Origin: an uncultured Gammaproteobacteria bacterium
GTDB lineage: Bacteria > Patescibacteriota > Microgenomatia > UBA10105 > UBA927
Reading direction: 5' to 3'
Assembly (NCBI GenBank): GCA_964573695.1
Contig: CAZNKB010000001.1
Span: 132,497 to 196,496, forward strand
Length of the DNA stretch: 64,000 nucleotides
Shown here: positions 1-64,000 of the stretch, one piece after another
Layout: every line of letters starts with the position of its first letter
Numbering within the stretch: position 1 is the first letter of the stretch
Made by a program: the position numbers and the translations under genes
Notes under the pieces: generated by a model
Told to the model about the DNA's origin: nothing
The model's input: only the letters and a program-made list of their open reading frames with translations
Databases searched by the model: none

Positions 1-781
<781 letters not shown>

Positions 782-786
782 TTTCT

Positions 787-1512
787 CTAACTCGCAAATT
801 CATCAATCAAATTTCCCAAGTACCGGACCACGGGGATCACCGCAGAGTAATTAAGACGTGAAGGCCCGACGACACTAATAGCCCCTGATACGTGCGGCGT
901 TTTGAACTTGTAATAGACAAACCCGCATTGGGTGAGCGCCCCCGTCGACAGGTCGTCCCCAAGCAAAACGGAAAAAGGATCCGTATGAAGCTCCAGTACG
1001 CGCCACCAGAAATCATATTCATCCAGTGTACCCAATAAATCATGGGTAAGCTGATAATCATAAAACTCCGGCATATCCAGGATATTGGCAGCCCCCGAGT
1101 AGTACAAATCTCCTTCGTTGGTCGCGGTAATAGCAAGTGTTTTTGTTTTTTCTGCCAAGGCTTTTGTCGCTTCCCGGAGTAATTTATCAATCTCCTGACG
1201 GTAATTCCACACCTTTTCCTTGACTGCCACTTCCTCCGCCACAGAGAGATCCTTAGGCTTCATAAGCTGCTCCACATAATATTTAAGTGCGGCAGGCGTG
1301 GGAGTACGGCCGGACGAGGTATGAGGTTGATTTAACATACCGAGTTCAGTAAGGCGAACCATCTCGTTCCGGATAGTCGCCGGAGAAACCCCCAAATTAT
1401 GTTTCTTTTCCAGCGTTTCGCTGCCTACTGCCTCGGCGGTCGCGATATATTCGTCTATAATCGCCTTGAGAATTTGTATTTGTCGCGGTGTTAAATCAGA
1501 GATTGCATCCAT
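787..1512 (-). CDS. hrcA: Heat-inducible transcription repressor HrcA
   Basis: N-terminal winged-helix region (LTPRQIQILKAIIDEYIATAEAVGSETL) and overall HrcA-like length. Start placed at Met 1510-1512, immediately downstream of CIRCE. The ORF-track start at 1530 would overlap the operator. Confidence 0.85.
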   Translation of the reverse strand: MDAISDLTPRQIQILKAIIDEYIATAEAVGSETLEKKHNLGVSPATIRNEMVRLTELGMLNQPHTSSGRTPTPAALKYYVEQLMKPKDLSVAEEVAVKEKVWNYRQEIDKLLREATKALAEKTKTLAITATNEGDLYYSGAANILDMPEFYDYQLTHDLLGTLDEYDFWWRVLELHTDPFSVLLGDDLSTGALTQCGFVYYKFKTPHVSGAISVVGPSRLNYSAVIPVVRYLGNLIDEFAS

Positions 1513-1513
1513 A

Positions 1514-1540
1514 TTAGCACTAATATACATCGAGTGCTAA
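1514..1540. promoter_or_regulatory. CIRCE operator (HrcA binding site) TTAGCACTA-N9-GAGTGCTAA
   Basis: Exact 9-N9-9 inverted repeat TTAGCACTAATATACATCGAGTGCTAA read directly in the sequence, with one mismatch to the TTAGCACTC-N9-GAGTGCTAA consensus. Positioned at the 5' end of hrcA-grpE-dnaK. Confidence 0.8.
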
Positions 1541-1622
1541 ACGGTGTCAAGAGGTTTTTGCCTGCTGTCAGATATCGTACTATTGCCAATCACGTGCCAC
1601 TCTATCATAATGGGTAATAGGC

Positions 1623-2675
1623 ATGAAACGAGTTGTTATTATTGTGGTTTCTTTGATTCTTTTTCTGGCAATTCCCGCCTCTGTCTTTCTCGCAATGCGA
1701 AACCAGGAGCTTCGGAAAAAGGCCGCTCCGGCAACAACGCTTACACTGACTCCCGCAGCACTTACAAAGGCGGTCGGTGACGAATTTACCCTGGAAGTAC
1801 ACATGGATACTGCAGACAACCAAATCGTCGCAGTCGAGCTCAACCTGACATTTGACGCTACCAAACTGCAGGCAGAATGGATTCATAACGGCACGATGTT
1901 CCCCAATATTCTTTCATCGGGTACCGTCGGTAACGGAACGGTTTCCATAGCGCTTGGAGCCACAAACACAACGACTCCTATTACCGGCACCGGTGTCGTC
2001 GCTACAATTAAATTTAAGGCACTTGCCGCAACGACAACCGCAGTTCCGGTACGATTCTCCTCCGATACATTTGTCGGGGCCCTGAATGAAGGAAGTACCA
2101 ACGCACTTACAAGCTCTACTCCTTCTAACATCACAATCACCGGTTCAGGAGCCGGCGGCACGATTACTCCAACGGTTATACCCACCGGAACAATCACCGT
2201 AACGCCGACAACAAGTCTGACACCGACGCTTACTCCAACCGGCTCAGCCTCCGATAGTGCAAGTCCTTCGGCAGTCACCATAGACAGCCCGGCAAAAAAT
2301 GCGTCGGTTGTTACGACCAAACCGACGATCGAAGGAACTGCCCCTGCGGGAAGTACGGTCACCATAACCGTATACTCAGATCCTATTACCGTGACGGTAA
2401 CGGCAGACGCAAACGGTAATTGGCAATATACACTCGCTGACCCACTCGCCAGCGGACCCCATACTATCGTTGTAGCAGCACAAGATCCCTCCACGGGAAC
2501 ATCTCACACGGCGACCCTTGCCTTCGTCGTAGCCACGGGTGATGAAAATGGCGCCTCGGGGAGCGCGGTACCGGTATCCGGTTCAATGGAAAATACGCTC
2601 ATCTTACTGGGACTCGGCGCACTCTTTATCGTCAGCGGATCTATCGTTCCGCATATAAGGAGGGCAAAAGAATGA
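1623..2675 (+). CDS. Membrane-anchored surface protein: N-terminal TM/signal, cohesin-like beta-sandwich, Thr/Pro-rich linker, Ig-like domain, C-terminal TM anchor
   Basis: N-terminal hydrophobic segment; TLTLTP...VAVELNLTFDATKL... block resembling cohesin-type domains; TPT-rich low-complexity stretch; C-terminal hydrophobic helix followed by RRAKE. Confidence 0.45.
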   Translation: MKRVVIIVVSLILFLAIPASVFLAMRNQELRKKAAPATTLTLTPAALTKAVGDEFTLEVHMDTADNQIVAVELNLTFDATKLQAEWIHNGTMFPNILSSGTVGNGTVSIALGATNTTTPITGTGVVATIKFKALAATTTAVPVRFSSDTFVGALNEGSTNALTSSTPSNITITGSGAGGTITPTVIPTGTITVTPTTSLTPTLTPTGSASDSASPSAVTIDSPAKNASVVTTKPTIEGTAPAGSTVTITVYSDPITVTVTADANGNWQYTLADPLASGPHTIVVAAQDPSTGTSHTATLAFVVATGDENGASGSAVPVSGSMENTLILLGLGALFIVSGSIVPHIRRAKE

Positions 2676-4078
2676 GCATCTTCATGCGACAGGCCACAGG
2701 AAGAACGACCTCGATCATTTCGTTTTTGGGGCTCATTATCTTTTTGCCGCTTTTTATCATGGTAGTCGGACAAACGATTACACTCATGTCTCGCGCCGCC
2801 GGGAAACCCGCAAATATAATAGTAGACACCAAATCCCGCCTGGAAACGATCAAGACAGATTTCTACCACGCATTTGCACAGGGCGGAGAGGAGTCCAACG
2901 ACATGATCGCATCAGTAACCAACGACGTAAAAGCACTCAAACCCAAACTCATACGTCTTGATCATCTCTACGACTATTACCAGATTGTGGGAAGAAGTAG
3001 CGACGGACTCACATTCGACTGGTCTCGTCTCGATGCTGTAATCAATACCATTACGGCAACAGGGGCCAAACCCGTGTTGGCACTTTCCTACATGCCTGGT
3101 GTCATTGCAAAGGAAGGAAGCATCATAAACCCGCCGAACGACTGGAATGAATGGGCGCTCGTCGTGCAAAAAACGATTGAACATTACAGTGGAAAGGGAG
3201 AACGCAACATGAGCGGCATCTACTATGAAGTATGGAACGAACCGGATTTAGCCCAGTTCGGCTCATGGAAATTAGGAGGAGAAAAAAATTACCTGACACT
3301 GTATAAATACGCGGCAACTGGGGCAGCAAACGCCAAAAACGTCAATACGTTTTATCTTGGTGGCCCAGTCACTACCGGATTATACAAAAACTGGATTCTC
3401 GCACTTGTTGATTCGGGAGCAAGAATCAATTTCTTTTCTTGGCACTCTTACTTAACAAACCCGGAGCAATTTGCAACCGACCAGCGCAATATTATCCAAT
3501 GGCTGCTTCCCTATCCCAATTACACGCTATTACCTAAGCTCATTACGGAATTCGGATTTACCGGAAGTAAGAGCGCCGCTTACGGAACGGCCTACGCAGC
3601 AGCCCATGCAACGGCAGTCATCCGCCAGCTTATCTCGGGGGGACCTGCGTATCTATTTAGCTTCCAACTCAAAGACGGTCCTCTGCAATCCGACGGAACA
3701 GGATGGGGTCTCATAACACACGACGATAACGGGCTGAGGAAAAAACCCCGATACCATATCTACTCGTTTCTTGACGTCATGGCCGGAACGCGGTTACTTC
3801 TGACGGGCGAAGGATCCTGGGTCACTGGATTTGCTTCCGTCCGCGACGATATATCGCGACTGCTCCTTGTCAATTTCGATGCAAACGGAAGCCATACAGA
3901 GCAGGTACCCGTCCAATTTACCAATCTCGACCCGGGAACCTATACATTACGCCAACGGTTTCTATTCGGCAGAGACACCACGACGACGCATGAGGTAACA
4001 GCAAATGAGCCTCTCGCCACGGACGTGTTCATGTCTGCCCAAAGCATCGCAATTCTCGAAGTGAACAAACAAAAATAA
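2672..4078 (+). CDS. Glycoside hydrolase, clan GH-A (GH5/GH39-like), membrane-anchored
   Basis: N-terminal TM helix. YYEVWNEPDL (acid/base NEP motif) and ITEFGF (nucleophile Glu) are characteristic of clan GH-A (beta/alpha)8 hydrolases. The ATGA start overlaps the upstream stop. Confidence 0.6.
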   Translation: MSIFMRQATGRTTSIISFLGLIIFLPLFIMVVGQTITLMSRAAGKPANIIVDTKSRLETIKTDFYHAFAQGGEESNDMIASVTNDVKALKPKLIRLDHLYDYYQIVGRSSDGLTFDWSRLDAVINTITATGAKPVLALSYMPGVIAKEGSIINPPNDWNEWALVVQKTIEHYSGKGERNMSGIYYEVWNEPDLAQFGSWKLGGEKNYLTLYKYAATGAANAKNVNTFYLGGPVTTGLYKNWILALVDSGARINFFSWHSYLTNPEQFATDQRNIIQWLLPYPNYTLLPKLITEFGFTGSKSAAYGTAYAAAHATAVIRQLISGGPAYLFSFQLKDGPLQSDGTGWGLITHDDNGLRKKPRYHIYSFLDVMAGTRLLLTGEGSWVTGFASVRDDISRLLLVNFDANGSHTEQVPVQFTNLDPGTYTLRQRFLFGRDTTTTHEVTANEPLATDVFMSAQSIAILEVNKQK

Positions 4079-4091
4079 GGCGAACTCATCA

Positions 4092-5744
4092 TCAGGAAAG
4101 TTTGTCCGAAACACCTCCATTGACCACTTCCTGAGCAGGTTCCATGAAAAAACCCCGCATCGCGTGAATTCGCTTGGTTACCGTTAGCACGGCGTATACC
4201 TGAGCTACCCCCAATACCCACGAGATGAAAAAATACGTAATAATCCCTAAGGTTGCGGAAATCCCGGTAAGCAAAATAAGACCGAAGGTTCTCGTTGTGT
4301 CAAACACAAGCTGATCTAATAGCTTGAGCGGAATATATAACGCAGCGCCCGTCACAAACGCAGCCACACCCATTTTTACTGCCGGGACGATAAGTACACG
4401 GGAAATGACACCTGGCATCTTTCTATCCAGTAAGTAAAGAAGAGCCAACGCGTTAATGATGCTGGCAACTGACGTCGATAACCCAAGTGACCAGACCGGC
4501 AGGTGAAACACGAGTATAAATAGCGTACTCAATACCGAATTCAATAGCACGGTAGCGATGCCGACGGCGACGGGGGTTTTGCTGTCATACAACGCATAAA
4601 AACCACGCGCCAAAATATGTATAAGTGCCTGTGCGAACAACGAAATGCTGAATGCCGAAAGCGTCATGCCTGTGTCTACCGTCGCCGCCCAGTCAAAATG
4701 CGTGGCGCCGAACACCAAACGCACCACGGGAATCCTAAGCACCATGAATAATACAGACGCCGGCAGAACCCAAAATAATATCTGGTGAATTGCCATATGA
4801 ATTGTTGATATGAAATCTTCGTTCTTGTCCTTGGCATAAAACTGGGAAAGGGCTGGCAAAGCTGCCTGTGCAATTGTCGTTCCGAATAAACCGACCGGCA
4901 GCTGCTGCAAGTGCTGGGCAAAATTAAATATGGTGACCATGCGCGCTCCCAACAAACTTGCAAGCACAAGATCAACCGTTATATCAATTTGTGCGATCGC
5001 GAGCCCCAATGTTCTGGGGCCCATGAGTCTAGCCACCTCACGCACTCCCGGAAGTTTATAATTTATCTCCCACGTGTGACGATAACCCAATCGAAGAACG
5101 AGCGGAATCTGAATCATAGCGAATAATAACGCTCCGATACCAACGCCGATAATAGGTCCCCACAACCCCCATAGAGAAGAAAACGCTATCGTTCCGATAA
5201 TAATCCCAACGTTGTAAAGCACGGGAGCAGCTGCAGGGATAAGGAATAAACTATGAGACTGCAGTATTCCCGTCAACACATTTCCGATAAGCAGAGGGGC
5301 CACCTGAAACAAAAGAATAAACCGTGTATACGTGCTCATCTTTATAATCTGAGCGTCTGTAAACCCGGGGGCCAGCACCCTCGAAACCCACGGAGCGGCA
5401 ACAAACAACGGAATAGCGATAACGACAAGCACCACGATACTCAGATTCATAAGGACGGTCGCAAGCCGCTGTGCATCGCGCTCTCTATTTTCGGAAATAT
5501 ATTTGGTGTAAACCGGAATAAATGCCGCAGTAAGCGCTCCCATAACCAACAATTCAAAGATGACATTGGGGATCCTAAACGCAGCGAAATACACGCCAAG
5601 TTCCTCCGGCGCAAAATAAGTAGAAAGAAGCCGGTCACGGATAAGTCCCAGCACGCGGGAAAGGAGTACCATGAGAGCCAATACGATTGCGGCAGAACCA
5701 ACGGTAGTTTGTTTTTTGAACGCAAGGCTCCAAAATCGCTTCAT
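4092..5744 (-). CDS. murJ: Lipid II flippase MurJ (MviN family)
   Basis: ~550 aa polytopic membrane protein starting MKRFWSLAFKK...VLSRVLGLIRDRLLS..FAAFRIPN, the typical MurJ N-terminus. Start chosen at the internal Met (5742-5744). Confidence 0.8.
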   Translation of the reverse strand: MKRFWSLAFKKQTTVGSAAIVLALMVLLSRVLGLIRDRLLSTYFAPEELGVYFAAFRIPNVIFELLVMGALTAAFIPVYTKYISENRERDAQRLATVLMNLSIVVLVVIAIPLFVAAPWVSRVLAPGFTDAQIIKMSTYTRFILLFQVAPLLIGNVLTGILQSHSLFLIPAAAPVLYNVGIIIGTIAFSSLWGLWGPIIGVGIGALLFAMIQIPLVLRLGYRHTWEINYKLPGVREVARLMGPRTLGLAIAQIDITVDLVLASLLGARMVTIFNFAQHLQQLPVGLFGTTIAQAALPALSQFYAKDKNEDFISTIHMAIHQILFWVLPASVLFMVLRIPVVRLVFGATHFDWAATVDTGMTLSAFSISLFAQALIHILARGFYALYDSKTPVAVGIATVLLNSVLSTLFILVFHLPVWSLGLSTSVASIINALALLYLLDRKMPGVISRVLIVPAVKMGVAAFVTGAALYIPLKLLDQLVFDTTRTFGLILLTGISATLGIITYFFISWVLGVAQVYAVLTVTKRIHAMRGFFMEPAQEVVNGGVSDKLS

Positions 5745-5809
5745 AACTTCCCTATTATAGATCAGACGCATCTTGACCCGATAGTGCCAAGTACGGTATA
5801 CTTTCCCCC

Positions 5810-6043
5810 ATGCCGATCACGAAACAAGCATCAAAAAAATTACGTCACGACCGCGCAGTTACCAAAATAAACGCAAAAACCAAAGCGACGCTCAAATCCC
5901 TGGTCAAAAAAGCGCGGAAAACTCCGACGCAAAAAACGGTGACCGTGGCCACCAGTGCGCTCGACAAAGCAGTCAAACGCGGCCTGATCCACAAAAATAC
6001 CGCGGCGCGTACCAAATCGAGACTCTCAAAACTCCTCAAGTAA
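5810..6043 (+). CDS. rpsT: 30S ribosomal protein S20
   Basis: 77-aa highly basic protein MPITKQASKKLRHDRAVTKINAKTK...KAVKRGLIHKNTAARTKSRLSK, the canonical S20 sequence. Confidence 0.85.
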   Translation: MPITKQASKKLRHDRAVTKINAKTKATLKSLVKKARKTPTQKTVTVATSALDKAVKRGLIHKNTAARTKSRLSKLLK

Positions 6044-6100
6044 TATCTCGTTTGCCTCATAACCCCCGTTTCATTTACCCATTCTCCTTGTTATACTGGG

Positions 6101-6661
6101 ATGTGTATGCCTGCCAAAGAAATACGCATTAATCTATTGGGATCCCAGGATCTTGGTCACACCCCGTGGGGCCGGCTGGTGGAATGGGCCACTACCTATG
6201 GCCGGTATATCATGATCACGACGGAAATAGTGGTGCTGCTCGCGTTTATTTCACGCTTTAGTCTTGACCGGAAAAATACCGACTTAACCGAAGAATTGGG
6301 TCAAAAACAGGCAATTATCGAAGCCAATCTGGACTTTGAGCGGGACATCAAGTCACTGCAGGCACATCTGACGACCGCAAAAGCATTGCTTGCCAACCAA
6401 GCAAAACCGGTCGAGATGGTAAACACCCTTGAATCACTCATACCGGCAGACGTGTATCTTTCATCGCTTGATATATCGCGTGACAAAATAAGTATTTCGG
6501 CAACGGCGGGTACGACCAGTGGTTTTGCACAATTTCTGTCTAACCTGCAGTCGGTACAGATGATTCAAAACGTGTTGCTCGGCGACATCCGACGGGAGCC
6601 GGCAACGGGCATAGAGTTTCAGCTAACTGCGGACATTGCGGGGGCTGCGAAGCCTAAATAA
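6101..6661 (+). CDS. Type IV pilus assembly protein PilN-like
   Basis: Short cytoplasmic N-terminus containing the INLL motif, a single TM helix, then a coiled-coil/periplasmic domain of PilN size (186 aa). Confidence 0.5.
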   Translation: MCMPAKEIRINLLGSQDLGHTPWGRLVEWATTYGRYIMITTEIVVLLAFISRFSLDRKNTDLTEELGQKQAIIEANLDFERDIKSLQAHLTTAKALLANQAKPVEMVNTLESLIPADVYLSSLDISRDKISISATAGTTSGFAQFLSNLQSVQMIQNVLLGDIRREPATGIEFQLTADIAGAAKPK

Positions 6662-6664
6662 CAT

Positions 6665-7315
6665 ATGATAAACCCGACCCAAAAAAGCACCGAAGGGCAA
6701 TTTCACCGATACTACCAAAAACTCTCGCCGGTTTTGAAAAAGCCGAAAATGCGGGCATCCACCACGGCGGTTTTTTCATTTCTCGCCATTTCTCTTTTTG
6801 CATGGTATGCCATACGGCCGACTGCGCAGACCATCATATTCCTACGACGTGAAATAGCGGACAAAACAGTGCTCAATGAACAAATGGAAAACAAAATAAC
6901 AGCATTAATCGAAGCACAGGCAACATATGAAACGATCAAAGACCGGCTTTCTGTCATCGAACAGGCTCTTCCGAATAATCCGGACGGCGTTATTCTTGCA
7001 CGTCAACTGAGGAATCTCGCCGTCGTTTCCGGCGCCTCCATTTCTGCAATTCAAATTCCCAGCTTACCGATATTGGGTCAGGAAGCTACCCCAGGAGCTA
7101 AACTCGCGCAACAAAAACCCATGGATCAATTTCCGGTAAGCCTTGTTATTTCTGGTTCATATGTTTCGCTCAAGCAATTTATGGATGGATTACTCACGCT
7201 CCGACGTATTACCGGCATCGATGCAATTACCATTAAACCGGCATTACGTCAGGGTCTTGCGGGAGATGCATTACAATTAACTATTCGATTACAATCGTAT
7301 TATCTGACGAAATAA
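6665..7315 (+). CDS. Type IV pilus assembly protein PilO-like
   Basis: 216 aa with an N-terminal TM, a coiled-coil segment and a C-terminal domain. Immediately follows the PilN-like gene with a 3-bp spacer. Confidence 0.4.
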   Translation: MINPTQKSTEGQFHRYYQKLSPVLKKPKMRASTTAVFSFLAISLFAWYAIRPTAQTIIFLRREIADKTVLNEQMENKITALIEAQATYETIKDRLSVIEQALPNNPDGVILARQLRNLAVVSGASISAIQIPSLPILGQEATPGAKLAQQKPMDQFPVSLVISGSYVSLKQFMDGLLTLRRITGIDAITIKPALRQGLAGDALQLTIRLQSYYLTK

Positions 7316-7321
7316 ATATAT

Positions 7322-7519
7322 ATGGACGAAGACAGGGATTTATTGCTCGTTGCGGTATTTACTACCCTTACGATATTTTTGTGGGTATTTTTTGAATTGG
7401 TAAAAACATCCAAAACTTCTTCCGTCGCCCGTCCGCTACAGCAGGCAGTAAGCCCGCTCTCGAGTAAAATAGATATATCAGTCATCGATGAGTTAGAAAA
7501 AAGAAGCACCATGGATTAA
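7322..7519 (+). CDS. Small single-pass membrane protein in the pilus gene cluster
   Basis: 65-aa ORF with one hydrophobic helix, tightly packed between the PilO-like gene and the next gene. No recognisable motif. Confidence 0.3.
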   Translation: MDEDRDLLLVAVFTTLTIFLWVFFELVKTSKTSSVARPLQQAVSPLSSKIDISVIDELEKRSTMD

Positions 7520-7527
7520 CAACCGCT

Positions 7528-8805
7528 ATGCACGAAAAAAAAATACCCACTATTATCGGACTTTTGCTTGTAGGCCTTGCGGTCATGGTATTCCGTTTCG
7601 CATTTGACCGTGTCAGCCCGCTGCTTACAAAAGCCTCGGCAACCCTTACTCCGCAGCACGTTACTGTGAGTAACATCTCCGACACAGCCTTTACGGTGTC
7701 GTGGATCACTGCTGAGCCAACCACCGGAGCCCTTATCCTCGACGGCATTAAGGCACCGGTATACGACGATCGATTTTCTAGTCCGGCTGGACCGAACAAT
7801 AATAATCAAACATTTCTTACCCATATGATATCGGTACGAAATCTCAAACCCGAAACTACCTATCACCTGCGCTTGTTATCCGGGGGGAAAACGTTCCTTA
7901 ATAACGGCAATCCCTTTGAAATCAGAACGGCATCTGCGCTTACCGGAACAGGAACGAATCTGGAACCGGCATATGGCCAAGTCACAACACAAAGCGGAAA
8001 CCCTGCGGAAGGAGCCCTCGTCTATCTTACCCTTGAGGGTGGTCAGATATTATCAACTATAGTAAACGCCTCGGGCTCCTGGGTCATTCCGCTAAATCTC
8101 GTCCGCACGCAGGATCTTTCCGCGTACATAGCGCTTTCCGAGCGCATGGACGAATCCATTACCATACGCTCGTCCGAGGGAGAAGCAAGCGCGCTTACCG
8201 ATAATCTCAACGATAATCCTGTACCCGCTATGACAATCGGCAAAACATATGATTTCCGCAAACTTCAGGCACAACAAAATCAAAACCGACCACTGGCGGC
8301 CGTCTCTCCCGTCGTACTCGGGACAAATACCGCAATCACGAACCCGGCCGTTGCAATCGTCAAACCGGCACAGGGATCAGCGATCCCCTCAAATCTACCG
8401 CTCATCCAGGGAACGGGCGTTCCCGGCAATACTGTCCTTATCATATTGGGCCTTACGCATCCTATGAGCACCACAGTGACAGTGGGGCCGGACGGCATCT
8501 GGAGATACACTCCGCTTGTCCCACTTATGGAAGGCAAACAAAGCGTCACCATTACGACAAACGACCAGCGCGGACAAACAAAAGCACTTACTCACACATT
8601 TGAAGTACTCAAAAGCGGAACACAGGTGTTAGGAGACGCCACACCTTCTGCAACACTTGAACCTACGCCCACATTAGACGCTACTCCGACTACGACGCTA
8701 TCAGGTGAACCCATGCCGACAAGCGGTAATGAGATGCCGCTCATGATGCTTCTCATGCTGGGAGGCATGCTTATTATAGGAGGAACAAGCTTGTTAATAC
8801 TTTAA
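7528..8805 (+). CDS. Membrane-anchored extracellular protein with FN3-like N-terminal domain and C-terminal TM anchor (pilus-associated?)
   Basis: N-terminal TM; HVTVSNISDTAFTVSWITAEPTTGALIL block resembling FN3/purple-acid-phosphatase N domain; Thr/Pro-rich segment; C-terminal hydrophobic helix (MPLMMLLMLGGMLIIGG). Co-directional with PilN/PilO-like genes. Confidence 0.45.
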   Translation: MHEKKIPTIIGLLLVGLAVMVFRFAFDRVSPLLTKASATLTPQHVTVSNISDTAFTVSWITAEPTTGALILDGIKAPVYDDRFSSPAGPNNNNQTFLTHMISVRNLKPETTYHLRLLSGGKTFLNNGNPFEIRTASALTGTGTNLEPAYGQVTTQSGNPAEGALVYLTLEGGQILSTIVNASGSWVIPLNLVRTQDLSAYIALSERMDESITIRSSEGEASALTDNLNDNPVPAMTIGKTYDFRKLQAQQNQNRPLAAVSPVVLGTNTAITNPAVAIVKPAQGSAIPSNLPLIQGTGVPGNTVLIILGLTHPMSTTVTVGPDGIWRYTPLVPLMEGKQSVTITTNDQRGQTKALTHTFEVLKSGTQVLGDATPSATLEPTPTLDATPTTTLSGEPMPTSGNEMPLMMLLMLGGMLIIGGTSLLIL

Positions 8806-8916
8806 AAGTGGTAAATAAAAAAACTACTTGCTTACTGGTAATTTTTCGCGTACTCTTAAAGTATTAGGATAAATAACTTAGCGGTGTGTGTTGTGTGACG
8901 AATTTATACGAACACT

Positions 8917-9897
8917 ATGGCTGACGATATTCTCGATGCAGCAAAACAAACAGGACAGGATCCGAACCCGCCAGAACCGGTGACAACGGAAGGACCTGTT
9001 GCTCCTCTGGTTACTCCACTTCCTGCTGATCCCGCTCCCGATGCACCGGCTGAGCCCGAAAACATTTCTGCGCCCGATGCTGCGGCCGCCGTGGAAAACA
9101 TCCTCGGGACGCCTAGTAACCCCGAACCGCTCGTTCCCGCAGTTCGAACCAAGCATTCTACAAACTCCAAAAAGGGACCGAATCGAGGACTCATACTTGG
9201 AATACTCGCGTTATTACTTTTGATCACTCCTGTCGGCGTATTCTTCATCTCCCAACGAAATCAGCAACTCACTGACGTACGAAGCAGGGCGACGGGCACG
9301 AGTTATCCAGGATGCAGAACAGGGGCCGGTTTTTCATGCTGTATAAACGACCCCAGCTCGTGTGGTGGCAACCCGAGCGCATGTCACTGCGGTGGCGGGG
9401 ACGCATGTAGCAGTACATCCTGTGAAGATCTTCAAGGATCATGTGAAGCGCAAGGAAGAGATTGGACAGAAAATATGAACGGGTATGGAATGACGTGTTG
9501 CGCTGTGGGCTATGTTGACAATCCGAATGGAAACGGCTGTGTACCTGGTAATGGAGACAATGGTGACGACAACGGTGACGACAATGGAGACGACACCACG
9601 AATCCTACACCAACACCAACAACAGGCACGACCCCGGTTTGTCAGAATATCAAACTCTACAAAGGCGGCACGCAGGTTACTGACCTATCCACACTTCGCG
9701 CTGGAGACGATGTCGTACTTGCCGTCAAAGGAAATATGTCTCCTACCAAAGCACACTTCCGGGTCAACGGCAGCAGCTGGACAGAAACCACAACACAAAA
9801 TGCAAGCGGTGAATTTACCTGGAGCTACACGATCCCGGAGGGGATTACTGACTTTGTCATAGAAGGAGAAGTATTTACCAACGGAGCATGGAGATAA
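8917..9897 (+). CDS. Cys-rich secreted/membrane-anchored surface protein with DNGDD repeats
   Basis: Pro-rich N-terminus, one TM helix, a Cys-rich module (about 20 Cys in ~110 aa), (DNGDD)x3 acidic repeats, TPT linker and a C-terminal beta-rich domain. Confidence 0.45.
   Translation: MADDILDAAKQTGQDPNPPEPVTTEGPVAPLVTPLPADPAPDAPAEPENISAPDAAAAVENILGTPSNPEPLVPAVRTKHSTNSKKGPNRGLILGILALLLLITPVGVFFISQRNQQLTDVRSRATGTSYPGCRTGAGFSCCINDPSSCGGNPSACHCGGGDACSSTSCEDLQGSCEAQGRDWTENMNGYGMTCCAVGYVDNPNGNGCVPGNGDNGDDNGDDNGDDTTNPTPTPTTGTTPVCQNIKLYKGGTQVTDLSTLRAGDDVVLAVKGNMSPTKAHFRVNGSSWTETTTQNASGEFTWSYTIPEGITDFVIEGEVFTNGAWR
9548..9597 (+). repeat. Short in-frame tandem DNA repeat (GGTGACGACAAY units) encoding DNGDD x3
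   Basis: Repeated aatggagacaatggtgacgacaacggtgacgacaatggagacgac seen directly. Confidence 0.7.
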
Positions 9898-9898
9898 T

Positions 9899-10639
9899 AT
9901 GGGTTTCTTGAAAAAATATTGGTATTTAATGCTGGTTACCATAATTACGGTGGGTATTGGCGTGGTAGCCTACTTGACCAGCACCAAACTGGAGCAACAG
10001 CAACCGGTGGCTCCGACCGTACCACAGGTCACGCCGAAAGCCAGCGATATCAACTGCAAACTTGTCTTTAGCATAGGTACGGAACCCACACCGACCCCGA
10101 CACCGACGGTTGGACCGTCGCCAACACCGACCCCAACACCGTCGCCAACACCGACAGCGACACCGGGACCGACGGCTACACCGACACCGACCACGCCAGC
10201 CAACAATACGAAGCCGGAGTGTACGGATCTCACGGTCGAACCGGCAACCGGCACTGTGCCCTACACCGTCACCCTCACCTGTACCGGAAAGGATGAGGAC
10301 GGAGATATAACCGCAGCCGAATTTACCATGCCGGACGGATCCAAGAAACTTGTTGAACAAAACGTGGGAAGTCCGGGGTCACTGACCACCACATACACGG
10401 TCACCACCGGTGGTGCGTATAGCTTCTCCTGTCAGGTACGGGACAACAACAACGCCTGGATATCAAGCGATGCCTGTCGGGTGTCCGCCGGTCCGACGCC
10501 TCCTGGACCGACAGCGACACCTGCCCCGGTCGCCGTCAATCCGACGCCGAAAGTACCGGTGGCTGGAGTTCCCTCGGTACTGGGAGCGAGTGTGGTTGCC
10601 GGAGGCGTACTCCTCTTACTTCTGGGATTGGTGTTTTAA
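9899..10639 (+). CDS. Surface protein: N-terminal TM, Pro/Thr-repeat linker, PKD/Ig-like domain, C-terminal TM anchor
   Basis: PTPTPTPT...SPTPTPTPSPTPTATPGPTATPTPT low-complexity region, a beta-rich domain with paired Cys, and a C-terminal hydrophobic helix. ATGG start overlaps the upstream stop. Confidence 0.45.
   Translation: MGFLKKYWYLMLVTIITVGIGVVAYLTSTKLEQQQPVAPTVPQVTPKASDINCKLVFSIGTEPTPTPTPTVGPSPTPTPTPSPTPTATPGPTATPTPTTPANNTKPECTDLTVEPATGTVPYTVTLTCTGKDEDGDITAAEFTMPDGSKKLVEQNVGSPGSLTTTYTVTTGGAYSFSCQVRDNNNAWISSDACRVSAGPTPPGPTATPAPVAVNPTPKVPVAGVPSVLGASVVAGGVLLLLLGLVF
10084..10200 (+). repeat. Pro/Thr-codon (ACACCGAC-type) low-complexity tandem repeat inside a surface-protein gene
   Basis: acaccgaccccgacaccgacgg...ccaacaccgacagcgacaccg repeats seen directly. 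Generates spurious Arg/Cys-rich antisense ORFs. Confidence 0.7.
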
Positions 10640-10669
10640 AGGGGGTACCGTCACAAAACTCTATTCTGA

Positions 10670-11698
10670 TTATTTGAGTGACGATTTAACAAAGGCATGT
10701 ATTGCCTCGAAACTTTCCACAGGCAGTAGGACATACCTACCATACCAGGAACTGGGAGGCGTGTATAATTTGTCTTCAAGCGATATCCGCTGTGTCTGTT
10801 CTTTCGGGGTATTCATAAACAACTTACCCACCGTAAGCACTTCGCCGATATTCATGTCCATATCAGTAGCTTCGTCAAAAGCGCCATAAAGCTTCTCTGC
10901 CTGCTTCGGATTAAGATATACATCTTTGGATAATAACTTTGACTTGAGCGCGAGCAATACTTCCTGTTGTCTCCGGCCCCGTGCAAAGTCACTTCCTTCT
11001 TCCCCTTCAGCGTGTCGGCTTCGCACATATTTGAGCGCTGTATCACCATTCATCGTTTGCATCCCGGCTTCAAAGTGCAACGGCTCGTATCGACACCGAA
11101 GAAGCGGGTCTCCGTTACAAGGATCGTTTTCTTTTCCGGGGATCGGAAATTCTGAATCCGTGAAGCTTTTGGGCACGTTAATCTCCACCCCACCAGCCAA
11201 ATCTATAACTTTACGGAATCCCGAAAAATCCAAAACAAGCGCATATTGAATCGGAAGGCCGACCATATCGGAAACTATAGCCTTAGCGAGCACTAACCCT
11301 CCTCCCTTTTTCTTTATTTCCCCGTAATGATAGGCGCTGTTTACCTTATCTTTGAGAGTATCTGACCAGACGTCGCGGGGAAGCGAAATCATGGATAAAG
11401 TACGATTCTTTTCATGGAATGACAAAACGAGAATAGTATCGGTCAAATCCGTTCCTTCATGATTTCCTCCGGGGATACCCAGAAGTAATATATTTACTCT
11501 CCCCTCCATAGGGTGAAGGTTGGCGCCGGAATCAAAGATCAGGCGGGCAAGGGTTGTCGGGGTTATACCGGTCGTTTGCATAAAACGCAACGAAAACAAC
11601 ACGGCTTTTGCTGCAATAAACAAAACGAATGCTGCTGCCAACAAAAGTATGACAATCGATATCTTCGTGACGTGTCCCCGACGGATTCGTGATTCCAT
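10670..11698 (-). CDS. LCP family (LytR-CpsA-Psr) cell-envelope polymer transferase
   Basis: N-terminal TM then NILLLGIPGGNHEGTDLTDTILVLSF...LPRDVW, the hallmark LCP-domain N-terminal strand/motif. 342 aa. Confidence 0.75.
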   Translation of the reverse strand: MESRIRRGHVTKISIVILLLAAAFVLFIAAKAVLFSLRFMQTTGITPTTLARLIFDSGANLHPMEGRVNILLLGIPGGNHEGTDLTDTILVLSFHEKNRTLSMISLPRDVWSDTLKDKVNSAYHYGEIKKKGGGLVLAKAIVSDMVGLPIQYALVLDFSGFRKVIDLAGGVEINVPKSFTDSEFPIPGKENDPCNGDPLLRCRYEPLHFEAGMQTMNGDTALKYVRSRHAEGEEGSDFARGRRQQEVLLALKSKLLSKDVYLNPKQAEKLYGAFDEATDMDMNIGEVLTVGKLFMNTPKEQTQRISLEDKLYTPPSSWYGRYVLLPVESFEAIHAFVKSSLK

Positions 11699-11718
11699 AG
11701 GTTAGCAATACCAGAATA

Positions 11719-12375
11719 TTATAACGCGGCACTTATGAGCGCCTGAAATTTCTTGGGGTCCAAACTCGCCCCGCCGGGAAGCACACCGTCAATTGCGTCC
11801 ATAGCAACAAACCCCCGCACGTTCGTCTCAGTCACACTCCCCCCATAAATACACGTTGAAACGCCATGTGTTTGTTTGATCTTTTGTATCACGTTATTTG
11901 CATTTTCCGGAGTGTCTGTTTTACCGGTTCCGATTGCCCACACGGGCTCGTACGCGACGACCTGCACGCTACTGGGGATACTTGTGTGTTCATCCGGTAC
12001 GCAGTAAATAACGTTCAATCCCGCTTCGACGGCGCGCGTAACTTTCTGCTCAAGTATCGCATCGGTCTCACCGAAATTCTTTCTCCTCTCGGAGTGTCCT
12101 ATGATTACCCATTGAGCAAATTCCCGAACTTGTGAAGCGCTCACTTCCCCTGTGTACGCGCCGTTTTCATATGGCGAAATGTTCTGAGCTCCAAGCTGCC
12201 AATGTCTACCCTTACTCATAAGAACGTCGTGAAAAAACGAAAGGAGGGTAAACGGCACACACAACACAACCGTTGTATCCTTGGTGATACCTTCAAATTG
12301 TTCCACCCAGAATTTTGCTTCTGATAGCGTCTTATTACTTTTCCAATTCCCCGCGATAAAAAGCTTTTTGTTCAT
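11719..12375 (-). CDS. tpiA: Triosephosphate isomerase
   Basis: LFIAGNWKSN, GHSERR and YEPVWAIGTG motifs. Start at MNKKLF (12373-12375), diverging from the helicase gene. Confidence 0.85.
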   Translation of the reverse strand: MNKKLFIAGNWKSNKTLSEAKFWVEQFEGITKDTTVVLCVPFTLLSFFHDVLMSKGRHWQLGAQNISPYENGAYTGEVSASQVREFAQWVIIGHSERRKNFGETDAILEQKVTRAVEAGLNVIYCVPDEHTSIPSSVQVVAYEPVWAIGTGKTDTPENANNVIQKIKQTHGVSTCIYGGSVTETNVRGFVAMDAIDGVLPGGASLDPKKFQALISAAL

Positions 12376-12391
12376 GCTACTATTATAGTCT

Positions 12392-14236
12392 ATGTCTGAC
12401 GACCTCCTCAATGATTTAAACCCCGATCAACGAGTTGCAGTCACCCATACCGACGGGCCGGTACTCATCCTGGCCGGAGCAGGCAGCGGCAAAACTCGGG
12501 TACTCACCTATCGGGTAGCTTATCTCATTACCAATCGCCACGTATCGCCCCACAATATCCTCATGGTCACATTCACCAACAAAGCTGCTGCGGCCATGAA
12601 AGAACGGATACGCGCGATAATCAAAACCAAGGATCTGCCGTATGCCGGCACATTTCATTCGTTGTGTGCCAAAATACTCCGGATTGACGGCAAAGAAATC
12701 GGTATACCCCCTAATTTTGTTATCTATGATGACGCCGACCAGATCGACGCCATAAAAGAAATCATGAAAAAATTTGATATTTCGGTTAAGAATTACAATC
12801 CGAGAGCCGTACTTGCCACTATATCTCAAGCCAAAAACGAGCTCATACCGGCACTTGAATATCCGCAATACGCCCGCGGCAACTTCCAGGAAACGGTAGC
12901 CCGGGTGTATTTGGGATACCAAAAACTACTATTGGAAAACGAAGCGCTCGATTTTGATGACCTGCTTATGAAGACAGTAACGCTATTCCAAAAACATCCG
13001 GAAATACTGGGGAAATACCAGGAAAAATATCATTACGTCTTGGTCGACGAGTATCAGGACACCAACAAAGCGCAATATATACTCACCAAGCTGCTAAGTG
13101 CACGCAGGCGTAATATTTGTGTGGTCGGAGATGCATCACAATCCATATATCGCTGGAGAGGGGCGGATTTTCGCAACATTACGAATTTCCGGTCAGACTT
13201 TCCCGAGACAGCGGTATTTAACCTGGAGCAGAATTACCGATCCACCCAAACGATATTAAACGCCGCGTATGGAGTCATCTCCAAAAACACATCACACCCG
13301 GTACTCAATCTCTGGACCGACAAAAAAGGCGGCGACCAGATCACTCTTTATGAAGCGCGAAATGAACAGGACGAAGCGACCTTTCTCATTCACACGATTC
13401 TTCAATCCGGCAAACCGTATTCGGATTTTGCTGTCCTTTACCGAACAAATGCACAATCCCGAGTACTGGAAGAAGCATTTCTTCACGCCGGGGTTCCCTA
13501 CACATTGGTCGGAGGAACACGATTTTATGAACGCAAGGAAATCAAAGACGTGCTTGCCTATTTACGATTGCTTTCCAATCCCAAGGACACCGTTTCATAT
13601 AACCGCATCGAGAAATTAGGGAAAGGCAGGCTTGCAAAATTTCTCTCTTTTGCCGAAAAAATCTCGAAAGACAACGCACTTATAGAGCACACGACGCTCG
13701 AACTTCTCGATTCGATAATCGAAGTCACCGGCTATCTGGACCTCTATGATGCAAATATCGAAGAAGAGGCCTATCGGCTGGAAAACATAAAAGAGCTGCG
13801 AAGTGTCGCGACGGAGTTTCCCTTCCTTTCGGAATTCCTGGAAAATGTCGCCCTGGTTGAACAGGAATATATCCCCAAAAACGTAAAAGATGCCAGCGGA
13901 CCCCGGGACGCCGTCACCCTTATGACACTTCATGCAGCCAAAGGACTTGAATTCCCCGTTGTGGCTATCGTGGGCATGGAAGAAGGAATATTTCCACACA
14001 GTCGATCCCTTATGGAAAAAGACGAAATAGAAGAAGAGCGTCGGCTCTGTTATGTTGGGATTACCCGGGCAAAAGATAAACTCTATCTTACCTATGCAAA
14101 CCGGCGGCTGTTTTTTGGTACCAGAACACAAAACATGATTTCGCGGTTTATAGCTGACATACCTGAATCAGTCATGAATATTCAGGTGTCGCTGGATGCA
14201 AATCGGGGATTTCGCGAAGACGATATGTTGCTTTAG
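12392..14236 (+). CDS. UvrD/PcrA-family SF1 ATP-dependent DNA helicase (short, 614 aa)
   Basis: LNPDQRVAVTHTDGPVLILAGAGSGKTRVLTYRVAYLI (motif Q/I), DEYQDTN (motif II), and motifs III-VI recognisable through the length. Confidence 0.8.
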   Translation: MSDDLLNDLNPDQRVAVTHTDGPVLILAGAGSGKTRVLTYRVAYLITNRHVSPHNILMVTFTNKAAAAMKERIRAIIKTKDLPYAGTFHSLCAKILRIDGKEIGIPPNFVIYDDADQIDAIKEIMKKFDISVKNYNPRAVLATISQAKNELIPALEYPQYARGNFQETVARVYLGYQKLLLENEALDFDDLLMKTVTLFQKHPEILGKYQEKYHYVLVDEYQDTNKAQYILTKLLSARRRNICVVGDASQSIYRWRGADFRNITNFRSDFPETAVFNLEQNYRSTQTILNAAYGVISKNTSHPVLNLWTDKKGGDQITLYEARNEQDEATFLIHTILQSGKPYSDFAVLYRTNAQSRVLEEAFLHAGVPYTLVGGTRFYERKEIKDVLAYLRLLSNPKDTVSYNRIEKLGKGRLAKFLSFAEKISKDNALIEHTTLELLDSIIEVTGYLDLYDANIEEEAYRLENIKELRSVATEFPFLSEFLENVALVEQEYIPKNVKDASGPRDAVTLMTLHAAKGLEFPVVAIVGMEEGIFPHSRSLMEKDEIEEERRLCYVGITRAKDKLYLTYANRRLFFGTRTQNMISRFIADIPESVMNIQVSLDANRGFREDDMLL

Positions 14237-14471
14237 GCGGTCAAGCGGAACACGAAAAGAACCAGACTCCCGAAAACTACACTTATCGCCATAATCATTT
14301 CCACGGCCAGAAAAAATTTTGCGACCCCACGAACATGACCGAAAGAAAAAATGGGGAATATCAAACGGCTGTCGATCGGCAACCAATGCAATGGAGGCTC
14401 TGATCGAATCGGTCGTTTTTGCTTCATCGCACGATATTGTACCATACCCGCAAAAGCGCGATAATACATAT

Positions 14472-15479
14472 ATGCCGAAGGCCTCCCGAACAACCCAAAA
14501 ACCTCGCGAGCTCAACGAAAAAACCTGGAATGCACAGGCCGGCCATCCGCTGCAGTCATGGCAATGGGGTCGGTTTCGCGAGCACATGGGGATATCCCTT
14601 GTCCGACACAATGGCTGGCAACTCACATTTCATCGTATTCCCCATACGGGTTGGACCGTCGGCTATTTCCCAAAAGGGCCCAGGCCTACGCCCGCTATGC
14701 TCGAGCAGCTCAAAAAAATAGGCCGGGAACAAAAAGCCATATTTATCCAGTTGGAACCCGATGTCATCGCTCAGTCCCACCGTCCATTCTCCGGCATGCG
14801 CGATCTCGTACCATCTCATCATCCCCTGTTTACCAAATATACGTTTGTCTTCGATCTTACAAAATCCGAAGACGCTCTTCTGGCTGCTATGCATTCAAAG
14901 ACACGCTATAACCTTCGGATTGCACAAAAACACGGCGTGACGGTCCAGGAAGACAACTCAGACGAGGCTTTCGGAGAATATCTTCGCCTTTCACAAGAAA
15001 CTACCGGACGCCAGGGATTTTATGCACACGATGCCCATTATCACGAAGCGATGTGGTCAACTATGAAAAAAGCCGGTATTGCGCATCTGTTTACCGCGAA
15101 GTACCAGGAAAAGACGCTTGCCGCGTGGATTATTTTTTCCTGGAAAAAAACACTCTATTATCCCTATGGTGCATCGAGCAGGGATCATCGGGAGGTTATG
15201 GCGCCGACGCTCATGCTTTGGGAAATAGCGAAATGGGGCAAAGCCCACGGGTATCTGTCGTTTGATTTATGGGGAGCACTTGGCCCTTCGCCCAAGACAG
15301 GTGAACCGGATCCCCATGACCCGTGGTACGGATTTCATCGCTTTAAACAGGGATTCAATCCAACGCTCGTAGCGTATGCCGGATCGTTTGACCTTATACT
15401 CAGACCGTTCTTATACAAATTATATACGTGGGCAGATACCATACGCTGGATCCTCCTCAAAAAAAAGACTGACAAATAA
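14472..15479 (+). CDS. FemAB/MurM-family aminoacyl-tRNA-dependent peptidoglycan branch peptidyltransferase (paralog 1)
   Basis: Fem-type fold signature (QSWQWGRF..., paired GNAT-like halves). Start chosen at MPKAS (14472), preceded by a 235-bp noncoding stretch with a TTGTAC-N17-GATAAT promoter-like element. Confidence 0.55.
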   Translation: MPKASRTTQKPRELNEKTWNAQAGHPLQSWQWGRFREHMGISLVRHNGWQLTFHRIPHTGWTVGYFPKGPRPTPAMLEQLKKIGREQKAIFIQLEPDVIAQSHRPFSGMRDLVPSHHPLFTKYTFVFDLTKSEDALLAAMHSKTRYNLRIAQKHGVTVQEDNSDEAFGEYLRLSQETTGRQGFYAHDAHYHEAMWSTMKKAGIAHLFTAKYQEKTLAAWIIFSWKKTLYYPYGASSRDHREVMAPTLMLWEIAKWGKAHGYLSFDLWGALGPSPKTGEPDPHDPWYGFHRFKQGFNPTLVAYAGSFDLILRPFLYKLYTWADTIRWILLKKKTDK

Positions 15480-15484
15480 TTCAC

Positions 15485-16312
15485 ATGGAAATTCAACAGT
15501 CGGCGTTTTATGCATCGTATATCCGTTCGCTCGGGTGGATAGTGGAAAAAATTGACGGTTGTTATGTTTTTATCAAACCATTTCCTCTCATTGGCGGATT
15601 AGCAAAAATCCAACGCGTGACCCGTCTCCCGAAGATACGCGCACTGCTCCCAATACTTCGCACCTATCGGGTACGTACACTCGCAATCGAACCGGACAAC
15701 CGCGTCAAACAACAAACGTTTACGAGTTGGTGTCGTAGAGCGGGTCGCTACATCAAACTTAATCGGGATTCGTTTATACCCACAAAAACAATCCGCGTTA
15801 ACGTACGGAAAGAAGAACATGAATTATTTTCTCAACTGAGTGAGGCAAAACGCAGGGCAGTTCGCCGCGCGCAAAAAAACGGCGTTACGGTCTCGGTTTC
15901 AATGGACATAGATGCGCTCATTCGCCTCAAAAACCGTTCGGCCGGATTTTTAGGATTTATCACTACGGCCGGAGCCCGTAAGCTATGGTCCGCTCTACCC
16001 GACGGAAAAAAGGCAATCTTACTAGCACGGAACCGGGACAAACACATAGTCGGAGGAATCATGCTTATTTGTTGGAATCATATTGCCTATTATTGGATAG
16101 CCGGCGCGCTCCCTTCAGGCAAAAAACTCTTTGCACCGACGCTGCTTGTATGGGAAGCTCTCAAGGAATCCAAGCGTCTCGGGTGTATCTCACTCGATTT
16201 CGTCGGCGTATGGGACGAGCGGCACCCGGACAAAAATCATGAATGGAAAGGGTTTACCAAATTTAAGGAGGGCTTCGGCGGAGAAACGCTGTATTACCCT
16301 ATCGTTTTCTAA
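15485..16312 (+). CDS. FemAB/MurM-family peptidyltransferase (paralog 2)
   Basis: 275 aa. Follows paralog 1 after 5 bp. Similar Fem-type architecture with a C-terminal ...WKGFTKFKEGFGG motif. Confidence 0.55.
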   Translation: MEIQQSAFYASYIRSLGWIVEKIDGCYVFIKPFPLIGGLAKIQRVTRLPKIRALLPILRTYRVRTLAIEPDNRVKQQTFTSWCRRAGRYIKLNRDSFIPTKTIRVNVRKEEHELFSQLSEAKRRAVRRAQKNGVTVSVSMDIDALIRLKNRSAGFLGFITTAGARKLWSALPDGKKAILLARNRDKHIVGGIMLICWNHIAYYWIAGALPSGKKLFAPTLLVWEALKESKRLGCISLDFVGVWDERHPDKNHEWKGFTKFKEGFGGETLYYPIVF

Positions 16313-16342
16313 ACCCCGAAAAAATTCGACTATCCCTCTTGT

Positions 16343-19303
16343 CTAGGACAAGCCGCAAAATAGCTTGTATTCGCAACGTTCGCATAATTGGTTATTCGAA
16401 CAATGAAAATCTGACTGCTCTATCTGTCTTGCTATATCGACGATAACGGCTTTTTCTTTTTCCAGCTGGTCAATCGATCGCGCAGTCGACATCTTGGTTT
16501 GTGTATCGAAAAAATATAACGACAGGATGATATCCCCGGGCTTTTTCCCAAAGGGAATGGCCGGTATCTCACTCGCTGCTAATGCATACATGGATAACTG
16601 TAAATTTGCATCTACCTCCCGCTTACTCGGCATACGGCCGGTTTTGTAATCGATAATCTCGATGCTCCCGTCGTTAAGGACATCGACGCGGTCAATTTTC
16701 CCGCCGATTTTTAGCGATTTGCCTTCATGGGAAATCGGAACCACAAACGGCTGCTCAAGCGCAGCTATTCTAGTTTCCGGCGAAAATTCCTTGTCAAAAT
16801 AATCCGAAAGATATTTTTCTCCCCGCTTTTTCATATCTATCTCGTACCGCTTGTTTTCATACCCTTCCTTGCGCCAGCGCGCTTCCAATCGTGCAAGGAG
16901 CAGGCTTTTTGTAACCTTTTTCCCTGACGAGTGAAGTTCATAAAAATCATATAACGCATCGTGAACACTGGTTCCGAACGAAAGTGACGCTGACGCAGGA
17001 GTCGGGATATTAAACACATACCGCAGTTTATAGTGGAGCGGGCAAAGCCTAAACGTTTCTATCTGTGAATAGGAAAGATAGGAAACCTCCACGGGCCTAG
17101 GCGTCGTGCTGGTATCGGCTTCAATCGGTCGAGAATCTTTTTTCCAGTCCAGAAGCGACATTTGTTTCGGTTGCAACTCCGGCGGCAGGATTGTATCCTT
17201 GCCTATCACTTCATAGACAAAGGGGGAAAGCTTCTTTTCCCGCTTTCCCTCCCCGTAATAATTAGCCCCGGTAAAAAACAAATAATCCCTGGCCCTCGTC
17301 ATACCTACATAGCATAGCCTCCGTTCTTCCTCTATGTGATAATCCCCTTCCGGTAGTTCTTCTTTGATAAGCGCTTCCGGAATGGGAATTGTCTCCTTGC
17401 GCTCGACGGTCGGAAATCGTGCAGACACGAGGTTAACCAGGAACACTACGGGAAATTCAAGCCCTTTTGCACCATGAACGGACAGGATGTTCACGGCATT
17501 GTTGGTCGTCCAGTCGGTATCGTTAGACAACGGCGACTCACCCAGCTCCATAGAAAGCTCGATCCAGTCGAGTACCGCCGTTACCCCTGCATCGCTGTGA
17601 TCCGTTTCGTACGTTTTGAGTTTGCTAAAAAATTTGGATATGTTATTGGCAATTTTCTCGTCAATCGGCGCGCTGTAATCCAAAATATTTTTCATCATGC
17701 CCGTGTCGGTGAGGAAATAAAACAACAGCTGTCCGGCACTCTCCCTGATAACCAACCCTAAATGCCGATGAATCATCTCGACAAGCTTGGATATTTTTTC
17801 TACGGAAGATTCCTCCATAACGGGAATCACCACATCCTCAAAGTGACGCACGCCGGCTATCACTTCTGCCGCCTCAAAAAGGGACATGTTTTTCTTTCTC
17901 GCCATGTTTGATACGACCGCTATATCACGAGCGGGAATAGCAAAATACTCCATGGAAAATATACGGAACAGGGAAATATTGTCTTCAAAATTATGAAGGA
18001 CCTTAAGATACGAGATAAGATCTTTTATCTCAGGCTGACGGAATAACTGCCCCGGACCCAAAAATTGATACGGTACATCATGGCGCTCTAACGCACGGAC
18101 AAATGGCTCTGCGTGATTGTTTGCACGGACCAAAATAGCTATATCCTTCCATTCAAATTTTTTGCCTTTCGTTTTTTCGGTTTCTGCCATGCGTTTTATT
18201 TCCTTGGCTACGGCGTCCGCTTCGTTTTCTATCCGGTCCGTATAAATCAATTTCGGCCATACACCGGCAATGGCGCGCTTGGAAACGAGCTTCTTGTTGA
18301 TATGCTCCTTCACCTCGAGTCTGTCAGGGTTATTATTCTGAATAAGCTGATACGACGCATCGAGAATTGATTGGGTAGAACGATAGTTTTGCGAAAGAAC
18401 AATCAGCTTGGCGTTGGGAAAATTCTTACGAAATGACAAGACGTTGGAGACGGCCGCTCCTCTAAATTTATAAATACTCTGGTCATCATCGCACACGGCC
18501 GTAATATGTTGCTTATCCCCGGCAAGCAGCCCGATAAGTTCGTTCTGCGCAATATTCGTATCCTGAAATTCGTCGACAAGGATATATCGGAACTGACGCT
18601 GATAAACTGAAAGAATATTTTTCCGCTGCCGGAAAAGCGAAAGTGTTTGTGTTATAAGATCACCAAAGTCCATGTATCCTTCACGAATTTTTATGTCCTG
18701 ATATTGTGTATATGCACGGGCTAACTCTTCATATTTTTTCATTTCCAATGCCTTTTCTTCGTCTGCGGGATCCACGTGTTTTTTTTGCTTGTTGACCCAT
18801 TCAAGATACTGAGCCGGTAACACATCTTCGTCCTGCAATCTGGAAAAATGCTGGAGCATGCCGCCAATAAATTTCGTCGGGTTGCCCAATGGTCGGAAAT
18901 ACTCGAGATCAAAATGAAAAAGATTTGCGCGGAACAGCATGACGGCCTCAGTATCGGTCATAAGCTTATAGGCGGGGTTGAGACCGACGTGAATCGCCTC
19001 CTGTCGGAGTAATCGGTCACAAAACCGATGAAAAGTAGAAATCCACATCTGCGTCACGCCATACGGCATGATCACATCGACACGCTCTTCCATTTCCCGA
19101 GCGGCTTTTTCGGTGAATGTAAGCGCCAGAATCTCAGACGGTTGAGCCTTCCCACCGGCGATGAGGTATTTAATCCGTTCGGTGACTACCGTCGTTTTCC
19201 CGGTTCCCGCCCCCGCAATGATAAGGAGCGGTCCGTCGCCAAAATGGACAGCTTCCTCTTGCTGTGCATTGAGCGAACGGGTGCCCGACGAAGATTGAGT
19301 CAT
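16343..19303 (-). CDS. UvrD-type SF1 helicase fused to a C-terminal RecB/AddB-type PD-(D/E)XK nuclease with Cys4 (Fe-S-like) motif
   Basis: N-terminus QQEEAVHFGDGPLLIIAGAGTGKTTVV (Walker A), DEFQDTN motif II. C-terminal ~250 aa carries IDRVD...IEIIDYKTG (PD-D/ExK core) and a terminal C-x5-C-x2-C-x5-C motif. Confidence 0.75.
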   Translation of the reverse strand: MTQSSSGTRSLNAQQEEAVHFGDGPLLIIAGAGTGKTTVVTERIKYLIAGGKAQPSEILALTFTEKAAREMEERVDVIMPYGVTQMWISTFHRFCDRLLRQEAIHVGLNPAYKLMTDTEAVMLFRANLFHFDLEYFRPLGNPTKFIGGMLQHFSRLQDEDVLPAQYLEWVNKQKKHVDPADEEKALEMKKYEELARAYTQYQDIKIREGYMDFGDLITQTLSLFRQRKNILSVYQRQFRYILVDEFQDTNIAQNELIGLLAGDKQHITAVCDDDQSIYKFRGAAVSNVLSFRKNFPNAKLIVLSQNYRSTQSILDASYQLIQNNNPDRLEVKEHINKKLVSKRAIAGVWPKLIYTDRIENEADAVAKEIKRMAETEKTKGKKFEWKDIAILVRANNHAEPFVRALERHDVPYQFLGPGQLFRQPEIKDLISYLKVLHNFEDNISLFRIFSMEYFAIPARDIAVVSNMARKKNMSLFEAAEVIAGVRHFEDVVIPVMEESSVEKISKLVEMIHRHLGLVIRESAGQLLFYFLTDTGMMKNILDYSAPIDEKIANNISKFFSKLKTYETDHSDAGVTAVLDWIELSMELGESPLSNDTDWTTNNAVNILSVHGAKGLEFPVVFLVNLVSARFPTVERKETIPIPEALIKEELPEGDYHIEEERRLCYVGMTRARDYLFFTGANYYGEGKREKKLSPFVYEVIGKDTILPPELQPKQMSLLDWKKDSRPIEADTSTTPRPVEVSYLSYSQIETFRLCPLHYKLRYVFNIPTPASASLSFGTSVHDALYDFYELHSSGKKVTKSLLLARLEARWRKEGYENKRYEIDMKKRGEKYLSDYFDKEFSPETRIAALEQPFVVPISHEGKSLKIGGKIDRVDVLNDGSIEIIDYKTGRMPSKREVDANLQLSMYALAASEIPAIPFGKKPGDIILSLYFFDTQTKMSTARSIDQLEKEKAVIVDIARQIEQSDFHCSNNQLCERCEYKLFCGLS

Positions 19304-19332
19304 TGTGGGGTCATTATATCACTGGCTCACAC

Positions 19333-20535
19333 TTACGTTGACCGACGGGAAAACAAACTCTGGAATAGGAGCAGGTCCTTTTGAAAATTTTTCACTTCCA
19401 TGGCGTGATTTAGTATTTCCACTTTCCACCGATGCGCCGTGTCCAGTGATTCCCGGGAACTATTCAGTTCTATTTCCCTGGCTTTCTTAGTCTTCTTGTC
19501 GTACGGCACGAAACATACATAGCTGTCATCCGTTATGCCGAAATCCGGAATTGTCACGACATCCTGAATATCCGAATAACGGCAGAGATAGATATGAATA
19601 CCTGCGGCAAAATCCAATTTCATCTGCTCACGAAGTAACGCACGTTTCAATTCCGATTCCTTTTCAACGATGAACACGCGTGTCAGATGCTTACCCCGCA
19701 AAGCAGCAGCTCTTGCATCCTTCATGTATTGTGAATGCGGATCCCAAAATTTTACCATGGGGGTAAAAAACGTAAAAAATCCGTTATGCACCAGATTCCG
19801 AAACCGGAACACCCCTTCTGCCAACGCTTCTTCCGCATCGACCTTGACCCTGCTTCCTTTGGTTTTTTCGACATATTCGGTCAACCCGAGTTTTTCTTTG
19901 AGCGACAGATATCTCTGGTACAGCGGTAATTCAAGCCGGGTAATACACAGGTCCATGATAAGTGGAAAATCGTTTAGGTTTACTTCGCTGTTCATGTGTC
20001 CTGCACGCTTGAGAAGAATCATCGAACTCCCAAGGAAACTTCCGAACTGCTGTGAATATTTCTTTTCCACATATGGATCGTCGTTGGAATACAAGACATA
20101 CGATACGGGAATAAGTTTCTTGAGTTTACGGTAATCGAAATCTGTCTTGTAAAAACTCTTATTCACGAGGTCTATCTGCCAGGATTTATTGAGTTTCTCC
20201 AGGAATGGACAAACAAATATGGCACAATCGAGTTTGATATTGTATCGCTCCACAACATGAAGGATAAACAACGGCCCCAACGAATGACCGATAAACACCA
20301 TCTTTTCCCCCTTACGAAAACTCCGAGCAATTTTGCCAAATTCCGCAAACCAATGCTCCAGGGTTTGTTGCTTTGAAGGAGATTTCTGTCCGGCTTGAGT
20401 AATATGTTCCCATGTATCAACGGGAAACGCCGGAGCGACAACTTCCTGTCCCAGAGATTCAAGCTTATCCTTAAGCTCAGGCAACCAATTACTTCCCGGA
20501 CTTCCGAACGCACCATGAAATAATACAAATTTCAT
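19333..20535 (-). CDS. Two-domain protein: N-terminal RBBP9/YdeN-like alpha/beta serine hydrolase fused to an uncharacterised C-terminal domain
   Basis: First ~195 aa has the alpha/beta-hydrolase pattern (FVLFHGAFGSPGSNW, nucleophile elbow GHSLG). The remaining ~200 aa has no motif I recognise. Confidence 0.5.
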   Translation of the reverse strand: MKFVLFHGAFGSPGSNWLPELKDKLESLGQEVVAPAFPVDTWEHITQAGQKSPSKQQTLEHWFAEFGKIARSFRKGEKMVFIGHSLGPLFILHVVERYNIKLDCAIFVCPFLEKLNKSWQIDLVNKSFYKTDFDYRKLKKLIPVSYVLYSNDDPYVEKKYSQQFGSFLGSSMILLKRAGHMNSEVNLNDFPLIMDLCITRLELPLYQRYLSLKEKLGLTEYVEKTKGSRVKVDAEEALAEGVFRFRNLVHNGFFTFFTPMVKFWDPHSQYMKDARAAALRGKHLTRVFIVEKESELKRALLREQMKLDFAAGIHIYLCRYSDIQDVVTIPDFGITDDSYVCFVPYDKKTKKAREIELNSSRESLDTAHRWKVEILNHAMEVKNFQKDLLLFQSLFSRRST

Positions 20536-20547
20536 ATGCTTTGACCA

Positions 20548-21609
20548 TTATAATCCGCCCTGATCCAATGTCGGACGATCGTCGTCATCGCCGAGTGTTT
20601 GCGTCTGCGAGAGCTTCTGACCCAGCAGGGAAAATGATCCTGAGACAGTGCTCATGGAGTTATACGCATTATTGATATGCTTCCCGAGTACTCCCAAATT
20701 TTCCTCGATTTTTCCGTAGTCCTTCTGAATGGCCCGCAGCAACTGGAATACCTGACGTGACTTCTGTTCGAGGTCTTTTCCCTGAAACGACAAAAGCAAC
20801 ACCTGCAAATGGGCATACAACGTGTTTGGAGAAACCGGATAGACACGTAATTTCCGCGCGTAATCCATAAGCTCTTCCATGTTTGCTATTTCGTAATACA
20901 CACCCTCACTCGGTATGTACATAAGGGCAAAATCCATAGTCCCTTCTTCCGGCAGAATATATTTTCGGCTTATATCCGTCACGTGTTTTTTCACATCCGT
21001 CACAAAATCACGTTTGGCGGAATTTCTCATTACTTCGGTCTCTCCTTTGTGCATCTTGGTAAAATTTTCCATGGGAAACTTGGAATCGACGCAGAGAAGT
21101 CCGGCATCTGTTTTTAGCACCGCGTCGACTTTTACCCCGCTCTTAAACTGATACTGCAGGTGAAATGAATTTTTCGGAAACGCCTGACCAATCATGTCCT
21201 GCATCACCTGCTCCCCGATATTACCCCGGAGCTTCGGCGACTGTAAAAATTCCTGAAGACTCCGGATTCCTTTTCCCACCTCGGACATCTCCCCCAGATT
21301 TTGCTTGAGGTCGCCGATAACCCGGGCAGCGGTATCGAGCCGGTCATTCAGCTGTTTGGTGTTTACCTGAAGAAGCTTGCTTACATCGCTTGTTTGACCA
21401 CGCATGGCCTCGTTTAGCGCCTTGTTTGTATTTTCTATGCTGCTCTGCATCGACTTAAGCCATTCGGTAAGAGTGGAGTCATCTTTTTTTTCCGTAAGTT
21501 TGGCAAGCTCTTTTTTCACCAAATATCCTATCACCGCAAATCCTGTAATCACGACTGAGATGAGAACGATAAAGTCTGCACTCATGATGCCCCATTGTAG
21601 CACGCGCAT
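20548..21609 (-). CDS. rmuC: DNA recombination protein RmuC
   Basis: N-terminal TM, long coiled-coil, and conserved C-terminal RmuC region (...PSEGVYYE..., ...AHLQVLLLSFQG...). Confidence 0.7.
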   Translation of the reverse strand: MRVLQWGIMSADFIVLISVVITGFAVIGYLVKKELAKLTEKKDDSTLTEWLKSMQSSIENTNKALNEAMRGQTSDVSKLLQVNTKQLNDRLDTAARVIGDLKQNLGEMSEVGKGIRSLQEFLQSPKLRGNIGEQVMQDMIGQAFPKNSFHLQYQFKSGVKVDAVLKTDAGLLCVDSKFPMENFTKMHKGETEVMRNSAKRDFVTDVKKHVTDISRKYILPEEGTMDFALMYIPSEGVYYEIANMEELMDYARKLRVYPVSPNTLYAHLQVLLLSFQGKDLEQKSRQVFQLLRAIQKDYGKIEENLGVLGKHINNAYNSMSTVSGSFSLLGQKLSQTQTLGDDDDRPTLDQGGL

Positions 21610-21630
21610 AAACTCCCCTACAATAAACGT

Positions 21631-21948
21631 ATGGAGCGTAACCAGAACATCCGTAACCCGAGTATGTTGTTTATGGGTATTATCGGGGTGATCGTGACTG
21701 CTATTTACGTCAACGTCACCTCCCCGGGTTCGCTTTTGTTATTGGCGGGATTTTTCGGGCTCTTCTTTTTTTCTTTCTTAGCTTTGGGGCTCTATGTATT
21801 CCCAAAGAAACGCCATGCTATCTTACTTGCCGTGGGAATGACGCTTTTTTTGGTCCTTCGTCTTTTAGGACTCCGGCAATTCTGGTATACGGGACTACTC
21901 ATTGCGAGCGTTATAGCATTAGAAATGCTATGGAAAGAACATGTGTAG
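21631..21948 (+). CDS. Small membrane protein (3 predicted TM helices), hypothetical
   Basis: 105-aa hydrophobic ORF in an otherwise empty interval. No motif. Confidence 0.3.
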   Translation: MERNQNIRNPSMLFMGIIGVIVTAIYVNVTSPGSLLLLAGFFGLFFFSFLALGLYVFPKKRHAILLAVGMTLFLVLRLLGLRQFWYTGLLIASVIALEMLWKEHV

Positions 21949-21992
21949 CCTTGCTGCTTCCTTAAAACACAAGGAGGTGTAAAATACAGACT

Positions 21993-23447
21993 ATGAACAA
22001 AAAATTCTACATTACCTGCGCTATCCCGTACGTCAACGCCGCTCCGCACATCGGACACGCGTTGGAATTTGTACAGGGCGATGTCATTGCGCGCTACCAG
22101 CGCTTACTGGGTGCGGATACGCTCCTTCTTTCCGGCGGCGACGAAAACGCACTTAAAAACGTGCAGGCCGCGGAAAAAGCCGGCCAACCGGTGCAGCAGT
22201 TTATTGACGAAAATAACGTTAAATTTAACGAACTCACCCGGGCGCTCGGATGCCAATTTGACGTTTGGCAAAAAGGAAGCGACACCACCCACCACTTCCC
22301 TTCAAGCCAAAAATTATGGGAGCGCTGCGACAAAGCCGGAGATATTTATAAAAAAGCCTATGAAGGCCTCTATTGCGTGGGGTGCGAAACGTTTTATGAA
22401 CCGGGAGAGTTAAACGAACAAGGAGAATGTTTTGAGCATCCAGGGAAAAAACTTGAAGTAGTAAAAGAAGAAAATTATTTTTTCCGGCTATCCAAATACC
22501 AAAAACAAATTGTAGACCTTATCACATCAAATAATCTGCTTATTACTCCTGACACACGAAGAAACGAGGTATTGTCGTTCCTCAAACAACCGCTTCAGGA
22601 CATAAGTATTTCCCGAAGCAACGAACGCGCAAAAAATTGGGGGGTTCCTGTTCCTAACGACCCTACCCAGCGGATGTACGTTTGGTTTGACGCGCTTAAC
22701 ATTTACCAGTCGGGTGTAGGATTCGGCTGGAATGAGGACACATACAATAAATGGTGGCCGGCGGATGTCCACGTTATCGGCAAAGGAATAAGCAGGTTTC
22801 ACGCCGTCTATTGGCCGGCGTTCCTGCTCTCCGCAGGACTTAAAACCCCCAAATCGTTATTCGTACACGGATACTTTACCGTCAATGGCCAAAAGATGAG
22901 CAAAACCCTGGGCAACGTCATTGACCCAATTGAACTCATCAACAAATACGGTTCCGACGCATTACGGTATTACTTCCTCCGCGAAATTCCGCCGGCATCA
23001 GACGGAGATTTTTCTGAACGACGATTTAAAGAAGTCTATAACGCCGAACTTGCCAACGGACTGGGAAACTTTACTGCAAGGGTAGCAAAGCTCTGTGAAC
23101 AATCTACTATTTCTCCTACAGCATACCAACCTAACTTTGAAGCCGTCGTACTCAAATACGAATTACTTCGTACGCAATTTACCCAATACCAATTTGATGA
23201 ATATATCAAATCTATACAACTGCTTATAGCAGGATGGGATCAGTCGCTTGAAGAGCACAAACCCTGGCAGTATAAAAATGAAATTGAAAAAAATCTCCCT
23301 GGCTATCTTGAAACGCTTGTCACTGCTGTACGGGTAGTAGCCGAATTATTCCGCCCAATACTTCCGTTAACATCGGAAAAAATACTGAAGCAATTTGCCG
23401 GCCCGACGATAAAATCAGAAGCTCCACTATTTCCGCGGCTTTCGTAA
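21993..23447 (+). CDS. metG: Methionyl-tRNA synthetase (short form, no C-terminal tRNA-binding domain)
   Basis: ITCAIPYVNAAPHIGHA (HIGH), KMSKT (KMSKS) and a CxxC knuckle. Strong SD AAGGAGGTG at 21972-21980. Confidence 0.9.
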   Translation: MNKKFYITCAIPYVNAAPHIGHALEFVQGDVIARYQRLLGADTLLLSGGDENALKNVQAAEKAGQPVQQFIDENNVKFNELTRALGCQFDVWQKGSDTTHHFPSSQKLWERCDKAGDIYKKAYEGLYCVGCETFYEPGELNEQGECFEHPGKKLEVVKEENYFFRLSKYQKQIVDLITSNNLLITPDTRRNEVLSFLKQPLQDISISRSNERAKNWGVPVPNDPTQRMYVWFDALNIYQSGVGFGWNEDTYNKWWPADVHVIGKGISRFHAVYWPAFLLSAGLKTPKSLFVHGYFTVNGQKMSKTLGNVIDPIELINKYGSDALRYYFLREIPPASDGDFSERRFKEVYNAELANGLGNFTARVAKLCEQSTISPTAYQPNFEAVVLKYELLRTQFTQYQFDEYIKSIQLLIAGWDQSLEEHKPWQYKNEIEKNLPGYLETLVTAVRVVAELFRPILPLTSEKILKQFAGPTIKSEAPLFPRLS

Positions 23448-23505
23448 AAACGGTTAATTTGTTACCTTGTGAAGGGCTAATAAATTAATAGTTAATTGTT
23501 TACGT

Positions 23506-24285
23506 ATGTACATCGATACACATGTCCAACTCAACTTTTCCGACTTTGACAACGACCGCGCGCTTGTTATCGGCAACGCCAAAAAAGCAGGTGTGAAGCA
23601 GTTTATCGTTCCGGGAGTGGATCATTTGTCTTGCCGGACAGCCGTACACCTGGCAACCAGACACCCGGGGGTTATATTTGCCGCAGTAGGATTCCATCCG
23701 TATGAAGCGCCAAAAAATCCCGATGTATCCTATGTGGAAACCCTGCTCAAAAACGAGAAGAATGCCGGAACAATCGTGGCCATAGGCGAATGCGGACTGG
23801 ATTATCACCAATATAAAGGTGAGGTGGCGGCGGGTCGTAAGGACGTACAGCAGCAATTGTTTTTCGACCAGCTGCAACTTGCTATCGCGTATAATCTTCC
23901 CGTTATTATCCATTGTCGGGATGCGTTCGAAGATCTCTTTGCCGTCATATCACGCCTACCACAAGTACCCCGCGGGGTTGTCCATTGTTTTTCCGGTGGA
24001 TTACAGGATCTGCGGATTATTGGTGAACTTGGCCTCTATGTGGGAATAGACGGAAATGTCACGTACTCCAAACAAATGGGGACAGTTGTCCCGCACATTC
24101 CATTGTCCATGTTGCTTTTGGAAACCGATGCCCCGTATCTCACGCCCGTTCCCCACAGGGGAGAGCGGAATGAACCGAAGTATATACCGCTCATTGCCAG
24201 TCACATTGCCAAACTCCAGGGTATAAAAATAACCGATGTCATGACTGCTACGACAACTAACGCGCAAACGCTATTTTCGCTCTGA
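23506..24285 (+). CDS. tatD: TatD-family metal-dependent hydrolase/DNase
   Basis: MYIDTHVQLN... (His-x-His start), GECGLDYH, VIIHCRDA and LLETDAPYL motifs. Confidence 0.8.
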   Translation: MYIDTHVQLNFSDFDNDRALVIGNAKKAGVKQFIVPGVDHLSCRTAVHLATRHPGVIFAAVGFHPYEAPKNPDVSYVETLLKNEKNAGTIVAIGECGLDYHQYKGEVAAGRKDVQQQLFFDQLQLAIAYNLPVIIHCRDAFEDLFAVISRLPQVPRGVVHCFSGGLQDLRIIGELGLYVGIDGNVTYSKQMGTVVPHIPLSMLLLETDAPYLTPVPHRGERNEPKYIPLIASHIAKLQGIKITDVMTATTTNAQTLFSL

Positions 24286-24316
24286 TTCGTCGCGTGGTAT
24301 AATTTAGCTTGATTCT

Positions 24317-25798
24317 ATGCGCCAAATATTTTTGCGTTACCCCAATAAAACGCAGCGGATTTTAGAAATTGCCATACCACTTACCTCCTGGTTCATTATT
24401 ACCATGCCGCTTTGGTTATCTTTCTGGCATCCGGCGCTTGTGGCTTATCTTATTATCACATTTGACGTGTATTGGTTTTATAAATCAGTTTCCCTGGTCA
24501 TTTTTGCGCTTCGGTCATTCGTCATGTTTACCGCACACACAGCGGTCAATTGGCTTGAGCAGGCAAAAAATCTCTCACACTTTCAGGAACTCTGGCATGT
24601 CGTGATCATACCCGAATTCCAGGAACCTATTCACATCCTCAGGCGTACTCTCGATAACCTATCAAAACAGGATTTTCCGAGGGAACGCATCATTATCGTC
24701 CTCGCCACGGAAACCAAAGACCCAAACAGCACCGAAACGGCAAAAATTCTCAAAAAGGAATATGCCGGTTTATTCGGTCATTTCCTGGTAACCAAACACA
24801 CGCTTACGACAGGGGAAACGGCCGGCAAATCATCCAATATGGCGTGGGCGGCCAAAAAAATTGCGGTGTTACTTTCTGAAAAACATATCCCCTTAGAATG
24901 GACGACCGTCACGTCATGCGACGCCGACGCCCTTCCCCACCCGAAATATTTTTCGGCGCTCGCATACCAATTCCTTAGCGATCCGCATCGCCACGATCAT
25001 TTTTACCAGGGAAGCATTATGTTCTATAACAACATTTGGCGTATCCCGCTTCCTAACCGGTTCTTAAACACGTTAAACAGCATGTGGAACCTCGCGTTTT
25101 TATCGCAGCAATCGCGGCTTATCAACTTTTCAACGTATTCGCTGTCATTTAAGACAGCCGCCTCTGTCGGATTTTGGGCCGTGGATGTAATCCCTGAGGA
25201 TTACCATATGTTTTTTACGGTGTATTTCTCCCGTGGAGAACGCGTATCCGTACAGCCAATTTTTTTGCCAATTTTGGTGGACGCCGCGGAAAGTCATGGG
25301 TTTTTCAACACGTTTATCAACCAATACGAACAATCCAAGCGTTGGGCATGGGGCGTATCGGATATCCCGTATGTTATCCGGGAGACGTTTATTCACACGG
25401 AAATCAAATTATCAGACCGAATACGAAGACTTGCATCTCTTCTCGAACATCATCTGCTTTGGCCGACAAATTGGTTTATCCTTACATTGGGCAGCACGGT
25501 ACCGCCCCTTATTAATCCAAGTTTTGCCCGTACCGTACTCGGACACAACCTCGCACAAATTTCCTCAGGCATTCTTACCCTGTCGACGATCTTCCTCATC
25601 ATCGTATTTGTTATAGACTGGCGTATCAAACCGCCCCCGCCAAAAGCCTACCCCAAGTGGAAGCTCCCCCTCCTTTATCTACAGTGGCTGACGCTGCCGA
25701 TTATTTCTTTCTTTCTCTCTGCGTTACCGGGACTTGATGCGCACACGAGGCTCATGCTTGGAAAGCGACTGGAATATCGCGTCACCGAAAAGATATAA
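24317..25798 (+). CDS. Processive family-2 glycosyltransferase (cellulose/chitin-synthase-like) with flanking TM helices
   Basis: N- and C-terminal TM bundles, catalytic region with D, CDAD (DxD) and QSKRW (Q-x-x-R-W) motifs typical of processive GT2 synthases. Confidence 0.7.
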   Translation: MRQIFLRYPNKTQRILEIAIPLTSWFIITMPLWLSFWHPALVAYLIITFDVYWFYKSVSLVIFALRSFVMFTAHTAVNWLEQAKNLSHFQELWHVVIIPEFQEPIHILRRTLDNLSKQDFPRERIIIVLATETKDPNSTETAKILKKEYAGLFGHFLVTKHTLTTGETAGKSSNMAWAAKKIAVLLSEKHIPLEWTTVTSCDADALPHPKYFSALAYQFLSDPHRHDHFYQGSIMFYNNIWRIPLPNRFLNTLNSMWNLAFLSQQSRLINFSTYSLSFKTAASVGFWAVDVIPEDYHMFFTVYFSRGERVSVQPIFLPILVDAAESHGFFNTFINQYEQSKRWAWGVSDIPYVIRETFIHTEIKLSDRIRRLASLLEHHLLWPTNWFILTLGSTVPPLINPSFARTVLGHNLAQISSGILTLSTIFLIIVFVIDWRIKPPPPKAYPKWKLPLLYLQWLTLPIISFFLSALPGLDAHTRLMLGKRLEYRVTEKI

Positions 25799-27129
25799 TG
25801 GAAACAGTCGGTATGTTAAACGCTCTGCTTACCCATACACCGTTGCTTTATTTGGTCCAGAGTCTCTGGCGGGATGAGGCGTTTTCTATCCTAGCCGCAC
25901 AGCGGCCTATATCTTTTATTGTTTCGCGCTTGGGATTCGAACCCCCCGTCTACTATCTCATGCTGCATTTTTGGATGAAGGTATTCGGCTCAGGAGAAAT
26001 AGCAGCGCGCAGCTTGTCGTTATTGGGATTTCTCATAGCGACCGTCCTCATGATCGAATGGGGACATACGCTCTACAAAAAACACTGGCTATCATGGTAT
26101 TTACCGCTATTTTTTTTCCTCAATCCCATGCTTCTTTACTACGCGTTTGAAGTGCGCACGTATGGGTGGTATATCTGCTTTGCCACCGCCACACTCATCG
26201 CTTACTCTTCGCGACAATGGAAGTGGTTTATCATTTCGGCGGTACTCGGATTTTATACTCACGTATATATACTTCCGTTTGTCGGTGTACTGGGACTTCA
26301 TTGGCTCTGGACCAAAAAACCGACACTCAAGGGACTTGTCAGCTTTATAAAAAAAGACAGCGGCATCAAGTCATTTATCACCGTCGGTGTACTTATGTTG
26401 CCATGGCTCATACGGATTGGCTTTGAAGCCTCCCGTATGAAAACATCCTGGTACTACCCGGTAGATCTGCAGCTTATCCGTTCAGCACTGGGAAATATGT
26501 TTATCGGGTACGAAGGAACGCCCTGGTACGGCTGGACCTATACATCTTACCTTTCCGTCGCTCTGATGCTTTGCGCGGGACTGGCACTCACCCATACATT
26601 ACACAGGAAACAGACTGATCTATTTATCATATTCGGTGCCGTTCCGCTTGCGCTAGTTATTGCCATATCGTTTATAAAACCGCTGTTTGTGAACCGATAT
26701 CTCATCCCCACCACCATAGCCGAAGTCCTCATAGTGGTTATGGCAATCGCGGCGATCAAAAATACGGTAATCCAAAAAATTGCGGCAGTTGCGGCGTTAT
26801 GTGGGGTTCTTTGGGTAAATTGGTGGTATCCGCCGCTTCACGCCAAGTTGGCGATACGGGATTCGTTTGAGCAGATAAACGTCATTTCAAAACCGGACGA
26901 TATATTTCTCGCGTCGGATCCTATTATCTACCTGGAAACGTTATACTACGCGAAGGATAGATCACGTGTGTATTTATATAATCCGATGAACAACGTATTC
27001 CCCTGGTATATCGGTGACGCACTCATTACTCCTTCGAGAATGCTTCGTGACTATCCGCTCTATCCTAACCGAGCAATACTCGTGTATCCCGATACGACGT
27101 ATGAAATCGTATATAGGATGCCGTTATGA
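25798..27129 (+). CDS. GT-C fold glycosyltransferase (ArnT/PMT/GT39-83-like polytopic membrane protein)
   Basis: About 11 predicted TM helices with a loop motif near the first helix (WRDEAF...), typical of lipid-phosphate-sugar dependent GT-C enzymes. ATG overlaps the upstream stop (ATAATGG). Confidence 0.55.
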   Translation: METVGMLNALLTHTPLLYLVQSLWRDEAFSILAAQRPISFIVSRLGFEPPVYYLMLHFWMKVFGSGEIAARSLSLLGFLIATVLMIEWGHTLYKKHWLSWYLPLFFFLNPMLLYYAFEVRTYGWYICFATATLIAYSSRQWKWFIISAVLGFYTHVYILPFVGVLGLHWLWTKKPTLKGLVSFIKKDSGIKSFITVGVLMLPWLIRIGFEASRMKTSWYYPVDLQLIRSALGNMFIGYEGTPWYGWTYTSYLSVALMLCAGLALTHTLHRKQTDLFIIFGAVPLALVIAISFIKPLFVNRYLIPTTIAEVLIVVMAIAAIKNTVIQKIAAVAALCGVLWVNWWYPPLHAKLAIRDSFEQINVISKPDDIFLASDPIIYLETLYYAKDRSRVYLYNPMNNVFPWYIGDALITPSRMLRDYPLYPNRAILVYPDTTYEIVYRMPL

Positions 27130-27515
27130 AATTTACTCCTCCCGTGTCCTTACCGGAGAATCTGCTCCAGGGAATCGGCGCGACCCGATCCACATGGGAA
27201 TATAAATGGGCAACTGCTTTTGTATGGATCCAATTCCTCTTGGGAAGCGTCACACTTGCATGGTATTGGAGGGTTCTTCCTCCGCAAGTGCCGCTTTGGT
27301 ACAGTAAACCCTGGGGCGACGAACGGTTAGCCTCGCCGTGGTTTTTGTTACTTCCGTTTATATCTTCCGGAGTTATTTACATTATTAATCTTGCAGCAGT
27401 CGCACGTTTTGCCGGCAATCACCCGATGTTTGTACGGGTGCTGCTGCTGACTTCTATGCTTATATCATTGCTGAGCGGTTATATCGTCGTTCGTATTGTT
27501 ACCCTGGTAAGCTAA
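27126..27515 (+). CDS. Small 4-TM membrane protein (GtrA-like?) within the glycan cluster
   Basis: 129-aa ORF with four hydrophobic segments, overlapping stops/starts with both neighbours. Confidence 0.35.
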   Translation: MKFTPPVSLPENLLQGIGATRSTWEYKWATAFVWIQFLLGSVTLAWYWRVLPPQVPLWYSKPWGDERLASPWFLLLPFISSGVIYIINLAAVARFAGNHPMFVRVLLLTSMLISLLSGYIVVRIVTLVS

Positions 27516-28600
27516 TGAGCCCGTTTCTTCCCATATTACTCGCAACTTTGTTCATAACTCTTGGGCTAACCCCGCTCGTCATTATTTTCGCAAAACGATT
27601 CGGATTGGTTGATGATCCGAAGCACCGGTATCACCCGGCTCACACCCACAAGGGGGTTATCCCGCGTGCCGGCGGACTCGCGTTATTTTTGGGGATTGCC
27701 TCAATGATAGTCATTTCCCTTCCGATGACTTCGCAGATCGTCGGCATAATCCTCGGAAGCTTTATCCTAACTGCCGTAGGACTTATGGATGACAAACGCG
27801 ACGTCAGTCCATACATACGTCTGACGATCAACATTCTTGTCGCACTCATCGTCGTGAGCACGGGTAGCTCTATTCCCTTTATCACCAACCCGCTTACCGG
27901 TGGAGTATTACCGCTTTCCATATGGAACTGGACCATAACGATCGGGTCGTTTCATATAGCATTCGGGCTACCGCAAATACTCGCGGTTCTTTGGATCGTA
28001 TGGACCATGAACATCATAGGCTGGAGCGCGGGTGTAGACGGGCAAATGCCCGGATATGTCGCCATATCTGCGTTTATCCTGGGACTCCTTTCCCTTCGGT
28101 ACAGCATACTCGACGCAAACCAAATTTGGGTAACGGTATTGGCGTTTATCATAACCGGCGCGTTTTTGGGATTTTTACCATGGAATTTTTATCCCCAAAA
28201 AATTATGCCCGGATACGGCGGCAAAACCCTGGCCGGATATTTTTTGGCGCTCCTGGGTATTTTGTCGTTTGCCAAACTGGGGACCGCACTACTGGTCTTG
28301 GGAATCCCCATGCTTGACGCGGTAGCAACCCTTGTCCGACGGATAGGCATGAGAAAATCGCCGGTACTTGCCGACCGCGGCCACCTCCACCATAAACTTC
28401 TCGATATAGGATGGAGCAAACCCCGCATCGCCTTGTTTTACTGGGGAGTCTCGGCTATACTGGGGCTGGTCTCACTCACGGTCACAAGTACGCTAAAAGT
28501 ATTTGCATTTGTCGCTGTGGCTGTTGCGTTGACCATGTTTCTCGTATGGGTCAGCTTCTTTACGCAATTCTCAAAGCAGCGAGACCACGACAGTGGCTAA
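27515..28600 (+). CDS. Polyprenyl-phosphate HexNAc-1-phosphate transferase, GT4/MraY-WecA family
   Basis: Polytopic membrane protein with HTHKGVIPRAGGL (MraY/WecA cytoplasmic loop motif) and conserved Asp-containing loops. Confidence 0.7.
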   Translation: MSPFLPILLATLFITLGLTPLVIIFAKRFGLVDDPKHRYHPAHTHKGVIPRAGGLALFLGIASMIVISLPMTSQIVGIILGSFILTAVGLMDDKRDVSPYIRLTINILVALIVVSTGSSIPFITNPLTGGVLPLSIWNWTITIGSFHIAFGLPQILAVLWIVWTMNIIGWSAGVDGQMPGYVAISAFILGLLSLRYSILDANQIWVTVLAFIITGAFLGFLPWNFYPQKIMPGYGGKTLAGYFLALLGILSFAKLGTALLVLGIPMLDAVATLVRRIGMRKSPVLADRGHLHHKLLDIGWSKPRIALFYWGVSAILGLVSLTVTSTLKVFAFVAVAVALTMFLVWVSFFTQFSKQRDHDSG

Positions 28601-29484
28601 AAAACCTTGCCCTGTTCACCACGATATTCTTCACCGGCAAACTTTTCTATATGCCGCTTCTTAGTGCGACAATATTGGGCTTTATCGCATTTTGCTTTCT
28701 TTCGTCCTCCAACTATATCTTAAATGACGTGCTGGATGCCCCCGCAGACAGGCGACACCCGTTTAAAAAATTTCGGCCGGTGGCAAGCGGTAAACTACCG
28801 ATAAAAACGGCGCTCCTCGTATCGCTTCTACTGTTGGTTTCCGGATTGGGACTTGCGCAAATGGTCGGACAGTCGTTTTTCTTCTTTTCTCTCGTTTTCA
28901 TTATCCTGCAATATTCTTATTCGGTCGTACTCAAGCACATATCGGTCATCGACATCATCGCAATTACAGCGGGTTATGTGCTTCGGGTATACGCCGGTGA
29001 AGCGGCAAGTGGATATCATATTTCTATTTGGTTGGCTCTCGCAGCACTTTCCCTCGCGCTATTTTTGGCAATCGGCAAACGCCGAGCAGAACTTACGCTT
29101 ATTCAGGGATCAGGGGATGCATCTCCAAAAGACACGCGGGCAGCGTTGTCACACTATTCAGAAAAATTATTGGATGCGTATACATCCATGTTTGCCACGT
29201 CAACGTTTATTTCCTATACGTATTTTACGTTTCTTGAGCGCCCGATCACGGAAGGGATTATATTCCGTAACTACAGTGATTTCGTTATCGGAATACCCGA
29301 CCGCAAATGGATGATGATGACTATCCCTTTTGTACTCTACGGCATCATGCGGTATATGCAGCTTATCTATCATGGAAAAGGAGAATCACCTGAACAAGTG
29401 CTTACAACGGATTTACCCCTCCTGAGTACCGTTATCTTGTGGACGGGAGCTACGCTATTTGTGATTTACGGCATCGGGGGCTAG
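28546..29484 (+). CDS. UbiA-family prenyltransferase, decaprenyl-phosphate phosphoribosyltransferase (DPPR synthase)-like
   Basis: RPRQWLKNL...FCFLSSSNYILNDVLDAPADRRH (NDxxDxxxD motif) and a second Asp-rich motif downstream, ~8 TM helices. Start chosen at the internal Met (28546), overlapping the previous gene by ~55 nt. Confidence 0.7.
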   Translation: MGQLLYAILKAARPRQWLKNLALFTTIFFTGKLFYMPLLSATILGFIAFCFLSSSNYILNDVLDAPADRRHPFKKFRPVASGKLPIKTALLVSLLLLVSGLGLAQMVGQSFFFFSLVFIILQYSYSVVLKHISVIDIIAITAGYVLRVYAGEAASGYHISIWLALAALSLALFLAIGKRRAELTLIQGSGDASPKDTRAALSHYSEKLLDAYTSMFATSTFISYTYFTFLERPITEGIIFRNYSDFVIGIPDRKWMMMTIPFVLYGIMRYMQLIYHGKGESPEQVLTTDLPLLSTVILWTGATLFVIYGIGG

Positions 29485-29510
29485 ATCGCCTGACGGGACA
29501 GCGTGTTATG

Positions 29511-30038
29511 CTAGGAATTCGCGTCTGTTTGCTCGCTTACTACCCGGACAAGCTTCGAATGATCCCAAACGCTGTAATTGTACATAACACCCGAATGAGT
29601 ACGTAGCACGTGGGGCAAATAATACTTCACCGGCGGAAATATCGTATCCATAGCGGCAAGCGCGTCCATATGTATCCATGTAGCAGATCCTTCGTGGTTG
29701 GAAATAACGCCTGCGGGCTTAGTTGTTAACACGGCGAGAAACCCAAAGACGACAAACAGCTCGTTCCGATCTACATGATGATGCATCGCCACAAATTTAA
29801 GCTGCACATTATCGGGAGATAATATAATACCCACCTCTTCGGATACTTCGCGGATCGCAGCCGCCAAGGGGGTTTCTCCTTCTTCTATGTGTCCTCCGGG
29901 AAGAGCAAGCCAACCGGGAAAAACTTTTTTTGTTTCGCTACGCTTAAACATGAGGACGTCGTGTTTGTGCGTTATGCACACATCCACTGTATATACCGGT
30001 ATCGCGACTTCCTGAAGATGTTTGGGCGGCACTGGCAT
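29511..30038 (-). CDS. NUDIX hydrolase
   Basis: Nudix box GGHIEEGETPLAAAIREVSEEVG. Confidence 0.7.
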   Translation of the reverse strand: MPVPPKHLQEVAIPVYTVDVCITHKHDVLMFKRSETKKVFPGWLALPGGHIEEGETPLAAAIREVSEEVGIILSPDNVQLKFVAMHHHVDRNELFVVFGFLAVLTTKPAGVISNHEGSATWIHMDALAAMDTIFPPVKYYLPHVLRTHSGVMYNYSVWDHSKLVRVVSEQTDANS

Positions 30039-30081
30039 GACACCAGTATACCAAAGCGAAGCGCTCCGCAATTACGAGGTA

Positions 30082-30963
30082 TTATTCCGTCTTGTCGGCG
30101 TATTGCGCGGATATCCAGCCTTTGTTGGTTCCGTCGTGAGAAATCTGATACCAGCCGGTCTGCTGGGTGAACACGTGATATTTTTCTCCGGGATTGACTC
30201 TTCCGGCTTCGGTTGCTGATGTCGAGGGTTCCATACGAACGCGCAGGAATCCCGTCGGCGTATCTTTTATCGTTACATACGGTTTCTGCGGTGTTGCCGA
30301 TGACGTGGCGGTATTTGTGCTCTTTAACGTCGGTGTCGGAGTAGTCGACGTGAGCGCGGCAGGCGTTGCTTCAGGAACCGGAATACCTCCGGCAGACAAC
30401 GCTAATTTCATACTGGCAATAAGCTTGTATCCACTCGTTAATTTGACCTTCATTGTCCGCGTGAGGAACCCCGGACTCGTAACCGTCAGTGAATGATCGC
30501 CTGCCACAACATCGGATATGGTAAGCGGAGTAATCCCCTTTGTTACGTCGTCCAGAACGACCGATGCCCCGTCGGGATTCGTGATAACCGAAAGTTCCGG
30601 CTTGCCTGCGACACTTTTTTCAAGCCATAGCACGTCTACTGCCGAGGATAACTCGGATTCGGATAACACAGCGTTGATATACGTAAGCAGGTTGGTTCCG
30701 ACCGATATTTTTGCCTGCCACGGGGCCACTTCGCCGGTAGAGGATTCCGCAACCAATCGGATCGTATATTCCCCTGCTGTTACTTTCTCACGAAGAGGGG
30801 TTCTTCCTATGTGTTTGTTGTCCAAAAAAACACTCACCGTCGGGGTAGCATCTACACGAAGTTCTCCCTCTTTGGGCGCTCGGGAACCCAACAATCTCAC
30901 CGCACCGAAAATAATGAGAATAACAGCAAGGAAGATAACAAGGAAGATTGCCTTACGCTTCAT
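30082..30963 (-). CDS. Membrane-anchored protein with PEGA-like beta domains and C-terminal bacterial SH3 (SH3b) domain
   Basis: N-terminal TM. Repeated ~70-aa beta modules (VSVFLDNKHIGRTPL...YTIRLV). C-terminus GFLRVRMEPSTSATEAGRVNPGEKYHV...GWYQIS...GWIS resembles SH3b. Confidence 0.5.
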   Translation of the reverse strand: MKRKAIFLVIFLAVILIIFGAVRLLGSRAPKEGELRVDATPTVSVFLDNKHIGRTPLREKVTAGEYTIRLVAESSTGEVAPWQAKISVGTNLLTYINAVLSESELSSAVDVLWLEKSVAGKPELSVITNPDGASVVLDDVTKGITPLTISDVVAGDHSLTVTSPGFLTRTMKVKLTSGYKLIASMKLALSAGGIPVPEATPAALTSTTPTPTLKSTNTATSSATPQKPYVTIKDTPTGFLRVRMEPSTSATEAGRVNPGEKYHVFTQQTGWYQISHDGTNKGWISAQYADKTE

Positions 30964-31103
30964 AAATTGAGTTCGATCATACCACATTGAAGCGAGTTTG
31001 GGCAATGTCAGCCCTGCCTACGAATTTGACTTTGGGCCGATTTTACGCTACAATAGCGGGTATTGAACCACTCTTTCGGGAGTGGTTTTTTGTTTCATTT
31101 TTT

Positions 31104-31775
31104 ATGGCAAAAACAGCCCTTTATTGGCTCACAAAGCCCTACTACGGCAGCAATCGCCTAAGCCGGTGGATCAGAACAAAAATTGAACGCCGTTCTATCC
31201 AGGAGCTCATAGGTGTTCCGCTTATCGGCCTCGCGTTCTTTGGAGCGGTAATCGTGCCTCAGACACAGGCTGGGTTCGCCACGGCTGAAGTGTACTTGGA
31301 CACCCAAACCACCACCGTGAATGCAGTCGTGGTCCCTTCCCGGTTTCGCTGGCCACTTGCTGCGTTTGGCATATCGCAACACTTTCGTGGCGGACATCCT
31401 GGCATGGACCTTACCAACCCGGCCGGTACACCTATGTATCCTATTACGGAAGGCAAGGTTATCCTTGTTGCGTCACTCCACAGCGGCTATGGCAGACACG
31501 TCATAATCGAGCACAATGATACGATGACCTCAACGTATGCGCATCTTTCCCGCGTGGATGTCAAAGAAGGACAGAACGTCACAAAAGACACCGAAATAGG
31601 AACAGTCGGTGCCACTGGCTGGGCAACAGGAAATCACCTTCACCTGGAAATTCATCAGGACGGGGTAGCTATGGATCCCAAAGAAATATTGCCGGAAATC
31701 AAAGTATACGACCGTCATATTACTTTTTCTTCTATTAAAGAGCGCATGAAGCCGAATTTTGAGGTCTCGCTATAG
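31104..31775 (+). CDS. M23-family (LytM-type) peptidoglycan endopeptidase
   Basis: HxxxD (HRGGHPGMD) and HxH (GNHLHLEIH) zinc-binding motifs. N-terminal TM. Confidence 0.75.
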   Translation: MAKTALYWLTKPYYGSNRLSRWIRTKIERRSIQELIGVPLIGLAFFGAVIVPQTQAGFATAEVYLDTQTTTVNAVVVPSRFRWPLAAFGISQHFRGGHPGMDLTNPAGTPMYPITEGKVILVASLHSGYGRHVIIEHNDTMTSTYAHLSRVDVKEGQNVTKDTEIGTVGATGWATGNHLHLEIHQDGVAMDPKEILPEIKVYDRHITFSSIKERMKPNFEVSL

Positions 31776-32252
31776 ATATCGCGAAAGAATAGTTGCGTCC
31801 TTGTCGCCGAATCTCTTTTTGAAAAACCCCGCCTTTTCAAATCCCTTATAAAGCAAAAACTGCTCCAGTGGGCTGTCCACCTCGGTATACGTATATATAT
31901 TCGTTACTTTTTCGTCCTTGGCGATATCGAGTATATGCCCAAGAAGATCTGATCCTATGCCGCTCCCCTGATATTTCTTGTCTACGAAGAAAAAGTGTAT
32001 ACGGAGCCGTACGGCATCAATATTTATAGAAGCAAACCCTACGAGCCTGTTGTCGCTCGTAAACGCCCCAAAAAACTGCTCACCGTTTGTAAACAATTTC
32101 TCAATGCGCTGTGCAGTCAGGTAATACGCGTGCTTGAACCCGTCATTTTTCTGTATGGTGATACACCGTTTTGCGTACTCCAATCCAATATTTTTTATGT
32201 ATGCCTTCATATATGTGCGGACATCCTCATGTATACCAAAAAATTTCACCAA
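31770..32252 (-). CDS. GNAT-family N-acetyltransferase
   Basis: FFVDKKYQGSGIGSDLLGHILD, the acetyl-CoA-binding motif A (Q/RxxGxG/A). Confidence 0.6.
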   Translation of the reverse strand: MVKFFGIHEDVRTYMKAYIKNIGLEYAKRCITIQKNDGFKHAYYLTAQRIEKLFTNGEQFFGAFTSDNRLVGFASINIDAVRLRIHFFFVDKKYQGSGIGSDLLGHILDIAKDEKVTNIYTYTEVDSPLEQFLLYKGFEKAGFFKKRFGDKDATILSRYL

Positions 32253-32282
32253 AAAAAATATAATACTGCAGGCCCTAGCAGG

Positions 32283-33167
32283 TCATAAGGAAAGCGAAGC
32301 TGCCCATGAGACAATTTTGTCAACGAATTCACTCTCTTTTCCGGTAAATCCGTGATCCGCGCCGGGGATAACCACGCTTGTATACTTTGTGGAAGCGGTG
32401 TGCGCATCAAAGGCTTTTTGGATCTCCACAATGGGCCGATCCGCATGCTCATCGCTGCCGCCAAACATAACAAGAAGTGGAACGGTGATCTTTGAAAACG
32501 TGGCAAGCGCGCCTTCATCATCATGATAGTTGAACACATCCTCCGGTGAGCCAACAGCTAACAAGCTCATCCAGCGTTTGGGCGTCAGCGGGAAAAAATC
32601 AAACCCGGTAAGCAGCTCGTCGCCTTTCCCTTCCTGAATTTTCTGTTCCATGATTGCCCGATGTTTTTGGTTGGTTTGTTCGTCGCTTGCGGAGTACCGA
32701 TCTGACATTGGACCTGACAGCACCACTCCCGCCACCTTCGGATCGTTTACTGTTCCCGCGTAGTAACACACTTTGTTTGCCCCCGTGCTGTTGCCGACAA
32801 GCACTACCTTTTCAAATCCCCGACCGGCAAAAAACACTACCATAGCTTCGATATCTTTCACACAATCGGTGAAATTCTCAACACCCGCACCAATGGTCTG
32901 GTATACAAATCCCCTGTCGCTGGTCGCATCCAACCGGTGGACACTCGAAACATAGTCATGACCCCTGGTATGAAACGCACCGAACGCCATACCTGCACGC
33001 TCACAGGCCCGGGCAAATAATTCCATACTCTTTGTGTTACCGTAAAACGTACCCGTCAGCCCGTGAATCCATACAACCGCTGTCTTCCCGCATCCTTCCG
33101 GGATATGCACCATGCCCTGGTGCACCAATTGGTCCTTCGTAACAATATCGACAAGTTCGTACTTCAT
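32283..33167 (-). CDS. Alpha/beta-hydrolase fold protein
   Basis: VVWIHGLTG, nucleophile elbow GNSTG, and a C-terminal His (PGADHGF). Confidence 0.6.
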   Translation of the reverse strand: MKYELVDIVTKDQLVHQGMVHIPEGCGKTAVVWIHGLTGTFYGNTKSMELFARACERAGMAFGAFHTRGHDYVSSVHRLDATSDRGFVYQTIGAGVENFTDCVKDIEAMVVFFAGRGFEKVVLVGNSTGANKVCYYAGTVNDPKVAGVVLSGPMSDRYSASDEQTNQKHRAIMEQKIQEGKGDELLTGFDFFPLTPKRWMSLLAVGSPEDVFNYHDDEGALATFSKITVPLLVMFGGSDEHADRPIVEIQKAFDAHTASTKYTSVVIPGADHGFTGKESEFVDKIVSWAASLSL

Positions 33168-33169
33168 AG

Positions 33170-33799
33170 TTATTTTTTTGCAAAACTCGAAATCCACACT
33201 TCGTGCGGACGCTCCGCATTCCGGTCATTCTGGTCCCAGGTATATTGATCAATCATTTTCAACCCGACACCTTCCAAAAGCCCGCGGATTTCATCGCTCA
33301 TGTAGTACGTAAAAAACCTGGTATCTCCTTCTATGGTCCCGCTCGTCACGAGCTGCTCACCGGTTCCTTCTTTCATAAGTAAAAATAGCACACCGCCGGG
33401 AATGAGCATATGCTGAAAATTCCGTAGAACGGTGACGCACTCATCACGCTTCAGGTGAAGCAGGGACGCGCACGCCCAAATACCGTCAAATGAGGTATTG
33501 AGGTTAATCGCACGCAGGTCCATTATCTGAAACGTGGCATTTGGATGCGCATGGGCTTTGGCGTACGAAAGAAGGCCCTGGGATAAATCGACACCGGTGA
33601 CGATAAATCCCTGTGATGCGAAATGGTTGGCGTCTCTGCCTGACCCACAACCAGCGTCCAAAATTTTCCCTCCCGGCTTTACCAACGAGGCAAACCTCTC
33701 GCGTTCCTCCTCCGGCGCGTACGCCTGCACTTTTGCAATAAAGGAAGGCGCGGTTTTGTCGTACGTTGCTATTGTAGTTCTCGTGTAATCACCAGACAT
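33170..33799 (-). CDS. Class I SAM-dependent methyltransferase
   Basis: ILDAGCGSGRD (motif I) and GVDLS (motif II). Start chosen at MSGDY so that it does not overlap the groEL 3' end. Confidence 0.7.
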   Translation of the reverse strand: MSGDYTRTTIATYDKTAPSFIAKVQAYAPEEERERFASLVKPGGKILDAGCGSGRDANHFASQGFIVTGVDLSQGLLSYAKAHAHPNATFQIMDLRAINLNTSFDGIWACASLLHLKRDECVTVLRNFQHMLIPGGVLFLLMKEGTGEQLVTSGTIEGDTRFFTYYMSDEIRGLLEGVGLKMIDQYTWDQNDRNAERPHEVWISSFAKK

Positions 33800-33819
33800 A
33801 GTTCCTGCCGTAGTATACC

Positions 33820-33841
33820 AAAAGCCCCTCTTTCGAGGGGC
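33820..33841 (-). terminator. Rho-independent terminator downstream of groEL
   Basis: On the minus strand, GCCCCTC-GAAA-GAGGGGC (perfect 7-bp stem) followed by a UUUUG tract. Located 35 nt after the groEL stop. Confidence 0.6.
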
Positions 33842-33875
33842 CTTCTGGTTAATAATAAATAGCGCGAGTCTATAG

Positions 33876-35851
<1,976 letters not shown>

Positions 35852-35899
35852 AACTACCTCCTTTATATTAATGCGACTACTGAGTGTTTTTCTAAAAAA

Positions 35900-35926
35900 C
35901 TAGCAGTCTTTTGAAGTGAGTGCTAT
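35900..35926. promoter_or_regulatory. Degenerate CIRCE-like inverted repeat upstream of groES
   Basis: CTAGCAGTC-N9-GAGTGCTAT: three mismatches to the CIRCE consensus, correct 9-N9-9 geometry, about 50 nt upstream of the groES start. Confidence 0.5.
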
Positions 35927-35927
35927 T

Positions 35928-36836
35928 TTACCGACCATAAAAAATCTTGTCAAGGGGTATGTGGTATGACCGTAAACGATCCTGCAGCTTTTCTTTCACC
36001 CATTCACGCGCATCGCGCGGGTGAAACCGTATCATACCAGATCGAATTACTTCGTTGGTCCGACGTTTTCTCATATACCAAAGCTGCATATAACGCGCGA
36101 CCGGCTCAACACATACAAGAACCACAGAGAGAACATTGCGCACAACCGAATTATGCGGACGCGGATTGTCGTGCGTTGCCTGACGTAACTTATCTTTGTA
36201 GGCACGCGGCAGAAACACCGCCACCCAGCGATTGGCCAGCAAAAATTCCCGATACGCTTCCCCTACCTCCCAAAGGGGCACCATTTGGAGCACTTCATGT
36301 GCGGCAAATAAATCATGTTCTGCTTTGGGAAGCTCCAGTTCATTATCGGACATAAACATATTGAGGCATATTTTGTCCGCTACCGATCCTTCTTCGGGTT
36401 TTCTGCGCACCCCCAAAAATTCAGCGAGCAGCGTCACCAACAAGCGGGTAATCCACATGCTGTGCTTTCTCGCGACGAAAAAAACATCGATATCATCGGA
36501 CTCTTTTGCATTATGAACGGCGAGCCCTCCTGTGACACCTACAAGCTGTAGCGTCGGAATGAGATGAAAATAATTCATCGTGTGGCTTATTCTGTTCCAT
36601 TTGCGTACGGCTATTTTTGCCCGCGTTGTCCGTAACGACACGACGCGGCTCCGGCCTTTAAGAAAAAAGTACGTCGTCTTACCTGCCCGCTTCACTTCCA
36701 AAAATGAAGAATGACGCACGTTGCCCTGTATGCCGCCGATACCCCAATAGGACACCTCTTCTCTGGTCAATGGATAATTAAAGATATCCGCATAGGCCAC
36801 GGTTGCCAAAATTTTGTGAGGTCGAGATACGTTCAT
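35928..36836 (-). CDS. Hypothetical protein with Pol-beta-like nucleotidyltransferase motif
   Basis: GVTGGLAVHNAKESDDIDVFFV fits the hG[GS]x9-13Dh[DE]h minimal NTase signature. Rest of the protein unassigned. Confidence 0.35.
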   Translation of the reverse strand: MNVSRPHKILATVAYADIFNYPLTREEVSYWGIGGIQGNVRHSSFLEVKRAGKTTYFFLKGRSRVVSLRTTRAKIAVRKWNRISHTMNYFHLIPTLQLVGVTGGLAVHNAKESDDIDVFFVARKHSMWITRLLVTLLAEFLGVRRKPEEGSVADKICLNMFMSDNELELPKAEHDLFAAHEVLQMVPLWEVGEAYREFLLANRWVAVFLPRAYKDKLRQATHDNPRPHNSVVRNVLSVVLVCVEPVARYMQLWYMRKRRTNEVIRSGMIRFHPRDAREWVKEKLQDRLRSYHIPLDKIFYGR

Positions 36837-36846
36837 GCCAGATGTG

Positions 36847-38400
36847 TTATGGGGTAGGAGTGATTTCCGATCCGCTTGTACTTATACCATAGGACGACAA
36901 AACTTGCCGGAAACCGGAAGACATAGTCGTCAAAACTTGTGTCGGTGATCCACCACTCACCATACCATTTACCGCATCGGTCGCGTATTGTATGAGTTTG
37001 TCATTGATGCCGTTATCAAACGTCCGCGAAGCGAGCGGGAACGACCGCGCAAATACCGCCTGTTTAACATACGCCCCGACATACGGATCTTCTGCTACGG
37101 TATTTGCCAGCTCGACACGCGCATAAGGCTCACCAAAAAGCCTTGTTTTGGAAGCCTCCGTATAAAGCTTCTGCGCACCTTCCTTGCTGGTCATATATTT
37201 CACAAATTCCCACGAAGCGTCGAGGTTTTTACTCCGGGAGGAAACGCCTTCCACCCAGTACGACGACCACGCCACTGCATTGCCCTGAAGCTGTGGAACA
37301 GGAGCTATATGAAATCGAAGTTTCGGATTTATCTGGGCGATATCATGTGCCCGCCACGACGGAGCAAGAATCATAGCGACCCTGCCGGCCGCAAAAGCAG
37401 AAATGGAATTATCCATTCCCTCGCTCCAGGTATAAAGCGGATCAGACGTATCGGAAAACTTCCGGTAAAAAATAAGCGTGCCCTCTGCCTCCTTACCGAC
37501 GGGATTGGAAATTGGCGCGCCGTTCTGCAAAAACATAAGTCCTAAAATATCGCTGAAATGCTCGACATTGTTAGTCGTGCCGAGTGCAATCGCTGACGTG
37601 ACTATGGCAGTTCCGTTTTTGACCGTCAGTTTAGGAATAATGTTTATAACGTCCGTCCATGTTCCCGGTTCCGAAACCCCGGCCGTTGCAAATAATTCAT
37701 CGTTTATATAAAGACCCAACCCGTCGACCATGAGGGGCAAACCGAATATGGACGCCCCTGACACCAAGTCGTTGCTTTGCACCGGAAAAAACGTGCTGGC
37801 AAATTCCTGCGCCGTCATCACCGTCGAAGGAACGAGTGAGAGCTGGTTGCGAAGCATGGGAATCCATGTATTATGGAACCGGAACACATCCGGTCCCTCA
37901 CCCCTGTTGATCGCTGATTGCAACCGTTCCCGGTACTGCTTCGGTGACTGCTGGGTATACTGTACTTTAATAGAAGGGTGCGACGCTTCAAAATCCGCCA
38001 GAAATTGCCGGGTTACCGCATCGTTTTCCCATAATCCCCAGTAATTTAAGGTCACTTCTTTTGCGGTTTTGCCACCACCGGAGAGCTTACCCCATGCGAA
38101 AACACCGATCACACCCATCAACAACAAAACCCCAAAAATAAGCAACATCCGCATAATCGGCTTACCGGTCTTTTGCGGAGGTGTCGCCTCCCCGCCGGGA
38201 ACCTGGATATTGGGGATAAACGGATTTGGAGAAGTCTGAGGTGTCGAAGGCGATGAGACACCCGCAGCTTCCGTGGGAGGCACCACAATCGTATCGGGCG
38301 CCTGAGATGAAGGTGCCGTAAATACCGGCTCCGCAATTGCGACTCCTCCTCCGGGCGGAACCACTTGAGGATCGGGTGTCTGTGGGTCTTTTGGATCCAT
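36847..38400 (-). CDS. ABC-transporter extracellular solute-binding protein (family 1, sugar-type), membrane-anchored with Pro-rich tether
   Basis: N-terminal Pro-rich segment and TM, then a periplasmic-binding-protein-like domain (LNYWGLWEND...GEGPDVFRFHNTWIP...). No cognate permease or ATPase genes adjacent. Confidence 0.6.
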   Translation of the reverse strand: MDPKDPQTPDPQVVPPGGGVAIAEPVFTAPSSQAPDTIVVPPTEAAGVSSPSTPQTSPNPFIPNIQVPGGEATPPQKTGKPIMRMLLIFGVLLLMGVIGVFAWGKLSGGGKTAKEVTLNYWGLWENDAVTRQFLADFEASHPSIKVQYTQQSPKQYRERLQSAINRGEGPDVFRFHNTWIPMLRNQLSLVPSTVMTAQEFASTFFPVQSNDLVSGASIFGLPLMVDGLGLYINDELFATAGVSEPGTWTDVINIIPKLTVKNGTAIVTSAIALGTTNNVEHFSDILGLMFLQNGAPISNPVGKEAEGTLIFYRKFSDTSDPLYTWSEGMDNSISAFAAGRVAMILAPSWRAHDIAQINPKLRFHIAPVPQLQGNAVAWSSYWVEGVSSRSKNLDASWEFVKYMTSKEGAQKLYTEASKTRLFGEPYARVELANTVAEDPYVGAYVKQAVFARSFPLASRTFDNGINDKLIQYATDAVNGMVSGGSPTQVLTTMSSGFRQVLSSYGISTSGSEITPTP

Positions 38401-38416
38401 AGTAATGTAGGGTACA

Positions 38417-39844
38417 ATGTATCATAACATGACTCATATTCCTCCGGTAAGGCCAGTACCCAAAAAATCCTCCAGAACCACGCTTTGGGCAATCGGCATA
38501 GGACTTATACTACTTGTCATCTCCACTATTGCCGGGCTTTCCGCGTATGACGCATATTACGAAGGCAAAATTTATCCCAATATCACCATAGATAACATAG
38601 ATTTTGGGGGTAAAACGCCGCGTGAGGTGGAGGCATACTGGAAAAATCAAAACATCCCTTTTGCATCGTCCGTATTCGAATTCAAATTTGAAAATGAAAC
38701 CGCGACCGTCTCCGGTGCGGATTTGGATCTCGGATATGATGCGACGTTGTCCGCCACACAAGCGTATGCCATGGGAAGAAGCGGACACTGGTTAGGGGAC
38801 CTTACCACAAAATTTTTCCGGGGGGCCGTCAACATCACGCCGTATTTCCGTTGGAAAACCGATCTTGTGCGTACGACGCTCGACGATATTTCAGCGCGCA
38901 TCGACATCCCTGTACAGGAAGCGCTGTTCCAGTTTAATAACGGACGGGTCACCGCATTCCGCGCATCCCGGGACGGTCGGGCAGTTCACAAAGAAGAAGC
39001 ACTTGCGCGTTTCGATGAAGCTGTTAAGGCGCTGCCGCATGCACCTACGTATCACATCGTCATCAACCTCCCCGTCTATACTGCTCATCCTGTAGCGACG
39101 ACAGAAAAAGCAAATTCATTTGGCATCAAAGAACTCATTGGCCGCGGGTATTCCGAATTCCAGGGATCAATTCCCGGCAGAATTCATAATGTCGCGCTAG
39201 CTGCAGCACGCATCAACGGCGTTCTGATCCCACCCGGAGAAACGTTTTCTTTTAACGACGCAGTCGGTGATATTTCTGCCGCCACAGGATACCAATCCGC
39301 TTACATCATCAAGGAAGGAAGAACCGTCCTTGGGGACGGCGGCGGCGTATGCCAGGTAAGCTCAACATTGTTCCGAGCGGCATTGAATGCCGGACTTTCG
39401 ATACCGGAACGCCACGCCCACGCTTACCGAGTCCATTATTATGAAGAGGGAGGATTTAAACCGGGACTTGATGCGACCGTATTCTCACCGAGTGTCGATC
39501 TGAAAATCAAAAACGACACGCCTTCACACATCCTCATCCAAACCAAAACCGACACCAAAAATCTGACCCTCACATTTGAGCTCTATGGGACGCATGACGG
39601 ACGCAGCAGTGAGATTACTAACCATATTGTATGGGGAGAAAGCCCGCCGCCGCCCGCGCTATATCAGGACGATCCCACGCTCAAGGCTGGGGTGGTCAAA
39701 CAAGTCGACTGGTCGGCATGGGGAGCCAAAGCATCTTTTGCGTACAGGGTTACCCGCGGTAATGAAGTACTTGAGGATACCACGTTTGTTTCCAATTTTC
39801 GTCCGTGGCAGGCCGTATATTTACGCGGGACAGCCACACCATAA
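38417..39844 (+). CDS. VanW-family protein
   Basis: N-terminal TM, then the conserved VanW core (GETFSFNDAVGDIS..GY..A..I..G....GGGVCQVSSTLFRAALNAGL). Confidence 0.7.
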   Translation: MYHNMTHIPPVRPVPKKSSRTTLWAIGIGLILLVISTIAGLSAYDAYYEGKIYPNITIDNIDFGGKTPREVEAYWKNQNIPFASSVFEFKFENETATVSGADLDLGYDATLSATQAYAMGRSGHWLGDLTTKFFRGAVNITPYFRWKTDLVRTTLDDISARIDIPVQEALFQFNNGRVTAFRASRDGRAVHKEEALARFDEAVKALPHAPTYHIVINLPVYTAHPVATTEKANSFGIKELIGRGYSEFQGSIPGRIHNVALAAARINGVLIPPGETFSFNDAVGDISAATGYQSAYIIKEGRTVLGDGGGVCQVSSTLFRAALNAGLSIPERHAHAYRVHYYEEGGFKPGLDATVFSPSVDLKIKNDTPSHILIQTKTDTKNLTLTFELYGTHDGRSSEITNHIVWGESPPPPALYQDDPTLKAGVVKQVDWSAWGAKASFAYRVTRGNEVLEDTTFVSNFRPWQAVYLRGTATP

Positions 39845-39848
39845 CCAT

Positions 39849-40265
39849 ATGAAAAAAGTCCTGGTCGGCGGATGTTTTGATTTGCTGCATTTCGGCCACA
39901 TCCAATTTCTCGCGTCTGCCAAACAACTCGGGGATCACCTTATCGTCGCTCTTGAATCTGATGAAAACGTCCGCCGCATGAAAGGCCCGACCCGGCCAAT
40001 TCATACCCAAAAACAACGTCAATCTATGCTCGAAGCGCTCAGGGTAGTCGACGAGGTTATCCTACTCCCCCCGCTCAATACGGACGCTGGGTATGCCGCT
40101 CTCGTAACTTCCGTGCGTCCTGCAGTCATCGCGATCACGAAGGACGATCCCATGGAAAGCAAAAAGCGGGACCACGCTGCACTCATCAACGCCCGCGTTG
40201 AAATAATTGCGAAAATCCACACACCTTCAACCTCGCAACTTACCAAACTCCTTGGTCTCGAGTAA
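39849..40265 (+). CDS. Cytidylyltransferase-family nucleotidyltransferase (TagD/RfaE-domain-II-like)
   Basis: MKKVLVGGCFDLLHFGHIQFL (G-x-F-D-x-x-H-x-G-H signature), 138 aa. Confidence 0.6.
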   Translation: MKKVLVGGCFDLLHFGHIQFLASAKQLGDHLIVALESDENVRRMKGPTRPIHTQKQRQSMLEALRVVDEVILLPPLNTDAGYAALVTSVRPAVIAITKDDPMESKKRDHAALINARVEIIAKIHTPSTSQLTKLLGLE

Positions 40266-40328
40266 ATCCCGTTCCATACGCACAAGCGTGTGTTAGCGTA
40301 TTTCTTCGGTGCAGGGTAAAATAGGCTC

Positions 40329-41426
40329 ATGCGCATTCTGGCAATCGAAACATCCTGCGACGAAACCGCTGCGGCAGTCGTAGAAAACGGCGTCCGCATT
40401 GTCACAAATGCGGTCGCTACGTCAAAGGAGATGCACGAAAAATACGGGGGGATCGTACCCGAAGTGGCCGCCCGCATGCAGCTTGAATACATTATTCCCG
40501 TTATTACGGAAGCACTTAGTCCATTGGCCCACGGCCATGACAACCGCGCAATCATAGAACACCATATCGACGCCATAGCTGTAACGGTGGGCCCGGGACT
40601 CGTCGGATCGCTTCTTGTCGGCGTGGAAACCGCAAAGACACTCGGGTTTGTCACCCATAAACCGGTGATCCCCGTCAATCATGTCCTGGCGCATATGTAT
40701 GCAAATTTCATTAACACAACACGTGACGAAAACAACTACCTAGCAAATTCAGAAAAACCGGAAATACAATTTCCCGCAATATCATTGGTTGTTTCGGGGG
40801 GACACACAGAGCTCTATCTTATGAAAAACGAAAAGGATCTCATATGGCTCGGCGGTACCCTTGATGACGCGGCCGGCGAGTGCTTTGACAAAACAGCGCG
40901 GTTATTAGGGTTCGGTCATGGAGGCGGTGTCGCAATTCAGGAGGCAGCCAGATCATCCGCAGGTCACAAATCCCAATTCACCGGTCTTTTACCCCGACCC
41001 ATGCTGGGAAAAGAAAACGTGTATAATTTTTCGTTCAGCGGACTAAAAACCGCAATCCTACGTGAAGTAACCAAACTCAAAGACCAAAATAAAATGGACG
41101 ATCAGGCCATTGCCCAATTATCACAGGAAGTGCAGGAAACAATTACCGACGTCCTGGTCAAAAAAACACTCGGGGCGGTAGATGCATTGGGGGCAAAGTC
41201 TCTTCTTCTCTCCGGAGGGGTATCTGCAAACATTCGTCTCAGAGAAAAATTCGCGTCATCGCTCGTTTCCATAGGGTCGTCCGCTCCTCAATTACACGTC
41301 CCTCCGGTGGCACTTTGTACCGACAACGCCGTATATATAGCGAGCTATGCGTATTTTCGCGGTATAAAAAAGGACTGGAAGTCTATCACTGCGCATCCCG
41401 ACCTATCTGTGGAAGTTTCCTCCTGA
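40329..41426 (+). CDS. tsaD: tRNA N6-adenosine threonylcarbamoyltransferase TsaD (Kae1/Gcp)
   Basis: MRILAIETSCDETAAAVVENG...VSGGHTELY...GGVSAN, the characteristic ASKHA-fold TsaD motifs. Confidence 0.85.
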   Translation: MRILAIETSCDETAAAVVENGVRIVTNAVATSKEMHEKYGGIVPEVAARMQLEYIIPVITEALSPLAHGHDNRAIIEHHIDAIAVTVGPGLVGSLLVGVETAKTLGFVTHKPVIPVNHVLAHMYANFINTTRDENNYLANSEKPEIQFPAISLVVSGGHTELYLMKNEKDLIWLGGTLDDAAGECFDKTARLLGFGHGGGVAIQEAARSSAGHKSQFTGLLPRPMLGKENVYNFSFSGLKTAILREVTKLKDQNKMDDQAIAQLSQEVQETITDVLVKKTLGAVDALGAKSLLLSGGVSANIRLREKFASSLVSIGSSAPQLHVPPVALCTDNAVYIASYAYFRGIKKDWKSITAHPDLSVEVSS

Positions 41427-41925
41427 TAATTTGTGCCTCCTCACGGCACCACGGAGAATATGGGGCCGGATTGGCATCCAGTTGGCCTAAAAATTCTACC
41501 CAGTCTATCCATTTCCAATCGTCCGTTTCTTCGGGATTTGGTTTGGGATTACCGTCATAATGCCCGATGATAATCGGACATATTTCGTTTTCGACGATAC
41601 CGTTTACATCAGCGAAACGATACTTGTACGGAGATAATTCGGTAAGCGTTACCCCATGAATTCCCAATTCCTCCGAAAGTCTCCGCGTCGCCGCGCCTAG
41701 AGGAGTTTCGTTTGGTTGGAGATGTCCGCACACCGTGTTTGTCCACACGCCGGGAAATGTTTTTTTGGCAGACGCACGCTTGGTCAGGAGCAACTCCCCG
41801 CGTGAATTAAATAAAAACAATGAAAATGCCCGATGAAGCGGCGTATCTGTCGTATGAACCGTGTCTTTATCAGACACTCCGATCGGGTTATTCTCTTCGT
41901 CTACCAGTACAACAAGTTCTGACAT
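41386..41925 (-). CDS. idi: Isopentenyl-diphosphate delta-isomerase, type 1 (Nudix family)
   Basis: HRAFSLFLFN, TNTVCGHLQ (the Cys-containing TNTCCSHP-type motif) and the conserved Glu region E-x-E. The 3' end overlaps tsaD convergently by ~40 nt. Confidence 0.7.
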   Translation of the reverse strand: MSELVVLVDEENNPIGVSDKDTVHTTDTPLHRAFSLFLFNSRGELLLTKRASAKKTFPGVWTNTVCGHLQPNETPLGAATRRLSEELGIHGVTLTELSPYKYRFADVNGIVENEICPIIIGHYDGNPKPNPEETDDWKWIDWVEFLGQLDANPAPYSPWCREEAQIIRRKLPQIGRDAQ

Positions 41926-41938
41926 TGTTAAATAAATT

Positions 41939-42098
41939 ATAGCAGGCACGTAAGTTATTTTGGGTGGGACTACCTTGTAAGTGGGACCGCTTGGAATCGG
42001 ACCAAGTACATCGATCTTATAGCAGGCACGTAAGTTATTTTGGGTGGGACTACCTTGTAAGTGGGACCGCTTGGAATCGGACCAAGTACATCGATCTT
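41939..42098. repeat. Perfect 80-bp tandem duplication (2 copies: 41939-42018 and 42019-42098)
   Basis: ATAGCAGGCACGTAAGTTATTTTGGGTGGGACTACCTTGTAAGTGGGACCGCTTGGAATCGGACCAAGTACATCGATCTT occurs twice head-to-tail with no mismatch. Confidence 0.9.
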
Positions 42099-42253
42099 AT
42101 AAGGATCGCGTTCTACCAATGAACTACGGTCCCCTACACTTTACACCCAAAATATTAATGTTCGTGCCTGATATATCGAAAACATCAATAGTAGAATCTA
42201 CAATGGTTGTTTTCGCTATAAGGATCGCGTTCTACCAATGAACTACGGTCCCC
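42099..42253. repeat. 36-bp perfect direct repeat (42099-42134 and 42218-42253) flanking an 83-bp spacer with inverted complementarity to the 80-bp unit
   Basis: ATAAGGATCGCGTTCTACCAATGAACTACGGTCCCC x2. The spacer contains CACCCAAAATATTAATGTTCGTGCCTGAT, an imperfect reverse complement of AGCAGGCACGTAAGTTATTTTGGGTG at the 5' end of the 80-bp unit. Confidence 0.85.
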
Positions 42254-42344
42254 ACAAAATTCACCAAAACGATAACGTTGCCTGACAACGGAAACTATTA
42301 CCCTAACGGTATAGATTGTATCAAAGCTGCAAGACGCGTGCTAC

Positions 42345-43742
42345 TTACGCCTGAAGAAGTTCTTCCATGCGGGCCTCTATTTCATAGGAGCGTTTCTTGG
42401 TTTTGGCAAATATGATAAAAGAAAATTTCTGCATACGCAGTAAATTTTCTGACGTCAGGATGACACCCTCTTTGGTTTCTTTGTTATACAGTATAGGTAA
42501 AAGACGGTCGAACAGCTGTGAAAAAGTAAGCCGTTTGAGATGTGGAACCATATATCCGTTATTGGAAAAAAGATATGTATCGAACATAAAGTTCTCACCG
42601 AACAACGCAACTGCCGTCGCGTAGACGAAGGTTCCGCCGGTACTCCGCACGTTACTCTCTGCGACATAGATGTCTCCGTTTCTCCCCGCGACACAGTCGA
42701 CATCAAAATATCCGCGGTATCCAGCCTGCGCAAATCTCTCTGCTATGTAAAAACCGGTATCCTTTATCTGTGCGGCCACCCTCTCCGGCATAATATCATC
42801 GCCTACCTCAATACCATGAAACTGCCCGCTTTTGTCTACAAGGACGCCACAATGATACAGAAAATCTATATGTCCGTTCCTCGAAATTTTAAATTCGACA
42901 TTGGGGTTTCCTCCGGCGACGCTCATGCTTACCGGTATGAGTTTTTCTATGATAATCGGGAATTGCTGCCAATAGGCATCTTTTTTCAAAAGGTCGAATA
43001 TTTTTTCCTGGCACGCATGAAATTCCACGGGTAAATCCCCGGGTCGAAATATCTCTACCCCAAGACCCGAATGACCTTTATTCGTCTTGATGACGACGCC
43101 CTGCTCTTTTATGTACCTAATAGCGGCAATTTTTGCAGCGTCCTCTATCCCGAAACAGATAACGCCGTCTGCCATTTTGAAATCCGGCTCCTCATTGCTG
43201 CTTTGTTGGGCAAGTTGTCTGATACCCGATTTACTGCCAAAAAAATTTACCGTCCATGCGTCCTCTTCATCCGGGGCGTCGGGCGTAAAGACGGTCAGTC
43301 CTTTTTCACGAAGCGAATGCACCAAATGAAGGAACGGCTGGCTCGCTGAGTAGCTGGTCAGCGTAAGTTTTTTTGTTGAGTTTGCCGCTTCAATAAGCGC
43401 GTTCATGATAGAAGGATCGTGGAGAATATCCTCACAAATAACGCCGCTATGTTGGCCGGTCGTTAACACGGTGAGCTTAGAGTCAGGAAACAACGAGCGA
43501 AAATATGCCAGAAACCGATCGCTCACACTTTGTGGTGTGATATAGAGAACCTCATCTTTTTCCCCGGCGAACTGAAACATCCGTGAGTCGCCCAAGTATC
43601 CGTTCTCAACAATTTCCGCACTCCGGGCGTCTGCGTTAGACATCGCAGAGATAAATGGCCACACGTCCTCAGACATGTTGAATATATATACGAGGACGTT
43701 ATGCTTTTTCTCCGGAACAATTTCTGCTGTCGATCCGTTCAT
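42345..43742 (-). CDS. ATP-grasp-like ligase domain protein (hypothetical)
   Basis: 465 aa. The C-terminal half (...GHSGLGVEIF..., ...YFDVDCVAGRNGDIYVAESNVR...) resembles the ATP-grasp catalytic core. The N-terminal half is unassigned. Confidence 0.4.
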   Translation of the reverse strand: MNGSTAEIVPEKKHNVLVYIFNMSEDVWPFISAMSNADARSAEIVENGYLGDSRMFQFAGEKDEVLYITPQSVSDRFLAYFRSLFPDSKLTVLTTGQHSGVICEDILHDPSIMNALIEAANSTKKLTLTSYSASQPFLHLVHSLREKGLTVFTPDAPDEEDAWTVNFFGSKSGIRQLAQQSSNEEPDFKMADGVICFGIEDAAKIAAIRYIKEQGVVIKTNKGHSGLGVEIFRPGDLPVEFHACQEKIFDLLKKDAYWQQFPIIIEKLIPVSMSVAGGNPNVEFKISRNGHIDFLYHCGVLVDKSGQFHGIEVGDDIMPERVAAQIKDTGFYIAERFAQAGYRGYFDVDCVAGRNGDIYVAESNVRSTGGTFVYATAVALFGENFMFDTYLFSNNGYMVPHLKRLTFSQLFDRLLPILYNKETKEGVILTSENLLRMQKFSFIIFAKTKKRSYEIEARMEELLQA

Positions 43743-43847
43743 GAAATGAAAAATCTACTACAATAGTACCCCTGATTCGTATACGGGATTTACAGAGCAT
43801 TACATGTTTTTTTTGTGTTGTAAAGAGAGGAGTTGTGGAAACAAATT

Positions 43848-46196
43848 TTATAATCTCGCCCGCTCCTGAATTTCCGCCTCAATAAGTTCGCGGGCTTGAC
43901 CGTATTTCAATCGGGAGAGTTGAATAATCGCTTTGGCGACTTCCTTGTTTTGCTCAGCGGAAACAACCTTCATGTCTTTCGACAGATCGATACTAAACGG
44001 TTTGACTGGTTCATTATGTACGATTGTTTTGATATACGCATTGTATTTATCAATATTGATGAGATCAATTTCATTAAACGTCGGCTGATATTCATGCTGA
44101 AGATAATTCGCGTCCGTTACTCCAACACGGAATGTGATAAGCGTACCGACGTTTCCGAAAACGGCGTTTTTCACCTCTTCTTCCATTTGTCCGATAAATT
44201 GGTTGGCGACGGTAAGACTAAGTCGATATTTCCGCGCTTCGGAAAGGATTTGCGCGAAATCCGGAGTGGCGAAATTTTGGAACTCGTCGACGTAGAGATA
44301 AAAATCGCGCCGCTTATCTTCGGATACGTCCTGTCTGCTCATCGCGGCAATCAGTATCCTGGGAACCAGAATCAACCCCAAAAAATTACTATTCTCTTCT
44401 CCTAATTTACCCTTGGAAAGATTAACCAGTAATATTTTCCCTTCGTCCATAACTTTCCTGAAATTAAAACTCGACTGCGATTGCCCGATAATATTACGCA
44501 TGAGCTTATTCGTGACGAAGCGTCCGAATTTGGAAACAATGTAATCAAGAACCTCTGATTTATGGAAATCCGCCGTCTGGGCGATTTGATCCGTCCAATA
44601 ACGACGGATGATCGGATCCTGTACTTTGGGCAATAATTCCTGGACAAAGTTACTGTCGGTAAGGATGCGCACTACCTCGATAAACGTGCTTCCCGGTTCG
44701 CTCATTACCGTCAACATGGCGTTTCTGACTGCGTGTTCGAACCGCGGCCCGATAATGCCCGTTTTCTGCGGATCATACAACTTATACATAAGTCCCACGA
44801 TAGATGTCACGACAAAATGTTTCTGCTCCTCCGTTTCCGCCTCCAACATATTGAGTCCCATAGGCCGTTCGGTATCCGAAGGATCAAAATAAATCACATC
44901 CTCCGCACGATCGGCCGGAATACGAGCAAGTATTCCGTCGATCAAATCCCCGTGCGGATCAATGACGGCAAGCCCTTTGCCGGCCTTGATATCCTGAATG
45001 ACGAGCTCTTCAAGGAGTTGCGATTTACCCGTACCCGTTTTTCCAATGACGTACATATGACGACGGCGATCCTCATCACCTATATATATCGGACGATCCA
45101 TACCCCTATATCTGGATATACCGATGAACTGACCGCTGGAAGCTATCTGCATCGGTGCCGGCGCGCGCTTGGCATTCAGCCAAAAAATATGGGGTGTTTC
45201 GACTGATTTATTCGGGAGATGATAAATGGTAGCTAACTCATCGCTGTTGAGCACCCCGTATTGTTTGAAAAATGGCAGATTCACCATGGGAAAATACCGG
45301 TAAATAAAATCGATCATAAAAAACTTCCTCATGGGATGTTTTACTTTCGAAAAATGATTATGATCCGAGGTAAACTGATGAAACGATGTAATGAGGTTTT
45401 CCAGATGTGCATCGGCGGCCTCTTTGGTTGTCGAGCTGACGACTAGCCGAATGACAGTGTTGAATCCAGGTTTCGAGACTTTCTGTTCAATGGATTCAAG
45501 CGTTTTCGGGTCGACCTTGAAGCTTGCTTTCTCGGGATTTGCTTCGTTTTTCTTCGTTTTGGATATGTATGATCTCCCAAGCCCCGCCCATTTGCTATCC
45601 GCCGGCTGAATAAGGATCTGAATGGCAGCCCCCTCGCCTTCGGACATTTTTGCAAGAACCGATGTCAGTGACGAAAGCGGATCTATCGGAAGATCGCGAT
45701 ATATCCGGATCGGGAGGTAATCGGAATTTTTGGGAGTAAGGGCAGCAAACGAGACTTTACCGGTTTCACTGAATATATTGTACTCATCGACGATTCTCAG
45801 ATCCGCACCGGGATATGAACCGTGTATCTGTTTTTCAATCAAATCGACAAAATGTTTGGGCGCTGCGATATAAAACCGTATATCTTCACGCTTAGCCACT
45901 ATCTCAAACGATATGTGCTCCTGTGGCTTGAGAAATGACCAAAATCCGCCATGATGAAGCGAGTGTAAACTGGCGAACATTTGTTCTGCTGCATCGATTT
46001 TTATCTCGTTGTCCCGCGGCGTCGCCACCTGAATGAGGGTATATTCCATGGAGTGTTTTTCCCGGTCACGATATTTCCACAAAATAAACAACGCGTATCC
46101 CAAAGCGGCAAACCCGATAAGACAAAACGTCAGGATTATAAGTGATATCCCCAATACTTCCAGCTGATAGGTGATGTCGGCAAATTCTAACGGCAT
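43848..46196 (-). CDS. VirB4/VirD4 (TraG/TraD)-type FtsK-HerA superfamily P-loop ATPase with N-terminal TM helix and ~330-aa uncharacterised extracytoplasmic domain
   Basis: Start taken at MPLEFAD (46194-46196). One TM (LGISLIILTFCLIGFAALGYALFILW). Walker A YVIGKTGTGKSQLLEEL, Walker B/DEAH-like LYVDEFQNF, and a C-terminal KYRLSLTVANQ segment typical of T4SS coupling/DNA-transfer ATPases. Confidence 0.6.
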   Translation of the reverse strand: MPLEFADITYQLEVLGISLIILTFCLIGFAALGYALFILWKYRDREKHSMEYTLIQVATPRDNEIKIDAAEQMFASLHSLHHGGFWSFLKPQEHISFEIVAKREDIRFYIAAPKHFVDLIEKQIHGSYPGADLRIVDEYNIFSETGKVSFAALTPKNSDYLPIRIYRDLPIDPLSSLTSVLAKMSEGEGAAIQILIQPADSKWAGLGRSYISKTKKNEANPEKASFKVDPKTLESIEQKVSKPGFNTVIRLVVSSTTKEAADAHLENLITSFHQFTSDHNHFSKVKHPMRKFFMIDFIYRYFPMVNLPFFKQYGVLNSDELATIYHLPNKSVETPHIFWLNAKRAPAPMQIASSGQFIGISRYRGMDRPIYIGDEDRRRHMYVIGKTGTGKSQLLEELVIQDIKAGKGLAVIDPHGDLIDGILARIPADRAEDVIYFDPSDTERPMGLNMLEAETEEQKHFVVTSIVGLMYKLYDPQKTGIIGPRFEHAVRNAMLTVMSEPGSTFIEVVRILTDSNFVQELLPKVQDPIIRRYWTDQIAQTADFHKSEVLDYIVSKFGRFVTNKLMRNIIGQSQSSFNFRKVMDEGKILLVNLSKGKLGEENSNFLGLILVPRILIAAMSRQDVSEDKRRDFYLYVDEFQNFATPDFAQILSEARKYRLSLTVANQFIGQMEEEVKNAVFGNVGTLITFRVGVTDANYLQHEYQPTFNEIDLINIDKYNAYIKTIVHNEPVKPFSIDLSKDMKVVSAEQNKEVAKAIIQLSRLKYGQARELIEAEIQERARL

Positions 46197-46200
46197 AACA

Positions 46201-46647
46201 TTATGATACTTTCGTTCGCACGGTTTTTCCGGAAATAGATGTGATCGTAAGGTGTACTTGTTGCAGCTGTCTCTTGCACCACTCGGCAAGCCAGCGCCAT
46301 GACGAAAGAATACTCTGATGAAGTCCTTTGGCGATTTGGTCGTCGGTAAGTGGAAGTGCTATGGTCGGCGGAGGGGCAGCTATCGCGACGGAGTCTCCCA
46401 AAGGCGCTACTCCCATACGCTCAACGATTTTGGGCAACACGACCGAATCAGAGCGCATTCTCACGCCGGCTTTGGCAACCTCGGCCGGTAGCTCGGTTTC
46501 TTTACCAAATTCCGTAATAACAGGCGATTCGACCGGTGCGGGTGAAAGCGGGGCTACTTCTTTTGCCATGCTTCCTGTTCTCGTCTGCGGAGACGGCGGC
46601 GCAGGAGTCGATGATGATGTGCTAGGCAGGGTGTCCATATAATTCAT
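46201..46647 (-). CDS. Hypothetical Pro/Ser-rich 148-aa protein, translationally coupled to the downstream ATPase
   Basis: Start chosen at MNYMD (46645-46647). Its stop abuts the ATG of the ATPase gene. Low-complexity PAPPSP/PAPVESP N-terminus, conserved-looking C-terminus (WRWLAEWCKRQL). Confidence 0.35.
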   Translation of the reverse strand: MNYMDTLPSTSSSTPAPPSPQTRTGSMAKEVAPLSPAPVESPVITEFGKETELPAEVAKAGVRMRSDSVVLPKIVERMGVAPLGDSVAIAAPPPTIALPLTDDQIAKGLHQSILSSWRWLAEWCKRQLQQVHLTITSISGKTVRTKVS

Positions 46648-46651
46648 TCTA

Positions 46652-48664
46652 TCATGAAGCAAAGGCAAATATGATGCCTCGCTGTGGCAAATCTCCCTTT
46701 CTTCTTTTTCGCTTGGGGCGCCCCCCGTTCGTTTGCGGCACGGCGACCTGTACTCCCGGCTGGCCGGATTCCCGAAGCAACACAAGATACCGAATTATCG
46801 CAAGCATGATCCATGGAGCTTGTACTGTTTCACCTTGTGCTCCTGTCGCCTCTGTGTCCCGTACGCTGTCACGATGCGCTTTTTTTGTTTTATTGGCATG
46901 TGGCACTTCCGACCTCGCAGGGTATGACACGATCCACGAAAGAATGAGTGCAAATATGAAGCGTCCGGTAATTATGGTCCTATGTTCCAGCGTATTCTCT
47001 TGCGCGGTAGCCACATCGGGAATTGCGATACGCCGCTTGTCTTGGTCCGAACGCGGATAAGGAGCCGGTAGCGGAAGAAAAAATAGCCGCGCAAGAACCT
47101 GCATGACTTCAACCCATTGGGGCACGTTCTTTTGGGCCGGTATGGTGTTTTTTTCAATGCCGCTATAGCGTTTGCCCTGAATGAAGGTGTCAGTGCGATG
47201 TAACTCAGGAACCGATGTCATCAAGCCTACCTTCTCACGTGGCGACCCTCCTAACACGCCATTCATCCTGGTAATAAATGCGCGCCACATGATCTCTACA
47301 GGAGACCCCGAAGATATGCGTTCTTTCTTTATGTGGTTCCGCAAAATTTCTGGCGCTCCAGATTTAAGCCTCTTCTCAATATTCTTTTCTGCTTCCCCAA
47401 GGAAGGCAAACCAATGCATCGTGGCGACAGATGCCACCGGCAATACGGGTCCGTAGGCTATCATAGTTTGTGTTATCCACCATTCGGACAATATGGATTT
47501 TGGATCAACGAGTGACGAGCTCTTCTCCGGGGAAATTACGGTTATTTTTTTCTCACCCGCAGGGGAATGTTTCCCTTCTTTTGTCACACGAAGCGAATTT
47601 TTGCTGTTCCCAGGTTCAATTCTTATTGGTTTTGTGTCAGTTTTTCGCACGTAGGGGACGCTGTTTTTCTGTTTCAGCGCTTGGATTTTATCTTCGATTT
47701 GATCGCGTACATAGGCGGCAATACGGGAGACTGAGTGGGCTGCATCAGCGATAGCAGGATTATGAGAAATCTGTTCCTGAGAGCGAACTGTTCTTGTCTC
47801 ACGCGCGTAAGATACGGTCTTATCCCCGGCGAACTGGGCTATAGCTATAGTGCGGATATCTTCGGCATAAATGGATCCCTTCGTTACAAAAAAGTGCGCA
47901 TACGAATTTGTCTCTTGTGGTCTATCTTCCTGAGTACTCTTACCATGGAACTCAGAAAGATGATGCATAAGATCTTTTGCTTCTTCCGAAGAAAAATCTT
48001 TGCCGGTCGTCGCGTATAAATCGATCTGCTGCGATATCACGTCGCCGCTTTCTGACTTTTGCCAAACCTGGACGTAGCGCACGGCATCCGGATGAGACAA
48101 CACACTCACGAACCCGTTTGACGAACCGTGTACCAATTTATCCTGCATAAGAAGCTGCGCCTCATGTTCCTGTTTGTTATACGCTTGGGGATTCCCGACG
48201 AATTCCGAATATTCTTTGGTGTGCTCCCACAGTTGTGAAAGCGTCACCATTTTTCCTCCGTACTCGGTTGCAAGCTCCACGCTTCCTGTACTTGTTTGTA
48301 TGGGGCGCCAACGCACGACGGATTCTTCGTGAGCAGCCTCTTTGTGTTCGTAGGACAAATCCTGCGCAAGACGCGCTTTAAACCGGTCGACGGCATGTTC
48401 ATGAACCTGTGCGTGACTCCAATCTGGATGTTCAAGGGCAACTTCCGGCTCTATAAAATGCATGAGGGAATATGTGGCTGCCTCAGAATTGAAACTGTGG
48501 TCCCCCCGCCAAACGGGGGCATCACCCTCTCCGTCGGTGTCTCCGATAACTTGTATACCCCGAAGTGTCATACGGTCTATATACCGTTCATGTTGCTCGG
48601 AGTCACCACGCATTTGCCGTGTAAACCGCGAAGAAATATCGTATGTCGGAGATGGTTTCTCCAT
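46652..48664 (-). CDS. Large hypothetical protein (670 aa) with C-terminal hydrophobic helices and basic tail; first gene of the ATPase operon
   Basis: Long uninterrupted ORF with ordinary, non-low-complexity composition, no motif I recognise, and two C-terminal hydrophobic segments followed by KRKRRK. Four nucleotides separate it from the next gene. Confidence 0.45.
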   Translation of the reverse strand: MEKPSPTYDISSRFTRQMRGDSEQHERYIDRMTLRGIQVIGDTDGEGDAPVWRGDHSFNSEAATYSLMHFIEPEVALEHPDWSHAQVHEHAVDRFKARLAQDLSYEHKEAAHEESVVRWRPIQTSTGSVELATEYGGKMVTLSQLWEHTKEYSEFVGNPQAYNKQEHEAQLLMQDKLVHGSSNGFVSVLSHPDAVRYVQVWQKSESGDVISQQIDLYATTGKDFSSEEAKDLMHHLSEFHGKSTQEDRPQETNSYAHFFVTKGSIYAEDIRTIAIAQFAGDKTVSYARETRTVRSQEQISHNPAIADAAHSVSRIAAYVRDQIEDKIQALKQKNSVPYVRKTDTKPIRIEPGNSKNSLRVTKEGKHSPAGEKKITVISPEKSSSLVDPKSILSEWWITQTMIAYGPVLPVASVATMHWFAFLGEAEKNIEKRLKSGAPEILRNHIKKERISSGSPVEIMWRAFITRMNGVLGGSPREKVGLMTSVPELHRTDTFIQGKRYSGIEKNTIPAQKNVPQWVEVMQVLARLFFLPLPAPYPRSDQDKRRIAIPDVATAQENTLEHRTIITGRFIFALILSWIVSYPARSEVPHANKTKKAHRDSVRDTEATGAQGETVQAPWIMLAIIRYLVLLRESGQPGVQVAVPQTNGGRPKRKRRKGDLPQRGIIFAFAS

Positions 48665-48785
48665 AAATGCTCCTGCTCGGGATTTGCAAGGGAGAGTTCC
48701 GGACTTTCCGCCAAGCAGCGGATTACCGTTGCGGCACAGTCGCTGAATTACACAGCGTTCCTCATGCCCTTACGTATGCTTCTTT

Positions 48786-49337
48786 TTACTTCTTTTGCGA
48801 CGTCCGGTCAATACCTGACCAGGTTACTTCAACAATACCTGCTTCGTGATTTATAAATCTGGCGAGCATAAAAAGCAGATCCGATAACCGATTGAGATAG
48901 ATAAATATTTTCGGATCGACTTCCTGTTTTTGCCCCAATGCTACCGTTTGCCGTTCGACTCTCCGGCATACTGCCCGAGACAGGTGAATCTCGGACGCGA
49001 GTTTGGTTCCTCCCGGGAGGATAAAATTTTTGAGTTTCGGCAATGTATCATCAAGGATATCTATCCGCTCTTCCATTTCCTTGACCCGGGTAAGGATGTG
49101 CTTCAAATCCGTCGTCCAACCTGCAAGATGACTCCCTATCGTAAACAGGTCGGATTGTATTGCAGAAAGAAACGCCTGTACGTCGGGAGACTGTATGTCG
49201 CTTGCGACTTTGCCGATCCAGGAGTTCAGCTCGTCTATGGATCCGTACACATCCACAAGCTCCTCACACTTGAGTACACGCTTGCCGCCAAAAAGTGACG
49301 TAGATCCGGTATCACCGGTTTTTGTGTAGATAGGCAT
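48786..49337 (-). CDS. pduO: ATP:cob(I)alamin adenosyltransferase, PduO/MMAB type
   Basis: MPIYTKTGDTGSTSLFGGKRV, the canonical PduO-type N-terminus. ~184 aa. Confidence 0.75.
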   Translation of the reverse strand: MPIYTKTGDTGSTSLFGGKRVLKCEELVDVYGSIDELNSWIGKVASDIQSPDVQAFLSAIQSDLFTIGSHLAGWTTDLKHILTRVKEMEERIDILDDTLPKLKNFILPGGTKLASEIHLSRAVCRRVERQTVALGQKQEVDPKIFIYLNRLSDLLFMLARFINHEAGIVEVTWSGIDRTSQKK

Positions 49338-49381
49338 ACGTTTTTTTATCGTTCCCGATGTAACGAGCGGTGATACCACCG

Positions 49382-51820
49382 TTAACACTCCGAATACCCG
49401 CATGAGTAGCATTTCTTGCAGGACTCCTCAAAGACAAGGCTCCCTTCACCGCAGCTCGGACACAAGTCGACCGTCACCATACGGCGCTCGGTAAGCAACA
49501 TCTGGGTTGCCGGCACCGTCATCGGCTTGTCTGCCGGCTCTACATTCGGCCCGGGTGTCGCCGGCACGTGACCGTTACCATTGCTATTTGCCGTATGTCC
49601 ATTTGCCGAAAGAGGATTAATCGGAGCATCAACCCTGTGTTTTGCAAAAAATCCGAAATGCCGATCGATCACTTTTGCCACGGCATCAGGCAATGACCGG
49701 ACTCTGTTCTCCCCAAATCCCAAACTTCTGGCTCCCCCGATTCCGATAAGCTCACTCGCTACTCTATGTGCACGTTCCATTGGGGAAATCGGCGAGGCGA
49801 CCCGAAGGACCAGTGAAATCAATCTTCCCATAGCTTCCGCCATGGCCGTCACATCGCTTCCTGCCTTCCCGACGTTTACAAATACCTCGAGAGGCTGTTC
49901 TCCGCCGTTGGTGTTTATCGTGATATACGCCTGCCCCATAGGGGTTTCCAGCTGATACGTCGACCCGTGTACCACGGCAGGTCTGGGCTTTACCTCGGCG
50001 GTCATCATGGGGGACGCAACCTGCTTCACTTCTTCCTTTTTAGTTTCTTCCTCCTTGCGCACCAATACGCCTTCCCGACTCCCCTCGCGCATATATGCAA
50101 TTCCTTTGCATCCCAATTCATATGCGAGCGTGTACAAACGCTTGACGTCTTCTATCGTGTGCGTCTTCGGGGCGTTGACGGTTTTGGAAATCGATGCGTC
50201 GACATACTGCTGAATAGCCGCCTGTACGCGCACATGATCTTCCGGAGACAAGTCGTTTGCCGACACGAAATATTCCGGCCGATCCTCACGGGTTGGCTCT
50301 CGACCGTGTTCGATTTTAAACGTCTGGAACCATGCTTCATACAGCGGATGCCGGAGGATATGTTCGCCAAGCCGATCCCGGCGGATAAACTCAAATTCAT
50401 ACACCGGCTCTATGCCGCTTGAGACACCCGCCATAAGCGACGTGCTCCCTGTCGGCGCCTGCTGCAGGATAACGGAATTTCGCACGCCGTACCGTTTCAT
50501 CTTTTTCCGGATTGTCTCCGGCAATTTTTTTATGAAATACGCATCCAGATGCTTTGATTTGTTTATTTTGGGGAACGCACCTTTTTCTTTTGCCAGCTCC
50601 ACCGACGATTCATAAGCGGCATCCCGAATGATCCTGTATATTTTGTCGATAACCGAAAGGCTTTCCTCTGATCCGTATCGGAGCTTCATCTTAATCAAGG
50701 CGTCTCCAAGTCCCATGGTGCCGAGGCCGATCCGGCGCTCGCCATGAAGCTGTACTTCTTTTATCTGGTCAAAGACATAATAATCCGCATCAATTATGTC
50801 GTCCTGGAAACGGACTCCTATTTTGGCTACCTGGGCAAGGCGCTCGAAGTCCATTTCCCCTTTATCGTTGACAAGGGCTGCAAGATTGATCGACGTCAAG
50901 TTGCATACCCCCCAGTTCGGTAGCCCTTCTTCGCCACAGGGATTGACGCAGTTGACGTATTCAAAGTACGAATTGTTAAACCATTTATTGTACCGCTCCA
51001 TAAACACCACCCCTGGCTCGGCGCTTTTCCATGCAGCGGTAGCAATGAGATCCCAAAGCGCCCTGGCTTTTACGGTTTTCTGGACAATGGGCTTTTTGCC
51101 AAGTGCGATCCAGTTAGGCAGGTACCCATCCCATTTCGTGTCATAATCCGGATCGTGAGTATCAGGAAAACAGAGATTCCAATCCTCATCCTTTTTGACC
51201 GCCTCCATAAAAGCATCGGAAACGCACACGGAAAGATTCGCGCCGTTAATCCTGTGGAGATCCTGTTTTACGGTGATAAATTCTTCTATGTCGGGATGCC
51301 AGTCCCACAACATCAGCATGAGTGCCCCTCTGCGGCTCCCTCCCTGCTGGATGATGTCTTTTGTCGCGACGGAAAATAATTCCGCCCAATTGCAGGGACC
51401 GGAAGAAAACCCATTTACCTTTTGCACGCGCGAACCCCTCGGGCGAAGACTTGAAAGATTGATACCAACTCCCCCGCCCCGTGACATGATCTCTACCATT
51501 TGCGAAAGGGTTGCGAGGATGCCTCCGCGCGAATCATGCGGACTCGGGATAACGAAACAATTATAAAAGGTGACTTTGTACCCCGTCCCTGCACCGGAAA
51601 GAATCCGTCCACCCGGGACAAGTACGAAATCACGCATGGCGTCATAGAACTTCTCTTCCCAGAGTTTGCGGTCTTCTTTTTTTTCTATCAAAGCAACTGC
51701 ACCGGCGACCCTGCGCCACATTTCTTCGGGCGTCTGCTCAATAGCCGTGCCCTGTTCGTCTTTCCTGGCGTAACGATCAGCAAATACGGTTTTTCGGATT
51801 CCGGTAAGATTTGTATCCAT
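49382..51820 (-). CDS. nrdJ: Adenosylcobalamin-dependent ribonucleotide reductase, class II (NrdJ), with C-terminal Cys4 zinc ribbon
   Basis: Class II RNR active-site region (NPCGEEGLPNWGVCNLTSINL, thiyl-radical Cys), B12-binding region, and C-terminal CPSCGEG...CKKCYSCGY. 812 aa. Confidence 0.9.
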   Translation of the reverse strand: MDTNLTGIRKTVFADRYARKDEQGTAIEQTPEEMWRRVAGAVALIEKKEDRKLWEEKFYDAMRDFVLVPGGRILSGAGTGYKVTFYNCFVIPSPHDSRGGILATLSQMVEIMSRGGGVGINLSSLRPRGSRVQKVNGFSSGPCNWAELFSVATKDIIQQGGSRRGALMLMLWDWHPDIEEFITVKQDLHRINGANLSVCVSDAFMEAVKKDEDWNLCFPDTHDPDYDTKWDGYLPNWIALGKKPIVQKTVKARALWDLIATAAWKSAEPGVVFMERYNKWFNNSYFEYVNCVNPCGEEGLPNWGVCNLTSINLAALVNDKGEMDFERLAQVAKIGVRFQDDIIDADYYVFDQIKEVQLHGERRIGLGTMGLGDALIKMKLRYGSEESLSVIDKIYRIIRDAAYESSVELAKEKGAFPKINKSKHLDAYFIKKLPETIRKKMKRYGVRNSVILQQAPTGSTSLMAGVSSGIEPVYEFEFIRRDRLGEHILRHPLYEAWFQTFKIEHGREPTREDRPEYFVSANDLSPEDHVRVQAAIQQYVDASISKTVNAPKTHTIEDVKRLYTLAYELGCKGIAYMREGSREGVLVRKEEETKKEEVKQVASPMMTAEVKPRPAVVHGSTYQLETPMGQAYITINTNGGEQPLEVFVNVGKAGSDVTAMAEAMGRLISLVLRVASPISPMERAHRVASELIGIGGARSLGFGENRVRSLPDAVAKVIDRHFGFFAKHRVDAPINPLSANGHTANSNGNGHVPATPGPNVEPADKPMTVPATQMLLTERRMVTVDLCPSCGEGSLVFEESCKKCYSCGYSEC

Positions 51821-51824
51821 ATAG

Positions 51825-52280
51825 TTATTTCTTTTTGATAAGTTTTTTTAGCTCACCCTCGAATTCATCGAGATCGACAAATTGTTTAAATACGCTTGCA
51901 AACCGAATATAGGCTATCTTATCCAATTTCTTGAGGCGCTTGGCCACCAGCTCTCCTATTTTCTTGCTCGGTAATTCCGTCGTATTCCCGCCGATAAGCT
52001 CCCGCTCCACCTCGTCGACAATTCTCCGTACGTCATCGCCTTTTAACGTCGTCTTACCGCTCGCCCGCCAGATCCCCCGTTCGAGTTTTTCCCGGTCAAA
52101 CGGCTCGCGCCGCTTATCTTTCTTAATCACGGTAAGCGGCACCGTTTCAATCCGTTCATATGTCGTAAACCGCTTCGCGCACTTGCTGCAGCCTCTTCTT
52201 CGTCTCGTGACGGCAAGATCCTCGCTATCTCTTGTTTCTATGACCTCCGTGTCGTTGTTCGTGCAATATGGACATTTCAT
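51825..52280 (-). CDS. nrdR: Transcriptional repressor NrdR
   Basis: MKCPYCTNNDTEVIETR...CSKCAKRFTTYERIE zinc ribbon plus ATP-cone domain. 151 aa. Confidence 0.9.
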   Translation of the reverse strand: MKCPYCTNNDTEVIETRDSEDLAVTRRRRGCSKCAKRFTTYERIETVPLTVIKKDKRREPFDREKLERGIWRASGKTTLKGDDVRRIVDEVERELIGGNTTELPSKKIGELVAKRLKKLDKIAYIRFASVFKQFVDLDEFEGELKKLIKKK

Positions 52281-52323
52281 CGTAGATTCCCTAGTTTCCG
52301 CTTGTTTATCGTGAAATCAAAAA

Positions 52324-52367
52324 ACACTATATTTGGTGTGCTCAAAAATCCTAAAGCACTAACAGTG
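52324..52367. promoter_or_regulatory. Two NrdR-box-like palindromes upstream of nrdR-nrdJ
   Basis: ACACTATATTTGGTGT (52324-52339) and CACTAACAGTG (52357-52367). Centres are ~31 bp apart (three helical turns), as in described tandem NrdR boxes (consensus acaCwAtATaTwGtgt). 45-90 nt upstream of the nrdR start. Confidence 0.5.
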
Positions 52368-52572
52368 GTGAGTCAACTGGCAATTTCTATATCAAATCAC
52401 CCCAACGCAAAAAGCTAGCCTCGTGAAAAGTTTTTGAGGGAAAAGTACGGTGAATCGTATAGCAAAATAGCTGTAGACTATTCTTTTTTGCCGTACTCAC
52501 ACAGTTTTTTATGACCGAAGGACAGATTCTCTTTCCTATATGCACGACCCCGGTGACAATTTTCGTATACGA

Positions 52573-53136
52573 TTATTTTACCTCAACGCCTGACAATTTC
52601 TGAACTCTTGCCGCAATCGCCTCAATCCCACTCGTCACTTCCCCGGAAGCTGATAATACCTCCTTATGCTTTACGAGAGAAAGAGTAAATTTCTCTACCA
52701 AGTGCCCCGGCACCGAACCCCCCGACTGGGCAAAGCCTTCAAGAAGGGTAATTGCCTGTGTCCGGCTAACAAGCGCCTCGGCATACGCCTGTCGGGCATC
52801 AGTTGTTTTTCCCATGGCGGCAAGCGAAACACCCATGTTGAGCTTCTTGTCGGCTTGCAGAATATAGAACTCCGACTTGCTAATGGGATCTGTAATCAAC
52901 AATTCTATAATCCGATCGCGTAAATTCTTGAATATGTATAACGGATGAATCGGAAGGATTCCCGGAAACGGCAACATGTATTCGATAATCGTAGGCGTTG
53001 GCGTAGCTATGGGAGAGGGAGATATCGCCAAGCGTGGTGACGTAGGCTTTGCCGCATAAACACTGCTTCCCAAAAGTACAAGTGCCATGTGCATCACTAC
53101 CACACTAAACCCAATTACGCCGATTATTTTTTTCAT
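52573..53136 (-). CDS. Hypothetical secreted/membrane-anchored alpha-helical protein
   Basis: N-terminal signal/TM (IIGVIGFSVVVMHMALVLLGSSVYA), Pro-rich stretch, then a helical domain. No catalytic motif. Confidence 0.4.
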   Translation of the reverse strand: MKKIIGVIGFSVVVMHMALVLLGSSVYAAKPTSPRLAISPSPIATPTPTIIEYMLPFPGILPIHPLYIFKNLRDRIIELLITDPISKSEFYILQADKKLNMGVSLAAMGKTTDARQAYAEALVSRTQAITLLEGFAQSGGSVPGHLVEKFTLSLVKHKEVLSASGEVTSGIEAIAARVQKLSGVEVK

Positions 53137-53735
53137 GTCTGGCCTCCTTTTTTGTCTAGCCCCATTGTACTCGTTTCCTCTCTATTGGCAAGCGTTGCGA
53201 CGTCTTTGGGCATCACCCCGATCATGGAGCAAATTTCGTTCTCCAGCGCTTTGACTTTCGGGTATGCTGCATCAAGAGTATTCACCGCCTCAGGCGGCAA
53301 CATCTCGTCCCGCCATAAGTGAAACCGCTCATCTACGGTGATAATAGAAAGCTTGACCATTTTGTCAGAAAGATATAACAGTTTTTCCTCAATCGTCTTG
53401 GGTGCGATAGTTTGATCAAGTATCGCATGAAGAGGATGTGTTCTGACCATGTCGGCGATTTCCCCAAATCCCTCCTCCCGAAGAATTCTCACTGCTGCGT
53501 CAGGGTGACGCTCATGGGGAAGCTTGTGTGCCATTTTGTCAATATCGTGAACGAGGGCAGCTGCCTCCAGTAAACGGACCCGGACGGTTATATCATGGTG
53601 CTGCTTCTCCAGTTGGGAAGCAAACCAGGTTGCTGTTTTTGCCACAAGCCGGCAATGGAGCTGTTTATAAGGGGGGAGATTGTGTTGTTTCCAAAGAACC
53701 GCCACCTGTTCGTATGTGGGAATCATAATGATCAC
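53133..53735 (-). CDS. HD-domain phosphohydrolase
   Basis: H...HD (AALVHDIDK) metal-binding signature with downstream His/Asp. Confidence 0.65.
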   Translation of the reverse strand: MIIMIPTYEQVAVLWKQHNLPPYKQLHCRLVAKTATWFASQLEKQHHDITVRVRLLEAAALVHDIDKMAHKLPHERHPDAAVRILREEGFGEIADMVRTHPLHAILDQTIAPKTIEEKLLYLSDKMVKLSIITVDERFHLWRDEMLPPEAVNTLDAAYPKVKALENEICSMIGVMPKDVATLANREETSTMGLDKKGGQT

Positions 53736-53833
53736 TGTTTGTTGCTATTCGACAATTATATATATCCTGTATAGACAAGATAAATACGAGATTACGGGTA
53801 CTTTATATACTCTCGATGCTTTTTTGCTTTTTT

Positions 53834-54448
53834 TCAGGTGCTTTTTGGCTGCCCCGTCAGCTTATAATACCCAAGTGCTTGCAGCACCAATTCGAGGGTC
53901 TGACTCGGACCATGTGAGTAGGTGTTAATAACCAGGTCATAATATTTCGGATCCCAAAAATCATCAACTCCATAAAGCCTCTTCCATTTTCCGATATTGG
54001 CATCTTCACGCTGGCGCAGATGTTCCTTGGCATCCTCTACCGTTGCGTTATCCCGGTTCACAATCCGGTCGATGCGAAGCGAGTCGTCACACATAAGCAA
54101 CACCTTAAGCACATGTGCATACCCTCGGGCGTTCCACCCCGCGATCCAACTTTCGACTGCCATATGAATGTCCGGGCTGGATATTTTTTTCCGGAGTGCT
54201 TGGTCTATCTGATAATCGACATCGTCACCGTAATCAGTGGCCAAATGATGTTTAGGATCTTTCGGATCGTGCTTCCCCTGTTCTATGGAAAATTTTCTTG
54301 ACCAGTCGCCGCCGGAAAAAAAGTCCCAGCCGAACGGCTCCAAACAGGGACGGAGATTCTTAAGAAGCGTGCTTCTGCCTGCTCCTGGTCGCCCGGAAAT
54401 GGCGACGCTTGCATACTTCAAATCGGATAGCACTTTACTCTCACCCAT
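53834..54448 (-). CDS. P-loop nucleoside/nucleotide kinase (cytidylate-kinase-like)
   Basis: Walker A ISGRPGAGRSTL near the N-terminus and a size of ~205 aa consistent with the (d)NMP kinase family. Confidence 0.5.
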   Translation of the reverse strand: MGESKVLSDLKYASVAISGRPGAGRSTLLKNLRPCLEPFGWDFFSGGDWSRKFSIEQGKHDPKDPKHHLATDYGDDVDYQIDQALRKKISSPDIHMAVESWIAGWNARGYAHVLKVLLMCDDSLRIDRIVNRDNATVEDAKEHLRQREDANIGKWKRLYGVDDFWDPKYYDLVINTYSHGPSQTLELVLQALGYYKLTGQPKST

Positions 54449-54555
54449 ACAGCTATTATAGATACACACTATTACGAGTCAAGGGAGACACTTACGTTCG
54501 TTTCGCAAAAAACGCTGCAATTGACAAAAGCTGTCCCTTACGCACATACTATCGT

Positions 54556-55134
54556 ATGCGGATCCAATATCTTTCTGTTACCTGGAAAGACTACCACTCG
54601 CTCTCCCAAAAAATCGCCGCTGCAATTCTTTCCCATGATAAACCTTTTGACATAATCATCGCTATTGGTAGGGGCGGACTGACGTTCGGACATCTGCTGT
54701 CGGATTTCCTGCGTATCCCTATTTGCTCGATCACCATACAAAGCTATACGGATATCCAAAAGCAGGGAGAGGTCCGCATCACCGAAAAGCTTTCCCTGGG
54801 AATCACCGATAAGCGCGTGTTACTCGTCGATGACATCGCCGACACCGGTACGACACTCAAGCGAGCGGTTTCCTATTTGGAGGAATTTACCCCGGCAACC
54901 ATTACGACTGCCACTCTTTTTTATAAGCCGCACTCCTCGGTTCGTCCCGATTATTTCGCCAAACTCACTTCCAAATGGATCTTGCAGCCGTTTGAAGTCA
55001 CCGAATGGATATATACGTTCAGCAAAAAAATGGCGTCAGAAGGCAAATCAAAAGCAGAAATCCAGACTTTTCTCGAATCGCTTGGCTACACAGGCGATCA
55101 GATTAAATTCGTTCGCAGGCATCATCTCCGCTAA
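54556..55134 (+). CDS. Type I phosphoribosyltransferase (purine/xanthine PRTase-like)
   Basis: PRPP-binding motif VLLVDDIADTGTTL. Start chosen at the internal Met (54556-54558), diverging from the kinase gene. Confidence 0.7.
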   Translation: MRIQYLSVTWKDYHSLSQKIAAAILSHDKPFDIIIAIGRGGLTFGHLLSDFLRIPICSITIQSYTDIQKQGEVRITEKLSLGITDKRVLLVDDIADTGTTLKRAVSYLEEFTPATITTATLFYKPHSSVRPDYFAKLTSKWILQPFEVTEWIYTFSKKMASEGKSKAEIQTFLESLGYTGDQIKFVRRHHLR

Positions 55135-55183
55135 CTCTTTCTTTTTTTGACTCTCGAAACCGTCTGCTACCGGCCCCGGAGCT

Positions 55184-56620
55184 TTATTTACTTACGCTTC
55201 CTGATACTCCGTCAAACCTGCCGACTACCCGGGGGAATTTATGATTTGCCCCGAGATTGTTGACCATAAGCATCACATGGCCTGCGGCTCCGAAGTTACT
55301 GCTCGCATCGGCTCCAACCCGGATAAAATCTGTGTCGTTGTCTCCCGTGCGGTAAAATGCAGCATATTTGTCCCCGGTCCGGACAAGCCGAAGTGTGAGC
55401 TTTTTCACTTTGGCATCCAGATTTACACTCGCAGTTTCTGCGAGCGAACCGTCCGGCGCCCGCACCACGAACACGAGCTTACTCACGGTGTTGCCTGATA
55501 CGACCCAACGGAGGTTGCTGGCTTCGTCATCCACATTGCCGGCTGAGACAAATCCCAATGCCGCAAAACCGCTCCCCTCTCCGACAACGGTCGGCTTATA
55601 CACGGTTGTGTTAAGTGTAAAATCCTTGTGCTCGGGAATGACGGGTGAGGTCCTCACAAGCCGCGCATATCGTGGCTTATTGTTCACTCCTCCCGATGCA
55701 AGGGACATGATCAAATTATCGTTCTTATTCTCATAGACTTGCGCTCCGTCTGTTTTGTATACCTTCCAATATTTGCCCATGGCTCCGTCGGAAAAAGCGT
55801 CAGAAAAACTTACGCGCGAGCTCGGATCCCCTTCCCAACCGATACGTACCTGATCCAGGCGTCCCACAACCTTCGGAAACTTACCGCCCGACCCGGTGTT
55901 GTTCGTGAATAAGGAAACTCTGCCCTCATTACCAAGTGTTACATTTGTTTCGTGTCCCAAGGGTATCCAATTGCTATCCCCGCTTAAATCGTTGCCCAAC
56001 TTATAAAATGCACGGTATTTTTTGTTGATCCGGTCAAGACGCAAGATTGCGATATTACCTGCGATATTCACTTGTTCCGTCTCCAATCTCGTTCCGTCGG
56101 CACCATTTACTACAAAAACGGCGGTACTTTTCGTGCCGTTCACTTGCCAGCGAACGGTTGCCGCTTCGTCGTCGTCCGATCCTTTGGAAGAAAACCGGAT
56201 CCCGGTCATACCAACGCCTTCGCCCGTAACGATAGGACGATAGGCTACAACCATGGCACGGAAATCACCGTTATCTTTGAACAACTCGTTAAATGTCAGG
56301 GATCCGCCGCGTGCTTTGTGGTTTATCCCTCCCGCCGGAATATCAAACCTCAAATTATCGGTGGCGGTTTCGGAAACCGTAACCCCCTCGGACTTAACGA
56401 CTGTCCATTTCTCGGGGTTTATCACACCGTCTTTAAATGCGTCGACAAATGATTCGGTAATTTTGGGATTTGCCTGTGAAGCTTTGGATTTGGTAATTGT
56501 CGTGATAAGCGTCGAAAAACTGCCACTAAGGACAAACACCGTGACGAGTATCACCATAAGGGTGACAAACGACACGACCGACAATATATTCTGTTTACCG
56601 GCTGACGGTTTTTTGGCCAT
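55184..56620 (-). CDS. Membrane-anchored protein with two tandem ~200-aa beta-sandwich (lectin/LamG-like?) repeats
   Basis: N-terminal TM. Internal duplication visible by eye (e.g. ...MVVAYRPIVTGEGVGMTGIRFSSKGSDDDEAATVRWQVNG... vs ...TTVYKPTVVGEGSGFAALGFVSAGNVDDEASNLRWVVSG..., and ...KFPKVVGRLDQV... vs ...KFPRVVGRFDGV...). Confidence 0.45.
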   Translation of the reverse strand: MAKKPSAGKQNILSVVSFVTLMVILVTVFVLSGSFSTLITTITKSKASQANPKITESFVDAFKDGVINPEKWTVVKSEGVTVSETATDNLRFDIPAGGINHKARGGSLTFNELFKDNGDFRAMVVAYRPIVTGEGVGMTGIRFSSKGSDDDEAATVRWQVNGTKSTAVFVVNGADGTRLETEQVNIAGNIAILRLDRINKKYRAFYKLGNDLSGDSNWIPLGHETNVTLGNEGRVSLFTNNTGSGGKFPKVVGRLDQVRIGWEGDPSSRVSFSDAFSDGAMGKYWKVYKTDGAQVYENKNDNLIMSLASGGVNNKPRYARLVRTSPVIPEHKDFTLNTTVYKPTVVGEGSGFAALGFVSAGNVDDEASNLRWVVSGNTVSKLVFVVRAPDGSLAETASVNLDAKVKKLTLRLVRTGDKYAAFYRTGDNDTDFIRVGADASSNFGAAGHVMLMVNNLGANHKFPRVVGRFDGVSGSVSK

Positions 56621-56727
56621 AGCAATTATTCCTTTCCTACATATACCAGTACAGCTCATTTACGTATCCCTTGTCAAGGAAGTAGGGGGAGTATAAACGC
56701 TATGATCAAACTGCACCTCTCAACGCT

Positions 56728-58212
56728 TCATTGAGGTTTATTAAGTACGATCGGCCGGAGCCTGCTCATCGCCTCCAAACTATAACGCACTCCCTGGACG
56801 CCTACGCCGGAGCGCTTCACTCCCAAAAATGGAAAATGATCAGGACCACGCTGCGGACTGCCGTTTATCTGGACAGTGCCGACGTTGAGCTTTTTGGCAA
56901 ACACCAACCCGCTTCCTTCATCTCTGGTAAATATACTTGCCTGAAGGCCGTACGCCGATCGGTTAATGATTGCAATTGCTTCGTCAAAAGAAGCGACGTC
57001 GACAAATGACACCACAGGGCCGAACGTTTCTTTAGCGATAATAGGCATGGACGGCAACACCCCGGTAAGTACGGTCGGCTCTATCATCGCTTTGTCCCGT
57101 TTCCCGCCGGTAACGACGGTGGCTCCGTTTTTGACCGACGAACTGATCGCTTCTTCTATACGCATGGCGGCAGCTTCCGAAATAACCGGACCGACCAGCT
57201 TGGTCTCCGGGCTCCTGGGATCTCCGGGGTGAACCATTTCCGGCATGGTCTTCATCACCTGCGCCACCAGCTGCTCACGGATAGCGGGAGTCGTAAGTAC
57301 ATATTTAATACCGGTACACCGTTGTCCGCTGTAGGCAAACGCTCCTTTTATAATTTCCCTGGCCGCAACATTCATATCCGCATCAGGCATCACGACAACG
57401 GGGTTATTGCCCCCGCATTCAAATAACAACGGCTTCATCGCTGCTTTACCCGCGATAGCGACTCCCGTATCCGAGTTACCGGTAAATGCGACCATGGAGA
57501 CACTCGGGTGTGACACGATATAGTCACCGATTTCTTCTCCTGTTCCGGTTACCGTGGAAATCACTCCGGCGGGGACACCTGCTTTTTCGAAAATTCGGAC
57601 CAAATGGAGCGCGGATATCCCTCCTTGTGTCGGCGGTTTTACTACCACGCTGTTTCCCATAAGAAGCGCGGGGGCTATTTTGCTTGCAGACAAATTTACC
57701 GGGTAATTAAACGGCGCTATAGCAAGCACTGTGCCGTAGGCAACCCGCTCAATCATCGCAATTCTTCCTTTTTCAAACCCCGGGAAATTATCGCTATCCA
57801 GCGTATTGCCTTCTATGGACTGCACCTCATCGGCGAAATAATCGATAAGGTCAGCAGTTCTTACTATCTCCCCTTTTGCTTCTTCCGCAGATTTTCCTAC
57901 TTCCCGAACCAACAGTGCAATCAGATAATCCTGATAGTGTCTTATCCAATCAGCAGCCAGATGAACGATCCCCACGCGTTTATTGAGCGGAGTAGCTTCC
58001 CATGCTGATTGTGCTGCGAGCGCCGTACGCATGACCTGATCGATTTCTTCATGGGTGAGAATCGGCATGGTACCGACAAGGCTTCCGTCTATCGGGGAAA
58101 TAACGTCTGCGGTTTTTCCGCTCAAGCCCGGTTTCCAGGAGCTGCCGTCAAAATAATGAAACCGCGGGGGAGTTTGTTGGTTGCTGATATCAGCAAAAAA
58201 ATCGGCAGGCAT
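56728..58212 (-). CDS. NAD(P)-dependent aldehyde dehydrogenase (GapN-like non-phosphorylating type)
   Basis: ALDH-family length (494 aa), Gly-rich cofactor motif (FTGNSDTG), catalytic Glu (LFECGGNNP) and Cys (GQRCTG). Confidence 0.8.
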   Translation of the reverse strand: MPADFFADISNQQTPPRFHYFDGSSWKPGLSGKTADVISPIDGSLVGTMPILTHEEIDQVMRTALAAQSAWEATPLNKRVGIVHLAADWIRHYQDYLIALLVREVGKSAEEAKGEIVRTADLIDYFADEVQSIEGNTLDSDNFPGFEKGRIAMIERVAYGTVLAIAPFNYPVNLSASKIAPALLMGNSVVVKPPTQGGISALHLVRIFEKAGVPAGVISTVTGTGEEIGDYIVSHPSVSMVAFTGNSDTGVAIAGKAAMKPLLFECGGNNPVVVMPDADMNVAAREIIKGAFAYSGQRCTGIKYVLTTPAIREQLVAQVMKTMPEMVHPGDPRSPETKLVGPVISEAAAMRIEEAISSSVKNGATVVTGGKRDKAMIEPTVLTGVLPSMPIIAKETFGPVVSFVDVASFDEAIAIINRSAYGLQASIFTRDEGSGLVFAKKLNVGTVQINGSPQRGPDHFPFLGVKRSGVGVQGVRYSLEAMSRLRPIVLNKPQ

Positions 58213-58239
58213 GCACTCAGTATATAGGGAACCAGAACC

Positions 58240-58971
58240 TCAAGCAACCCGCTTAATGACAACCGCGGTCATGTTCTCTTGTGATCCGTTTGTCGCCGCG
58301 CTTGAAAGAATTGCGTCTACGGCTCTCGCGGCATCTTCTGCGAGATTGCCCGCAAGTCCCATGCCGGTTTGGATATCCGAGGGAGTCAAATAATTCCCAC
58401 ATCCAGCCGAAGTAAGCATCAGGACATCACCCGCTTTCATGGGGCCGGTCACATACTCTGGGACTATTCCCAATCGCTGAATGCCGAGCATTCTGCGTTT
58501 TGACGTATCATACGGAGCGCTGTCACGGGTAAGCTTGGTCACGGCGCTTCCCGAGAGCATCCAGGCACAAGTTTCTCCCTTATAGCCCAACCAATATGTT
58601 TTGGAGCCGATCATAAGAACCGTAAGCGTAGTCGATAATCCTTCCGTAAATCCGTGCTCCCGCTGTTTTTGCCAAATGGACAAATTCGTCGAGCGAAAAA
58701 TCCGCTTCATAAACAGCTTTTTGTCCAGCCAATAATATCGGTGCTGACGAATATGCTTATATCCCCAAATCGCCGTTTCACAAGCCAAACGTGCGGCCGT
58801 ATCGCCGTGCGGCATATCCTTATTACCGTCAGCCAGCACAAAACACTCATCATTAAAATTCATGAAATAATCTTCCTGAACAGGAGCTCCTCCCAAGCGT
58901 TGACTGGCGGCAAATACAAGCGCTTCCTGCGGTTGTTCCCGCCGGAGCGCGTAAGGATTAGGAAGTCGCAT
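58240..58971 (-). CDS. PP2C-family Ser/Thr protein phosphatase
   Basis: Metal-binding Asp motifs (VQEDYF, VLADGNKDMPHG, C-terminal ...LMLTSAG...NG..DN.T) in PP2C order. 243 aa. Confidence 0.6.
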   Translation of the reverse strand: MRLPNPYALRREQPQEALVFAASQRLGGAPVQEDYFMNFNDECFVLADGNKDMPHGDTAARLACETAIWGYKHIRQHRYYWLDKKLFMKRIFRSTNLSIWQKQREHGFTEGLSTTLTVLMIGSKTYWLGYKGETCAWMLSGSAVTKLTRDSAPYDTSKRRMLGIQRLGIVPEYVTGPMKAGDVLMLTSAGCGNYLTPSDIQTGMGLAGNLAEDAARAVDAILSSAATNGSQENMTAVVIKRVA

Positions 58972-58979
58972 ACGTACGT

Positions 58980-59588
58980 TTAAAGGGAGGCAAATCGTTT
59001 CTCAACGTGGCTCCAGTCAACGACATTCCACCACTGAGTGATATATTCTGCGCGGACGTTTTGATACTTGAGATAATATGCATGCTCCCACACATCCAGA
59101 CAAAGAATGGGATGCTTGCCTTCCATAAGCGGATTATCCTGATTGGGGGTATCGGAAATAGTAAGACTCCCCTTTTCCACATTTAACCATACCCATCCGC
59201 TCCCGAAGCGCCCCAATCCCGCGGACGAAAATTTTTCCTGAAACTGCTCGAAATTTCCGAATGCGGTATTTATCGCTGTGGCAAGAGCGCCCGCCGGAGT
59301 TTTTTGACGGGTAGCGGGCGGCCCCATAATATCCCAAAACATCGTGTGATTGACGTGTCCGCCCCCGTTGTTTCTCACTTTCATACGTATGGATTCCGGA
59401 ACTCGGGACAGATCACAAAGAAGCGCCTCTGCGGATTCTTTGAGTAAGGCATCCTGACCGGCAAGCGCGTCGTTTAAATTTTTGACATACGCTGCGTGGT
59501 GCTTATCATGATGGATCTGCATGGTCCGTTCATCTATAAACGGCTCGAGGGCACTATACGCATATGGCAACTCCGGAAGTGTAAACAT
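58980..59588 (-). CDS. sod: Fe/Mn superoxide dismutase
   Basis: LPELPYAYSALEPFID..TMQIHHDKHH...DVWEHAYY, the canonical Fe/Mn-SOD signature. Confidence 0.9.
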   Translation of the reverse strand: MFTLPELPYAYSALEPFIDERTMQIHHDKHHAAYVKNLNDALAGQDALLKESAEALLCDLSRVPESIRMKVRNNGGGHVNHTMFWDIMGPPATRQKTPAGALATAINTAFGNFEQFQEKFSSAGLGRFGSGWVWLNVEKGSLTISDTPNQDNPLMEGKHPILCLDVWEHAYYLKYQNVRAEYITQWWNVVDWSHVEKRFASL

Positions 59589-59627
59589 ACATGGTGCCTC
59601 CTTACTACATTATTATATAATGTCCCC

Positions 59628-61868
59628 ATGGCGATTCCTAGGACACAACCCAAACATATCGGTAAATGGATCTATACACGGCGCAAACTTGCTTTTTGGC
59701 TCCTCCCTGCGTTCCTGATCGGGGCATTCTATTGGGTAATCCTTCGCGATCTTCCCTCCCCTGCCAAGCTCGGACGCTATGATGTACCGATCGCGACAAA
59801 AGTCTATGACCGCAATGGCACGCTGCTATTTGACATCTTCGTGGGACAAAACCGTTCCCCTGTCCCGCTTGCCGACATACCCAAGGTCGTGCGCGATGCC
59901 ACTATTTCCATAGAGGACAAAAACTTCTATAAGCATTCGGGTATTAATCCTATCGGAGGAATCGTTCGCGCACTCTATGCTTCGATACTCAACAAAAAAC
60001 TCCAAGGCGGATCAACCATAACCCAGCAACTGGTCAAATCTGCCCTCCTCACCCCCGAACGCACCATAACGAGAAAGCTAAAGGAATTTTTGCTCGCTCC
60101 CACCGTCGAACTTCTTTACTCGAAGGATAAAATTCTCGAAATGTATCTCAATACAGTACCCTACGGGGGTACTGCCTGGGGGATAGAAACTGCCGCCGAA
60201 AAATATTTCGGCAAATCCATAAAAGAAGTGACGCTGGCGCAAGCCGCAATTCTTGCCGGGCTTCCACAAGCCCCAACGCTGTATTCGCCATTCGGAGCAC
60301 ATCCTGAACTCGCCAAAGAACGGCAGCTCGAAGTACTGCGCCGCATGACCGATGACGGCTACATTACCAAAGATGAAGCAGACGCTGCAGCAAGTGAACC
60401 TATCGAGTACAAGCAGGAAACGGGCATCCAGGCTCCTCACTTTGTGATGTATGTGAAAGAGCAGCTTGTACAAAAATACGGCGAAAGTTTGGTAGAGCGC
60501 GGCGGACTCAAGGTGACCACGACGCTGGATCTCGATCTTCAAAATTACACCCAAGCCACTGTCGCCGCCGAAGTTGCTAAGCTCAAAAATGTCCGGGTCG
60601 GTAACGGGGCAGCACTTGTCACCAAACCGTCTACCGGAGAAATCCTTGCTATGGTGGGATCGGTGGATTATTTTGCGACGCCCTCGGGATCATTTAACGT
60701 CACGACGGCACTTCGTCAGCCCGGCTCCTCGATCAAACCGATCAACTATGCAATCGGTATCGAAAACCATATCGTCACCCCCGCCACCATGTTTCTCGAT
60801 ATCCCCACCTGCTTTGCAAATGTCGTCGGTCAACCTGCATATTGCCCCCGGAATTACGACGGTAAATTCCGAGGCCCTGTACAACTTCGTTTTGCCCTGG
60901 GTAATTCGCTCAATATTCCCGCCGTCAAAATGCTTTATCTCAACACGGTCGCCGATATGGTTGCGTCTGCATCGGCGTTCGGACTGGATACGCTCACCGA
61001 CCCGTCCAAATACGGACTCTCTCTCACGTTGGGCGGCGGCGAGGTCCGCATGACAGACATGGCGGAGGCTTTTTCCGTTTTTGCAAATGCAGGACTACGG
61101 CATGATCTTGTGTCCATTCTCAAAGTCGTCGACAAAAACGGTACTGTACTCGATGAATACAAAGACCCCAACCTCGGCAAGGATATCCCCTCCCAACTAT
61201 TACTTACCGGTACGCGCGTCACCAGCCCGGAAACGGCGTTTCTTATTTCTCATATTCTGCTCGATAATAATGCGCGCATGGAAGCCTTCGGGCCAACCTC
61301 GTCGCTTGTTGTCCCGGGCCATGCGGTATCAGTCAAAACAGGAACAACAAACGATCTCCGCGACAACTGGACAATCGGATATACGCCGCAATTTTTGGTA
61401 GCTACATGGGTGGGAAACAATGACAATTCGCCCATGAACAATGCGCTCGTTTCGGGTGTTACCGGAGCCGCTCCCATTTGGAATAAGATCATCAAGCGGG
61501 TACTAGAAGGAAAGCCGGATATTTGGCCGAAACAACCGGACGGCATCGTTGGAGCACGGGTATGTACCACTACGGGACTACTTCCTCCCAATCAGCCCGG
61601 ATCGGAGAGTCAGGGAACAGATCCCGGCAACCAGCCGGATGACGTGCTCGGGTGTCCGACGCGATTCGAATACATTATAAAGGGAACAGCCGCCCGAAGC
61701 ACAAACACAAGAAGCATGGTTGCTATCGACAAAGCAACCGGAGATTTGGCACCCGCAAATCAGACCGATAACATCGAGATGCAAGAACATTCCATAGCCT
61801 GGGACGGTATTACCCGGTGGTGTCTTGACTGTGTACATCCCGAGGGTAAACCGGTCATCGTGAAATAG
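59628..61868 (+). CDS. Class A penicillin-binding protein (bifunctional glycosyltransferase/transpeptidase, PBP1A-type)
   Basis: GT51 motifs (EDKNFYKHSGIN, GGSTITQQLVK, RKLKEF), then TPase motifs SSIKP, S-x-N and KTGTT. Start chosen at the Met after the TM-proximal region (59628). Confidence 0.85.
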   Translation: MAIPRTQPKHIGKWIYTRRKLAFWLLPAFLIGAFYWVILRDLPSPAKLGRYDVPIATKVYDRNGTLLFDIFVGQNRSPVPLADIPKVVRDATISIEDKNFYKHSGINPIGGIVRALYASILNKKLQGGSTITQQLVKSALLTPERTITRKLKEFLLAPTVELLYSKDKILEMYLNTVPYGGTAWGIETAAEKYFGKSIKEVTLAQAAILAGLPQAPTLYSPFGAHPELAKERQLEVLRRMTDDGYITKDEADAAASEPIEYKQETGIQAPHFVMYVKEQLVQKYGESLVERGGLKVTTTLDLDLQNYTQATVAAEVAKLKNVRVGNGAALVTKPSTGEILAMVGSVDYFATPSGSFNVTTALRQPGSSIKPINYAIGIENHIVTPATMFLDIPTCFANVVGQPAYCPRNYDGKFRGPVQLRFALGNSLNIPAVKMLYLNTVADMVASASAFGLDTLTDPSKYGLSLTLGGGEVRMTDMAEAFSVFANAGLRHDLVSILKVVDKNGTVLDEYKDPNLGKDIPSQLLLTGTRVTSPETAFLISHILLDNNARMEAFGPTSSLVVPGHAVSVKTGTTNDLRDNWTIGYTPQFLVATWVGNNDNSPMNNALVSGVTGAAPIWNKIIKRVLEGKPDIWPKQPDGIVGARVCTTTGLLPPNQPGSESQGTDPGNQPDDVLGCPTRFEYIIKGTAARSTNTRSMVAIDKATGDLAPANQTDNIEMQEHSIAWDGITRWCLDCVHPEGKPVIVK

Positions 61869-62113
61869 CCCCTTGTCTCAGAGCCATATGACGTGATATA
61901 AAAAATGGCGCTATGACGCGCCGCAGCTCACAATCATCTGAGAAACCCCTTTTTTCTCCCATAACCCAAATTGTATTGTTTACTATTCTCTCACTTATCT
62001 CTATCGGAAACGGTCTGCGCGTAGTTATTTCTACGTTCATACGGATCGTCACGTCACTTACCGGTCATGTACTGACGTTAACACGGGAGGTAACCAGCGG
62101 AGGAACAAGCTGG

Positions 62114-64000
62114 ATGCATGAAAAATTCGCTCCGGTCGTCAAACATAACAAGCCCGGGCGCCCGAAACGGACGCGGTCTATTTCTCCTAAGCTATTTCTC
62201 ACTTGGGCCGATAAACGAATTACCCGGTTTATAACGTCAGTCACGGCGTTTGTTCCCACTCTTCGGCTGCCGCGCATTATCCTTCCCAAAATTACGATGC
62301 CGCGCTTTAGGTTCCCGAAAATTTCACTCCCGACAACTCCTCACGCCCCTCTCTCTCCTGCACCGATACCCCGCCGCACCAAACCGGTCTCCATAGCAGC
62401 AACGGCCTACACCAAAAAAACTCATGTGCAATCGTTTGTCGTCGGAGTCTTACTTACCGTAGGATTTATATTCCTGCCGTATAATGCATGGCTCTTCCTC
62501 AAATCGCTTCCAAACCCCCAACTCCTCACACAACGCGATCTGGAGGTAAGTACCAAAATTATGGACAGGAACGGCCAACTTCTGTATGAAATCTACGTAG
62601 ACCAAAACCGCACGCCGGTAAAACTCGAAGACATTCCACTCGTCGTCAAACAGGCAACCATTGCCATAGAAGACCAGGATTTTTATCATCATCCGGGTTT
62701 TTCCATACGTGGCATCCTTCGGGCGCTTTCTGAGATTACCATACACAAGCAAATTCAGGGAGGATCAACGATTACCCAACAATTGATCAAATCGGCATTA
62801 CTCACTCCCGAAGTGAGCGTCATACGGAAAACCAAAGAAATTATTCTTGCGTTTTGGGCGGAACGCATATTTTCGAAAGATCAAATATTTGAAATGTACC
62901 TAAACCAGGTTCCGTATGGCGGCACTACCTGGGGAATAGAAGCGGCCGCACAAACGTATTTTCATAAATCAGTGGCCCGGCTCACACTTGCAGAAGCCGC
63001 TCTTTTGGCAGGACTTCCGGCAGCCCCAAGCGAATATTCACCATTTGGCAGCCACCCGGAAAAAGCACTTGTCCGCCAGAGAGAAGTACTCGACCGCATG
63101 CAGGCAGACGGGTACATTACCGAAGAACAAAAACAACAAGCACTTGCCAGTCCGATACAATTTGCCCAACCGAGAATCGGCATCAGGGCGCCGCACTTTG
63201 TCATGTATATCAAGGACTTACTCGAAAAAACGTACGGCCCGAGACTTGTGGAGCGCGGCGGACTCCGGGTTATCACATCACTTGATCTTGCCATACAGGA
63301 AAAAGCCGAAGAAATAGTCAAAACGCACGTTGATTCGCTTGCTAACCTTCAGGTAGGGAACGGGGCGGCAGTGATCACGAACCCGAGAAGCGGTGATATT
63401 CTCGCCATGGTCGGAAGCCATGATTATTTCGACGTCGCACACGACGGAAACGTCAACGTCACAACAGCCATGCAGCAACCCGGTTCGGCCATAAAAGTTG
63501 TCACCTACGCCGCCGCCATGGAAACCGGCATGACTGCCGCCACCATAATAAACGATGCGCCCATTGTCTATCAAAATACCGGAAGCCCCGCATACGCTCC
63601 GGTCAATTATGACGGCAAATTCCACGGACCGGTGCCTCTTCGATACGCTCTTGCCAACTCCTACAACATTCCGGCAGTCAAAACGCTTGCGACGATAGGG
63701 CTGCCGGTCATGATGGAAAAGGCACAAAAAATGGGAATCGATACATGGGGAAATGACCCGAGTCGATACGGACTTTCGCTCACCCTTGGGGGCGCCGACG
63801 TCACCATGCTGGAAATGGCAAAAGTATACGGGACGCTCGCAAACATGGGCCAAAGCCAAAATCTGCGTCCGATACTCGAAGTAAGCGACTACACCGGAAA
63901 AGTAATGGAAGATCACCGCCCCAGCAAATCACGAGATGCCCTCAAACCAGAAGTCGCCTGGATAATTTCAAATATCCTGTCCGATAACAGTGCTCGTCAA
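62114..64000 (+). CDS. Second class A penicillin-binding protein (paralog), 3' end beyond the window
   Basis: Open frame from the ATG at 62114 to the window end (629 codons, no stop). EDQDFYHHPGFS, GGSTITQQLIK (GT51), then SAIKV and S-x-N (SYN). Long basic/Pro-rich N-terminal tail with an RLPRIILPKITMPRFRFPKISLP repeat. Absent from the ORF track only because it is unterminated. Confidence 0.8.
   Translation, partial: MHEKFAPVVKHNKPGRPKRTRSISPKLFLTWADKRITRFITSVTAFVPTLRLPRIILPKITMPRFRFPKISLPTTPHAPLSPAPIPRRTKPVSIAATAYTKKTHVQSFVVGVLLTVGFIFLPYNAWLFLKSLPNPQLLTQRDLEVSTKIMDRNGQLLYEIYVDQNRTPVKLEDIPLVVKQATIAIEDQDFYHHPGFSIRGILRALSEITIHKQIQGGSTITQQLIKSALLTPEVSVIRKTKEIILAFWAERIFSKDQIFEMYLNQVPYGGTTWGIEAAAQTYFHKSVARLTLAEAALLAGLPAAPSEYSPFGSHPEKALVRQREVLDRMQADGYITEEQKQQALASPIQFAQPRIGIRAPHFVMYIKDLLEKTYGPRLVERGGLRVITSLDLAIQEKAEEIVKTHVDSLANLQVGNGAAVITNPRSGDILAMVGSHDYFDVAHDGNVNVTTAMQQPGSAIKVVTYAAAMETGMTAATIINDAPIVYQNTGSPAYAPVNYDGKFHGPVPLRYALANSYNIPAVKTLATIGLPVMMEKAQKMGIDTWGNDPSRYGLSLTLGGADVTMLEMAKVYGTLANMGQSQNLRPILEVSDYTGKVMEDHRPSKSRDALKPEVAWIISNILSDNSARQ

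Follow-up and report, generated by a model that had tools for sequence, protein, structure and literature searches.

Two described systems are among the closest to the locus considered here. In mycobacteria, the decaprenyl-phospho-arabinose/arabinogalactan pathway comprises Rv3806c, Rv3807c, DprE1/DprE2, WecA, GlfT2, the Aft/Emb GT-C enzymes and Lcp1. Three-component systems consisting of a polyprenyl-phosphate 5-phosphoribosyltransferase (PPPRS), a flippase and a GT-C glycosyltransferase have also been described; those without an epimerase yield ribofuranose, and those with DprE1/DprE2 arabinofuranose (Kelly et al., PNAS 2024; PMC11127046). The Citrobacter youngae O1/O2 example consists of ORF15 (PPPRS-PRP), ORF14 (a MATE flippase) and ORF12 (GT-C/GT136), and the same paper cites P. 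aeruginosa TfpW as adding D-arabinofuranose to type IV pilin.

The window, meaning the whole 64-kb stretch of DNA analyzed, comes from Candidatus Gottesmanbacteria (CPR/Patescibacteria). It contains five co-directional, overlapping genes in the order GT2, GT-C, small membrane protein, GT4 (PNPT) and UbiA-fold enzyme (Table 1). A first, sequence-only reading had described five consecutive genes with overlapping stop and start codons, in a lineage with essentially uncharacterised wall glycopolymers. The ORFs and junctions are as it described: the first three junctions are TAATG, ATGA and TAATG in series, and the fourth is a 55-nt overlap, assuming that the UbiA-fold protein starts at the ATG given in the table; in relatives, the gene as called encodes a 312-aa protein with the same start and the same overlap with the GT4 gene. 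The lineage is indeed an uncultured CPR group, and a literature search found no paper on the five-gene cluster. The element TGGTATAAT, read directly from the sequence, is a possible operon promoter; a consensus promoter scan did not report it, as it has no -35 match.

Table 1. Features of the five-gene locus and of its surroundings in the window
Feature	Position	Strand	Remarks
pilN, pilO	6101-7315		pilus assembly genes
LCP (LytR-CpsA-Psr) ligase gene	10670-11698		13 kb from cluster
TGGTATAAT	24293-24301	+	extended -10-like element, 16 nt upstream of GT2 start codon; candidate promoter
GT2 gene	24317-25798	+	493 aa
GT-C gene	25798-27129	+	443 aa
Small membrane protein gene	27126-27515	+	129 aa; three transmembrane helices estimated
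GT4/PNPT gene	27515-28600	+	361 aa
UbiA-fold gene	28546-29484	+	312 aa from ATG 28546; ORF from 28411
PEGA + SH3_3 gene	30082-31005	-	surface or cell-wall-binding protein; PEGA 9.2e-22, SH3_3 9.8e-13; convergent to UbiA

The UbiA-fold protein matches the UbiA prenyltransferase family (PF01040, E = 2.4e-19) and has an intact NDxxDxxxD motif (N60-D61-V-L-D64-A-P-A-D68). Both would also be expected of an ordinary aromatic prenyltransferase (MenA, UbiA or heme O synthase), in which case the cluster would have nothing to do with PRPP. The more specific NCBIfam profiles point elsewhere: the protein scores 209.4 bits against NF008978 (decaprenyl-phosphate phosphoribosyltransferase; cutoff 207) and 206 bits against NF008977 (cutoff 234). 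Leaving aside the DPPRS group and the PRK08238 (NF006088) family, its highest score against a prenyltransferase family is 50 bits, for NF009523; heme O synthase, UbiA and MqnP give 31.9, 24.5 and 16 bits. Its best PDB match is Rv3806c of M. tuberculosis (8j8j, E = 7.5e-34). Twelve of 13 mapped PRPP-, Mg- and lipid-phosphate-binding residues of Rv3806c, taken from its structure paper (PMC10994848), are present, the alignment of Lys208 being ambiguous. The correspondences (Rv3806c first) are R22/R13, K28/K19, Y70/Y57, N73/N60, D77/D64, D81/D68, K87/K74, R90/R77, Q135/Q122, Y138/Y125, K143/K130, Y157/Y144 and K191/K178, and across 67 orthologs each of these positions except Q122 reaches 98% conservation or more. 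They include the ribose 5-phosphate-binding residues K19, Y57 and Y144, of a kind that the structure paper finds not conserved in UbiA prenyltransferases. Sequence comparison thus places the protein in the PPPRS (Rv3806c-type) clade rather than with the MenA/UbiA quinone enzymes, as the earlier reading had proposed; the aromatic prenyltransferase alternative is extremely improbable and effectively refuted.

The first gene was read as a cellulose-synthase-like GT2 with a QxxRW motif, and this holds. The protein is membrane-embedded and resembles processive synthases, with a GT-A domain between N-terminal and C-terminal transmembrane helices as in class I hyaluronan synthase (HAS), BcsA, chitin synthase and PcManGT, and has the full D, DxD, ED, QxxRW set of these enzymes (D135, D202-A-D204, E294-D295, Q339-S-K-R-W343), invariant in 28 sequences. 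In the window it falls slightly under the Pfam cutoffs; homologs carry PF13632. A PDB profile search found nothing significant, but Foldseek matched the predicted model to PcManGT (6yv7, 3.6e-10), Chlorella virus HAS (7sp7, 8.7e-10 over ~500 columns) and BcsA (5ej1, 2.5e-8). The Chlorella virus enzyme (~500 aa) is also close to it in size and aligns over the full length of the fold. The protein is hyaluronan/cellulose-synthase-like with an intact motif set. It differs from HAS and BcsA in lacking detectable sequence similarity, in TM-scores of only ~0.45, with the channel-forming helices poorly modelled (pLDDT 74 overall; below 50 at residues 387-420 and 467-493, in the C-terminal helices), and in its coupling to a GT-C and a PPPRS, an arrangement not known for either.

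For the second gene product there is no Pfam match in the window sequence, but 7 of 29 orthologs match PMT_2 (PF13231, best E = 1.9e-6), and a W24-R25-D26-E27 motif after the first helix is invariant. Its AlphaFold model (pLDDT 85.7) has ArnT as best Foldseek match (5ezm, 3.3e-5, TM 0.59), followed by ALG12, ALG9, PglB and Pmt. The earlier call of a GT-C transferase is borne out by this modelled fold, which identifies the protein as an ArnT/PMT_2-like GT-C glycosyltransferase.

The fourth gene had been read as a priming, MraY/WecA-like GT4. Membership in the PNPT superfamily stands: the protein matches PF00953 (Glycos_transf_4, E = 4e-22), retains D92-D93 and H290-L-H292-H293 (the DD and HxHH motifs of WecA, TagO, MraY and DPAGT1), shows their overall arrangement of ten helices, and can be aligned by profile to MraY structures along its whole length. 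It departs from canonical WecA and MraY, however, scoring far below both equivalog cutoffs (95 bits against 326 for TIGR02380 wecA; 46.9 against 192 for TIGR00445 mraY). Where NxxNxxDGxDG is expected it has N166-I-I-G-W-S-A172-G-V-D175-G, with Ala for the first Asp, and in the (V/I)F(M/L)GD motif P232-G233-Y234 takes the place of (M/L)-G-D. In alignments to MraY structures Tyr234 (Phe in relatives) lies opposite the FMGD Asp, which binds Mg. Among 24 sequences P232, G233 and Y234 show no variation, and in a set of 71 each is conserved at 98% or more. By its sequence this is a PNPT-fold protein with an altered active site, and since the Mg-binding Asp is absent its activity is uncertain.

Also unlike the known PNPT enzymes, this one has an obligatory small partner and a gene overlapping that of a phosphoribosyltransferase. 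The small protein of the window has no family match in Pfam/NCBIfam profile searches, and 3 of 9 orthologs match DUF1648 weakly (best E = 0.0014). Its conserved loop motif, LPPxVPLWYSxPWGxE/QLAxP, is found within a 130-145-aa N-terminal extension of most of 23 inspected GT4 homologs of 471-523 aa, and in a blastp search the window protein matches the fused GT4 of the distant locus L085. The small protein, given its fusion to GT4 in many relatives, is a partner module of GT4, weakly DUF1648-like in sequence.

Among 70 species-level genomes with enough flanking sequence to be informative, nearly all of them Candidatus Gottesmanbacteria, 64 have the same five-gene order, so the arrangement is not due to chance. 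The GT4/UbiA overlap, at ~52 nt, is repeated in 59 of these 64. With median identities of 68% and 69%, GT2 and UbiA are conserved no less well than the neighbouring MetRS (63%). Four distant relatives (37-44% GT4 identity) have sequence downstream of GT4, and GT4 and UbiA adjoin in all of them; a GT2 homolog is upstream in all three with enough sequence on that side. Other Gottesmanbacteria have additional Leloir-type GT genes inserted beside the operon, which fits a glycan locus.

The exceptions bear on an earlier suggestion that the GT-C uses a lipid-linked donor derived from the UbiA product. The two genes do share one cluster in the 64 genomes, but the link is loose. Loci L074 and L082 have GT2, GT-C (PMT_2) and the small gene followed directly by hrcA-grpE-dnaK, without GT4 or UbiA; L078 has GT2-GT4-UbiA without GT-C; and L085 and L088 have GT2, a fused small-GT4 and UbiA, again without GT-C, plus a downstream Wzy_C(+TPR) gene adjoining UbiA in L088 and two genes off in L085. 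An O-antigen-ligase-like Wzy_C gene thus replaces GT-C in some relatives, and the pairs GT4-UbiA and GT2-GT-C can be separated from each other. As some loci have only one of GT-C and UbiA, the GT-C donor could differ from the UbiA product. There may be two modules brought together by coincidence, GT2, GT-C and the small protein working with a non-PRPP donor, and small/GT4 plus UbiA making a different lipid-linked product for a GT-C or a Wzy_C-type ligase, here or elsewhere. This would suit the tightest physical couplings, the GT4/UbiA overlap and the GT2/GT-C junction. The single overlapping unit in most genomes speaks against it, as does the small protein, which bridges the halves by occurring with GT-C in some genomes and fused to GT4 in others; genes missing from the exceptional loci may also sit elsewhere. 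It is a real possibility, if a minority one.

The sequence-only reading had further called the cluster a self-contained pathway. This does not hold: the cluster encodes no identifiable phosphatase, flippase or ligase, and no phosphatase, flippase or epimerase could be identified in the window. For the epimerase and phosphatase partners that it had expected, nothing similar to DprE1/DprE2 (queries validated against PDB entries) was found in the window and 84 related loci, 1.55 Mb in total (tblastn E < 0.6), and a Pfam search of the window found neither PAP2 nor HAD phosphatases. Ribofuranose is more likely than arabinofuranose because no DprE1/DprE2 was found in these loci. A mycobacterial-type route is the alternative, with DprE1/DprE2-like enzymes elsewhere in the genome and a phosphatase supplying a GT-C that adds D-arabinofuranose to a GT4-primed, LytR-CpsA-Psr-attached, arabinogalactan-like polymer. 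Rv3806c as closest solved relative, the combination of GT4, GT2 and GT-C, which recalls WecA, GlfT and Aft/Emb, and the LCP ligase gene in the window would fit. So would a 458-aa protein beside the locus in L028, whose N-terminal FAD-binding motif may be that of a eukaryotic-type UDP-galactopyranose mutase. Set against these are the lack of an epimerase in the window and the 84 related loci and of a PAP2 phosphatase in the window, an atypical GT4, a GT2 of membrane synthase type and not GlfT2-like, and the encoding of the epimerase together with the PPPRS in described non-mycobacterial systems (PMC11127046), all of which make such a route unlikely.

The proposed pathway for a lipid-linked pentose/hexose polymer or for protein/teichoic-type glycosylation is thus only partly borne out. 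An operon that makes and decorates an extracytoplasmic envelope glycan, with a lipid-linked ribose donor, is the reading preferred here, though it stands about an even chance of being wrong. The UbiA-type enzyme would join PRPP and polyprenyl phosphate to give polyprenyl-P-ribofuranose-5-P, from which a putative phosphatase would remove the 5-phosphate. The donor would probably be polyprenyl-P-ribofuranose and not -arabinofuranose, because no epimerase is linked to the operon. Once flipped, this donor would serve a GT-C that adds the pentofuranose to an acceptor on the outer side of the membrane; the most economical candidate is the polymer that the synthase-like GT2 would produce and export. 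The PNPT-like protein and its DUF1648-like partner, translationally coupled to the phosphoribosyltransferase, may use a modified mechanism to prime an anchor linked to polyprenyl diphosphate; alternatively, they may handle the polyprenyl-P-ribose-5-P intermediate.

The acceptor could instead be a protein. Of 80 Gottesmanbacteria loci, 67 have the PEGA/SH3 gene downstream of UbiA, and the distant L085, L086 and L087 have it too; its product might belong to the glycan system, as an acceptor or as a partner that binds the wall. Protein O-glycosylation, in which the GT-C would move pentofuranose from a polyprenyl-P donor to this protein or to a type IV pilin, has a precedent for PPPRS plus GT-C in the pilin glycosylation work cited in PMC11127046, and the window includes the pilus assembly genes pilN and pilO. 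The cluster has no pilin gene beside it, however, and the synthase-like GT2, one of the operon's two best-conserved genes, would be left unexplained. PMT_2 is a protein mannosyltransferase family, but also spans ArnT-type lipid/glycan transferases, and ArnT is the best fold match. Glycosylation of a protein therefore seems quite improbable.

Overall, the Gottesmanbacteria operon reads best as a variant of known pentofuranose/arabinogalactan-type systems. With the mycobacterial pathway it shares substrate-binding residues of Rv3806c, a PNPT-family protein combined with GT2 and GT-C, and a nearby LCP ligase. It differs in the local lack of DprE1, DprE2 and PAP2 phosphatase, a PNPT without the Mg-binding Asp, a membrane-embedded GT2 where GlfT2 is of soluble type, and a small, ArnT-like GT-C without the carbohydrate-binding domains of Emb. 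With the C. youngae system it shares a UbiA-fold PPPRS that has NDxxDxxxD and RxxE motifs and is clustered with an ArnT-like GT-C, and by analogy with such systems the lack of a linked epimerase predicts ribofuranose. Unlike C. youngae, it has no HAD phosphoribose-phosphatase domain fused to the PPPRS and no MATE flippase, and it adds the conserved synthase-like GT2, the atypical PNPT and the DUF1648-like protein. The C. youngae genes form a serotype-variable O-antigen accessory locus, whereas the Gottesmanbacteria operon belongs to the core of its CPR lineage and is syntenic there.

The operon comprises five overlapping genes that encode, in order, a GT2, a GT-C protein, a small protein, a GT4 of the PNPT (MraY/WecA) superfamily and a UbiA homolog that is a candidate PPPRS (coordinates in the table below, where L numbers denote related loci in other genomes). 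Successive genes meet at TAATG (25798), ATGA (27126–27129) and TAATG (27515). For the last gene, the ATG at 28546, 55 nt within the GT4 gene, is the most likely start; gene calls in relatives give a UbiA product of 312 aa with the same overlap. A TGGTATAAT element, read from the sequence and missing from the consensus scan output, lies 16 nt 5′ of the first start codon. The enzyme-family assignments are secure. We propose that the operon directs assembly of an extracytoplasmic envelope glycan via a PRPP-derived lipid-linked pentofuranose; the wiring between the enzymes is what we infer here, and we regard the chances of this proposal as about even.

Features of the window and of related loci in other genomes (L numbers), with coordinates in the respective sequence
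Feature	Location	Strand	Comment
Five operon ORFs	window 24317-29484	+	493, 443, 129, 361, 357 aa in order
Small protein (third gene)	window 27126-27515	+	
PNPT/GT4 (fourth gene)	window 27515-28600	+	alignment A3
metG and tatD	window, upstream of operon		
NUDIX hydrolase	window 29511-30071	-	directly 3′ of UbiA gene
PEGA + SH3_3 protein	window 30082-31005	-	convergent neighbor of UbiA gene
MurJ	window 4092-5771	-	20 kb from operon
PilN/PilO pilus-assembly genes	window 6101-7315	+	
LytR-CpsA-Psr ligase	window 10670-11698	-	
Two FemAB-family genes, VanW-like protein, class A PBP	window 14319-16312, 38417-39844, 59496-61868	+	
Type IV secretion coupling-protein-like ATPase	window 43848-46289	-	
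Type I phosphoribosyltransferase	window 54409-55134	+	
Wzy_C genes	L085 11962-13269; L088 4584-6392		downstream of UbiA, no GT-C; loci with fused small-GT4 gene
231-aa GT2-like genes	L016 9268-9969; L019 9268-9963; L022 9259-9954; ~25 other loci		
GT-B-like glycosyltransferases	L012 7862-9025; L078 8766-9968; L081 8740-9936		tatD-GT2 gap (by eye)
458-aa flavoprotein	L028 7862-9238 (-)		N-terminus like eukaryotic-type UDP-galactopyranose mutase (by eye)
Small unannotated gene	L092 2395-2838		5′ of a GT4 homolog

The UbiA homolog scores 209.4 bits against NF008978 (decaprenyl-phosphate phosphoribosyltransferase), a narrow margin over the cutoff of 207. It reaches 206 bits against NF008977, under the cutoff of 234, and 169 bits against PRK08238 (NF006088). 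Families beyond the DPPRS group and PRK08238 give at most 50 bits (UbiA 24.5, MqnP 16), and the best PDB match is the M. tuberculosis enzyme Rv3806c (7.5e-34). That the protein is an ordinary prenyltransferase is effectively excluded by the difference between its NF008978 score and those of the prenyltransferase families.

Residue roles for a closer comparison were taken from the Rv3806c structure paper (PMC10994848). The Mg/PRPP motif of Rv3806c, N73-D74-x-x-D77-x-x-x-D81, is N60-D61-V-L-D64-A-P-A-D68 in the window protein, with N60, D61, D64 and D68 each at least 98% conserved among 67 orthologs. The pyrophosphate-binding residues R22, K87, R90 and K143, together with Y138, correspond to R13, K74, R77, K130 and Y125, and those associated with ribose 5-phosphate or polyprenyl phosphate (K28, Y70, Y157, K191) to K19, Y57, Y144 and K178; these too are at least 98% conserved. 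Twelve Rv3806c equivalents (R22, K28, Y70, N73, D77, D81, K87, R90, Y138, K143, Y157, K191) reach this level in the 67 orthologs. The ribose contact Q135 is present as Q122 in the window protein and is 70–90% conserved among orthologs, and the alignment at K208 is ambiguous. The phosphoribose-binding sites of Rv3806c are not conserved in UbiA-superfamily prenyltransferases (PMC10994848); the ribose-5-phosphate contacts that true UbiA prenyltransferases do not conserve are kept in the orthologs here. The sequence-only reading had likened this protein to decaprenyl-phosphate 5-phosphoribosyltransferase, and its place in the DPPR-synthase clade is borne out by the NF008978 score, the Rv3806c match and the conserved binding residues. 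Its predicted reaction would be PRPP + polyprenyl phosphate to polyprenyl-phosphate-ribose-5-phosphate. The window also encodes a type I phosphoribosyltransferase, which shows that PRPP is a metabolite of the organism.

Partner enzymes of the known pathways were sought around the operon. M. tuberculosis DprE1 and DprE2 sequences, both matching PDB entries over their full length, gave no tblastn match with E < 0.6 in the window and 84 related loci (1.55 Mb). By Pfam, essentially all window ORFs were covered, with no FAD_binding_4/FAD-linked oxidase or adh_short/SDR protein found, and likewise no PAP2 (Rv3807c-type) or HAD phosphatase in essentially all ORFs of the 64 kb. Within the cluster, neither a phosphoribose phosphatase (fused HAD PRP or separate) nor a dedicated flippase (MATE or SMR/GtrA) was found, and the 312-aa UbiA protein has no extra domain such as a fused HAD PRP phosphatase. 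The lack of a 5-phosphatase and of a flippase leaves genuine gaps. An arabinofuranose route, with its epimerases encoded elsewhere in the genome, is unlikely given that DprE1 and DprE2 were not found in the window or the 84 loci. By the scheme of Kelly et al. (2024; PMC11127046), a PPPRS and a GT-C without a linked epimerase predict ribofuranose, which is therefore the pentose predicted for the operon.

Searched as sequence profiles against the PDB, neither the GT-C nor the GT2 alignment gave a significant match, so fold comparison was needed for both. The GT-C protein of the window has no Pfam or NCBIfam match, and among 29 orthologs seven match PF13231 PMT_2 (best E = 1.9e-6) and one GtrII. 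Its model (pLDDT 85.7, pTM 0.88) retrieves ArnT in Foldseek (5ezm; E = 3.3e-5, probability 1.0, TM 0.59), followed by ALG12, ALG9, PglB, OST and Pmt; the modeled product has GT-C architecture, with a predicted multi-helix membrane domain. The tetrad W24-R25-D26-E27, directly after the first helix and presumably extracytoplasmic, is invariant in 29 sequences, and a distant protein (locus L086) has an analogous WYGDEA. The tetrad recalls the acidic catalytic motif found in GT-C enzymes, among them the founder of GT136, in which the acidic motif residues are D31 and E34 (PMC11127046). ArnT is closest both to the GT136 family of the pentofuranose systems (PMC11127046) and to this GT-C.

For the GT2, the window protein matches Pfam GT2 families at scores slightly under threshold, and homologs carry PF13632. 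D135, D202-A-D204, E294-D295 and Q339-S-K-R342-W343 are invariant in 28 sequences of 67–86% identity. The AlphaFold model (pLDDT 74, C-terminal helices below 50) has as its top Foldseek match PcManGT, a "minimal cellulose-synthase-like" enzyme. It also matches the Chlorella virus hyaluronan synthase CvHAS over its full length (8.7e-10, 506 columns) and BcsA (2.5e-8), in both cases with TM ~0.45 and high RMSD, the C-terminal helices being weakly modeled; the fold matches overall have E = 1e-8 to 1e-10. We read the protein as a membrane-embedded, synthase-like enzyme of putative processivity and putative product.

The GT4 matches PF00953 (79.3 bits, cutoff 27; E = 4e-22) and keeps the DD and HxHH motifs, with D92, D93, H290, H292 and H293 invariant in 24 sequences. 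Scores against TIGR02380 (WecA; 95 bits, cutoff 326) and TIGR00445 (MraY; 46.9 bits, cutoff 192) are far under the cutoffs, and the protein is not assigned as an equivalog of either. Alignments with three MraY structures pair Tyr234 with the FMGD Asp, and Ala172 with the leading Asp of TDGLDG. The Mg-binding Asp of the (V/I)F(M/L)GD motif is thus absent from the GT4, with Tyr234 in its place; P232-G233-Y234 is invariant in the 24 sequences and at least 98% conserved in 71 across Gottesmanbacteria. The counterpart of NxxNxxDGxDG is N166-I-I-G-W-S-A172-G-V-D175-G, where Ala replaces the first Asp and Gly the second Asn; the second Asp is 70–90% conserved. In the structures of MraY and DPAGT1, the FMGD Asp, which we take to be D265 in A. 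aeolicus MraY and D252 in DPAGT1, coordinates the catalytic Mg. A library-wide search with the GT4 found 311 representative clusters below 1e-30. The nearest have W-S-x-G-V-D-G and G-(Y/F)-G variants, mostly with Y or F and a few with D, and the distant ones are mostly canonical, most with D or E at position 234. Because the nearest clusters mostly share Y or F at the FMGD position, the GT4 looks, from these alignments, like a distinct PNPT subfamily of atypical active site. No UbiA neighbor was found in the neighborhoods of two homologs, P0299 (IDGTDG motif, Thr at the FMGD position) and P0279 (both motifs atypical).

Three hydrophobic helices are estimated for the small protein, which also carries the conserved loop LPPxVPLWYSxPWGxE/QLAxP; three of nine orthologs weakly match DUF1648. 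Most of 23 inspected GT4 homologs of 471–523 aa carry its motif in their N-terminal 130–145 aa. Fused proteins in other lineages include the homologs P0250, P0253 and P0257, and blastp connects the window's small protein with the fused GT4 of L085. Gene fusion in relatives thus marks it as a GT4 partner. A GtrA/SMR-type flippase was considered and rejected, since there is no such Pfam match, three rather than four helices are predicted, and the protein is fused to GT4; the cluster's only small membrane protein is DUF1648-like, not GtrA, SMR or MATE. Distant GT4 homologs without a UbiA neighbor still have a small (123–147 aa) unannotated gene 5′ (L092 and one further locus); the translated L092 product has a degenerate loop motif. 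As a small gene precedes these homologs too, the pairing of small partner and PNPT may be broader than the UbiA association.

An alternative that we consider improbable is that the small/DUF1648-like module, the Asp-less PNPT, the PPPRS and the GT2 form the conserved core of a new lipid-carrier chemistry. Polyprenyl-phosphate-ribose-5-phosphate would then be more than a donor of single sugars: the PNPT would turn it into a ribose-phosphate primer or anchor, the GT2 polymer would be built on this anchor, and a GT-C (a Wzy_C-type ligase in other lineages) would hand the product over en bloc, either to the wall or to a surface protein. The FMGD-type Asp that this PNPT has lost is the one that binds the Mg-pyrophosphate of the nucleotide sugar.

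All five genes are found in the same order in 64 of the 70 loci with enough downstream sequence, and the GT4/UbiA overlap recurs in 59 of these 64. Median identity to the window over loci L005–L084 is 69% for UbiA, 68% for GT2, 63% for the adjacent methionyl-tRNA synthetase (MetRS), 62% for GT4, 50% for GT-C and 40% for the small protein. GT2 and UbiA are thus at least as conserved as MetRS in Gottesmanbacteria, which suggests strong purifying selection and implies a core function. In distant relatives (37–44% GT4 identity), a UbiA homolog is downstream of GT4 in all four with downstream sequence, immediately so in three and beyond one small reverse-strand ORF in L085. The small module precedes GT4 or is fused to it, and a GT2 homolog lies upstream of GT4 in the three with enough upstream sequence. 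As fifth component, L086 has a GT-C-like protein, and L085 and L088 have a Wzy_C protein that resembles O-antigen ligases and may carry TPR or not; the final extracytoplasmic transferase appears exchangeable.

Conversely, L074 and L082 have GT2-GT-C-small followed by hrcA-grpE-dnaK, without GT4 or UbiA, and L078 is without GT-C and the small gene. From these variable or missing components, together with those of L085 and L088, the tightest pairs are GT4(+small)–UbiA and GT2–GT-C. The operon could also be two independent modules adjoining by chance, which we find rather unlikely: the loci without GT4–UbiA and those with Wzy_C instead of GT-C favor it, and the PPPRS and GT-C genes share an operon in 64 of 70 genomes and are separable in a few. 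A link between GT-C and the UbiA product is plausible, though not obligatory.

Between tatD and the GT2 gene, many Gottesmanbacteria have a 231-aa protein that, by eye, is like a soluble GT2; it is absent from the window. Other insertions in this gap, again judged by eye, include GT-B-like glycosyltransferases, hydrolase-like proteins and the UDP-galactopyranose-mutase-like flavoprotein of L028, and such insertions beside an operon are typical of glycan loci. Epimerase or phosphatase genes were also sought among them; the inserted genes read by eye as the types just named, and tblastn gives no DprE1/E2-like sequence there. GT2 relatives were found in 255 genomes (scan, one genome per species); nearly all of the best 80 belong to Gottesmanbacteria or are other Microgenomates-group MAGs, and source records of GT-C and GT2 homologs read "Patescibacteria group" and "Candidatus Gottesmanbacteria". 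Many TPA_asm MAG records with a Gottesmanbacteria-type locus (L007, L008, L014, L017 and others) are titled "uncultured Gammaproteobacteria bacterium", which looks like a placeholder or mislabel.

On the other side of the operon, only the window and the loci nearest to it (L005, L009, L010, L011) have the NUDIX gene, which was therefore set aside as a pathway member and probably has no connection with the operon. The PEGA/SH3_3 neighbor is found in 67 of 80 Gottesmanbacteria loci and three distant loci, and might serve the glycan as acceptor or as a partner that binds the wall. Protein O-glycosylation, with pilin or this conserved neighbor as its target, seems to us quite unlikely. The window is rich in envelope genes (MurJ, LytR-CpsA-Psr ligase, FemAB-family, VanW-like and class A PBP), as would fit a peptidoglycan wall able to carry a secondary polymer.

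In the pentofuranose reading that we prefer, the UbiA-type enzyme would make a PRPP-derived polyprenyl-phosphate-pentofuranose, probably ribofuranose. The GT-C would use this donor outside the membrane, the polymer acceptor would probably come from the synthase-like GT2, and the Asp-less PNPT and its small partner would be coupled to the phosphoribosyltransferase. The surfaces of CPR/Patescibacteria are poorly characterized because nearly all are uncultured, and a literature search found no paper on their envelope glycans, to which the operon offers a concrete, conserved and testable entry point. Judged from sequence, the newly described route from PRPP to lipid-linked pentofuranose would reach into a deep uncultured lineage. 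The operon also indicates a large PNPT subfamily with the catalytic-site Asp replaced and a dedicated small partner. If the enzymes act as predicted, the whole lineage would share surface glycosylation that depends on polyprenyl-phosphate-ribofuranose, a trait that might serve as a marker or target when cells are enriched or labeled.

No paper describing this cluster in CPR was found in a literature search. Of the systems already described, the three-component pentofuranose systems (PMC11127046) and the mycobacterial DPA/arabinogalactan pathway come nearest, with a PPPRS and a GT-C common to all. The pentofuranose systems have these two in one cluster, as here, but the operon is without their fused or adjacent phosphatase and MATE flippase. 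The mycobacterial pathway has the DprE1/DprE2 pair and the PAP2 phosphatase Rv3807c, neither of which was found locally for the operon. What sets the operon apart from both is a putatively HAS-like GT2, an atypical PNPT whose dedicated partner is often fused to it, and its standing as a core operon kept in synteny within a CPR lineage.

Follow-up and report, generated by a model that had tools for sequence, protein, structure and literature searches.

The repeated DNA upstream of idi in the 64-kb window (the whole stretch of DNA analyzed here) consists of an intact tRNA-Ile(UAU) gene lying between the two halves of another copy of the same gene. On the basis of its anatomy and of comparisons with related genomes, the locus probably reflects the repeated nesting of a non-autonomous, site-specific cassette whose insertion disrupts the tRNA-Ile(UAU) gene and puts another in its place. 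A preliminary description of this DNA had overlooked the tRNA identity of the repeats: the direct repeats are the two halves of the gene, broken exactly at position 37/38 of the anticodon loop.

Anatomy of the tRNA-Ile(UAU) locus

Two perfect copies of an 80-nt sequence stand in tandem at 41937-42016 and 42017-42096, as the preliminary description had it, and the 80-nt periodicity extends to 42101 (2.1 copies with a 100% match by TRF). Beside them are two perfect copies of a 37-nt direct repeat (42098-42134 and 42217-42253) with 82 nt between, a trivial difference from the 36-bp pair and 83-bp spacer first reported. The imperfect reverse complement of the start of the 80-bp unit was also borne out: CAGGCACG...TTTTGGGTG (42170..42144, minus strand) forms a duplex of −28.3 kcal/mol with the CACCCAAAA...CGTGCCTG stretch of each 80-nt unit, compared to −12.2 ± 2.7 kcal/mol for shuffled sequences, and 0 of 500 shuffles was as good. 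The repeats of the window are thereby confirmed as real and beyond chance. They lie, as stated earlier, in the intergenic region upstream of idi (41386-41925, minus strand), which encodes a type 1 isopentenyl-diphosphate isomerase (Pfam NUDIX; the sources of its homologs name IDI).

The region had been said to yield no foldable tRNA cloverleaf, which proved wrong. ARAGORN calls a tRNA-Ile(tat) with anticodon UAU at 42062-42133 on the minus strand, and the Rfam covariance search that had been suggested as a check matched the same interval to RF00005 over its full length (63.2 bits, E value of 8e−13, gathering score of 29, model positions 1 to 71). This intact gene straddles the junction between the 37-nt and 80-nt repeats and is presumably the working copy. 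The 37-nt repeat contains the 5′ half of the tRNA and ends at position 37/38, the 80-nt unit contains the 3′ half plus a 44-nt trailer, and the stretches that pair are inverted repeats, one on each side of the intact gene. The structured noncoding RNA considered earlier thus holds only insofar as that RNA is a tRNA, and the dismissal of a CRISPR array stands, since the locus has two-copy families only, with tRNA content, rather than three or more repeats with unique spacers.

All features of the locus were read on the minus strand. The 5′ half (copy a, 42217..42253) comprises G-1 and the first 36 nt of the tRNA, is 100% identical to 42098-42134, and ends in ...CCTTATA at canonical position 37/38; it is what remains on the left of an older copy of the gene that was split. 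It is followed by the left end of the cassette, hairpin A (GCGAAAAC-loop-GTTTTCGA, 42176..42216), which folds with DNA parameters (z = −5.7). An internal TATA (42172..42175) at junction J2 (GTTTTCGA TATA TCAGGCACG) separates hairpin A from leader L (42135..42171), the left arm of the inverted repeat, which contains helix 1 (CAGGCACG, 42163-42170) and helix 2 (TTTTGGGTG, 42144-42152). Beyond the intact tRNA comes the right arm, the 44-nt trailer T(a) (42018..42061, with CACCCAAAA at 42038-42046 and CGTGCCTG at 42023-42030), the 3′ end of which is the duplicated TATA. The 3′ half (copy b, 41982..42017) corresponds to canonical positions 38-73, the final 36 nt of the tRNA, and is 100% identical to 42062-42097. 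Copy b is what remains of that split older copy on the right, and when copies a and b are joined, ARAGORN calls a tRNA-Ile. A second, identical 44-nt trailer, T(b) (41938..41981), leads to idi, and the sequence where T(b) meets the idi leader matches the trailer-idi junctions of the related loci L281 (trailer T_old) and L282.

Traces of older layers are found upstream of copy a. L′ (GTCAGGCAACGTTATCGTTTTGGTGAATTTTGT, 42254..42286), assigned by alignment as the leader of an older cassette layer, is ∼65% like the current leader by eye, resembles the L281 leader over the promoter-proximal block, and still pairs imperfectly with the trailer; a terminator-like hairpin was called at 42290..42276. 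Farther out, GGGTAATAGTTTC (42291..42303) appears to be 13 nt left, in decayed form, from the 5′ end of the tRNA-Ile copy that is oldest (type B, GGGTCAGTAGCTC), in its native position. The intact type B 5′ half in L281 begins 5 nt farther than GGGTAATAGTTTC from the conserved TACAAT..CTATACCGT, a remnant resembling GGGTAATAGTTTC is present in L282 (GGGTAGTGATATTC), and L′ plus the remnant align with the leader plus outer 5′ half of L281.

The upstream neighbor, given for context only, encodes a pre-ATP-grasp domain protein (42345..43742, minus strand, PF18604). The same gene, with the C terminus ..EIEARMEELLQ.., stands before the tRNA in L002, L006, L082, L090, L281, and L284-L290, and a tRNA-Ile(UAU) gene is found upstream of idi in 57 of the 60 genome loci. 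This synteny and a scan of 48 ORFs of the window, in which no integrase, transposase, or GIY-YIG nuclease was found, contradict the accessory operon that had been placed on the right side of the repeats, and a neighboring island was rejected as a candidate on these grounds. Judged by its idi relatives, the host appears to be a Gottesmanbacteria-like CPR bacterium, and the closest relative, L281 (Logan ERR13763444), is 90% identical in idi.

Two motifs may have promoter function. TTTGATACAAT (42315..42325, minus strand), a conserved element native to the tRNA locus that contains an extended −10-like TGATACAAT, is equally placed in L281, L282, L009, and L090. The end of the trailer makes a second extended −10-like motif, TGCTATAAT (41936..41944, minus strand), 10 nt upstream of the idi ATG, which is also found in L281 and has the form TGGTATAAT in L282. 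We infer that the leader and the trailer end supply promoters; a consensus scan of 41850-42400 called no promoter on the minus strand, including a consensus sigma-70-like promoter in the leader.

Filled and empty sites in related genomes

L002 contains a plain, un-split tRNA that abuts the idi ATG and represents an empty site. The same tRNA in L082 is split between CTTATA and TATAAG by ∼215 nt that are not present in L002, and the flanks of the two loci are 92 to 95% identical. The L082 insert has the order hairpin, TATA, leader, intact tRNA, and trailer. TATA is duplicated, flanking the insert left and right but occurring a single time in the empty site, and it likewise bounds the inserts of L281, L004, and L005. 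Split halves equivalent to those of the window are found in L082, L281, L004, and L005.

The nest in L281 is heterologous. Its outer halves are those of a type B tRNA, while its inner gene is the type A tRNA of the window. The inner and outer tRNAs differ at 11 of 72 positions, with the nearest differences 9 and 5 nt from the junctions, and no co-conversion was seen at this nest. Because the two types differ so near the junctions, the L281 insert brought its own tRNA. Junction homology of 5 to 9 nt would seem too short for ordinary homologous recombination. A GGGCCAG tRNA is similarly found inside GGGTGTG halves in both L004 and L005.

The architecture and its three junctions are the same in five distinct cassettes: J1 is CTTATA-GCGAAAAC, J2 is GTTTTCGA-TATA-TCRGGYAC, and J3 is CGTRCCYGC-TATA-AG. 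The J2 TATA lies within the most conserved cassette block (window, L082, L004, L005, and L281). Hairpin A folds in all five cassettes, with an invariant stem and a variable loop, and the terminal 8 to 9 nt of the inverted repeats are conserved or covary in all five. Leader/trailer complementarity was significant in 4/4 cassettes tested against shuffles, and the L281 pairing, folded without shuffles, has an energy of −27.8 kcal/mol. The leader matches the reverse complement of the trailer at 28 to 30 positions over ∼35 to 38 aligned (window, L082, and L281). Helix 1 shows two compensatory pairs across cassettes, and the sequence of helix 2 changes wholly from one cassette to another and is still complementary in L082, L004, and L281. 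As a gauge of selection on the leader/trailer pairing as RNA or as DNA, six G·U and two A·C mismatches were counted, both small numbers. Trailer homologs occur in L281, L082, L004, L005, L090, L009, and L006. GTTTTCGATATATCRGGYACRAAC and GTTTTCGATATATCRGGYAC are conserved sequence of the cassette.

Decaying outer halves are found in L003/L083, L009, and L004 (outer layers of L004/L005), and L006 and L090 have an arrangement of tRNA, trailer, and 3′ half only. Nests are confined to tRNAs with the anticodon arm ATCCTTATAAGAT, and six further contigs have plain, un-nested loci only.

No further halves, hairpin, leader, or trailer were found elsewhere in the 64-kb window or in ∼170 related loci by fuzzy, regex, and nhmmer searches; the proposed check for dispersed copies was negative over this DNA, and a dispersed MITE was rejected. 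The ∼200-nt cassette contains no ORF, and no integrase is near any nest, the neighbors being the pre-ATP-grasp gene and idi in the window and all nests. The conserved 20-mer TTTTCGATATATCRGGYACG had no exact-pattern match in IMG/VR. A 14-mer junction had at least 120 matches in IMG/VR that look like chance, and the hairpin was in none among the matches listed. The locus had no BLAST match in the phage and plasmid collections INPHARED and PLSDB, and with nothing matching in these or IMG/VR, a phage or plasmid origin was rejected. Because no copy was seen beyond this one locus, the mobility of the cassette is deduced entirely from comparisons of alleles. The limited and incompletely covered full-text literature that we searched contained no description of such an arrangement in bacteria.

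Proposed cassette insertion and alternative explanations

We propose that a single tRNA-Ile(UAU) locus has been invaded repeatedly by a protein-less cassette of ∼190 to 215 bp. The cassette consists of a hairpin (GCGAAAAC..GTTTTCGA), TATA, a leader of ∼37 nt, a complete tRNA-Ile(UAU), and a trailer that is an imperfect inverted repeat of the leader. It would insert into the anticodon-loop TATA of the resident gene, between CTTATA and AG, with duplication of TATA. The resident gene would be split into a 5′ half and a 3′ half, neither of which would yield a tRNA alone, and decoding would pass to the tRNA of the cassette. Insertion could recur because the new tRNA presents the same target, giving Russian-doll layers, the outer pieces of which would later decay or be deleted.

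Under this proposal, the locus in the window would be an L281-like nest with a decayed outer layer plus one more recent round of insertion. The 37-nt repeat represents the 5′ halves of the older split copy and of the intact gene, the 80-nt tandem repeat is the 3′ half plus 44-nt trailer twice over, and the long-range complementarity is the leader/trailer inverted repeat of the cassette. The outermost remains would be the decayed older leader L′ and the 13-nt remnant of a still older, different tRNA-Ile. The anatomy, the filled and empty sites, the heterologous nest, the TATA duplication, and the layers with their decay were observed. Insertion is presumably catalyzed in trans by a site-specific recombinase or transposase, and the outer halves are presumably dead. 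More speculatively, the free cassette may take the form of a tRNA joined to a single long hairpin, each arm of which contains a TATA, and integrate as folded single-stranded DNA via a host Xer- or integron-type recombinase. The MITE-like element with inverted repeats, or insertion or att scar, that had been suggested earlier comes close to the comparative data, but the inverted repeats enclose an intact tRNA and are not the ends of an empty MITE.

Several observations run counter to the cassette model. No integrase or transposase is among the 48 window ORFs scanned, the cassette contains no ORF, no copy was seen beyond this one locus in the DNA and collections searched, and the consensus scan called no sigma-70-like promoter in the leader. 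The conservation between the outer halves of L004 and L005, described below, is also high for dead DNA, barring recent insertion or gene conversion. The two trailers of the window are 100% identical, yet L and L′ are ∼65% alike, and a third 3′ half is absent between T(b) and idi. This trailer arrangement calls for an extra deletion or conversion, or for a separate 80-nt slippage at the TATAA microhomology. We give somewhat less than even chances to slippage as the explanation of this last step, the 80-nt duplication itself.

It is unlikely that a larger integrating phage, ICE, or plasmid left the half-copies behind as attL/attR scars. Such an element would have had its attB in the anticodon loop, would have left the tRNA unrestored while bringing its own tRNA-Ile, after the manner of tRNA-dependent lysogeny, and would since have lost its interior down to ∼200 bp. 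tRNA genes are classic integration sites, and a cross of a reconstructed attP (CGTGCCTGC-TATA-GCGAAAAC) with attB (ATCCT-TATA-AGAT) gives J1 and J3. J1 then reads as B-TATA-P′ and J3 as P-TATA-B′, and an inverted P-TATA-P′ copy is kept in the cassette as J2. The J1 and J3 junctions are equally compatible with a transposase and target-site duplication. The logic of disrupting and complementing a tRNA gene is documented in mycobacteriophages (PMC10865867). Nevertheless, the same minimal set of parts recurs in the same order in five independent cassettes, free of other element DNA, which is unlike the outcome of random internal deletions; moreover, no integrase is close to any nest, and the viral, phage, and plasmid collections were without a match.

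We consider it more doubtful still that the insert is a genuine intron and that the nest is transcribed from the native promoter with both tRNAs made. The leader/trailer helix and a 9-bp junction helix would then join the outer halves, and protein enzymes would carry out cleavage at 37/38 and ligation. In favor of this, the break falls exactly where canonical introns lie, at 37/38, the nest as a whole is predicted to fold into a cloverleaf with the anticodon stem running into the junction helix and the cut sites 4 bp apart, and the outer acceptor strands pair with each other in every case. In addition, L004 and L005 agree at 72/72 positions of their outer halves, with flanks that are just 80 to 84% identical (16 to 20% divergent), and the outer halves of the window are perfect although the adjoining L′ has diverged. 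The identity between L004 and L005 would exceed expectation for dead DNA unless the insertions are recent or gene conversion has acted, and recency or gene conversion could likewise explain the identity of outer and inner halves.

The intron explanation is weakened by the bacterial host; we know of no tRNA splicing endonuclease in bacteria. In the folds predicted for four nests, a single uninterrupted helix (CUUAUAGCG/CGCUAUAAG) spans the junctions, C32 being its only unpaired base, and the cut sites lie outside bulges; there are no 3-nt bulges and hence no bulge-helix-bulge. An archaeal split or permuted tRNA was rejected because the host is a CPR bacterium and the bulge-helix-bulge motif is absent. 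A group I intron was also rejected, as cmscan of 41000-43200 with permissive filters at E values of ≤1 returned the tRNA and two chance-level matches and left RF00028 unmatched. Outer halves are decaying or truncated in L003/L083, in L009, in the outer layers of L004/L005, and in the outermost layer of the window, and the tRNA-trailer-3′ half loci of L006 and L090 are senseless as introns. In its specific form, a new protein-spliced or other non-group-I bacterial tRNA intron at 37/38 with a second tRNA gene nested inside, so that one transcript gives two tRNA-Ile, we regard the explanation as very doubtful. Were it true, the origin of tRNA introns and split tRNAs from anticodon-loop insertions could be seen in a living case, the mobile cassette.

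An origin with no mobile element, in which replication slippage or unequal crossing-over acted locally on the TATAA microhomology that the anticodon loop and the trailer end have in common, is highly improbable. TATAA recurs three times at the bounds of the 80-nt unit (TATAA-75 nt-TATAA-75 nt-TATAA, 165 nt, equal to the TRF extent), and a trailer ending in TATAA beside idi, as in L281 T_old and L282, is ancestral in the clade. This explanation fails on the 5′ side: after a tandem duplication, a second hairpin and leader would be expected upstream of the outer 5′ half, yet that half lies directly on the native promoter in L082 and L281, like the tRNA of the empty L002. Slippage can give neither a different tRNA within the halves (L281 and L004) nor insert sequence that is missing from the empty site, and the L082/L002 and L281 comparisons already refute it as a full explanation.

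The least credible alternative is an assembly artifact, in which a repeat was wrongly joined or expanded at a tRNA common to co-assembled strains: assemblers are prone to error at perfect short repeats, the Logan contigs of relatives L292 and L294 start exactly at tRNA position 1, where assemblies break, and a protein look-up found no exact copy of the window idi protein on record and hence no independent assembly of this genome. Against this, different projects recovered the same architecture, with unique connecting sequence, in six lineages; these connecting stretches show conservation and covariation, and the identity of L004 with L084 and of L005 with L086 in separately deposited assemblies counts against an artifact.

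If the nested-cassette reading is right, the locus harbors a minimal selfish element that wrecks an essential, probably single-copy tRNA gene and compensates with its own copy. The host would be unable to shed such a cassette through imprecise deletion, and every insertion would re-create the target, which would account for the Russian-doll layers. It would also provide a concrete mechanism of horizontal tRNA gene replacement, by which a type A tRNA-Ile would have displaced a type B tRNA-Ile at a fixed chromosomal position in the clade of the window. A bacterial mobile insert that generates tRNA halves at exactly 37/38 would bear on the debate over the origin of tRNA introns and split tRNAs. 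For annotation, the locus is a warning that tRNA finders list the inner gene only and that half-genes pass for anonymous repeats.

Comparison with known systems

Classical tRNA-targeting elements (prophages, ICEs, and genomic islands) use the symmetric anticodon stem-loop as a target and are flanked by a partial-tRNA direct repeat. They carry the 3′ part only, regenerate the gene at attL, and duplicate just 3′ fragments, whereas in the window both halves are duplicated with a complete extra gene between them (nested order 5′-5′-3′-3′). The cassette resembles MITEs (e.g., Correia, RUP, and IS630-derived elements) in its small size, lack of an ORF, imperfect terminal inverted repeats of ∼37 nt, TATA duplication, and possibly promoter-like ends. 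MITEs are multicopy and dispersed, and their arms keep one sequence; in contrast, the cassette is seen at a single locus in each genome, bears a functional gene plus an extra hairpin module, and has subterminal arms that covary.

Archaeal and eukaryal tRNAs have introns at 37/38 or are split, and a mobile element has been proposed as the cause of tRNA disruption (Sugahara et al. 2012, PMC3293823). The locus in the window shares with these the break one nucleotide 3′ of the anticodon, the separation of the halves, and a proposed mobile-element cause, and differs in its bacterial host, the absence of a bulge-helix-bulge, the decaying halves, and the complete second tRNA within. Group I introns, that of Azoarcus tRNA-Ile among them, are inserts of ∼200 nt in bacterial tRNA anticodon loops (Williams 2020 preprint, 10.1101/2020.01.27.920355). 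The insert in the window has a hairpin and a tRNA between inverted repeats rather than a ribozyme core, and it did not match the covariance model at E values of ≤1.

In the tRNA-dependent lysogeny of actinobacteriophages, the element recombines within an essential host tRNA gene without rebuilding it (Guerrero-Bustamante & Hatfull 2024, PMC10865867). Here too, the host tRNA is not rebuilt and the element carries a tRNA of matching isotype, the inner type differing from that of the host in L281 and L004. That system involves a whole temperate phage with an integrase and repressor, specifically its own tyrosine integrase, and a core of ∼10 bp, whereas the cassette is ∼200 bp without phage genes, has a tRNA as its only gene, and uses a 4-bp core (TATA). 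The cassette differs further in that its target is the same tRNA species as its cargo, so that self-nesting is possible.

The tRNA-Ile(UAU) nest upstream of idi

The intergenic region upstream of idi encodes a tRNA-Ile(UAU) on the minus strand (42061-42133), the sole tRNA called by ARAGORN in the entire 64-kb window, and its match to the Rfam tRNA model, full length over 42062-42133 (-), scores 63.2 bits. The gene was overlooked in the preliminary description, which had found no tRNA cloverleaf here; the repeats reported there were borne out. An 80-nt tandem pair (41937-42016 and 42017-42096) is perfect in both copies, with periodicity extending to 42101, and a perfect 37-nt direct pair (42098-42134 and 42217-42253) is separated by 82 nt. 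This 82-nt spacer shows imperfect inverted complementarity to each 80-nt unit (-28.3 kcal/mol versus -12.2 +/- 2.7 for shuffles). Read on the minus strand, the 37-nt repeat therefore corresponds to the 5' half of tRNA-Ile and the 80-nt unit to the 3' half with a trailer attached, and the stretches that complement each other are the leader and the trailer on either side of the intact tRNA gene.

In minus-strand order, the locus is made up of TTTGATACAAT, which is conserved and promoter-like (42325..42315), the remnant GGGTAATAGTTTC of 13 nt, the old leader L', 5' half (a) ending in ..CCTTATA at canonical position 37/38 (42253..42217), a hairpin GCGAAAAC..GTTTTCGA (42216..42176), TATA, the current leader L (42171..42135), the intact tRNA called by ARAGORN and Rfam (42133..42062), trailer T(a) ending in ..CCTGCTATA (42061..42018), 3' half (b) (42017..41982), and trailer T(b) (41981..41938), followed by A-TTTATTTAACA up to the idi ATG at 41925. 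L' itself includes a terminator-like hairpin, CGTTGTCAGGCAACG then TTATCGTTTT (42276-42290, -), on the upstream side of the split 5' half.

Relatives of the idi protein are nearly all from Candidatus Gottesmanbacteria or other Patescibacteria. Of 60 genome loci, 57 have a tRNA-Ile(UAU) upstream of idi, and in most of these its 3' end is 0 to 6 nt from the idi ATG, which implies that idi in these relatives would be cotranscribed with the tRNA and released by tRNA processing. In the window, a perfect extended -10-like motif from the trailer end, TGCTATAAT (41936-41944, -), lies 10 nt before the ATG (41923-41925), and idi has no Shine-Dalgarno sequence, which suggests that its mRNA may be leaderless. 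The closest relative found, locus L281 (idi 90% identical, gene order the same), also has TGCTATAAT, and the related locus L282 has TGGTATAAT.

The upstream gene, encoding a pre-ATP-grasp protein (42345-43742), is the same in relatives, and the 48 window ORFs scanned include no integrase, transposase, or GIY-YIG nuclease and are ordinary CPR housekeeping genes. The accessory operon previously proposed to the right of the repeats is therefore not supported. An 813-aa protein (43848-46289, -) has weak TraG/VirD4/TrwB/HerA-type coupling-ATPase domains, and a 670-aa ORF with no Pfam match (46652-48664, -) comes after it. Because the gene for the 813-aa protein is syntenic in L281, where DUF8128 is also present, it is part of a conserved neighborhood, not an island. 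Downstream, idi (-) and tsaD (40329-41426, +) converge, and their 3' ends overlap by 41 nt (41386-41426); the overlap is called likewise in L281, L284, and L290. An AbiEii toxin-family gene, not tsaD, converges on idi in L293 (1390-2046) and L294 (967-1617).

Filled, empty, and heterologous sites in relatives

Extra tRNA fragments were found in 11 of the 122 related loci that have tRNA-Ile(UAU), and three comparisons decide what the structure is. The flanks of loci L002 and L082 are 92 to 95% identical. L002 is an empty site, with a plain, unsplit tRNA adjoining idi, and L082 is a filled site, in which the same tRNA is split at CTTATA/.../TATAAG by ~215 nt that comprise, in order, a hairpin, TATA, a leader, a complete tRNA, and a trailer. 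TATA is found at both ends of the insert, and the outer 3' half still adjoins idi.

The native position in L281 is occupied by a type B tRNA (GGGTCAG...CTGACCC) that is split as in L082, and the inner gene of the cassette is the type A tRNA of the window (GGGACCG...). The outer and inner tRNAs differ at 11 of 72 positions. Up to 9 nt from the left junction and 5 nt from the right one, the outer halves are type B throughout, so the insert brings its own tRNA. The junction homology would be too short for ordinary homologous recombination, and the co-conversion usual after double-strand-break homing appears to be absent. Loci L004 and L005 are a second heterologous case, in which a GGGCCAG tRNA lies within GGGTGTG/CACACCC halves and more, degenerate half-copies lie farther out; identical copies (L084 and L086) come from separately deposited assemblies. 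When joined in silico, the outer halves were called as tRNA-Ile by ARAGORN in all five nests. Nests were found only in tRNAs with the anticodon arm ATCCTTATAAGAT, a restriction that fits target specificity and is confounded with phylogeny. Across these loci, insertion into the TATA of the anticodon loop is precise, leaves TATA at each end of the insert, and recurs in different resident tRNAs; the cargo is a complete tRNA, and cassettes are layered and decay.

Position 1 of Logan contigs L292 and L294 is exactly nucleotide 1 of tRNA-Ile(UAU). This gene is evidently a point at which assemblies break, which polymorphism for nests within populations would predict.

A second kind of insert, absent from the window, occurs at the same tRNA in L009 (2520-2822), L124 (2537-2852), and L050 (1427-1662) and also in L043 and L144. 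Here the intact tRNA-Ile has a 78-aa GIY-YIG nuclease ORF (PF01541, E value of 1.8e-13) immediately upstream. Before this ORF comes a 5' fragment of the same tRNA, and a ~49-nt GC-rich hairpin (CCCGCCCGCCATCGCAAGC..GCGTTGCGGGCGGG) interrupts the D-arm of the fragment; both orientations of the hairpin and two D-arm positions are seen. This insert looks like a free-standing homing-endonuclease cassette. In L050 (1663-2122), the intact tRNA-Ile is followed by two pseudo-copies of 193-nt period, in which the first 5 nt are missing, the D-loop contains the GC-rich hairpin, and the T-loop is longer by TT (TGGTTTTCGATCC versus TGGTTCGATCC). A ~164-aa ORF with no Pfam match and a repeated motif, W-H-[YH]-H-x3-P-T-C, lies between the tRNA nest and idi in L003 (2494-2988), with homologues in L004 and L005 and an apparent homologue in L289 (85-576).

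Cassette structure and history of the locus

Five distinct cassettes were compared (window, L082, L281, L004, and L005). The order of parts is identical in all five, as are the three junctions: J1, ..CCT-TATA-GCGAAAAC; J2, GTTTTCGA-TATA-TC[A/G]GG[C/T]AC; and J3, CGT[G/A]CC[T/C]GC-TATA-AGAT. The hairpin, with an invariant 7-bp foot and a top that is variable yet self-complementary, folds in every cassette (z = -3.4 to -6.4). In three cassettes, nearly the whole leader aligns with the reverse complement of the trailer (28 to 30 matches of ~35 to 38), so the two are imperfect inverted repeats. When four nests were aligned, none of the 33 pairs tested lost complementarity in any sequence, and compensatory changes were found in six: two pairs from leader/trailer helix 1, three from the acceptor stem of the outer tRNA, and one from its anticodon stem. 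The sequence of helix 2 is unrelated from cassette to cassette, yet complementarity is always kept (TTTTGGGTG/CACCCAAAA in the window, GTGTGTGATAC/GTATCACACAC in L082, and TTTTGGTGTGAT/ATCACGCTAAAA, including two G.T pairs, in L281). This pattern argues for selection acting on pairing itself or on a single strand, of RNA or DNA, in its folded form, not on a protein-binding sequence. G.U and A.C mismatches in the leader/trailer pairing number 6 versus 2, too few to tell whether RNA or DNA is the selected form.

The cassette might be the remnant of a larger integrating element. The att logic would fit, as would the precedent of tRNA-dependent lysogeny, in which an essential tRNA gene is disrupted and complemented by the element's same-isotype tRNA (PMC10865867), but the minimal content is identical in five cassettes and the locus has no match in viral and plasmid collections, making this origin improbable. 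We give a small chance to the insert being a spliced intron: the break is at the 37/38 position, a cloverleaf-within-cloverleaf fold is predicted, and the outer halves of L004 and L005 are unexpectedly perfect, but the host is bacterial, neither a bulge-helix-bulge motif nor a group I signal is present, the outer halves are plainly decaying at several loci, and L006, L090, and L009 have only tRNA-trailer-3' half, which is senseless as an intron. An assembly artefact is unlikely to account for the architecture, since it recurs in relatives and identical nests occur in separately deposited assemblies, but might underlie the window's 80-nt copy number. Purely local duplication is contradicted by, and refuted for, the 5' side of nests and the heterologous nests.

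The history of the window's locus was read from alignments with L281 and L282. The 13-nt GGGTAATAGTTTC sits at the place of L281's intact type B 5' half, and the promoter-proximal block of L' (GTTTTGGTG..ATTTT..) is also in the leader of the L281 cassette. The trailer family includes the L281 cassette trailer, the older L281 trailer beside idi (T_old), and the L282 trailer; the junction ..GTGCCTGCTATAA-TTTATTTAA[C/T]AATG beside idi is common to the window and L281. The simplest history would be stepwise. A type B gene with a trailer beside idi would have been invaded by a type A cassette, giving the L281 state; the outer type B halves would then have decayed or been deleted, giving an L282-like state; and a very recent further event would have produced the perfect repeats of the 5' half and of the 3' half plus trailer. 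The fit is incomplete: T(a) and T(b) are identical, but L and L' are only ~65% alike, and a third 3' half between T(b) and idi is absent. Either a second full cassette was inserted and the trailers were later homogenised or recombined, or one-sided repair added the 5' half, hairpin, and leader, and the 80-nt unit was duplicated separately by slippage. Such slippage would be at the TATAA that bounds the 80-nt unit three times (5 + 75 + 5 + 75 + 5 = 165 nt, the TRF extent).

Proposed mechanism and known systems

We propose that the cassette is inserted by a trans-acting site-specific recombinase or transposase. The outer halves are presumably dead, and the cargo tRNA would complement loss of the resident tRNA, so that the insertion could be tolerated and would not easily be lost. 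The conserved block at J2 and AACATTAATA may be a recombination site and/or promoter, and expression of idi could be maintained by the trailer end TGCTATAA[T/G], acting as an extended -10 that faces outward. We found no recombinase or transposase for the insertion, and a consensus scan called no promoter in the J2/AACATTAATA block. The junctions also allow an attB x attP reading, in which J2 is a second, inverted copy of attP inside the cassette. On that reading, a free cassette would consist of a tRNA and a single long hairpin that has TATA in each arm. Integron attC and CTX-phi attP are folded single-strand substrates, and this predicted free form is reminiscent of them.

Group I intron (no group I signal), BHB intron (no bulge-helix-bulge motif), dispersed MITE, and integrase-bearing island (no integrase among the 48 window ORFs) were each rejected as the class of the cassette on their defining tests. 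No description of a bacterial tRNA-only cassette nesting in its own target tRNA was found in full-text searches with incomplete coverage of the literature. We rate the cassette as a variant, previously undescribed as far as we found, of site-specific insertion elements; there is a small chance that it is a new kind of bacterial tRNA intron. Its closest functional analogue is tRNA-dependent lysogeny (PMC10865867), which likewise disrupts and complements, and its closest structural analogues are MITE-like elements with terminal inverted repeats and anticodon-loop att sites. In appearance it comes nearest to archaeal introns at position 37/38 and to tRNA disruption under the mobile-element model (PMC3293823).

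Follow-up and report, generated by a model that had tools for sequence, protein, structure and literature searches.

The locus considered here raises the question of what a coupling ATPase of the VirD4 type does when its gene lies beside two genes of no recognisable family and apart from other T4SS genes. The preliminary description of the window, the whole 64-kb stretch of DNA that was analysed, had singled out three co-directional minus-strand genes as a tight unit and read them as an accessory module for DNA transfer, secretion or defence. The trio is, on good support, a conserved, vertically inherited chromosomal operon of Gottesmanbacteria-type Patescibacteria (ultra-small CPR bacteria), in the order cobalamin riboswitch, 670-aa "slot" protein, 148-aa protein, membrane-anchored DUF8128/VirD4-type coupling ATPase. 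Its most informative feature, missed by the preliminary description, is cobalamin-riboswitch control inside a B12-utilisation neighbourhood. The best reading, about which belief and doubt are evenly balanced, is that of an exapted coupling ATPase operon within the B12 regulon, probably serving the response to B12 limitation. The genes and the riboswitch are as follows:

42345..43742, minus strand: pre-ATP-grasp/ATP-grasp ligase-like gene (Pfam PreAtp-grasp; weak NCBIfam matches to amino-acid ligases)
43848..46196, minus strand: gene for the 782-aa DUF8128 + VirD4/T4CP-like ATPase (Pfam and NCBIfam matches), in an ORF of 43848-46289
46201..46647, minus strand: gene for the Pro/Ser/Ala-rich 148-aa protein (ORF; 86 homologs)
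46652..48664, minus strand: 670-aa slot gene (ORF)
48669..48790, minus strand: cobalamin (B12) riboswitch aptamer (Rfam RF00174, local CM, covariation)
48786-49412, minus strand: pduO-type cobalamin adenosyltransferase gene (Pfam)
49382-51820, minus strand: nrdJ, B12-dependent class II RNR (Pfam)
51825-52280, minus strand: nrdR (Pfam)

The three ORFs lie where they had first been placed, with 4 nt between the stop codon of the 670-aa gene and the ATG of the 148-aa gene. The 813-aa ATPase reported to begin at a stop-to-ATG junction exists as an ORF, but the ATG of the TAATG overlapping the 148-aa stop is out of frame for the ATPase; the in-frame ATG, at 46196, lies 4 nt past that stop and yields 782 aa, the length of nearly all ATPase homologs. 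Judging by this spacing, the 148-aa gene and the ATPase gene are probably co-transcribed with the riboswitch-led gene. The ATP-grasp gene, 105 nt downstream of the ATPase, followed by a terminator-like hairpin (42276-42290) and kept downstream of the ATPase in 52 loci, possibly closes the same transcription unit as the last member of the operon.

The ATPase has the following parts, all on the minus strand:

46077-46157, minus strand: one strong N-terminal TM helix, residues 14-40
about 45087-46049, minus strand: DUF8128 domain (PF26449, precomputed annotation)
43848-45086, minus strand: nucleotide-binding domain
45021-45044, minus strand: Walker A, GKTGTGKS, residues 385-392
44277-44294, minus strand: Walker B, YVDEFQ, residues 635-640

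Its assignment to the FtsK/HerA superfamily, with these motifs, a TraG/TraD-like C-terminus and a single TM helix, was borne out. Four Pfam models score above their gathering cut-offs (T4SS-DNA_transf, TrwB_AAD_bind, DUF87 and TraG-D_C), and the best PDB sequence matches are TrwB and DotL; by sequence, then, this is a VirD4/T4CP-type motor. The N-terminal domain of about 330 aa, at first thought novel, is DUF8128, which is common to plasmid and phage T4CP-like ATPases, among them the T4CPs of Tcp-like operons. Over residues 51-759 the protein can be aligned end to end (24% identity, E 6e-53) with an ATPase encoded at the head of a Tcp-like conjugation operon on a Bacillus plasmid. Such plasmid ATPases (e.g. 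pBM69 BMMGA3_RS16220 and AAYR29_RS00155 of a B. subtilis FUA2231 plasmid) and the Bacillus phage homologs (phage G gp156, CP-51 gp91) share with the CPR protein, over the full length, a DUF8128-type N-domain and a VirD4/HerA-like nucleotide-binding domain with the same Walker A/B motifs at the same spacing. In contrast to them, the CPR ATPase has an extra N-terminal TM helix and lacks a long acidic C-terminal tail, and its gene, which a riboswitch precedes, lies on the chromosome and is inherited vertically. The Bacillus genes adjoin Replic_Relax, TcpC, TcpE, AAA_10/VirB4-like or TrbL-like genes (VirB4-, VirB6- and Replic_Relax-type genes in the phages), none of which lies near the CPR gene, whereas no 148-aa-like or 670-aa-like partner stands upstream of the ATPase on the Bacillus plasmids. 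As the preliminary description had noted, T4SS partners are missing nearby: the ten largest other ORFs of the 64-kb window are housekeeping genes and include no VirB4, VirB6 or relaxase. The ATPase thus classified descends, on good support, from T4CPs belonging to Tcp-like conjugation systems of monoderms and has been exapted, having gained its TM helix, become uncoupled from relaxase and VirB4 genes and come to be as conserved as the essential RNR.

The riboswitch begins at the pduO stop codon and ends about 5–10 nt before the 670-aa ATG (48664), with an AGGAG Shine-Dalgarno sequence (48670-48674) abutting its 3' end. The Rfam RF00174 match (48674-48786, E 3e-6) covers the full model at 31.3 bits, 0.2 bits below the gathering score of 31.5; the same family is matched in two relatives' loci (L002 and L003). 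A locally built CM, R1, gives the window aptamer 102.5 bits and finds 64 matches across the window and the loci of 61 relatives, all on the ATPase strand. In these 64 copies 100% of cells are paired, with 141 compensatory changes as against 37 in shuffles, a level of covariation reached by 0 of 500 shuffles. In the MFE fold the Shine-Dalgarno sequence pairs with CUCC of the B12-box strand. Cobalamin riboswitches known so far are OFF switches almost without exception, and here the aptamer directly adjoins the Shine-Dalgarno sequence; translation of the operon is therefore expected under B12 scarcity.

Synteny was followed along two long contigs and through loci of 80 GTDB species. The order nrdR-nrdJ-pduO…ATPase-ATP-grasp-tRNA-NUDIX-TsaD recurs in the 80 species-level relatives, with pduO, nrdJ and nrdR upstream of the ATPase in nearly all that have enough flank, and the operon lies, on good support, within a set of B12-utilisation genes, nrdR-nrdJ-pduO-[riboswitch]-(DUF4430-DUF6580 in many relatives)-slot gene-148-ATPase. 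Median identity over 80 species is 78.0% for the ATPase and stands at 77.6% for NrdJ, 59.8% for PduO and 43.5% for the 148-aa protein; the ATPase is under strong purifying selection. A mobile or accessory island, the view first taken of this stretch, was rejected given synteny counted across about 60–80 species, an ATPase as conserved as NrdJ and a GC content of 0.478 against 0.486 for the window. The suggestion that the neighbours might be ordinary syntenic housekeeping genes fits the locus as regards synteny, but not the two partner genes, which are not annotated as such. A gene for tRNA-Ile, 1.7 kb downstream, has duplicated half-gene fragments.

In 61 relatives the same aptamer heads this gene string, usually directly 5' of the slot gene. 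DUF4430 follows the aptamer in 13 loci found by script and in one confirmed by Pfam (L076); in three (L052, L054 and L059) the aptamer stands between DUF6580 and the slot gene. The slot gene itself comes directly after the aptamer in at least 30 HMM-positive loci, and divergent ORFs of 438–836 aa occupy that position in 11 more. The window has lost DUF4430 and DUF6580 altogether, and it is among the genomes that keep the aptamer without them, while two species (L062 and L064) have a second aptamer dedicated to the slot gene. Retention of the aptamer after loss of the transporter genes, its place immediately 5' of the slot gene in most species and the second dedicated copy argue for selection on the B12 control of this gene string and against an incidental linkage. 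The B12 link is seen within one lineage (ATPase identity 68–95%), and could reflect wiring peculiar to that lineage or a gene order that was simply inherited. A full-text literature search returned no paper joining a coupling ATPase and 148-aa/slot partners with a cobalamin riboswitch or B12 genes.

The two partners have no match in Pfam, NCBIfam, PADLOC or PHROGs, as the first inspection had indicated. In the slot protein a helical linker joins a variable N-terminal domain to a conserved C-terminal module:

47795..48517, minus strand: N-terminal alpha/beta domain, about residues 50-290
46652..47512, minus strand: conserved C-terminal module, the only part common to about 240 more distant clusters

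The slot gene is modular and hypervariable among relatives. Identity among its 83 word-index homologs drops from 100% to 81%, 47% and 30%, and a profile search of 1.84e9 representatives gave 324 clusters, about 80 matching over the full length and about 240 over the C-terminal half only. The swappable N-domain has no Pfam or PDB match; it carries many invariant His, Asp and Glu residues and the invariant polar motifs WRGDH (52-56), LWEHTKEY (145-152) and SHPDAVRYVQVW (190-201). The C-module comprises helices, including PWIMLAIIRYLVLLRESG (617-634), followed by a polybasic RPKRKRRK, a basic cluster conserved in the family, and a hydrophobic tail, GIIFAFAS. Hydropathy, averaged over the family, reaches only about 1.0 there, and a segment with KD of at least 1.6 is missing from 51 of 82 members, so that this is not a clear integral membrane protein; no signal peptide was found in the 670-aa protein. 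Five species lack the slot gene (L034, L048, L053, L055 and L065), which makes it dispensable for the core pair of 148-aa protein and ATPase. In all 79 informative loci the 148-aa gene directly precedes that of the ATPase. Its product has no TM segment and aligns in short conserved motifs (GSMAKE; E.GK-E.ELP.EV..AGV; LPLTDDQIA.GL); being mostly disordered and ending in an invariant amphipathic helix (SSWRWLAEWC; hydrophobic moment 1.27), it is read as an adaptor.

The data presented above have led us to propose a model in which B12 scarcity would switch on translation of the operon. Through translational coupling across the 4-nt gaps, the same OFF switch would also govern the 148-aa protein and the ATPase. 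The ATPase and its 148-aa adaptor would form the invariant core and the 670-aa protein a variable client, recognised through its C-module (helix, polybasic cluster, hydrophobic tail) much as T4CPs read C-terminal signals. Translocation of the client, or its presentation at the membrane, would follow, and its swappable N-domain may do lineage-specific work, most likely, we infer, in the acquisition or handling of corrinoids from host or environment. Corrinoid uptake operons (a DUF4430-type B12 binder with a small membrane component; btuFCD and ECF-CbrT loci) offer a partial parallel: they use the same riboswitch family, RF00174, they too lie beside B12-dependent enzymes, and in relatives the very same aptamer heads DUF4430-DUF6580. 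What the window operon encodes, by contrast, is no recognised transporter but a motor of the T4CP type and two proteins without an assigned fold. To our knowledge, P-loop hexameric T4CP motors move DNA or proteins and not small molecules, which speaks against corrinoid acquisition, as does the lack of any B12-binding motif or domain in the three proteins. In B12 binders of the transcobalamin type, DUF4430 forms the C-terminal domain (PMC4350170).

A more general function is suggested by the near-universal occurrence of T4CP homologs in Patescibacteria: the passages of Quinonero-Coronel et al. 2025 (PMC12102498) used here count 5,713 VirD4-type T4CPs in 2,918 of 3,035 genomes, only 148 of them near virB4, and say of exaptation that it "cannot be ruled out". 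These mostly virB4-distant orphans belong to the same protein class as the window ATPase, and the same passages make no mention of a 148-aa partner, a modular slot protein or a link to cobalamin riboswitches or B12 genes. It is possible, though we doubt it, that the 670-aa protein is a host-directed effector, which an orphan T4CP, aided by the 148-aa protein as adaptor, would recruit by its C-module and feed to a VirB4-type machine encoded elsewhere, the riboswitch being an incidental inheritance from adjacent B12-transporter genes or a mere starvation cue. Most Patescibacteria, by the same passages, do encode a T4SS away from their T4CP genes, and the plasmid and phage homologs work within T4SS modules. 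The slot protein, with its conserved, polybasic C-terminus, swappable N-domain and very fast divergence, mirrors the X-Tfe effectors of the Xanthomonas antibacterial T4SS, whose diverse N-domains precede a C-terminal XVIPCD that binds VirD4 (PMC8740702). The design logic is the same, but there is no sequence similarity; the XVIPCD is alpha-alpha-beta-beta-beta with a Gln-rich tail, whereas the slot C-module is helical with a polybasic and hydrophobic tail, its contact with the ATPase is putative, and no immunity-like gene stands beside the slot gene. [quoted passage not shown]

An unlikely alternative to the B12-limitation reading is a sparing bypass, in which a shortage of cofactor for NrdJ would lift the riboswitch's repression of a device that acquires DNA or deoxynucleotides, with a DNA-pumping motor of the T4CP type at its core. 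B12 riboswitches reportedly control B12-independent isozymes such as metE and class I RNR genes, and by analogy a riboswitch-led operon adjoining nrdR-nrdJ-pduO, with an ATPase related to DNA-transfer coupling proteins, could act likewise; the invariant His/Asp/Glu richness of the slot N-domain recalls metal-dependent hydrolases. The ATPase also matches CedD, the archaeal DNA-import ATPase, but weakly and in the Walker A region only. Export is the usual direction of T4CPs, no nuclease, DNA-binding or channel domain was detected, and a metabolic bypass would not be expected to have a slot gene that is hypervariable and occasionally absent. The conjugation or DNA-uptake role first proposed is not supported, as it lacks a relaxase or VirB4.

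Anti-phage defence on a HerA/FtsK-like ATPase, raised by the preliminary description, is very improbable: a PADLOC mad8 match (E 2.8e-16), weak matches to HerA models and the hypervariable slot gene favour it, but those matches cover the generic P-loop domain only, no MADS or HerA-system partner genes accompany it among housekeeping neighbours, and, while defence systems are typically patchy, at least 60 species have this locus as a fixed single copy, with an ATPase conserved like NrdJ. Equally improbable is the relic of a conjugative or mobilisable element once integrated here, to which the T4CP ancestry of the ATPase and the duplicated tRNA-Ile fragments might point: no integrase, relaxase or VirB4 was found among the Pfam matches and largest ORFs of the window, composition does not deviate, the ATPase is under purifying selection, and the gene order, tRNA included, is identical across dozens of species.

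Three co-directional genes on the minus strand (here the trio) are tightly packed, as the preliminary description had reported, and are followed by an ATP-grasp gene. The position upstream of the 148-aa gene is termed the slot, and the protein encoded there combines a variable N-domain with a conserved C-terminal module (C-module).

Genes of the locus, window positions
46652-48664, minus strand: 670-aa slot gene (ORF call)
46201-46647, minus strand: 148-aa gene (ORF call)
43848-46289, minus strand: ATPase ORF as first called (ORF call)
42345-43742: ATP-grasp gene (pre-ATP-grasp and ATP-grasp domains), beginning 105 nt past the ATPase gene

The stop codon of the 670-aa gene and the ATG of the 148-aa gene are 4 nt apart, the gap originally noted. 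The stop-to-ATG junction proposed for the ATPase exists as a TAATG overlap with the 148-aa stop codon, but this ATG is out of frame relative to the ATPase; the first in-frame ATG, at 46196, lies 4 nt past the 148-aa stop and yields 782 aa, the ATPase length in nearly all homologs, in place of the 813 aa first given. The spacing suggests that the 670-aa, 148-aa and ATPase genes are co-translated. The ATP-grasp gene, which weakly resembles amino-acid ligases (BesA and LdmS among them), is retained behind the ATPase in 52 relatives and may be part of the same transcription unit; a hairpin just past it (42276-42290) is the sole terminator-like one on that strand 3' of the riboswitch described below, barring a weak one within the ATPase gene.

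pduO is separated from the 670-aa gene by 121 nt, which form a compact cobalamin (B12) aptamer (48669-48790). The Rfam cobalamin model RF00174 (clan CL00101) matches positions 48674-48786 of the minus strand across model positions 1-189 with 31.3 bits and an E-value of 3e-6; as scores near 31 bits fall just below the gathering score of 31.5, default gathering-threshold searches miss the element in the window and in the related loci L002 and L003. The aptamer skips peripheral segments of 23 and 62 model positions, a feature typical of short class-II (MeCbl/HyCbl-type) cobalamin aptamers. An AGGAG Shine-Dalgarno sequence (48670-48674) abuts it and, in the minimum free energy fold, base-pairs to a CUCC in the B12-box strand. 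A covariance model (R1) built from 16 local copies recovered 64 copies, one in the window and the rest in loci of 61 relatives, all on the ATPase strand. By the locus table, the aptamer is present in 56 of the 57 loci with a full 8-kb upstream flank, L061 being the sole exception, and in five shorter loci. Pairing in the modeled helices is complete (100% of cells) across the 64 copies, and 141 cells carry compensatory changes compared with 37 in shuffled alignments, none of 500 shuffles reaching 141. It sits between pduO/nrdJ and, in relatives, DUF4430. By its conserved, covarying structure and its B12 context, the element is a probable cobalamin riboswitch, predicted to bind its ligand and to control its genes accordingly. 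Literature searches combining cobalamin riboswitches with Patescibacteria, CPR or DUF4430 returned no relevant paper.

The genes that follow the aptamer vary among the relatives.

Genes following the aptamer, by number of loci
Slot gene matching the family HMM, directly after the aptamer: at least 30 loci
Divergent ORF (438-836 aa) occupying that slot: 11 loci
ORF of about 157 aa, then the slot gene: 4 loci (L060, L063, L066, L078)
DUF4430 directly after the aptamer: 14 loci

The ~157-aa ORF of L060 (5026-5496), the sole copy scanned, is a GNAT acetyltransferase by Pfam, and the termini of those in L063, L066 and L078 are similar. Loci L062 and L064 each have two aptamers, heading DUF4430 and the slot gene respectively, and three others (L052, L054, L059) have theirs placed after DUF6580 and ahead of the slot gene. 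Five species lack the slot gene (L034, L048, L053, L055, L065); in slot-less loci the aptamer, DUF4430, DUF6580, the 148-aa gene and the ATPase follow one another at intervals of 0-40 nt. DUF4430 and DUF6580, genes of corrinoid-uptake type, are missing throughout the 64-kb window and from many relatives. Comparison of the aptamer-slot intervals (window 48664-48790, L001 6455-7516, L002 6420-7522, L010 5254-5541) indicated that the window and several relatives have lost DUF4430/DUF6580, and that their aptamer is still intact and fused with the slot gene; in L010 an apparent remnant of a transporter-gene start (ATGAAAAAAATATAC) persists between the two. This points to repeated secondary loss of DUF4430/DUF6580 with retention of the riboswitch. 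The dedicated second aptamers, the aptamer positions and their retention after this loss speak for direct selection on B12 control of the slot-148-ATPase string.

ATPases 68-95% identical to that of the window were found on two long contigs and in 80 GTDB species loci, with nrdR-nrdJ-pduO on one side and, following the ATPase, the order ATP-grasp, tRNA-Ile, NUDIX and TsaD in common. Across 48 matched loci, median identities to the window are 78.0% for the ATPase, 77.6% for the B12-dependent class II ribonucleotide reductase NrdJ, 59.8% for PduO and 43.5% for the 148-aa protein; the ATPase, on a par with NrdJ, is therefore under housekeeping-level constraint. Records of the relatives are labeled Gottesmanbacteria, Microgenomates or Woesebacteria, and many are mislabeled 'uncultured Gammaproteobacteria'. 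Dozens of GTDB records of the latter kind (binchicken co-assemblies; L006, L011, L014-L016 and others) hold the Gottesmanbacteria-specific syntenic locus, so that the Gammaproteobacteria labels are evidently wrong.

[quoted passage not shown] The motifs first noticed are all present: Walker A GKTGTGKS at residues 385-392, Walker B YVDEFQ at 635-640 and a single strong transmembrane helix at 14-40 (KD 2.66), followed by KYRDREK. Classical T4CPs as a rule have two transmembrane helices. Pfam matches exceed the gathering score (GA) for T4SS-DNA_transf (29.8 bits; GA 20.1), TrwB_AAD_bind (28.4 bits; GA 20.5), DUF87 and TraG-D_C (26.4 bits; GA 22), the last confirming the C-terminal TraG/TraD-like segment, and TrwB and DotL are the top PDB sequence matches. 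The TrwB_AAD_bind match is limited to residues 377-441, and the Walker A-Walker B spacing of about 250 residues leaves space for an all-alpha insert. Matches to the NCBIfam TraD and CD1115 T4CP families are sub-threshold; since the equivalog cut-offs are unreached, the protein is a distant T4CP member. The VirB4 model TIGR00929, with a cut-off of 643 bits, yields only 27.8, so there is no full-length VirB4 match, and a HerA match at about 1e-6 covers the generic P-loop region.

The N-terminal ~330 residues, which had seemed to belong to no family, correspond to Pfam PF26449/DUF8128, placed N-terminal to the ATPase domain. The assignment comes from the precomputed Pfam annotation of an identical database protein (P0001) and of all listed homologs. 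An AF2 model of this region (residues 1-370) was unusable, with a mean pLDDT of 44.5 on a shallow alignment (at least 68% identity), and a literature search on DUF8128 found no relevant paper.

Full-length homologs of the ATPase were found in 45 phage records of the Bacillus group and on 354 plasmids, whose hosts are Bacillus, Streptomyces, Staphylococcus, Clostridium, haloarchaea and Sulfolobus, and the DUF8128-ATPase architecture is thus not CPR-specific. A Bacillus plasmid protein aligns with residues 51-759 of the CPR ATPase, DUF8128 region included, at 24% identity (E 6e-53). The homolog heads a Tcp-like conjugation operon on Bacillus plasmids, ahead of Replic_Relax, TcpC, TcpE and an AAA_10/VirB4-like gene; in phage G (L085) it adjoins a TraG-P-loop/VirB4-like and a TrbL/VirB6-like gene, and in phage CP-51 (L084) a Replic_Relax gene. 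These full-length homologs and their conjugation-gene contexts mark the ATPase as a true, though distant, representative of a monoderm T4CP subfamily. DUF8128 is the normal N-domain of this widespread monoderm, archaeal and phage subfamily, and it is a separable module, because on a Haladaptatus plasmid (L089, 5905-9727) the homologous region forms its own 350-aa gene directly upstream of a T4CP-like ATPase. The CPR ATPase differs from the plasmid proteins in having an extra N-terminal transmembrane helix and no acidic C-terminal tail. It also has two upstream partners, whereas the plasmid T4CPs have none comparable to the 148-aa and 670-aa proteins; a search upstream of plasmid T4CPs for a gene resembling the 148-aa gene found none.

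The MOB-suite software types 301 of the 354 plasmids as non-mobilizable. Among plasmids so typed, L086 (B. subtilis) and L087 (pBM69) carry complete-looking Tcp-like operons with the DUF8128 ATPase at the head and Replic_Relax. Large Bacillus phages likewise carry the DUF8128 ATPase beside VirB4-, VirB6- and Replic_Relax-like genes.

In 79 of 80 loci the ATPase is directly preceded by a gene for a homolog of the 148-aa protein; the remaining locus ends at a contig edge. The protein is rich in Pro, Ser and Ala and lacks a transmembrane segment; besides short conserved motifs, it has a C-terminal helix (SSWRWLAEWC) that is invariant and strongly amphipathic. The slot protein is far more variable: among its matches, identity drops from 100% to 81%, 47% and 30%, while the ATPase in the same contigs stays at 95% or above. 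An exhaustive profile search with the 670-aa family returned 324 clusters, about 80 matching the whole protein and about 240 the C-terminal half only. The slot ORFs of the species loci are 440-830 aa long and mostly match the C-module alone. This module closes with a conserved helix, followed by a polybasic cluster and then a hydrophobic tail. Both upstream proteins had been called devoid of recognizable motifs. PADLOC and PHROGs returned nothing for either, and Pfam scans of 61 distant C-module relatives and eight alternative slot proteins found no domain in slot proteins; the only recognizable slot-region genes were GNAT (L060) and DUF4430 (L076). A permissive Pfam scan of sub-domains (E <= 10) gave nothing credible, and the 670-aa family profile returned only noise from PDB sequences. 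Two assignments of the 670-aa protein were set aside: an integral membrane, VirB6-like channel was judged unlikely, as family-level hydropathy speaks against it, and a relaxase is unsupported, there being no HUH/Replic_Relax signature and the N-domain being the variable part. An LAEW-type motif is common to the 148-aa C-terminal helix (46264-46305) and the C-module start (47465-47488, consensus KSxLAEWxI), and could be a common docking motif or a chance likeness.

The anatomy, homology and synteny of the locus are directly shown, and so is the aptamer with its position and covariation. It is highly probable that the locus is a conserved operon led by a riboswitch, in which a T4CP has been exapted. 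Cobalamin riboswitches are almost always OFF switches, and their targets are B12 uptake or biosynthesis genes or B12-independent bypass enzymes. We infer that the operon would be switched on under B12 scarcity, where the exapted T4CP motor and the 148-aa adaptor would act on the slot protein via its conserved C-terminal module; corrinoid acquisition or handling would be the most likely purpose. A function in B12 limitation is proposed tentatively, and the best overall reading, which blends it with the well-founded description, is evenly balanced. A bolder and somewhat doubtful extension is that a CPR lineage has recruited a conjugation-type coupling ATPase into its cobalamin regulon, where it drives a translocation system of a new, B12-responsive kind; the 148-aa protein would then be a T4CP adaptor not seen before, and the N-domain of the 670-aa protein a new fold; either the hypervariable protein would be exported or displayed to capture or liberate host corrinoids, or the B12-dependent RNR would be bypassed by import of DNA or deoxynucleotides.

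Alternatively, the ATPase might deliver effectors to a distal T4SS, its linkage to B12 being incidental. Neither the large ORFs of the window nor the annotated flanks of the relatives contain a relaxase or a VirB4-type T4SS, in line with the lack of T4SS partners first remarked upon, and a 2025 survey of Patescibacteria (PMC12102498) places T4SSs typically away from the T4CP. The survey counts 5,713 VirD4-type T4CPs in 2,918 of 3,035 genomes, 148 of them near virB4, treats the role of T4SS-unlinked VirD4-type ATPases in nearly all Patescibacteria as an acknowledged open question, and states that their exaptation 'cannot be ruled out' (PMC12102498). Given the dedicated aptamers of the slot-148-ATPase string, we consider incidental linkage unlikely. 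B12-sparing import of DNA or deoxynucleotides taken by itself, which would suit the proximity of nrdJ and the conjugative relatives of the ATPase, is less probable still. A mobile-element remnant deserves hardly any credence, and the genomic island suggested by the accessory look of this stretch is rejected: synteny is conserved in 80 species, GC content is 0.478 for the trio and 0.486 for the window, the scanned ORFs of the window include no integrase, and its other large ORFs are core genes (UvrD-type helicases, MurJ, GroEL, PBP and others). The anti-phage defense module once suggested is equally remote and is rejected, since the PADLOC matches of the ATPase (mad8, 2.8e-16; HerA) cover only the generic P-loop region, and the locus is conserved, fixed and free of partner genes of known systems.

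The class of the ATPase and its orphan status in Patescibacteria are already known. In the literature searched, three features appear to be undescribed: the obligate 148-aa partner, a modular slot protein whose N-domain matches no structure, and the inclusion of the unit in the cobalamin regulon. The locus offers a handle on the orphan-T4CP question through an obligate small partner, a modular client with a conserved C-module, and vitamin B12 as predicted ligand and regulatory input. If the link is functional, the operon would be a new kind of cobalamin-regulon member and would tie cofactor scavenging, a central problem of auxotrophic epibionts, to a secretion-type motor; if it reflects only inherited gene order, the island, defense and conjugation readings are still corrected.

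Beyond the ATP-grasp gene, tRNA-Ile(TAT) (42061-42133, minus strand) is flanked by exact extra copies of both its halves (window 41937-42253). The 3' half lies within an 80-nt perfect tandem duplication and the 5' half forms a 37-nt perfect repeat, all copies breaking in the anticodon loop at CTTATA|AG. The same breakpoint recurs in L010 (12020-12358), an independent species with three increasingly diverged copies per half, and the repeats are therefore not an assembly artifact. They could be integrase att scars or the relic of an intron or homing element.
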